Source: Deinococcus lacus (GTDB lineage Bacteria > Deinococcota > Deinococci > Deinococcales > Deinococcaceae). Taken from it: DNA of 14,774 bases. The stretch lies in assembly GCF_042661385.1 (NCBI RefSeq), contig NZ_JBHSWD010000004.1:1-14774 (forward strand). The letters are read 5' to 3'. A model generated the notes under the pieces. The model had not been told where the DNA came from and searched no databases. It saw only the letters and a list, made by a program, of their open reading frames with translations. The position numbers and the translations under genes were made by a program. Positions 1 through 14,774 of this stretch are shown in pieces (within the stretch, counting starts at the first letter, position 1; each line of letters opens with the position of its first letter).

Positions 1-1635
1 ATCGGCTCTCTGCCTGCTCAGGCCCAGCCGTCTGGCGGCGGCATGGCTGGCCGTATCGCTGGCGCAGTCCGCGCGGCTGGTAGTGATGCGCTCGCCGGAC
101 TCGGCAAGGCCACGCCGGGCAATTTAGCCGGTATGGCTGGCGGCAGGATTAATTTTCCTGCTGCTGGCAAATTTTTTGTTCGCGGGGGACTGTGGGCGTT
201 GGCAGGTAGCCTAGTTTCGGACGCTATTAGTGATTGCATTGCTAGTAGCGAATGCCGTGGCGAGGTTGCTGACTGGTTCATGGGCCGTAATGAAACAGGG
301 GGTTGGGAATATGAGTTACCTACAGTAATTATTGAAATGAATGAATGCGGATATATTGGATATACACCTTTTGATAAGAAGCTGGCTGGTGATGCTAATA
401 ATCCTCTTATTATTAAGTATCGTGATTATAAATATGAAGTTGTGGGGGTAGGGAAATCTAGATATGATATTCCTGTTACAGAGACTACAAAAATTGATAA
501 TTTTGTTGCAAACTATAAAAGAGATAGGGCGATACAGTTAAATAAGGGGGTATGCGGGCGGAACAAAACTCTTTCTGAGTTGTCTCCTGGCGCAAAGTCA
601 CAGATAATAGAGGCAATAGCAAATTATATTACTAATAATCCAGAGAAAGCGCGGCCATACCTAGAAAAGCCTGTTAACGATAATGAATGGGCTGACAGTC
701 CTTTTGAACGGCCTGATTTAGATACTGACGCTGACGGCTACACTGACGGCGATGAGGCAGGCAGCGGCAGCAATCCAGACGATCCCGATAGTGTGCCTGA
801 AAAACCGTCCGATAAAGATGGGGACGGTGTTCCTGACAAAGACGATGACGATGATGATAATGACGGCATTCCTGATAAGGATGACTCTGCGCCAAATGAT
901 CCCGATTCCGGCGGGCCAGACTCTGACGGAGACGGCAAATCTGACGCAGTGGATACTGATGATGACAATGACGGTATTCCGGACTCTAAGGATGATGATG
1001 ATGATGATGATGGCATCCCAGATGACTGTGAAGATGCCGAGAATCCTGAAGAGTGTGCCGCTGCTGATGATGATGACGGCGATAAGCCGTGTGAAGAAGG
1101 CCAAGAAAAAGGCGAAAACGGCGAGTGTGCGCCTCCAAAAGATGATGGATGTCCAGAAGGCGAGGAAAAGGGCGAGGATGGCGAGTGCGCCGCGCCTCCT
1201 GATGATGGAGAGTGCCCTGAAGGCCAGGAGAAAGGAAAAGACGGAAAATGTGCGCCTCCTCCTCCTGGCTCCTCGCCTCCTGATGACTCGTGCGGAACAT
1301 TTAGTTACAAGCGCCTGCTGGCCTATCCTGGTTCCTTTGTCAAAGACTTGTTTGTGCCTTGCGCTCCTGTAAAAGAAATGTTCACGCCATTAATTGCAGT
1401 GGCTAAAACTAAATTTCCATTTTCTGTTGCTATGAATCTGCGCGGCTGGTTCCATGTTGGCGGCGGTGGCGGCGGAAATGGCAGCGATTTGCCTGACTCT
1501 ATTGGTCCGATTCCATTAACATGGACGTTTTTAACTCCGCTCTGGACAACGATTAAAACGCTTGTTGGCGTTGCGCTTTACGCTGCTTTTGGCTACTGGC
1601 TTCTAGATCGTTTCACTCCGAGGACTCAGATATGA
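1..1635 (+). CDS. gIII-like minor coat/adsorption protein, 5' end outside window (about 17 codons missing; full length about 561 aa judged from copy 2 start)
   Basis: The frame is open from base 1 and matches the copy-2 N-terminus (MNAVARRAAAFGLSALLIGSLPAQA signal-peptide-like). It is the largest structural ORF and sits directly upstream of the gVI-like and gI-like genes. It has a Gly/Ala-rich N-terminus, an acidic repeat core, a G6 linker and a C-terminal TM anchor (TLVGVALYAAFGYWLL). Its stop overlaps the next start (ATGA at 1632-1635). Confidence 0.7.
   Translation: MGSLPAQAQPSGGGMAGRIAGAVRAAGSDALAGLGKATPGNLAGMAGGRINFPAAGKFFVRGGLWALAGSLVSDAISDCIASSECRGEVADWFMGRNETGGWEYELPTVIIEMNECGYIGYTPFDKKLAGDANNPLIIKYRDYKYEVVGVGKSRYDIPVTETTKIDNFVANYKRDRAIQLNKGVCGRNKTLSELSPGAKSQIIEAIANYITNNPEKARPYLEKPVNDNEWADSPFERPDLDTDADGYTDGDEAGSGSNPDDPDSVPEKPSDKDGDGVPDKDDDDDDNDGIPDKDDSAPNDPDSGGPDSDGDGKSDAVDTDDDNDGIPDSKDDDDDDDGIPDDCEDAENPEECAAADDDDGDKPCEEGQEKGENGECAPPKDDGCPEGEEKGEDGECAAPPDDGECPEGQEKGKDGKCAPPPPGSSPPDDSCGTFSYKRLLAYPGSFVKDLFVPCAPVKEMFTPLIAVAKTKFPFSVAMNLRGWFHVGGGGGGNGSDLPDSIGPIPLTWTFLTPLWTTIKTLVGVALYAAFGYWLLDRFTPRTQI
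1090..1290 (+). repeat. Three tandem 60-63 nt coding repeats inside the gIII-like gene (C-x11-C, then CA(A)PP..DDG)
   Basis: The translation reads CEEGQEKGENGECAPPKDDG / CPEGEEKGEDGECAAPPDDGE / CPEGQEKGKDGKCAPPPPGSSPPDDSC. Repeat starts are at 1090, 1150 and 1213. Confidence 0.8.
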
Positions 1636-1874
1636 TTCTCTCTGCGCTGATTGAAGTTGTGAATTTGTTGATCATGGCTGCTCTGATGCTATTTCCAGAG
1701 TGGGAACCTCCTGTGGATTCGCCTAGCTGGACGGCACTTAGTGCAGCTAACATTGTTCTGCCACTAGACACCTGGTCCATGCTCATGGGCGTAACAATCG
1801 GCGTGATGGGTGCTGCTCTCGGCGTCTGGGTTATTAAATTGGCTGTCAATTTAATTAGGGGGTCGGGCGCATGA
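1632..1874 (+). CDS. gVI-like small multi-TM virion/assembly protein (80 aa)
   Basis: The protein is hydrophobic and lies between the gIII-like and gI-like genes. It has ATGA overlaps at both ends (1632-1635 and 1871-1874), suggesting translational coupling. Confidence 0.55.
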   Translation: MILSALIEVVNLLIMAALMLFPEWEPPVDSPSWTALSAANIVLPLDTWSMLMGVTIGVMGAALGVWVIKLAVNLIRGSGA

Positions 1875-2770
1875 TTGGAAACTTACTAAAGCGCGCAGCA
1901 CCAACGCACTTTGCTACTAAATATGAGCTAGGCCATGACCGCGCCTTTCATTTGTTAGAGGCTCGGCGCGGGCGCGGGAAGTCCTACACAATGGCTTATT
2001 GGGCGCTGAAAGTTGCACGTAAGAAAGTGCCAGTTGTGGCAAACTTCCATTTTAATCATGACTGGCTGGCGCGGCAACTCGTTAAAGACAAAGTATTTAA
2101 GTCTATAGACGAAGCATTAGACTGGTGCGCTGAGAATATCCGCTTCGTTAATACTTGGGACGAAATTATGCTTTCTTATGACTGCCTAATCCTGTTGGAT
2201 GAGGTCAATAGGCTCTTTGACTCTCAGGACCGCTCTAAGGATGAAAAAGCTCCAAAAGTTGTTTTTGAATGGCTGCAACTCTCGCGCCGTAATCGTATTA
2301 CGCTCGTGTTTGCCGCTCAATCTATGGACTGGTTAACTCCGCGTGTCCGTCAATTGTTTGACAATCTCTGGCGTGCTAAGAAAGAGCTTTATCCAAAAGG
2401 CAGGCTACGCGGCCAAATTAAACAGTTTTGGCTGTATGGTGCTGATCCGTGGTCTAAAGGTTTAAATGCTGGCGTAGTACGCGATGCTGACTATAAAGCG
2501 ACGATTCCATTTGATGCCGCTATTTTTAGGCTTTACGACACGTTTGAGCGTATACAGGCTATTCCGAATGAGTCTAGTTTTGCTCGTTTCTACGATATTT
2601 ATGAATATCAGTTAGCAAATGGGATTGTTCCGCCGCCGCCTGCTCCGCGCCCGCGTGGCCTAACTCATGCTGAGTATGAGGCGCTGTGGGAGGACTGCCA
2701 CGCGCGTGTGGCCGAACCAGTGAGCGCCGTGCGCGAACAGGTGAGGCCTCGTGTGCGTGAGGTGGTATGA
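1871..2770 (+). CDS. Zot/pI-like P-loop morphogenesis ATPase (299 aa), no TM segment detectable
   Basis: Walker A-like ARRGRGKS and Walker B-like CLILLDEV are present. The gene is in the canonical position after gIII/gVI. The C-terminus is Pro/Arg-rich (PPPPAPRPRG) rather than hydrophobic. Confidence 0.6.
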   Translation: MIGNLLKRAAPTHFATKYELGHDRAFHLLEARRGRGKSYTMAYWALKVARKKVPVVANFHFNHDWLARQLVKDKVFKSIDEALDWCAENIRFVNTWDEIMLSYDCLILLDEVNRLFDSQDRSKDEKAPKVVFEWLQLSRRNRITLVFAAQSMDWLTPRVRQLFDNLWRAKKELYPKGRLRGQIKQFWLYGADPWSKGLNAGVVRDADYKATIPFDAAIFRLYDTFERIQAIPNESSFARFYDIYEYQLANGIVPPPPAPRPRGLTHAEYEALWEDCHARVAEPVSAVREQVRPRVREVV

Positions 2771-2855
2771 TGTCGCCACTGAGGAATAAAAAACGTGCTC
2801 AACGGGGTGATGGCCCGGAGCACTTCCCCAGATATAGCACATCAGGAGCCTGAGT

Positions 2856-4307
2856 GTGATGGACTCAGACGCAACTGGCAGCATACGCATAGTTAACGAG
2901 GTTATAGACTCTCTGGACGTTCGCGTTTCGCGGCATATGCAACCTAGTCGCTGGATGCTGGACCAGGCGCGGGTTTGGCGTCTCTATATTGAGCAATGGG
3001 AGTCTGCGACGACTGAGCCGCTGTACTGTCAACTAGGGGAGATTGGGAGTTTCCGGCTGAAGGTCGGCGGGCGGCCACCATATGAGTTCGTGTTGTTCAA
3101 TCCGCAGATTTGCGACATCCGGATTTGGAATCCTGGCCGTTGGGATGGCAAAGCTGCTGGGCAGACTGGTCAGTTGTTTGTCTCGTTCCGCTCCGTCTTT
3201 CTCCAGCGCTACGGGCTGCACGGTGCGCGGCGCATTATCCGCGAGCTGGTGGAGTTGCTCGGCGTCTCCGATCCGGCCAACGACCACGGGCCGGAGTTTG
3301 ATCGTATTTCACGGATTGACCTGGCGGTGGATACTCAGGAGGAGCGTGGCATGCTCTGGGCCGACCTGGACGCGTTCGTCTGTCGCTCCCGCATCCTGGA
3401 TACTTGGACCACGGTCACGCCGCAGGACATGACCAATATGCTAGAGCGCTCCATGCTAGAGGAGCTATTCCCGATGGACTCCGATCCGCATTTGCCGACA
3501 GTGCGTGCGCTGGCTCGTGCGGCGTCTGCCTGCATCACGGATTTCACACGTCAAGCCCTGGTGGACCTGGAACAGTATGGAGAGGCTAATCTCTCTCGTG
3601 TTGTTACCAAGAGTAGAACACCGCAAACCATTTATTTTGGCCGTTTTGGTTCAGAACTCTACGCACGCCGATATAATAAACTCGGTTCACTGGCTATACA
3701 GAATAAGCTGTATATGTTAGAGATTTGGCAGCAAAACGGTTGGGATTGCGAGAGTCCTGTTATCCGTACTGAGTTTAGCATGTCCGGCGATTTCCTAAAA
3801 AACTATATTCTGCCAGAAACATCAACCGGCGAAAATCTAGAAATAGATGCCCGTGATCTTGATTTAATAGAAGTAAGGATACCTTATATCTGGTCCTACT
3901 TAACTAAGAAGTGGCTCCGCTTCACTGAGCCTAAAGGACAGAATGTTAAGCGCTGGAAAATTAACAGTGTTTGGGCTGAGATTCAGACCGCTTTCAGTGC
4001 TTACAAGATGCCTTTCGGCGTCCGTGATCTTTCGCGTAGTATTCCGAGAGAGGACATCCATCTAGTTAAACAATCGCGCGGCTGTAATGTGACGGTTGCG
4101 GCGCTTAGATTTGCTGCCAATCCAGCACAAAAACCAACAGACGTGCTTGCTGATCTATTTGAAAGTATGATTAATGCTATGGAGGCTGATGGTTTCCTTG
4201 AAGATGTAGAGAACAGAATGCTAGAATTAGGCATAGATGCCTATACAGATACGTGTCTAACATCTATGTTCAGAGCTGAGAAAATGAAGGAGGGTTATGG
4301 AAGTTAA
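2856..4307 (+). CDS. Rolling-circle replication initiator, Rep_trans (RstA/pT181 RepC-like) family, 483 aa
   Basis: Motifs recalled from the Rep_trans family are present: RIDLAVD, TIYFGRFGSELYARRYNK and VIRTEFSMSG. An AGGAG at 2844-2848 precedes the GTG 2856 / ATG 2859 start. Confidence 0.75.
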   Translation: MMDSDATGSIRIVNEVIDSLDVRVSRHMQPSRWMLDQARVWRLYIEQWESATTEPLYCQLGEIGSFRLKVGGRPPYEFVLFNPQICDIRIWNPGRWDGKAAGQTGQLFVSFRSVFLQRYGLHGARRIIRELVELLGVSDPANDHGPEFDRISRIDLAVDTQEERGMLWADLDAFVCRSRILDTWTTVTPQDMTNMLERSMLEELFPMDSDPHLPTVRALARAASACITDFTRQALVDLEQYGEANLSRVVTKSRTPQTIYFGRFGSELYARRYNKLGSLAIQNKLYMLEIWQQNGWDCESPVIRTEFSMSGDFLKNYILPETSTGENLEIDARDLDLIEVRIPYIWSYLTKKWLRFTEPKGQNVKRWKINSVWAEIQTAFSAYKMPFGVRDLSRSIPREDIHLVKQSRGCNVTVAALRFAANPAQKPTDVLADLFESMINAMEADGFLEDVENRMLELGIDAYTDTCLTSMFRAEKMKEGYGS

Positions 4308-4533
4308 AAAGTCTAATGTGAAGAGAGGGTATTTATTTCTTGTCTTTATCTTTTTCATCGCATTACAAATAGACCGTCATAAAGTTTTGCTTAGTAACTT
4401 AATTACAGATATTTATGATGCATATCCTGTAACTTTATCGTTACTTATTATTGTGTTGGGCATGATACTGTTTATTTCGTCTGGGAGAGTTTTCCGCCAG
4501 TATCTCAAAGATATGCTCTATGGTGATTTGTAG
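4297..4533 (+). CDS. 78-aa two-TM membrane protein of unknown function (AT-rich accessory gene)
   Basis: A strong SD (AAGGAGG) sits about 4288-4294, and the start overlaps the Rep stop. There are two hydrophobic segments (YLFLVFIFFIAL, VTLSLLIIVLGMILFI). GC is about 32% by hand count. Confidence 0.6.
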   Translation: MEVKKSNVKRGYLFLVFIFFIALQIDRHKVLLSNLITDIYDAYPVTLSLLIIVLGMILFISSGRVFRQYLKDMLYGDL

Positions 4534-4549
4534 ATTTTTAGGGGGTTGT

Positions 4550-4753
4550 ATGCAGACACAAAATTGGATTTGTCCAGAGTGCGGTGAGTTAGTAGATTTT
4601 GTGCTAGTGCAGCGGTTTGGCGGCGGTTTCTGCGCCTATGAGTGTCCGCGTTGTACCGTTGGCTCCTCCCTCCCTGACTGGTTGGAACACAATCCCGACC
4701 AGCCACCAGGCGCTCACCCTGAGTTACGTGAACCTGGTCCATCCATTCTCTAG
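4550..4753 (+). CDS. 67-aa zinc-ribbon-like protein (CPEC...CPRC), unknown function
   Basis: The ATG at 4550 is preceded by AGGGGG, so it is preferred over the 4520 start given by the ORF track. The CxxC-x19-CxxxCxxC spacing fits a zinc ribbon. A terminator-like hairpin follows. Confidence 0.5.
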   Translation: MQTQNWICPECGELVDFVLVQRFGGGFCAYECPRCTVGSSLPDWLEHNPDQPPGAHPELREPGPSIL

Positions 4754-4778
4754 GACCATTGACCATTTCCCCCCTTTT

Positions 4779-4805
4779 CCCCCCTGCAGTTTCGCGGGGG
4801 TTTTT
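4779..4805 (+). terminator. Terminator-like hairpin: C6 ... G5 stem followed by T5
   Basis: The sequence is CCCCCCTGCAGTTTCGCGGGGGTTTTT, immediately after the zinc-ribbon ORF. The C-run is 6 nt here and 5 nt in copy 2. Confidence 0.4.
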
Positions 4806-4937
4806 GCTGTCTGGCGCGGCGCTGCCGGAGTTCCCCAGCCTGGATAACAAGGGGGTGCTAATTACCACGCCGCTCGCGTAGGCTCCTGGGTTGCTTTGAC
4901 CTGGTGCATCGCTGACAGGTGTCCAGGGCGCTAGACC

Positions 4938-5005
4938 TTAATCAATGCTGTCCCGTTCTCTGGTTGACGGCCTGGGCAGGCTGATTTTTGGCTAGACATT
5001 GATTA
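4938..5005. repeat. Inverted repeat TAATCAATG / CATTGATTA flanked by GCTAGAC direct repeats
   Basis: The 9-bp arms are at 4939-4947 and 4997-5005. GCTAGAC occurs at about 4931 and 4991. Confidence 0.6.
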
Positions 5006-5071
5006 GGGGCTAGCGGGCGCACAGCGCCGGACCCTGGACGCCGTACGCAACGCTAAAATGTGCGGGCGTAG

Positions 5072-5107
5072 CCCGGAGGAGTGGCCGTTTTTTGCCAGTC
5101 CTCCGGG
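5072..5107. other. Long intergenic hairpin (9 + 4 bp stem, T6-containing loop)
   Basis: The sequence reads CCCGGAGGA-G-TGGC-CGTTTTTT-GCCA-G-TCCTCCGGG. It is a candidate ssDNA structural signal. Confidence 0.55.
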
Positions 5108-5196
5108 CCTGCCCAGCGGCGAGCGTGTCTGTTCTGCCTGGCTCTGGCTGGCCTACTGTTGGCGCATGGGGGCAGCCGCTACCGTCTCCGACGTTG

Positions 5197-5534
5197 CTGG
5201 TCGCGAAGCGTCAATTCCGGTTAGGCTTCTCCGGGCATGCAGGTGACGGGTCAAGGGTTTAGGTTGTCAAGGGTGGCCGAAGGCCAGGCCGCGAAGCGGG
5301 CCGCGAAGCGCCCTTGACAAGCCGCGAAGCGCCCTTGACGCGGCACAGACGGAGTTTTTCGCTGAGTGCGCTATCTGGTCGCGAAGCGTCAATTCCGGCT
5401 AGGCTTCTCCGGGCATGCAGGTGACGGGTCAAGGGTTTAGGTTGTCAAGGGTGGCCGAAGGCCAGGCCGCGAAGCGGGCCGCGGAGCGCCCTTGACAAGC
5501 CGCGAAGCGCCCTTGACGCGGCACAAACGGAGTT
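5197..5534. repeat. Direct duplication, period 178 bp (about 160 bp conserved per copy: 5197-5356 and 5375-5534), with internal iterons and nested inverted repeats; candidate origin region
   Basis: The two copies differ at only a few positions (ccggTtagg vs ccggCtagg, gcgAagc vs gcgGagc, cacaGac vs cacaAac). Each contains 2x GTCAAGGG, 2x CCCTTGAC, GGCCGAAGGCC and 4 GCG(A/G)AGC motifs. Confidence 0.85.
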
Positions 5535-5639
5535 CTGTCGCTACTTGCGCCGCTCCATCATCCATCCAGCTCCAACAGCCACGCCGCACAGAAACGGCCA
5601 GATGCTGTCTAGGATGCTCTGCCACAGTATCTCTAGCAT

Positions 5640-5903
5640 TTAGCGTTCTCCTGTGCTATGTTCCGAGCATAATAACCTAATATGTTTTTTATCTCGCTCA
5701 ACTAGGCCCTGTTGCCGCAACTCGCGTAGGCCGTCCTTAAACGTGCCGTATGAGATGCCTACGGCGTCGGCTAGCTCCTCCTGGTTTGTGTATTCCACCT
5801 CTCCCCTGGCGATCAGAAACCAGTAGACGGCGGCGGCGCTGGGCTTCACAAATAGCAGGCTATCCCCTGCCCCCTTGTATTCTTGTAATTGGATGATTAT
5901 CAT
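5640..5903 (-). CDS. 87-aa winged-helix/HTH transcriptional regulator (putative phage repressor, analogous in position to CTXphi RstR)
   Basis: It is the only convincing minus-strand gene and is divergent from the structural operon. It has an HTH-like segment NQEELADAVGISYGTFKDGLRELRQQGLVER. Confidence 0.6.
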   Translation of the reverse strand: MIIIQLQEYKGAGDSLLFVKPSAAAVYWFLIARGEVEYTNQEELADAVGISYGTFKDGLRELRQQGLVERDKKHIRLLCSEHSTGER

Positions 5904-5920
5904 CTAACTGGATGATATCC
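5875..5920. promoter_or_regulatory. Divergent promoter/operator region
   Basis: On the + strand, TTGTAT (5875-5880) is followed after 17 nt by TATCAT (5898-5903). On the - strand there is a TATCAT (complement of 5912-5917). The palindrome GATGAT-T-ATCATC (5892-5904) overlaps the regulator start codon. TGGATGAT is directly repeated at 5890 and 5909. Confidence 0.35.
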
Positions 5921-5942
5921 AACTAAACCAAAGGTGGTGGAA

Positions 5943-6239
5943 ATGCGAGCGATATACAGAATGTTGAAAAGGCGAGAATATCCCGGCAGAGACGGTACAC
6001 AGAAGACGGCACACAACCTGGAAGTGACGATTCCTGAGGTGGGGACGGGGGATATTTACCTTCCAGAGCACAAATACACCGAGTTTCGCGCACTCGCGTT
6101 GAGCGACGGCGATCAGATTGAACTGGACCTGGACGCTAACGTTTTTCGCGGCCAGATTAATTTCGGCGTCGCCTCCATCCGCCGCTCTGCTGTAGCTGCT
6201 CCGGCACCAGTGGCCGCTGCTGTAGGTCGTGCTGGCTAA
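5943..6239 (+). CDS. 98-aa protein in the gV position (putative ssDNA-binding protein)
   Basis: It is the first gene of the rightward operon. An SD (AAGGTGG, 5931-5937) precedes the ATG at 5943; the ORF track starts at GTG 5934. The call rests on size and position only. Confidence 0.4.
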   Translation: MRAIYRMLKRREYPGRDGTQKTAHNLEVTIPEVGTGDIYLPEHKYTEFRALALSDGDQIELDLDANVFRGQINFGVASIRRSAVAAPAPVAAAVGRAG

Positions 6240-6526
6240 TGGAAACCGAGGCGCTGCGGGCGGCTATTGAGGCCAACACTGAGCAGGTACGTCAACAGAC
6301 TGAGCAGGTCCGTCTGATGATACAGGTCCTGTTAGTGCTCCTGGTCCTCGGAGTCGCGGGATTGGGGACCCGTTTTGGAGTCCTCGCGGGTGGGGGCGCT
6401 GATGGTCGAGCAGGAAACGCTAAACGTGGTGCGCGTGCTGGCTGGCGCTATCCAAACTCTGGCGGTTGTCGCCTGTTCGGTGGCGGTGCCAGTGACGTGG
6501 TTTCGCGTAGGTCGCCGGGCGGTTAA
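6239..6526 (+). CDS. 95-aa ORF: coiled N-terminus plus one TM; the C-terminal half looks non-coding (Gly/Arg low complexity)
   Basis: A TAATG overlap links it to the upstream gene. METEALRAAIEANTEQVRQQTEQVRLMIQVLLVLLVLGVAGLG is protein-like, but the sequence after the G5 run at 6392-6396 is not. Confidence 0.4.
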   Translation: METEALRAAIEANTEQVRQQTEQVRLMIQVLLVLLVLGVAGLGTRFGVLAGGGADGRAGNAKRGARAGWRYPNSGGCRLFGGGASDVVSRRSPGG

Positions 6527-6536
6527 CTCGCTGTGA
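6402..6536 (+). CDS. 44-aa small TM protein in the +1 frame (below ORF-track cutoff)
   Basis: Hand translation gives MVEQETLNVVRVLAGAIQTLAVVACSVAVPVTWFRVGRRAVNSL. It has a hydrophobic core and a basic tail, and looks more protein-like than the overlapping frame. Confidence 0.35.
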   Translation: MVEQETLNVVRVLAGAIQTLAVVACSVAVPVTWFRVGRRAVNSL

Positions 6537-6633
6537 TCTGGGTTTGCGTCGGTTTCCTTCTCCTGCTCATGTTCGGTGGTCGTGGCTGAGGTGCGGGCGC
6601 GGAGCAGTGCGACGCGCCACGTAGAGGACATTT

Positions 6634-6732
6634 ATGGAAGAGATTCTGAAAATACTTCTACCGCTCTTAGCTGTGACTTTCGCTTCTTCCACGCTTTGCA
6701 GCGTGTTGCATCTGGTCGGCAATCATGACTGA
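6634..6732 (+). CDS. 32-aa hydrophobic protein (gVII/gIX-like minor coat candidate)
   Basis: Hand translation gives MEEILKILLPLLAVTFASSTLCSVLHLVGNHD. A GAGGA SD lies upstream, and the ORF overlaps the next ORF in the ATGACTGA context. Confidence 0.45.
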   Translation: MEEILKILLPLLAVTFASSTLCSVLHLVGNHD

Positions 6733-6865
6733 TTGGTCTGCTGCCGCTCCTGCTATGCAGGCCGCTGCTGTTCCCCTAATAGGCATGCTCGTCGCCGCTC
6801 TCGTGGTCATGGCTGCCGCATTCTGGGTCCGCGTGTTGACTGGAAATCATCAGGATGATGATTAA
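6725..6865 (+). CDS. 46-aa single-TM protein (gVII/gIX-like minor coat candidate)
   Basis: Hand translation gives MTDWSAAAPAMQAAAVPLIGMLVAALVVMAAAFWVRVLTGNHQDDD. It lies immediately upstream of the major coat gene. Confidence 0.45.
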   Translation: MTDWSAAAPAMQAAAVPLIGMLVAALVVMAAAFWVRVLTGNHQDDD

Positions 6866-6876
6866 ACGGAGACTGT

Positions 6877-7116
6877 ATGATGAAAACCACTGTTATCCGC
6901 CCTATAGCTCCCGCTCCTTCTCGCTCTGACGTGGCATTTCGTTATGCCGCGCCTCTGATTTTGCTCGCTGGCTCTACGCTGGCTGGCGCACAGGATCTGT
7001 CATTTGATGTAAGTGGCCTGCAAGGCCAAGTCATGACGATCCTTGGCGTTGGCGTGGCGATTGCTATCGCGTTTGCGCTGTTCAAGGTCGGCAAACGCGC
7101 TACTAGCCGCATGTAA
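6877..7116 (+). CDS. Major coat protein precursor (79 aa; long leader, predicted mature about 41 aa)
   Basis: The leader ends in ..LLAGSTLAGA. The predicted mature part QDLSFDVSGLQGQVMTILGVGVAIAIAFALFKVGKRATSRM has an acidic N-terminus, a hydrophobic core and 4 basic C-terminal residues. A strong terminator follows. The architecture resembles the Pf1 coat precursor. Confidence 0.75.
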   Translation: MMKTTVIRPIAPAPSRSDVAFRYAAPLILLAGSTLAGAQDLSFDVSGLQGQVMTILGVGVAIAIAFALFKVGKRATSRM

Positions 7117-7131
7117 TAGCCGCGTAGTGGT

Positions 7132-7172
7132 AGCAGGCTGCACGGTTTTATGCTGTGTAGCCTGCTTCTTTT
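7132..7172 (+). terminator. Rho-independent terminator after the major coat gene
   Basis: A 12-bp stem AGCAGGCTGCAC / GTGTAGCCTGCT (one G-T pair) has an 11-nt loop and is followed by TCTTTT. Confidence 0.7.
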
Positions 7173-7181
7173 AGGAGAAAC

Positions 7182-7307
7182 ATGGAAGAAATTGCGAAGC
7201 TGTTTCAGTTGTTTGCTATGGCTGCCGGAGTATTAGTGGTGGTCGGCATCATAGGCATAATCATCTATTTCCGCTGGCGTGCGGAAGGACAAGAGAGGGG
7301 GATGTAA
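7182..7307 (+). CDS. 41-aa single-TM protein
   Basis: An AGGAGA SD lies upstream. Hand translation gives MEEIAKLFQLFAMAAGVLVVVGIIGIIIYFRWRAEGQERGM. Confidence 0.5.
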   Translation: MEEIAKLFQLFAMAAGVLVVVGIIGIIIYFRWRAEGQERGM

Positions 7308-7441
7308 TGGACAGCATTGTGACCGCGATAACTGATATTAGTTCTCAGGCTGGACAGATTCAAACGGCCATGCTCGTTATTCTGGGCGTGATTGTTACAA
7401 TTAGTATCGCCTATAGCATCGTGAAGGGATTTAGGGCATGA
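7307..7441 (+). CDS. 44-aa leaderless coat-like protein (Pf3-coat-like architecture)
   Basis: Hand translation gives MDSIVTAITDISSQAGQIQTAMLVILGVIVTISIAYSIVKGFRA. It has an acidic N-terminus, a TM core and a basic C-terminus. It has a TAATG overlap upstream, and the gIII start ATG (7438-7440) overlaps its TGA stop (7439-7441). Confidence 0.5.
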   Translation: MDSIVTAITDISSQAGQIQTAMLVILGVIVTISIAYSIVKGFRA

Positions 7442-9122
7442 ATGCGGTGGCGCGGCGTGCTGCCGCATTTGGACTCTCCGCGCTACTGATCGGCTCTCTG
7501 CCTGCTCAGGCCCAGCCGTCTGGCGGCGGCATGGCTGGCCGTATCGCTGGCGCAGTCCGCGCGGCTGGTAGTGATGCGCTCGCCGGACTCGGCAAGGCCA
7601 CGCCGGGCAATTTAGCCGGTATGGCTGGCGGCAGGATTAATTTTCCTGCTGCTGGCAAATTTTTTGTTCGCGGGGGACTGTGGGCGTTGGCAGGTAGCCT
7701 AGTTTCGGACGCTATTAGTGATTGCATTGCTAGTAGCGAATGCCGTGGCGAGGTTGCTGACTGGTTCATGGGCCGTAATGAAACAGGGGTTGGGAATATG
7801 AGTTACCTACAGTAATTATTGAAATGAATGAATGCGGATATATTGGATATACACCTTTTGATAAGAAGCTGGCTGGTGATGCTAATAATCCTCTTATTAT
7901 TAAGTATCGTGATTATAAATATGAAGTTGTGGGGGTAGGGAAATCTAGATATGATATTCCTGTTACAGAGACTACAAAAATTGATAATTTTGTTGCAAAC
8001 TATAAAAGAGATAGGGCGATACAGTTAAATAAGGGGGTATGCGGGCGGAACAAAACTCTTTCTGAGTTGTCTCCTGGCGCAAAGTCACAGATAATAGAGG
8101 CAATAGCAAATTATATTACTAATAATCCAGAGAAAGCGCGGCCATACCTAGAAAAGCCTGTTAACGATAATGAATGGGCTGACAGTCCTTTTGAACGGCC
8201 TGATTTAGATACTGACGCTGACGGCTACACTGACGGCGATGAGGCAGGCAGCGGCAGCAATCCAGACGATCCCGATAGTGTGCCTGAAAAACCGTCCGAT
8301 AAAGATGGGGACGGTGTTCCTGACAAAGACGATGACGATGATGATAATGACGGCATTCCTGATAAGGATGACTCTGCGCCAAATGATCCCGATTCCGGCG
8401 GGCCAGACTCTGACGGAGACGGCAAATCTGACGCAGTGGATACTGATGATGACAATGACGGTATTCCGGACTCTAAGGATGATGATGATGATGATGATGG
8501 CATCCCAGATGACTGTGAAGATGCCGAGAATCCTGAAGAGTGTGCCGCTGCTGATGATGATGACGGCGATAAGCCGTGTGAAGAAGGCCAAGAAAAAGGC
8601 GAAAACGGCGAGTGTGCGCCTCCAAAAGATGATGGATGTCCAGAAGGCGAGGAAAAGGGCGAGGATGGCGAGTGCGCCGCGCCTCCTGATGATGGAGAGT
8701 GCCCTGAAGGCCAGGAGAAAGGAAAAGACGGAAAATGTGCGCCTCCTCCTCCTGGCTCCTCGCCTCCTGATGACTCGTGCGGAACATTTAGTTACAAGCG
8801 CCTGCTGGCCTATCCTGGTTCCTTTGTCAAAGACTTGTTTGTGCCTTGCGCTCCTGTAAAAGAAATGTTCACGCCATTAATTGCAGTGGCTAAAACTAAA
8901 TTTCCATTTTCTGTTGCTATGAATCTGCGCGGCTGGTTCCATGTTGGCGGCGGTGGCGGCGGAAATGGCAGCGATTTGCCTGACTCTATTGGTCCGATTC
9001 CATTAACATGGACGTTTTTAACTCCGCTCTGGACAACGATTAAAACGCTTGTTGGCGTTGCGCTTTACGCTGCTTTTGGCTACTGGCTTCTAGATCGTTT
9101 CACTCCGAGGACTCAGATATGA
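7438..9122 (+). pseudogene. Copy 2 of the gIII-like gene, frameshifted (125-aa 5' ORF 7438..7815 plus 3' remainder ending 9122)
   Basis: The G4 run at 7786-7789 corresponds to G5 at 298-302 in copy 1. Translation is identical to copy 1 on both sides of the shift. No SD precedes the internal ATG at 7824. Confidence 0.7.
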
Positions 9123-9406
9123 TTCTCTCTGCGCTGATTGAAGTTGTGAATTTGTTGATCATGGCTGCTCTGATGCTATTTCCAGAGTGGGAACCTCCTG
9201 TGGATTCGCCTAGCTGGACGGCACTTAGTGCAGCTAACATTGTTCTGCCACTAGACACCTGGTCCATGCTCATGGGCGTAACAATCGGCGTGATGGGTGC
9301 TGCTCTCGGCGTCTGGGTTATTAAATTGGCTGTCAATTTAATTAGGGGTCGGGCGCATGATTGGAAACTTACTAAAGCGCGCAGCACCAACGCACTTTGC
9401 TACTAA
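9119..9406 (+). CDS. Copy 2 gVI-like protein with altered, extended C-terminus (95 aa)
   Basis: The G4 run at 9345-9348 corresponds to G5 at 1858-1862. The ATGA coupling is lost and the ORF now overlaps the gI-like gene by 50 nt. Confidence 0.5.
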   Translation: MILSALIEVVNLLIMAALMLFPEWEPPVDSPSWTALSAANIVLPLDTWSMLMGVTIGVMGAALGVWVIKLAVNLIRGRAHDWKLTKARSTNALCY

Positions 9407-10256
9407 ATATGAGCTAGGCCATGACCGCGCCTTTCATTTGTTAGAGGCTCGGCGCGGGCGCGGGAAGTCCTACACAATGGCTTATTGGGCGCTGAAAGTT
9501 GCACGTAAGAAAGTGCCAGTTGTGGCAAACTTCCATTTTAATCATGACTGGCTGGCGCGGCAACTCGTTAAAGACAAAGTATTTAAGTCTATAGACGAAG
9601 CATTAGACTGGTGCGCTGAGAATATCCGCTTCGTTAATACTTGGGACGAAATTATGCTTTCTTATGACTGCCTAATCCTGTTGGATGAGGTCAATAGGCT
9701 CTTTGACTCTCAGGACCGCTCTAAGGATGAAAAAGCTCCAAAAGTTGTTTTTGAATGGCTGCAACTCTCGCGCCGTAATCGTATTACGCTCGTGTTTGCC
9801 GCTCAATCTATGGACTGGTTAACTCCGCGTGTCCGTCAATTGTTTGACAATCTCTGGCGTGCTAAGAAAGAGCTTTATCCAAAAGGCAGGCTACGCGGCC
9901 AAATTAAACAGTTTTGGCTGTATGGTGCTGATCCGTGGTCTAAAGGTTTAAATGCTGGCGTAGTACGCGATGCTGACTATAAAGCGACGATTCCATTTGA
10001 TGCCGCTATTTTTAGGCTTTACGACACGTTTGAGCGTATACAGGCTATTCCGAATGAGTCTAGTTTTGCTCGTTTCTACGATATTTATGAATATCAGTTA
10101 GCAAATGGGATTGTTCCGCCGCCGCCTGCTCCGCGCCCGCGTGGCCTAACTCATGCTGAGTATGAGGCGCTGTGGGAGGACTGCCACGCGCGTGTGGCCG
10201 AACCAGTGAGCGCCGTGCGCGAACAGGTGAGGCCTCGTGTGCGTGAGGTGGTATGA
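9357..10256 (+). CDS. Copy 2 Zot/pI-like ATPase
   Basis: The translation is identical to 1871..2770. Confidence 0.6.
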   Translation: MIGNLLKRAAPTHFATKYELGHDRAFHLLEARRGRGKSYTMAYWALKVARKKVPVVANFHFNHDWLARQLVKDKVFKSIDEALDWCAENIRFVNTWDEIMLSYDCLILLDEVNRLFDSQDRSKDEKAPKVVFEWLQLSRRNRITLVFAAQSMDWLTPRVRQLFDNLWRAKKELYPKGRLRGQIKQFWLYGADPWSKGLNAGVVRDADYKATIPFDAAIFRLYDTFERIQAIPNESSFARFYDIYEYQLANGIVPPPPAPRPRGLTHAEYEALWEDCHARVAEPVSAVREQVRPRVREVV

Positions 10257-10341
10257 TGTCGCCACTGAGGAATAAAAAACGTGCTCAACGGGGTGATGGC
10301 CCGGAGCACTTCCCCAGATATAGCACATCAGGAGCCTGAGT

Positions 10342-11793
10342 GTGATGGACTCAGACGCAACTGGCAGCATACGCATAGTTAACGAGGTTATAGACTCTCT
10401 GGACGTTCGCGTTTCGCGGCATATGCAACCTAGTCGCTGGATGCTGGACCAGGCGCGGGTTTGGCGTCTCTATATTGAGCAATGGGAGTCTGCGACGACT
10501 GAGCCGCTGTACTGTCAACTAGGGGAGATTGGGAGTTTCCGGCTGAAGGTCGGCGGGCGGCCACCATATGAGTTCGTGTTGTTCAATCCGCAGATTTGCG
10601 ACATCCGGATTTGGAATCCTGGCCGTTGGGATGGCAAAGCTGCTGGGCAGACTGGTCAGTTGTTTGTCTCGTTCCGCTCCGTCTTTCTCCAGCGCTACGG
10701 GCTGCACGGTGCGCGGCGCATTATCCGCGAGCTGGTGGAGTTGCTCGGCGTCTCCGATCCGGCCAACGACCACGGGCCGGAGTTTGATCGTATTTCACGG
10801 ATTGACCTGGCGGTGGATACTCAGGAGGAGCGTGGCATGCTCTGGGCCGACCTGGACGCGTTCGTCTGTCGCTCCCGCATCCTGGATACTTGGACCACGG
10901 TCACGCCGCAGGACATGACCAATATGCTAGAGCGCTCCATGCTAGAGGAGCTATTCCCGATGGACTCCGATCCGCATTTGCCGACAGTGCGTGCGCTGGC
11001 TCGTGCGGCGTCTGCCTGCATCACGGATTTCACACGTCAAGCCCTGGTGGACCTGGAACAGTATGGAGAGGCTAATCTCTCTCGTGTTGTTACCAAGAGT
11101 AGAACACCGCAAACCATTTATTTTGGCCGTTTTGGTTCAGAACTCTACGCACGCCGATATAATAAACTCGGTTCACTGGCTATACAGAATAAGCTGTATA
11201 TGTTAGAGATTTGGCAGCAAAACGGTTGGGATTGCGAGAGTCCTGTTATCCGTACTGAGTTTAGCATGTCCGGCGATTTCCTAAAAAACTATATTCTGCC
11301 AGAAACATCAACCGGCGAAAATCTAGAAATAGATGCCCGTGATCTTGATTTAATAGAAGTAAGGATACCTTATATCTGGTCCTACTTAACTAAGAAGTGG
11401 CTCCGCTTCACTGAGCCTAAAGGACAGAATGTTAAGCGCTGGAAAATTAACAGTGTTTGGGCTGAGATTCAGACCGCTTTCAGTGCTTACAAGATGCCTT
11501 TCGGCGTCCGTGATCTTTCGCGTAGTATTCCGAGAGAGGACATCCATCTAGTTAAACAATCGCGCGGCTGTAATGTGACGGTTGCGGCGCTTAGATTTGC
11601 TGCCAATCCAGCACAAAAACCAACAGACGTGCTTGCTGATCTATTTGAAAGTATGATTAATGCTATGGAGGCTGATGGTTTCCTTGAAGATGTAGAGAAC
11701 AGAATGCTAGAATTAGGCATAGATGCCTATACAGATACGTGTCTAACATCTATGTTCAGAGCTGAGAAAATGAAGGAGGGTTATGGAAGTTAA
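10342..11793 (+). CDS. Copy 2 Rep_trans-like replication initiator
   Basis: The translation is identical to 2856..4307. Confidence 0.75.
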   Translation: MMDSDATGSIRIVNEVIDSLDVRVSRHMQPSRWMLDQARVWRLYIEQWESATTEPLYCQLGEIGSFRLKVGGRPPYEFVLFNPQICDIRIWNPGRWDGKAAGQTGQLFVSFRSVFLQRYGLHGARRIIRELVELLGVSDPANDHGPEFDRISRIDLAVDTQEERGMLWADLDAFVCRSRILDTWTTVTPQDMTNMLERSMLEELFPMDSDPHLPTVRALARAASACITDFTRQALVDLEQYGEANLSRVVTKSRTPQTIYFGRFGSELYARRYNKLGSLAIQNKLYMLEIWQQNGWDCESPVIRTEFSMSGDFLKNYILPETSTGENLEIDARDLDLIEVRIPYIWSYLTKKWLRFTEPKGQNVKRWKINSVWAEIQTAFSAYKMPFGVRDLSRSIPREDIHLVKQSRGCNVTVAALRFAANPAQKPTDVLADLFESMINAMEADGFLEDVENRMLELGIDAYTDTCLTSMFRAEKMKEGYGS

Positions 11794-12019
11794 AAAGTCT
11801 AATGTGAAGAGAGGGTATTTATTTCTTGTCTTTATCTTTTTCATCGCATTACAAATAGACCGTCATAAAGTTTTGCTTAGTAACTTAATTACAGATATTT
11901 ATGATGCATATCCTGTAACTTTATCGTTACTTATTATTGTGTTGGGCATGATACTGTTTATTTCGTCTGGGAGAGTTTTCCGCCAGTATCTCAAAGATAT
12001 GCTCTATGGTGATTTGTAG
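11783..12019 (+). CDS. Copy 2 78-aa two-TM protein
   Basis: The translation is identical to 4297..4533. Confidence 0.6.
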   Translation: MEVKKSNVKRGYLFLVFIFFIALQIDRHKVLLSNLITDIYDAYPVTLSLLIIVLGMILFISSGRVFRQYLKDMLYGDL

Positions 12020-12035
12020 ATTTTTAGGGGGTTGT

Positions 12036-12239
12036 ATGCAGACACAAAATTGGATTTGTCCAGAGTGCGGTGAGTTAGTAGATTTTGTGCTAGTGCAGCG
12101 GTTTGGCGGCGGTTTCTGCGCCTATGAGTGTCCGCGTTGTACCGTTGGCTCCTCCCTCCCTGACTGGTTGGAACACAATCCCGACCAGCCACCAGGCGCT
12201 CACCCTGAGTTACGTGAACCTGGTCCATCCATTCTCTAG
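12036..12239 (+). CDS. Copy 2 zinc-ribbon-like protein
   Basis: The sequence is identical to 4550..4753. Confidence 0.5.
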   Translation: MQTQNWICPECGELVDFVLVQRFGGGFCAYECPRCTVGSSLPDWLEHNPDQPPGAHPELREPGPSIL

Positions 12240-12264
12240 GACCATTGACCATTTCCCCCCTTTT

Positions 12265-12290
12265 CCCCCTGCAGTTTCGCGGGGGTTTTT
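12265..12290 (+). terminator. Copy 2 terminator-like hairpin (C5 ... G5 then T5)
   Basis: It matches 4779..4805 with one fewer C, which makes the C/G stem arms equal in length. Confidence 0.4.
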
Positions 12291-12556
12291 GCTGTCTGGC
12301 GCGGCGCTGCCGGAGTTCCCCAGCCTGGATAACAAGGGGGTGCTAATTACCACGCCGCTCGCGTAGGCTCCTGGGTTGCTTTGACCTGGTGCATCGCTGA
12401 CAGGTGTCCAGGGCGCTAGACCTTAATCAATGCTGTCCCGTTCTCTGGTTGACGGCCTGGGCAGGCTGATTTTTGGCTAGACATTGATTAGGGGCTAGCG
12501 GGCGCACAGCGCCGGACCCTGGACGCCGTACGCAACGCTAAAATGTGCGGGCGTAG

Positions 12557-12592
12557 CCCGGAGGAGTGGCCGTTTTTTGCCAGTCCTCCGGG
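12557..12592. other. Copy 2 long intergenic hairpin
   Basis: The sequence is identical to 5072..5107. Confidence 0.55.
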
Positions 12593-12681
12593 CCTGCCCA
12601 GCGGCGAGCGTGTCTGTTCTGCCTGGCTCTGGCTGGCCTACTGTTGGCGCATGGGGGCAGCCGCTACCGTCTCCGACGTTG

Positions 12682-13019
12682 CTGGTCGCGAAGCGTCAAT
12701 TCCGGTTAGGCTTCTCCGGGCATGCAGGTGACGGGTCAAGGGTTTAGGTTGTCAAGGGTGGCCGAAGGCCAGGCCGCGAAGCGGGCCGCGAAGCGCCCTT
12801 GACAAGCCGCGAAGCGCCCTTGACGCGGCACAGACGGAGTTTTTCGCTGAGTGCGCTATCTGGTCGCGAAGCGTCAATTCCGGCTAGGCTTCTCCGGGCA
12901 TGCAGGTGACGGGTCAAGGGTTTAGGTTGTCAAGGGTGGCCGAAGGCCAGGCCGCGAAGCGGGCCGCGGAGCGCCCTTGACAAGCCGCGAAGCGCCCTTG
13001 ACGCGGCACAAACGGAGTT
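12682..13019. repeat. Copy 2 of the 178-bp-period direct duplication
   Basis: It is identical to 5197..5534, including the internal variant positions. Confidence 0.85.
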
Positions 13020-13124
13020 CTGTCGCTACTTGCGCCGCTCCATCATCCATCCAGCTCCAACAGCCACGCCGCACAGAAACGGCCAGATGCTGTCTAGGAT
13101 GCTCTGCCACAGTATCTCTAGCAT

Positions 13125-13388
13125 TTAGCGTTCTCCTGTGCTATGTTCCGAGCATAATAACCTAATATGTTTTTTATCTCGCTCAACTAGGCCCTGTTGC
13201 CGCAACTCGCGTAGGCCGTCCTTAAACGTGCCGTATGAGATGCCTACGGCGTCGGCTAGCTCCTCCTGGTTTGTGTATTCCACCTCTCCCCTGGCGATCA
13301 GAAACCAGTAGACGGCGGCGGCGCTGGGCTTCACAAATAGCAGGCTATCCCCTGCCCCCTTGTATTCTTGTAATTGGATGATTATCAT
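13125..13388 (-). CDS. Copy 2 wHTH regulator
   Basis: The translation is identical to 5640..5903. Confidence 0.6.
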   Translation of the reverse strand: MIIIQLQEYKGAGDSLLFVKPSAAAVYWFLIARGEVEYTNQEELADAVGISYGTFKDGLRELRQQGLVERDKKHIRLLCSEHSTGER

Positions 13389-13405
13389 CTAACTGGATGA
13401 TATCC
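13360..13405. promoter_or_regulatory. Copy 2 divergent promoter/operator region
   Basis: The sequence is identical to 5875..5920. Confidence 0.35.
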
Positions 13406-13427
13406 AACTAAACCAAAGGTGGTGGAA

Positions 13428-13724
13428 ATGCGAGCGATATACAGAATGTTGAAAAGGCGAGAATATCCCGGCAGAGACGGTACACAGAAGACGGCACACA
13501 ACCTGGAAGTGACGATTCCTGAGGTGGGGACGGGGGATATTTACCTTCCAGAGCACAAATACACCGAGTTTCGCGCACTCGCGTTGAGCGACGGCGATCA
13601 GATTGAACTGGACCTGGACGCTAACGTTTTTCGCGGCCAGATTAATTTCGGCGTCGCCTCCATCCGCCGCTCTGCTGTAGCTGCTCCGGCACCAGTGGCC
13701 GCTGCTGTAGGTCGTGCTGGCTAA
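13428..13724 (+). CDS. Copy 2 gV-position protein
   Basis: The sequence is identical to 5943..6239. Confidence 0.4.
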   Translation: MRAIYRMLKRREYPGRDGTQKTAHNLEVTIPEVGTGDIYLPEHKYTEFRALALSDGDQIELDLDANVFRGQINFGVASIRRSAVAAPAPVAAAVGRAG

Positions 13725-14011
13725 TGGAAACCGAGGCGCTGCGGGCGGCTATTGAGGCCAACACTGAGCAGGTACGTCAACAGACTGAGCAGGTCCGTCT
13801 GATGATACAGGTCCTGTTAGTGCTCCTGGTCCTCGGAGTCGCGGGATTGGGGACCCGTTTTGGAGTCCTCGCGGGTGGGGGCGCTGATGGTCGAGCAGGA
13901 AACGCTAAACGTGGTGCGCGTGCTGGCTGGCGCTATCCAAACTCTGGCGGTTGTCGCCTGTTCGGTGGCGGTGCCAGTGACGTGGTTTCGCGTAGGTCGC
14001 CGGGCGGTTAA
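13724..14011 (+). CDS. Copy 2 95-aa ORF
   Basis: The sequence is identical to 6239..6526. Confidence 0.4.
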   Translation: METEALRAAIEANTEQVRQQTEQVRLMIQVLLVLLVLGVAGLGTRFGVLAGGGADGRAGNAKRGARAGWRYPNSGGCRLFGGGASDVVSRRSPGG

Positions 14012-14021
14012 CTCGCTGTGA
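13887..14021 (+). CDS. Copy 2 44-aa +1-frame TM ORF
   Basis: The sequence is identical to 6402..6536. Confidence 0.35.
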   Translation: MVEQETLNVVRVLAGAIQTLAVVACSVAVPVTWFRVGRRAVNSL

Positions 14022-14118
14022 TCTGGGTTTGCGTCGGTTTCCTTCTCCTGCTCATGTTCGGTGGTCGTGGCTGAGGTGCGGGCGCGGAGCAGTGCGACGC
14101 GCCACGTAGAGGACATTT

Positions 14119-14217
14119 ATGGAAGAGATTCTGAAAATACTTCTACCGCTCTTAGCTGTGACTTTCGCTTCTTCCACGCTTTGCAGCGTGTTGCATCTGG
14201 TCGGCAATCATGACTGA
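14119..14217 (+). CDS. Copy 2 32-aa hydrophobic protein
   Basis: The sequence is identical to 6634..6732. Confidence 0.45.
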   Translation: MEEILKILLPLLAVTFASSTLCSVLHLVGNHD

Positions 14218-14350
14218 TTGGTCTGCTGCCGCTCCTGCTATGCAGGCCGCTGCTGTTCCCCTAATAGGCATGCTCGTCGCCGCTCTCGTGGTCATGGCTG
14301 CCGCATTCTGGGTCCGCGTGTTGACTGGAAATCATCAGGATGATGATTAA
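14210..14350 (+). CDS. Copy 2 46-aa TM protein
   Basis: The sequence is identical to 6725..6865. Confidence 0.45.
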   Translation: MTDWSAAAPAMQAAAVPLIGMLVAALVVMAAAFWVRVLTGNHQDDD

Positions 14351-14361
14351 ACGGAGACTGT

Positions 14362-14601
14362 ATGATGAAAACCACTGTTATCCGCCCTATAGCTCCCGCT
14401 CCTTCTCGCTCTGACGTGGCATTTCGTTATGCCGCGCCTCTGATTTTGCTCGCTGGCTCTACGCTGGCTGGCGCACAGGATCTGTCATTTGATGTAAGTG
14501 GCCTGCAAGGCCAAGTCATGACGATCCTTGGCGTTGGCGTGGCGATTGCTATCGCGTTTGCGCTGTTCAAGGTCGGCAAACGCGCTACTAGCCGCATGTA
14601 A
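14362..14601 (+). CDS. Copy 2 major coat protein precursor
   Basis: The translation is identical to 6877..7116. Confidence 0.75.
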   Translation: MMKTTVIRPIAPAPSRSDVAFRYAAPLILLAGSTLAGAQDLSFDVSGLQGQVMTILGVGVAIAIAFALFKVGKRATSRM

Positions 14602-14616
14602 TAGCCGCGTAGTGGT

Positions 14617-14657
14617 AGCAGGCTGCACGGTTTTATGCTGTGTAGCCTGCTTCTTTT
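14617..14657 (+). terminator. Copy 2 terminator after the coat gene
   Basis: The sequence is identical to 7132..7172. Confidence 0.7.
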
Positions 14658-14666
14658 AGGAGAAAC

Positions 14667-14774
14667 ATGGAAGAAATTGCGAAGCTGTTTCAGTTGTTTG
14701 CTATGGCTGCCGGAGTATTAGTGGTGGTCGGCATCATAGGCATAATCATCTATTTCCGCTGGCGTGCGGAAGGA
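14667..14774 (+). CDS. Copy 2 41-aa TM protein, 3' end cut by the window
   Basis: It matches 7182..7307 up to the window edge. Confidence 0.5.
   Translation, partial: MEEIAKLFQLFAMAAGVLVVVGIIGIIIYFRWRAEG

Follow-up and report, generated by a model that had tools for sequence, protein, structure and literature searches.

The intergenic region of this inovirus-like genome holds a strand-specific hairpin element, here termed E2, which recurs in many unrelated phages and plasmids with single-stranded DNA (ssDNA). Since it is common to so many unrelated replicons, the start of second-strand synthesis is its most likely role, and not that of a nick site for the replication initiator (Rep). Judged from its anatomy and distribution, E2 would be a single-strand (complementary-strand) origin (sso) read by the host, which in this phage has multiplied into four stems, with the ancestral copy persisting next to them in decayed form; we put the probability of this reading at about one half. 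More tentatively, and at somewhat less than even odds, E2 may define a kind of complementary-strand origin or ssDNA promoter that has not been described before. Host RNA polymerase or primase would read it, Microviridae, Inoviridae, and small RCR plasmids would share it as a cassette that can be exchanged, and in this genome amplification would have renewed the cassette.

The whole stretch of DNA analyzed (the window, 14,774 nt) contains 1.97 copies of one genome of 7487 nt. Its relevant features are the following.

2856-4307, + strand: Rep, an RCR initiator with a Rep_trans (RepDE-like) fold, identified by profile, PHROG, and structure searches
4781-4806, + strand: terminator of the plus-strand operon, a hairpin with a T-run, which covaries in relatives
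4833-4857, + strand: motif E1, CCCC-AGCCTGGATAACAA-GGGGG-TG, present in nearly every locus of the Rep family
4918-5042, + strand: H0, a 125-nt hairpin with the basal stem GGTGTCCAGGG/CCCTGGACGCC and an interior of 103 nt
5066-5108, + strand: a GCGTAGC mini-hairpin and then a 15-bp hairpin, GCCCGGAGGAGTGGC-(8)-GCCAGTCCTCCGGGC; in relatives, a hairpin follows E2 at the equivalent place
5197-5374, + strand: repeat unit 1 (178 bp), from repeat search, self-BLAST, and TRF (ssDNA fold -47.8 kcal/mol, z -4.1)
5243-5346, + strand: outer E2 hairpin of unit 1, arms 5243-5257 and 5332-5346, with the core GTCAAGGG at 5250-5257 and CCCTTGAC at 5332-5339
5264-5320, + strand: inner E2 hairpin of unit 1, in which TTGTCAAGGG (5264-5273) pairs with CCCTTGACAA (5311-5320)
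5375-5542, + strand: repeat unit 2, 97% identical to unit 1, its final ~18 nt divergent
5421-5524, + strand: E2 hairpins of unit 2, outer arms 5421-5435 and 5510-5524, inner arms 5442-5451 and 5489-5498
5640-5903, - strand: winged-helix regulator of 87 aa (HTH_Crp_2, E 6e-7), convergent with the plus-strand operon, its 3' end toward the repeats
12682-13027, + strand: the tandem repeat of 178 bp as it recurs in the second copy of the genome, from self-BLAST and TRF

The preliminary description had placed a direct duplication of 178 bp between genes, downstream of Rep and beside the regulator, and both the duplication and its setting were confirmed. A repeat search found 5197-5356 and 5375-5534 to be 98% identical at a spacing of 178, self-BLAST aligned 5197-5363 with 5375-5542 (97%, four mismatches and one gap), and TRF returned a period of 178 with 1.9 copies and a score of 657. 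Taken together, these results describe 1.9 head-to-tail copies over 5197-5542, at 97% identity, and not two dispersed copies. The instance at 12682-13027 arises because the window holds nearly two copies of the genome and is therefore no independent evidence. TRF also reported further internal duplications of 21 and 12 bp in the repeat region. Three substitutions separate the two units, at 5221 (T/C), 5306 (A/G), and 5348 (G/A), and the units also diverge over their final ~18 nt; the eight stem boxes are the same in both, and the change at 5306, from GCGAAGC to GCGGAGC, keeps the GNA loop. When the unit was compared by BLAST with all fetched loci, the E2 core was the sole match, such that the flanks of the unit are unique, and no donor was identified. 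A search for near-identity to the whole unit among annotated phages gave no match, and IMG/VR yielded nothing either to an exact 19-mer search or to a single-protein search with Rep.

Rep itself, which is followed by two small ORFs, matches Pfam Rep_trans at E 0.014 and a PHROG endonuclease at E 1.5e-9, and its AlphaFold2 model (pLDDT 84.7) has 4cwc and 4cwe as top Foldseek hits (E 5.8e-6, probability 1.0). A role for E2 as an intrinsic terminator was rejected, as neither strand has a T-run after the stems and the operon has its own terminator at 4781-4806. Also rejected was a role as operator of the regulator, which is of varying type among relatives (PadR versus Crp-like wHTH) and is missing from Rep-only plasmids; a separate 19-bp repeat, found by TRF, is located in the divergent promoter region.

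The nested inverted repeat that had been described within each unit, two copies of GTCAAGGG facing two of CCCTTGAC, is present and recurs in both units. GTCAAGGG starts at 5250, 5266, 5428, and 5444, and CCCTTGAC at 5311, 5332, 5489, and 5510, giving eight boxes per genome unit against 0.16 expected from first-order Markov simulations. Folding of the unit as plus-strand ssDNA, which the same description had proposed as a check, gives a two-tier hairpin at -47.8 kcal/mol, whereas the minus strand reaches only -37.4 kcal/mol (z -1.9), a difference of 10 kcal/mol in favor of the plus strand. The suggested long hairpin is thus upheld for ssDNA but the suggested cruciform is not, being unlikely in duplex DNA because the perfect stems are just 8-10 bp long around loops of 37-74 nt. 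The inner stem of unit 1 encloses three mini-hairpins, namely GGCCGAAGGCC at the apex (CCGAAGG, 5277) and two of GCGAAGC (5291 and 5303). Of the two remaining GCGAAGC motifs of this unit, the one at 5324 separates the 3' arm of the inner stem from that of the outer stem, and the one at 5203 is 5' of the hairpin. The mini-hairpins of unit 2 start at 5381, 5455, 5469, 5481 (GCGGAGC), and 5502. All of these, the four CGCGAAGCG motifs per unit and the CCGAAGG apex, are GNA-triloop mini-hairpins, and GCGNAGC occurs 12 times on the plus strand and three times on the minus strand of each genome unit, with ~3.2 expected per strand.

E2 is conserved well beyond this genome. Inovirus-like relatives with a Rep_trans-fold Rep, which are probably cyanobacterial, have a single E2, and it is kept as one copy on the Rep strand where Rep is only 30-52% identical. 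The canonical core is found in five of these loci (L041, L043, L044, L047, and L037), and L006 has the variant GTCAAGGT/ACCTTGAC. AT-rich circles of 2.4-2.6 kb in which rep is the sole long ORF (L029, L034, and L032) carry GTCAAGAG/CTCTTGAC or CTCAAGGG/CCCTTGAA, the outermost core pair being unpaired in L032. The stem covaries: 82.7% of alignment cells are paired, against 66.7% after shuffling and 29-50% when the partners are slid, and double changes are seen at 12 of the 16 pairs, including eight flanking pairs that were unused in site selection. In every E2 of the family, GCGNAGC is enclosed on the Rep strand only; more generally, 22 stems of at least 7 bp enclose a GNA mini-hairpin on the Rep strand and three on the other. 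One match, L031:6132 (GCCAAGGG/CCCTTGGC), was discarded as a perfect A-run/T-run hairpin resembling a terminator. An E2-like hairpin is also present at 783-828 of pIITB3_3, a 1.75-kb Rep-only plasmid of Synechococcus; its shorter stem, GCTGTCA/TGACAGC, lacks the AAGGG portion of the core, and it encloses GCGTAGC and GCGAAGC. E2 is absent from the closest complete relative (L001) and from L002, L008, L040, and L048, and its absence from several complete relatives indicates that it is dispensable or replaceable.

Beyond the family, the pattern GTCAAGGG-N-GCGNAGC-N-CCCTTGAC has 111 matches in IMG/VR, compared with eight for a control in which the arms were swapped. The carriers range in GC content from 31 to 71%, and 110 of the 111 have one copy, which, with the single copies of the relatives, bears out the earlier remark that two copies in one genome are unusual. 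Flanks outside the search pattern pair at 50-87%, out to ~18 nt. Among the carriers are Microviridae (Phage_F in eight) and inoviruses, and some are dsDNA-phage or ICE-like contigs; their initiators include G2P, Phage_CRI, Rep_1, GPA, and Rep_trans, and neither the Rep and Zot of this genome nor E1 is found in any of them. No protein family that is constantly adjacent to E2 was found among the carriers, and 37 of 55 sites lie outside ORFs, although ORFs make up 75% of the DNA. Breadth, flank pairing, independence of Rep, the lack of a constant neighbor, and the bias away from ORFs together point to recognition by a host factor. A TANNNT hexamer lies 17-22 nt 3' of CCCTTGAC at 28 of 103 sites (27%), against ~1 per position elsewhere, and this zone (+17 to +22) coincides with the end of flank pairing. 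In 73 small contigs, the strand bearing the GNA motif was mostly the coding strand in 35, mixed in 29, and non-coding in nine, for instance in the microvirus L094; these nine do not fit a simple model of action on a packaged plus strand. An Rfam scan of the intergenic region returned one match at chance level (Pab160, E 0.63), and no description of E2 was found in Rfam or in the literature searched: the 8-mers retrieved unrelated papers alone, mostly on eukaryotic and other bacterial genes, and nothing relevant was found on a conserved hairpin in Microviridae or Inoviridae.

The dso is linked to Rep in known systems, and the sso is exchangeable between replicons; the presence of E1 in nearly all Rep loci and the patchiness of E2 match this contrast. 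E1 has the form CCCC-N-RTAACAAGGGGG with the loop GGATAACAA and is co-inherited with Rep: of ~50 loci, nearly all have it, either between genes or within the rep gene. It occurs in Synechococcus plasmids and is within rep in distant clades. E2 is not co-inherited with this Rep family as would be expected of its dso, whereas E1 is, and on sequence grounds E1 leads the candidates for the plus-strand nick site (dso), ahead of E2. With the pT181-family origin, where the nick is made in the loop of the IR-II hairpin, this candidate nick site shares an initiator of Rep_trans fold, a short G/C hairpin whose loop is invariant, and the capacity to lie inside the rep coding sequence, but no sequence similarity.

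This has a direct bearing on the original interpretation of the repeats as a duplicated origin, of which one part survives, namely that they are ssDNA hairpin elements such as occur in the origin region of filamentous phages. That they form a Rep-dependent plus origin, as initiation and termination sites or as iterated Rep-binding sites, is improbable. They do lie in the intergenic region downstream of rep, with 8-mers repeated in direct and inverted orientation, and CTTGA is similar to CTTGAT, the nick core of pC194 and phiX174-type origins. The motif inherited with Rep is nevertheless E1, and E2 is found with at least five other, unrelated Rep families and in contigs without this Rep and E1. 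The distance between E1 and E2 varies from ~75 to ~1300 nt. Nor are the boxes organized as iterons, for relatives have one inverted pair, with arms 22-75 nt apart, a spacing too variable for a dimer on duplex DNA. Relatives that lack the repeat had been named in advance as evidence against an origin and, for the Rep-dependent version, they exist: L001 and several others have no E2.

The reading that we prefer, a host-read sso, would operate as follows. Each 178-bp unit carries two nested E2 modules, each a basal stem with the core 5'-GTCAAGGG...CCCTTGAC-3' and complementary flanks, enclosing on the Rep-sense strand at least one very stable GNA-triloop mini-hairpin of sequence GCGNAGC or CCGNAGG. 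The Rep-sense strand would, if other inoviruses are a guide, be the one that is displaced and packaged. On the plus-strand ssDNA circle, the hairpin would remain free of SSB and present a short duplex to a host enzyme, which would make the primer for minus-strand synthesis. RNA polymerase is a candidate because the 3' arm contains a -35-like TTGAC; primase is another, as at G4-type origins with mini-hairpins. Rep would act elsewhere, at E1. The copies in the window have TTCGCT and TGTCGC at +19 and so no -10-like hexamer at the right spacing, and their stems reach only ~7 bp beyond the core; mimicry directed at RNA polymerase is therefore not evident in this phage. H0 occupies the place where relatives have their single E2, its core bears a compensatory A>C / T>G change, and 5032-5153 of the window aligns with 7999-8126 of L041, beginning at the CCCTTGAC arm of the latter. 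H0 would be the ancestral E2, its canonical core lost, and local duplications of 12, 16, and 21 bp and then the recent tandem duplication of 178 bp would have produced the four canonical stems. The last of these steps may itself have been neutral. The hairpin at 5066-5108 is a candidate for a packaging signal or for a second part of the minus origin.

E2 has the general hallmarks of an sso, in that it is a strand-specific ssDNA structure in non-coding DNA and is independent of the type of Rep and exchanged between replicons, but it matches none of the described sso classes with which it could be compared. Like ssoA, it consists of orientation-specific ssDNA hairpins with short conserved blocks that are exchangeable between Rep types, and some copies contain TAGCG(A/T/G), similar to CS-6; consensus sequences for RS_B and CS-6 (TAGCGT/A) have been reported (PMC4598088). 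Unlike in ssoA, RS_B is absent here, the best match having 4-6 mismatches in 17 and falling outside the intergenic region, and no CS-6 is present on the plus strand of this intergenic region. The complementary-strand origins of G4, St-1, and alpha3, and ssiA of RSF1010, are hairpins on viral ssDNA with exceptionally stable GNA or GNNA mini-hairpins (GCGAAAGC, GCGTTAGC, CCGAAGG) at the primer site. GCGNAGC mini-hairpins melt at 70-76 °C and bind SSB poorly, and in these origins and ssiA they are located where primase starts (PMC13037366). With four GCGAAGC and one CCGAAGG per unit, the latter at the apex and GCGAAGC as side hairpins, the window has the same kind of motif on the viral strand, and by analogy it may mark priming. 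The likeness is limited to the mini-hairpins, E2 having a conserved 8-bp basal stem that these origins lack.

The intergenic region of Ff phages (M13/f1) comprises the packaging hairpin A, the minus-origin hairpins B and C, which are read by RNA polymerase, and the plus origin. E2 occupies the same compartment in an inovirus and is likewise strand-specific with a -35-like sequence in the stem, and nicking and minus-strand priming would be assigned to separate elements here too, E1 and E2. It differs from the Ff arrangement in its Rep_trans-fold Rep in place of gpII, its lack of sequence similarity, the absence of a recognizable -10 in the window, and its tandem amplification. Hairpins of ssDNA that rebuild -35 and -10 boxes can both prime and be transcribed, as in Frpo and ssi, where ssDNA rebuilds a stem with the -35 and the -10 lies at its frayed base; the RNA can serve as primer (PMC12672017). 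In E2, TTGAC is invariant and TANNNT is at the right distance in 27% of the IMG/VR copies. Frpo is ~300 nt long, whereas E2 is ~40-100 nt, has no sequence similarity to it, and in the window has no -10.

Several other readings compete with that of an sso. That E2 is a packaging (morphogenetic) signal, its two-tier hairpin marking plus-strand ssDNA for assembly as Ff hairpin A does, is unlikely. In its favor, the E2 hairpin is large, strand-specific, and imperfectly paired, and its site is the principal intergenic region of a genome of inovirus type; the duplication could strengthen or double the signal, and OH3, a cultured inovirus of Thermus, has a single long hairpin between genes with CCCCGTCAAGGC/GCCTTGACGGGG in its stem (the phiOH3 paper does not discuss it). 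Set against this is the occurrence of E2 in Microviridae and in the related 2.4-2.6 kb circles, and of an E2-like hairpin in pIITB3_3, from a cultured Synechococcus, which has little room for anything besides rep; this argues against packaging as the general role of the element, although in this phage specifically E2 may serve packaging. Phage families whose morphogenesis proteins are unrelated keep the core sequence, no conserved protein lies next to it, and H0 or the 5071-5108 hairpin could serve as the signal instead. Slightly less likely again is a promoter for gene expression, with TTGAC as its -35, acting divergently in duplex DNA or fired by the hairpin on incoming ssDNA. TTGAC does lie within CCCTTGAC, TANNNT is enriched at +17 to +22 in the IMG/VR copies, and ssDNA promoters are known from the leading regions of plasmids; DUF932, which is typical of plasmid or ICE leading regions, is present in some carriers. 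Yet no sigma-70-like promoter was predicted between 4500 and 6100 of the window, transcription starting at the hairpin would enter the plus-strand operon in the antisense direction and would not lead into the regulator gene, and in ssDNA phages with one coding strand such RNA could be only a primer or antisense. A duplex promoter, moreover, would not need the complementarity of the flanks.

A recombination or mobility site, either a hairpin substrate for host recombinases of the CTXphi attP type or a small mobile palindromic element, is very improbable, even though XerCD uses hairpin substrates with CTXphi, as do integron integrases, and E2 is both spread patchily over unrelated replicons and locally amplified in the window. 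No resemblance was seen to the dif of E. coli, the sequence used for the comparison: the best match has 11 mismatches in 28 and is outside the intergenic region. The analysis found no copy integrated between host sequences, the window encodes no recombinase and none is constantly beside E2, and almost every genome has one copy only. The idea that the duplication is an artefact of assembly or a functionless product of slippage we regard as the most improbable of these. The concatemeric window, with its errors in homopolymer length, does indicate an imperfect assembly, but collapse or expansion during assembly does not produce substitutions and different 3' ends between units, and the duplicated element is conserved far beyond this genome. 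As to slippage, 97% identity between the units speaks for a recent event, and selection is not demonstrable from three substitutions; the duplication of 178 bp may be selectively neutral, which would be compatible with E2 as a single-strand origin.

To our knowledge, experiments have established minus-strand origins in very few ssDNA phages and plasmids, and such origins are left unannotated in most ssDNA genomes from metagenomes. E2 offers a short, searchable signature, an 8-bp stem core with a GNA mini-hairpin, that marks over 100 viral contigs, whose Rep families differ, and also plasmids of cyanobacteria. Within the Rep family studied here, the analysis separates a probable nick site (E1) from a probable minus origin, which makes for a straightforward design of a Rep-origin assay. 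If the proposed sso role is correct, the strand and the site at which second-strand synthesis starts would be identified in these replicons, E2 would provide a portable priming cassette for ssDNA vectors, cyanobacterial ones included, and it would put to the test the proposal that mini-hairpins mark priming sites.

A unit of 7,487 nt occurs 1.97 times, head to tail, in the 14,774 nt; on self-alignment, 1-7289 and 7489-14774 are 99.96% identical and differ only in three homopolymer lengths (G5/G4 at 298/7785, G5/G4 at 1858/9344, and C6/C5 at 4779/12264), of which the first two change the frame. Judging by how the genes of relatives are arranged, the correct length would be G4 at 7785, where ORFs of 125 aa and 432 aa are then separate, and G5 at 1858, where an 80-aa ORF then runs into the start of Zot with an ATGA overlap. 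Because no host DNA was found within the window, the simplest view is that a circular genome was assembled into a concatemer. One unit carries an inovirus-like gene set on the + strand, comprising small ORFs, a 79-aa coat-like protein, a g3p-like protein, a Zot/pI ATPase (Pfam E 1.5e-5), a 483-aa Rep, and two small ORFs. The features that concern us here are as follows.

Features around the repeats
4781-4806: covarying terminator hairpin with a T-run
4833-4857 (second copy 12318-12342): E1, CCCC-AGCCTGGATAACAA-GGGGG-TG
4918-5042: H0, a hairpin of 125 nt
5197-5542: tandem repeat of a 178-bp unit
5640-5903, - strand: winged-helix regulator, 87 aa
5886-5926: 19-bp repeat TAACTGGATGATTATCAAC, 2.2 copies
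5934-6239, + strand: 101-aa ORF

The TAACTGGATGATTATCAAC repeat sits in the gap of ~30 nt between the divergent regulator gene and 101-aa ORF and overlaps the annotated starts of both; it is probably an operator or divergent promoter region.

The preliminary description, which had reported an intergenic duplication at 5197-5534 with nested inverted boxes able to form a two-tier hairpin, is confirmed in these respects. The repeat amounts to 1.9 tandem copies at 97% identity, each with two GTCAAGGG boxes 16 nt apart facing two CCCTTGAC boxes 21 nt apart, so that the genome holds eight boxes against 0.16 expected. The + strand of one repeat unit folds into the two-tier hairpin at -47.8 kcal/mol (z -4.1), the - strand at -37.4 kcal/mol at most (z -1.9), an asymmetry that arises from features the preliminary description did not mention, namely four CGCGAAGCG motifs and a GGCCGAAGGCC apex per repeat unit. 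GCGNAGC occurs 12 times on the + strand of the genome and three times on the - strand. GCGNAGC and CCGAAGG are known as "mini-hairpin" sequences; their melting temperatures are 70-76 C, they are resistant to SSB, and they are found at the ssDNA priming sites of G4, St-1, alpha3, and RSF1010 ssiA (PMC13037366). Up to the point where their tails part, three positions distinguish the two repeat units; one of the changes, GCGAAGC to GCGGAGC, retains the GNA loop. The duplication is recent, and could be neutral.

Nested in each repeat unit is a module, E2, in which a GTCAAGGG/CCCTTGAC stem encloses a GCGNAGC mini-hairpin. Among relatives, it is single-copy, intergenic, and on the Rep strand in L041/42, L043, L044-46, L047, and L037, and variants occur in L006 (GTCAAGGT/ACCTTGAC) and in three small circles rich in AT, L029, L034 (GTCAAGAG/CTCTTGAC), and L032. 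All E2 copies of these relatives have one or more GCGNAGC between their arms on the Rep strand, and the opposite strand has none there. In a stem alignment of 13 instances, 82.7% of cells were paired, compared with 66.7% after shuffling and 29-50% when the 3' partners were slid, and 12 of the 16 pairs had changed on both sides, including eight flanking pairs that had played no role in site choice. The arms lie 22-75 nt apart and therefore pair with each other rather than being bound by a dimer on duplex DNA. Window positions 5032-5153 align with L041 DNA beginning at the 3' arm of its E2, which makes H0 the positional homologue of the relatives' E2, and so the four canonical stems of the 178-bp repeats come in addition to it. 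In the H0 stem, GTCCAGGG/CCCTGGAC, the core, invariant elsewhere, has changed on both sides in a compensatory way; the interior of H0 measures 103 nt and forms a further stem of 19 bp (4929-4947 with 4997-5015). The four new canonical copies lie beside this changed core.

The proposal that the repeats are a Rep-dependent origin or iterons fares less well. The window's Rep matches Rep_trans only weakly in sequence (E 0.014; 4cij, E 0.15), and its AlphaFold2 model, built from 37 homologues (pLDDT 84.7), has as its only significant PDB matches the pT181-family initiator RepDE (4cwc/4cwe, E 5.8e-6, probability 1.0). A block ~400 nt upstream of the repeats, consisting first of the terminator hairpin and then of E1, aligns with almost all close relatives. 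The E1 core, (A/G)TAACAAGGGG after a C-run, lies on the Rep strand at nearly every locus of the family, across 37-69% GC, and takes the form CCCC-N-RTAACAAGGGGGG(Y)G at L003, L010-L016, L019-L023, L029, L032, L034, L049, and L051. It is intergenic in the window's clade and inside the rep ORF in distant clades, at about codons 190-220, a disordered linker modelled with low confidence; it is also within rep in two of the three Synechococcus elongatus plasmids fetched. A pT181-like nick site should presumably look like this: a small hairpin whose loop is invariant, inherited together with an initiator of the Rep_trans fold and in some cases lying within its gene. E1 is probably a nick-site hairpin, and on these features it is a better candidate than E2 for the double-strand origin. 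E2 is patchy where E1 tracks Rep. The preliminary description had itself counted relatives that lack the repeat yet replicate normally against an origin role for it, and E2 is absent from L001 (the closest complete relative, a circle of 6,734 nt whose intergenic region is 187 nt long) and from L002, L008, L040, and L048, which have other hairpins instead. A Rep-dependent role for the repeats is thus very improbable; what stands is that they are origin-type ssDNA elements, probably a minus-strand origin.

E2 is also found far beyond this family. The pattern GTCAAGGG-N(0-30)-GCGNAGC-N(0-30)-CCCTTGAC has 111 matches in IMG/VR against eight for a swapped-arm control, in contigs of 31-71% GC and nearly always as a single copy, with flanks outside the pattern 50-87% complementary out to ~18 nt. 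It lies outside ORFs of at least 100 aa at 37 of 55 sites, although such ORFs make up 75% of those contigs. The IMG/VR contigs encode no Rep or Zot related to the window's, they contain no convincing E1 (the 10-mer alone matches twice, with no C-run and G-run around it), and no protein family constantly adjoins E2 there. Their largest ORFs include Microviridae capsids (eight), Zot (two), and initiators of the G2P (seven), Rep_1 (three), Phage_CRI (two), GPA (two), and Rep_trans (one) types, with dsDNA-phage or ICE-like proteins a minority. An E2-like hairpin, GCTGTCA-GCGTAGC...GCGAAGC-TGACAGC, closes the rep frame of a 1.75-kb Synechococcus plasmid that has little room for anything else. Rfam holds no family matching E2, and no description of it was found in the searchable literature. 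Of 73 small IMG/VR contigs examined, 29 were mixed in coding strand and 44 clearly biased; in nine of the 44, GNA is on the non-coding strand, which a simple model of action on the packaged + strand would not predict. Examples are L094:709-745 (a microvirus), L076, L155, and L160, whose coding strand has, between the stem arms, an AT-rich spacer and then a hairpin with a loop other than GNA. In Thermus phage OH3 (NC_045425.1), the non-coding stretch at 4030-4280, between genes III and VI, folds as one long hairpin (-82 kcal/mol, z -5.9), not discussed in the phage's description paper, whose stem contains the E2-like core CCCCGTCAAGGC/GCCTTGACGGGG.

We put at about 0.5 the probability that the repeats are an amplified single-strand origin module, a reading in which function, enzyme, and any benefit of amplification are what we infer. 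E2 would be a complementary-strand origin read by host enzymes because its stability features lie on the Rep-sense strand in the window's family, its conserved sequence tops a covarying stem, it depends neither on the type of Rep nor on any phage protein, two families of ssDNA phages and minimal rolling-circle plasmids carry it, and it is patchy in a family whose nick-site-like motif is universal. The invariant CCCTTGAC contains a -35-like TTGAC, and 28 of 103 sites among the IMG/VR copies have TANNNT 17-22 nt downstream, an enrichment located exactly where flank pairing fades. This layout recalls what we take to be that of the Ff minus origin. It likewise recalls ssDNA promoters such as Frpo (PMC12672017). 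The window's own copies are without a -10 and have short flanking stems; for this phage, primase-type priming, as proposed for the G4 mini-hairpins, would be equally possible. A packaging signal would suit an inovirus and the E2-like stem of the OH3 hairpin, but sits badly with microviruses and a Rep-only plasmid, and we consider it unlikely. Less well supported are a promoter used for expression, which is a little less probable again, a recombination or mobile hairpin, for which the chance is slight, and an artefact or functionless repeat, the least probable of all.

The 56 Rep homologues found (top identity 63%) reside in 6.7-9.6-kb circular inovirus-like contigs, in 2.4-3.9-kb circular contigs (rep being the sole long ORF in two listed, L029, a dimer, and L032), and in 1.75-1.79-kb plasmids of cultured S. 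elongatus; the loci in question are L010, L013, L014, L016, L019-L021, L023, L029, L032-L034, and L049-L051. The nearest cultured phages are Thermus inoviruses, with gene II identity of 25-27%. A lone homologue with an internal E1 lies on a 91-kb chromosomal contig (L003:10001-11518, GCA_965188805.1), adjoining large unknown genes and AbiTii-like ones; a cyanobacterial PatA_N gene is close by, the vicinity has no phage structural genes, and the copy may have been domesticated or be a remnant. MAG labels (Oculatellaceae, Pseudanabaena) and the PatA_N neighbour, beside the S. elongatus plasmids, point to cyanobacteria. The occurrence of one Rep family across three kinds of replicon may reflect a continuum between phage and satellite or plasmid in cyanobacteria.

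Follow-up and report, generated by a model that had tools for sequence, protein, structure and literature searches.

The locus and its replicon

Throughout, the window denotes the whole stretch of Deinococcus lacus DNA that was analysed, 14,774 nt in length. It consists of two head-to-tail copies of one 7,485-nt genome, whose sole differences are three single-base homopolymer indels (at 298, 1858 and 4779), a pattern consistent with a tandem dimer or with a circular genome that was read round twice. Among the products of the 7,485-nt genome are a Zot-like assembly ATPase (Pfam Zot, E 1.5e-5; PHROG 197) and a 483-aa protein without a Pfam match, whose assignment is structure-based: Foldseek pairs its AlphaFold model (mean pLDDT 84) with RepDE, a rolling-circle initiator of the Rep_trans type (E 6e-6, probability 1.00). 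The remaining ORFs lie nearly all on the + strand. On the strength of the Zot-like gene, the Rep_trans-like fold and the + strand ORFs, we treat the element as a filamentous-phage-like rolling-circle replicon; the ATPase and the Rep fold together also lead us to expect a single-stranded plus-strand stage, and, by analogy with known inoviruses, the + strand would be the one that is packaged. Among cultured phages, no similarity match was found for the genome or for its 1.1-kb non-coding region. The features that concern us are the following:

1871-2770, + strand: Zot-like assembly ATPase
2856-4307, + strand: 483-aa Rep_trans-like protein
4781-4810, + strand: terminator-like hairpin with a T run, closing the + strand operon that precedes the structured region
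4818-4862, + strand: conserved origin-like motif (..CCCCAGCCTGGATAACAAGGGGGTG..), outside the GNA array
4920-5040, + strand: M0, a third, diverged module (inverted repeats I1 and I11; fold)
5071-5108, + strand: hairpin of 15 bp whose loop is rich in T, lying after M0 and before the repeat units (I2, an inverted repeat with 93% complementarity; fold)
5197-5374, + strand: tandem unit 1, 178 nt, with one nested module pair and a free CGCGAAGCG mini-hairpin at 5202-5210
5250-5339, + strand: outer module of unit 1 (inverted repeats I3 and I24; minimum-energy and centroid folds)
5264-5320, + strand: inner module of unit 1 (inverted repeat I15, 100% complementary; folds; generic cloverleaf scan)
5375-5552, + strand: tandem unit 2, a duplicate of unit 1, in which the repeat fades after ~5542
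5428-5517, + strand: outer module of unit 2 (inverted repeats, fold, cloverleaf scan)
5442-5498, + strand: inner module of unit 2, with GGA as its third loop (CGCGGAGCG, 5480-5488)
5640-5903, opposite strand: small winged-helix protein
12682-13037, + strand: both tandem units in the second genome copy (coordinates +7485)

The origin-like motif deserves a word before the array itself. On the 3' side of rep, TAACAAGGGGGGTG and its flanks are invariant in the close relatives aligned (9/9); the window copy of this motif lies at 4845-4858 with one G fewer, within a stretch that can also be written GGATAACAAGGGGGGTG or GGATAACAAGGGGG(G)TG (4835-4858). The stretch 4818-4862 may be the plus-strand origin or a site for Rep, and it is a better candidate for that origin than the GNA array. 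Since this rep-proximal motif is kept in all close relatives, the array should be something other than the plus-strand origin.

A nested and duplicated module of GNA mini-hairpins

The first-pass annotation had described a same-strand array of seven GCGAAGC mini-hairpin motifs, far denser than chance would allow. Its positions hold without exception: GCGAAGC lies at 5203, 5291, 5303, 5324, 5381, 5469 and 5502, the GCGGAGC variant (CGCGGAGCG) at 5480-5488, and GGCCGAAGGCC at 5275-5285 and 5453-5463. Every site is on the + strand, which is also, as had been stated, the strand of nearly all genes; the genome has a Zot-like gene and a rolling-circle Rep. Counting CGCGAAGCG, CGCGGAGCG and GGCCGAAGGCC together gives ten mini-hairpin sites per pair of units, again all on the + strand. 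The two-strand count that the annotation had proposed yields, for the whole window, 16 occurrences of GCGAAGC on the + strand and 0 on the - strand (expected 3.69 +/- 1.98; 0/200 shuffles reach 16) and thus, as the window holds two genome copies, 8 and 0 per genome.

Whilst the presence of the array stands, the independence of its seven members does not. A tandem-repeat finder reports 5197-5542 as 1.9 copies of a 178-nt period, 97% identical, and this repeat holds an internal 21-nt direct repeat of its own, so that the seven GCGAAGC sites amount to about three or four independent ones, parts of one larger module that has been nested and then duplicated in tandem. Clustering and strand bias nonetheless exceed chance despite the duplication: with the second unit deleted, GCGAAGC still counts 5 on the + strand and 0 on the - strand, a figure reached by 4/1000 dinucleotide shuffles, and five C(GNA)G hairpins with 3-bp stems lie within 150 nt, which 0/1000 shuffles match.

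The GCGAAGC 7-mers are the loops inside a larger fold. The grammar of the module is an 8-10-bp stem, GTCAAGGG/CCCTTGAC, which closes a junction of 2-3 mini-hairpins, each capped by C(GNA)G. The region as a whole is a tandem duplication of a nested pair of such modules, with a third, diverged copy ~200 nt upstream. Within a unit, the outer module runs in the order GTCAAGGG - TTTAGGTT - inner module - AAGC - CGC(GAA)GCG - CCCTTGAC, a grammar (GTCAAGGG TTTA... hairpin CGCGAAGCG CCCTTGAC) shared with the copies in Hyphomicrobiales and in a tailed-phage fragment (L006) described below. The inner module has a 10-bp stem, TTGTCAAGGG/CCCTTGACAA, around GGCC(GAA)GGCC, GGCCGC(GAA)GCGGGCC and CGC(GAA)GCG, and this three-hairpin layout matches that of ~50 actinobacterial copies.

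The upstream module, M0, would belong to the same family by its grammar. Its stem GTCCAGGG/CCCTGGAC shows a compensatory A.T to C.G double change that retains pairing, and it contains a long first hairpin and a last hairpin of GGCGC(ACA)GCGCC, followed by GGA.

Folding favours one strand throughout. Folded as DNA with Vienna, one unit reaches -47.8 kcal/mol on the + strand (z -4.1) and -37.4 on the - strand (z -1.9); with flanks included the values are -75.1 and -58.6, and for M0 they are -86.7 and -75.9 kcal/mol. Units 1 and 2 differ by four substitutions (5221, 5306, 5348 and 5357), all at positions predicted to be unpaired, and one of these turns a GAA loop into GGA, which is still GNA.

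The 3' arm of the module reads CCCTTGAC and contains TTGAC. TTGAC(n) is the -35 consensus of the housekeeping sigma factors, and in the window both TTGACA (5314-5319) and TTGACG (5335-5340) are paired with the 5' arms, placing a duplex -35-like hexamer in the stem. In M0 the counterpart is TGGACG, where the pairing is held and the TTGAC sequence is lost. The outer stem in the window continues just ~7 bp beyond TTGAC before a 15-nt bulge. No xAxxxT hexamer stands at a 15-18-nt spacer after either TTGAC, a consensus scan of the window returned no + strand promoter, and the window modules show neither a recognisable -10-like element nor a motif resembling a terminator.

The module family in viruses, plasmids and chromosomes

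How far does this architecture extend? The exact 17-mer CGCGAAGCGCCCTTGAC occurs in more than 119 places in bacterial assemblies (one genome per species), and around two thirds of the matches listed show the module architecture. These belong mostly to Actinomycetota and Hyphomicrobiales, with single copies in a Myxococcales and a Thermaerobacter assembly; Deinococcus has no record among the matches listed. Two Hyphomicrobiales assemblies hold at least 20 and at least 8 of the loci listed, in the form of ~190-nt palindromic elements, and several Actinomycetota also hold multiple copies among the matches listed.

As the inner hairpins are too variable for MAFFT, their loops were tabulated with a parser and pair counts were confined to closing and outer stems; copies differ in how many hairpins they hold, so that a scan by structure was used in place of a covariance model. 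Across 80 distinct bacterial copies, 75 of the 115 hairpins left unconstrained by the search carry GNA loops (GAA 32, GCA 15, GGA 14, GTA 14), and 104/115 are closed by a C-G pair on stems that differ in sequence. The claim that the motifs are true hairpin loops is thereby borne out: homologous copies hold G-N-A whilst N and the stems vary, and the + strand folds better. In the outer stems, 87% of cells are paired, a level that 0/500 shuffles reach and that compares with 32-51% in slid-partner controls, and compensatory changes occur at 10/10 variable pairs. The mispairs that do occur are telling: G.T outnumbers A.C by 40 to 5, which indicates that the fold is selected on the GNA strand alone, as ssDNA or as RNA, and not as a symmetric duplex.

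The wider family also displays a geometry that the window copies hold in part. Among 58 copies of the actinobacterial type, xAxxxT hexamers are most frequent at a spacer of 16 and 17 nt from TTGAC (15 and 14 copies, respectively; other offsets have 0-5, mostly 0-1). Counted from the end of TTGAC, the pairing probabilities keep the 3' arm in duplex as far as +18; positions +19 to +26 are open, and beyond them the arm pairs once more, a paired-open-paired pattern seen independently in the actinobacterial-type and the Hyphomicrobiales-type copies. On viral contigs, a -10-like hexamer is present on the GNA side in 17/37 distinct copies and on the other side in 6/37, and in some of these contigs canonical promoters follow the module (for example, TTGACA-17-TATAAT in L190 and TTGACA-17-TACAAT in L209). 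The layout of the family is thus promoter-like: -35 and spacer lie in duplex, and the -10 is opened in advance.

In viruses, we considered 39 loci, many of them partial, that encode relatives of the window Rep. Two of them have a module on the Rep strand, located in the gap that follows rep: in L136 it reads GTCAAGG-CGC(GCA)GCG-CCC(GTA)GGG-CCTTGAC, and in L166 two GCGAAGC lie between GTCAAGGG and CCCTTGAC. Neither has an xAxxxT hexamer 15-18 nt past TTGAC. The module was absent from 36 of these 39, often partial, loci, which leaves it in just 3 of ~40 loci of the window Rep lineage, and the structure-based scan found none on the opposite strand in ~200 kb. Given that most relatives are without it, the module cannot be an indispensable origin for this lineage.

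Beyond the Rep lineage, an initial scan of viral contigs with the exact 17-mer gave 12 matches, of which 11 were chance occurrences inside genes and one was a true module, located upstream of the large terminase gene terL in the tailed-phage fragment L006. A looser pattern places the module in 43 viral contigs. Twelve small ones (5.9-12.7 kb) were examined; in eight that are filamentous-phage-like, the marker genes are Zot-like (six), pI-like (one) or encode a replication protein (one), and in 8/8 the module lies on the marker-gene strand. The search of other filamentous phages suggested by the first-pass annotation thus had a positive outcome, in these eight contigs and on the Rep strand of the two relatives, and the orientation is the same in 11/11 filamentous-phage or phage-like contigs (marker gene Rep, Zot-like, pI-like or rep). 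In four of the eight small contigs, the module caps an imperfect hairpin of roughly 150-200 nt. A 43-nt module consensus found no match among cultured phages, the query being probably too short or filtered, and the Pf-like Pseudomonas phage OR621022, weakly related to the module-bearing contig L176, is without the module. What fell away is the notion of a signal specific to inoviruses, as the module is also present in tailed phages, plasmids and chromosomes.

In chromosomes, modules are multi-copy palindromes found mostly at gene 3' ends. No gene family dominates beside them, the 115 neighbouring genes representing 114 Pfam families, and they show no tendency to point at downstream genes; they are sense-oriented after the upstream gene in 10 cases against 4, and also lie between convergent genes. 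No Y1/HUH transposase family features among the families listed for those 115 genes. In the Hyphomicrobiales copies, the centre occurs in either orientation relative to the asymmetric arms, and in one locus (L036) a DUF222 gene is flanked by two inverted copies. Two Arthrobacter-type plasmids, pZXY25 among them, carry the module with TTGACG-16-CACACT, ~110 nt upstream of parA. In Rfam 15 no family corresponds to the module: the best match has E 0.72, far below the gathering score, and in 12 other loci nothing overlaps the modules. Nor did the literature, searched by topic and by sequence, yield a description of it. The functional unit is larger than the 7-mer array with which we began: a conserved and widely shared module, with no record in Rfam or in the literature searched.

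A proposed role in priming on folded DNA, and its alternatives

Several known systems help to frame what this module might do. According to the accessible text of PMC13037366, DNA mini-hairpins of this kind bind single-strand-binding protein (SSB) poorly and are found at the complementary-strand origin of phage G4, at RSF1010 ssiA and at the promoters of phage N4, with sequences identical to those in the window (GCGAAGC, CCGAAGG and GCGGAGC) and with a primase or polymerase starting there on single-stranded or extruded DNA. That text names these precedents and not phiX174, the one the first-pass annotation had cited. The precedents are single hairpins, in contrast to the two or three packed in a closed junction, nested and duplicated, in the window, and their enzymes (DnaG, RepB' and the N4 virion polymerase) are not known to apply here.

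A second precedent is closer in layout. In single-stranded DNA promoters a large stem-loop restores the -35 and -10 boxes, and one such promoter, Frpo, also primes DNA synthesis (PMC12672017). The wider module family resembles Frpo of F, ssi1-3 of ColIb-P9 and pESBL classes 1-3 in being a one-strand stem-loop with a duplex -35, a ~17-bp spacer duplex and an unpaired -10, a likeness of layout. It differs from the Frpo type in that its apex is a junction of GNA mini-hairpins and in its range, which takes in Actinomycetota and Alphaproteobacteria as well as tailed phages and a Deinococcus phage. The window copies have the large strand-specific stem-loop and the duplex -35-like hexamer, and are without a -10-like hexamer at 16-18 nt.

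A third parallel comes from rolling-circle replicons. The minus-strand origin of Ff (hairpins B and C, with sigma-70 RNA polymerase) and the single-strand origins of rolling-circle plasmids (ssoA and others) are orientation-specific hairpins in a non-coding gap which recruit the host RNA polymerase to make a primer. The module shares with them the orientation-specific hairpins, the non-coding gap and the rolling-circle context, and differs in showing no sequence resemblance, in having no -10-like element in the window and in being absent from most relatives.

By analogy with these systems, and with the ssDNA promoters in particular, we posit that the array is a candidate folded plus-strand signal for priming the complementary strand. 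Rolling-circle replication would expose a single-stranded plus strand, on which the modules would snap into compact folds that resist coating by SSB, the tight GNA caps keeping the protein off. The stem would then offer a double-stranded TTGAC matching the -35 box; host RNA polymerase holoenzyme, or possibly primase, could be recruited to the folded DNA and lay down a primer, converting the incoming ssDNA into the replicative form. The array would in that case act as a complementary (minus)-strand origin, with a logic shared by the Ff minus-strand origin, the plasmid single-strand origins and the Frpo-type promoters. The duplex TTGAC and the family-wide -35/-10 geometry lead us to favour RNA polymerase as the candidate ligand. 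We hold to this priming role as our preferred reading only tentatively, considering that the window, L136 and L166 are all without a -10-like element, that M0 is paired and yet has no TTGAC, that most relatives do without the module, and that it also resides in double-stranded-DNA phages and in chromosomes.

Could the module simply be a selfish or host-type palindromic repeat, akin to REP, MITE or PATE elements, lodged in dispensable non-coding DNA, nested in itself, duplicated and without any role for the phage? We consider this unlikely, although it accommodates much of the chromosomal picture: the ~190-nt palindromes at no fewer than 20 and 8 loci of two Hyphomicrobiales assemblies, the 114 Pfam families as neighbours, modules that mostly face gene 3' ends, a centre in both orientations against asymmetric arms, and the inverted pair around the DUF222 gene. 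Its presence in just 3 of ~40 phages of the Rep lineage points the same way, as does the nested and tandem arrangement in the window, which suggests recent expansion. Indeed, the chromosomal copies share with REP/BIME, MITE and PATE elements the habit of multi-copy intergenic palindromes at mostly gene 3' ends. They depart from them in a core conserved across phyla, in a promoter-like geometry unexpected for a purely selfish palindrome, in the strict strand kept in filamentous phages and in having no cognate transposase nearby, with no Y1/HUH family among the 115 neighbouring genes. Moreover, the substitutions between units avoid paired positions, and no target-site duplication is visible around the nested copy in the window. 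The strand of the marker gene in 11/11 contigs also speaks against a selfish repeat, though the same orientation is equally expected from an ordinary promoter of plus-strand genes. A packaging (morphogenetic) signal would account for that strand too: like hairpin A of Ff, with whose type of signal the shape and strand of the module are compatible, hairpins free of the phage SSB would mark the end of the plus strand at which virion assembly starts. In keeping with this are the strand-specific and very stable folds on the + strand of the main non-coding gap, the ~150-200-nt imperfect hairpins capped by the module in four other filamentous phages, which have the shape of the Ff packaging signal, and the poor binding of SSB by mini-hairpins reported in PMC13037366. 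We find packaging quite unlikely all the same, since tailed phages, plasmids and chromosomes, for which filament assembly plays no part, carry the module as well, since a -35/-10-like geometry has no role in packaging, and since most close relatives are without the module.

A further candidate is an ordinary duplex promoter or regulatory cassette, with the module as the upstream half of a sigma-70/sigma-A-type promoter, TTGAC as its -35, and a palindrome that tunes activity through cruciform extrusion, supercoiling or a regulator; in the phage, such a promoter would fire rightwards, antisense to the winged-helix repressor gene, into the structural genes. The canonical promoters after the module in L190 and L209, the 17/37 against 6/37 bias of the -10-like hexamer towards the GNA side, and the positions upstream of terL and of parA all agree with it. 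We nevertheless rate it rather improbable, as the window, L136 and L166 have no correctly spaced -10-like hexamer and the consensus scan of the window no + strand promoter, as a duplex promoter needs neither the G.T bias nor arms that re-pair beyond the -10 bubble, and as chromosomal copies show no orientation to downstream genes. The G.T bias would fit RNA as well as ssDNA, and the 10 against 4 sense copies after upstream genes, together with those between convergent genes, would suit hairpins acting in the transcript, where they would end the upstream operon as a tail-less terminator or stabilise its 3' end. In structured RNAs, GNRA or UNCG tetraloops are the usual preference. No Rfam family matches the module, no U tract follows it, and a terminator-like hairpin (4781-4810) already precedes the region on the + strand; moreover, C(GNA)G triloops mark out DNA mini-hairpins of exceptional stability (PMC13037366), and we judge an RNA-level element very improbable. 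Least of all do we credit the idea that the CGCGAAGCGCCCTTGAC and GTCAAGGG units are iterons or a plus-strand origin, serving as duplex sites for Rep or the winged-helix protein, even though the 21-nt direct repeats and inverted 8-mers adjoin rep and the winged-helix gene. It was rejected because a different conserved motif (GGATAACAAGGGGGGTG, 3' of rep in all close relatives) marks the rep-proximal origin; in addition, the inverted GTCAAGGG copies come without inverted GCGAAGC and all loops are GNA on one strand, the module occurs in genomes without the window Rep, and a duplicated nick site would be unstable.

To return to priming, a bolder version of the proposal reaches beyond this phage. 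Perhaps the stem and its C(GNA)G junction represent a new kind of hairpin promoter or priming cassette, specific to single strands and common, across phyla, to filamentous phages, plasmids, tailed phages and chromosomal palindromes, which would bring the housekeeping RNA polymerase to folded DNA, be it single-stranded or extruded; the Deinococcus array would then be a nested and duplicated complementary-strand origin. We regard this generalisation as possible but doubtful. Little is established about how small ssDNA replicons other than those of the E. coli models begin complementary-strand synthesis, and the ssDNA promoters in the literature searched come from just a few conjugative plasmids of Gram-negative bacteria (F, ColIb-P9 and pESBL). 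A compact module found across filamentous phages of several lineages, plasmids, tailed phages and distant phyla would make the priming question testable: it is short enough for synthesis, its loops and stems suggest clean mutants, and its natural variants amount to a covariation data set. Should it prove to be a selfish palindrome instead, the spread of one core sequence across phyla would be striking in itself.

Two likenesses may be added. The inverted terminal repeats of AAV and the parvoviruses also consist of a stem with small palindromes at its tip, and their flip and flop forms recall the two centre orientations of the Hyphomicrobiales copies; this is a likeness of shape only, the modules being internal sites in circular genomes. 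A link between the module and ssb was also sought, and one copy was found in a Frpo-like arrangement (L110) and one in another arrangement (L055).

Genome copies and the probable Rep protein

The window holds a 7,485-nt genome as two tandem copies across positions 1-14,774, and the only differences between them are three changes in homopolymer length, at 298, 1858 and 4779 in copy 1 versus 7785, 9344 and 12264 in copy 2. Because of these length changes, reading frames are shifted between the copies: an ORF that is single in copy 1 (43-1635) is broken in copy 2 into 7438-7815 and 7824-9122. We consider these differences to be probably long-read errors, either in a concatemer or in a circular genome that was read twice.

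The 483-aa protein encoded at 2856-4307 has no match in Pfam or NCBIfam; its predicted fold agrees with that of the Rep_trans initiators (RepDE, 4cwc/4cwe), and the majority of its 56 homologues lie on metagenomic contigs of less than 10 kb. It appears to belong to a Rep family, so far uncharacterised, that is carried by small elements resembling filamentous phages. Directly past rep lies a 77-aa ORF (4520-4753) with two CxxC pairs, zinc-ribbon-like in character, which overlaps a 78-aa ORF at 4297-4533.

Candidate origin and operator motifs

Downstream of rep, at 4818-4862, a run of C precedes the motif GGATAACAAGGGGG(G)TG, which is invariant 3' of rep in nine relatives, the window copy being one G short compared with every relative. 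This motif is a likely plus-strand origin or Rep recognition site. An origin motif may also be discerned in three other contigs that carry the mini-hairpin module and each encode a Zot-like protein (L176, L181 and L183): these have in common GAGCGGTTTTG(A/T)..TTGGTTTTG (at ~2300-2330 in L176), immediately 3' of a long hairpin capped by the module, and it may serve as the origin motif of these contigs themselves. At its ends, L176 weakly resembles Pf-like phages of Pseudomonas.

At 5886-5926, a 19-nt unit, TAACTGGATGATTATCAAC, is repeated in tandem (2.2 copies). The repeat overlaps the beginning of the gene for the winged-helix protein as well as the 30-nt gap preceding the first gene on the + strand, and it looks like an operator for the winged-helix protein.

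Module copies on plasmids and chromosomes

On two plasmids, Arthrobacter pZXY25 (L213, 3501-3550) and one from Paenarthrobacter (L214), the module lies ~110 nt upstream of parA and is followed by TTGACG-16-CACACT and an outer stem that re-pairs. A leftward operon begins ~210 nt away, on the side of the module opposite parA, so that either direction of transcription, from duplex or single-stranded DNA, could be usable.

Inverted module pairs occur in actinobacteria: an Actinomadura contig (L036) carries modules at 2460-2476 (-) and 4925-4941 (+) with a DUF222 gene between them (a domain of unknown function as listed by Pfam), and three Kribbella contigs (L065, L068, L132) carry pairs ~850 nt apart. 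Many actinobacterial copies (L050, L059, L078, L036, L040 and others) possess an extra hairpin of the type GGGCAGGC-GGA-GCCTGCCC on the 5' side ~40-60 nt from the module, together with an outer stem whose asymmetric internal loop, AGAGG facing GG, is conserved. Additional parts of the element are therefore conserved in its long form.

In Hyphomicrobiales (assemblies OZ244974 and OZ245032), the module is central to palindromic elements of ~190 nt. Its orientation is constant, whereas the arms contain a 10-nt bubble, asymmetric in sequence (CGCTTTTTTT versus AACACCTCCA), that occurs in both orientations (L032 versus L035, and other loci), a flip/flop layout reminiscent of parvovirus terminal repeats.
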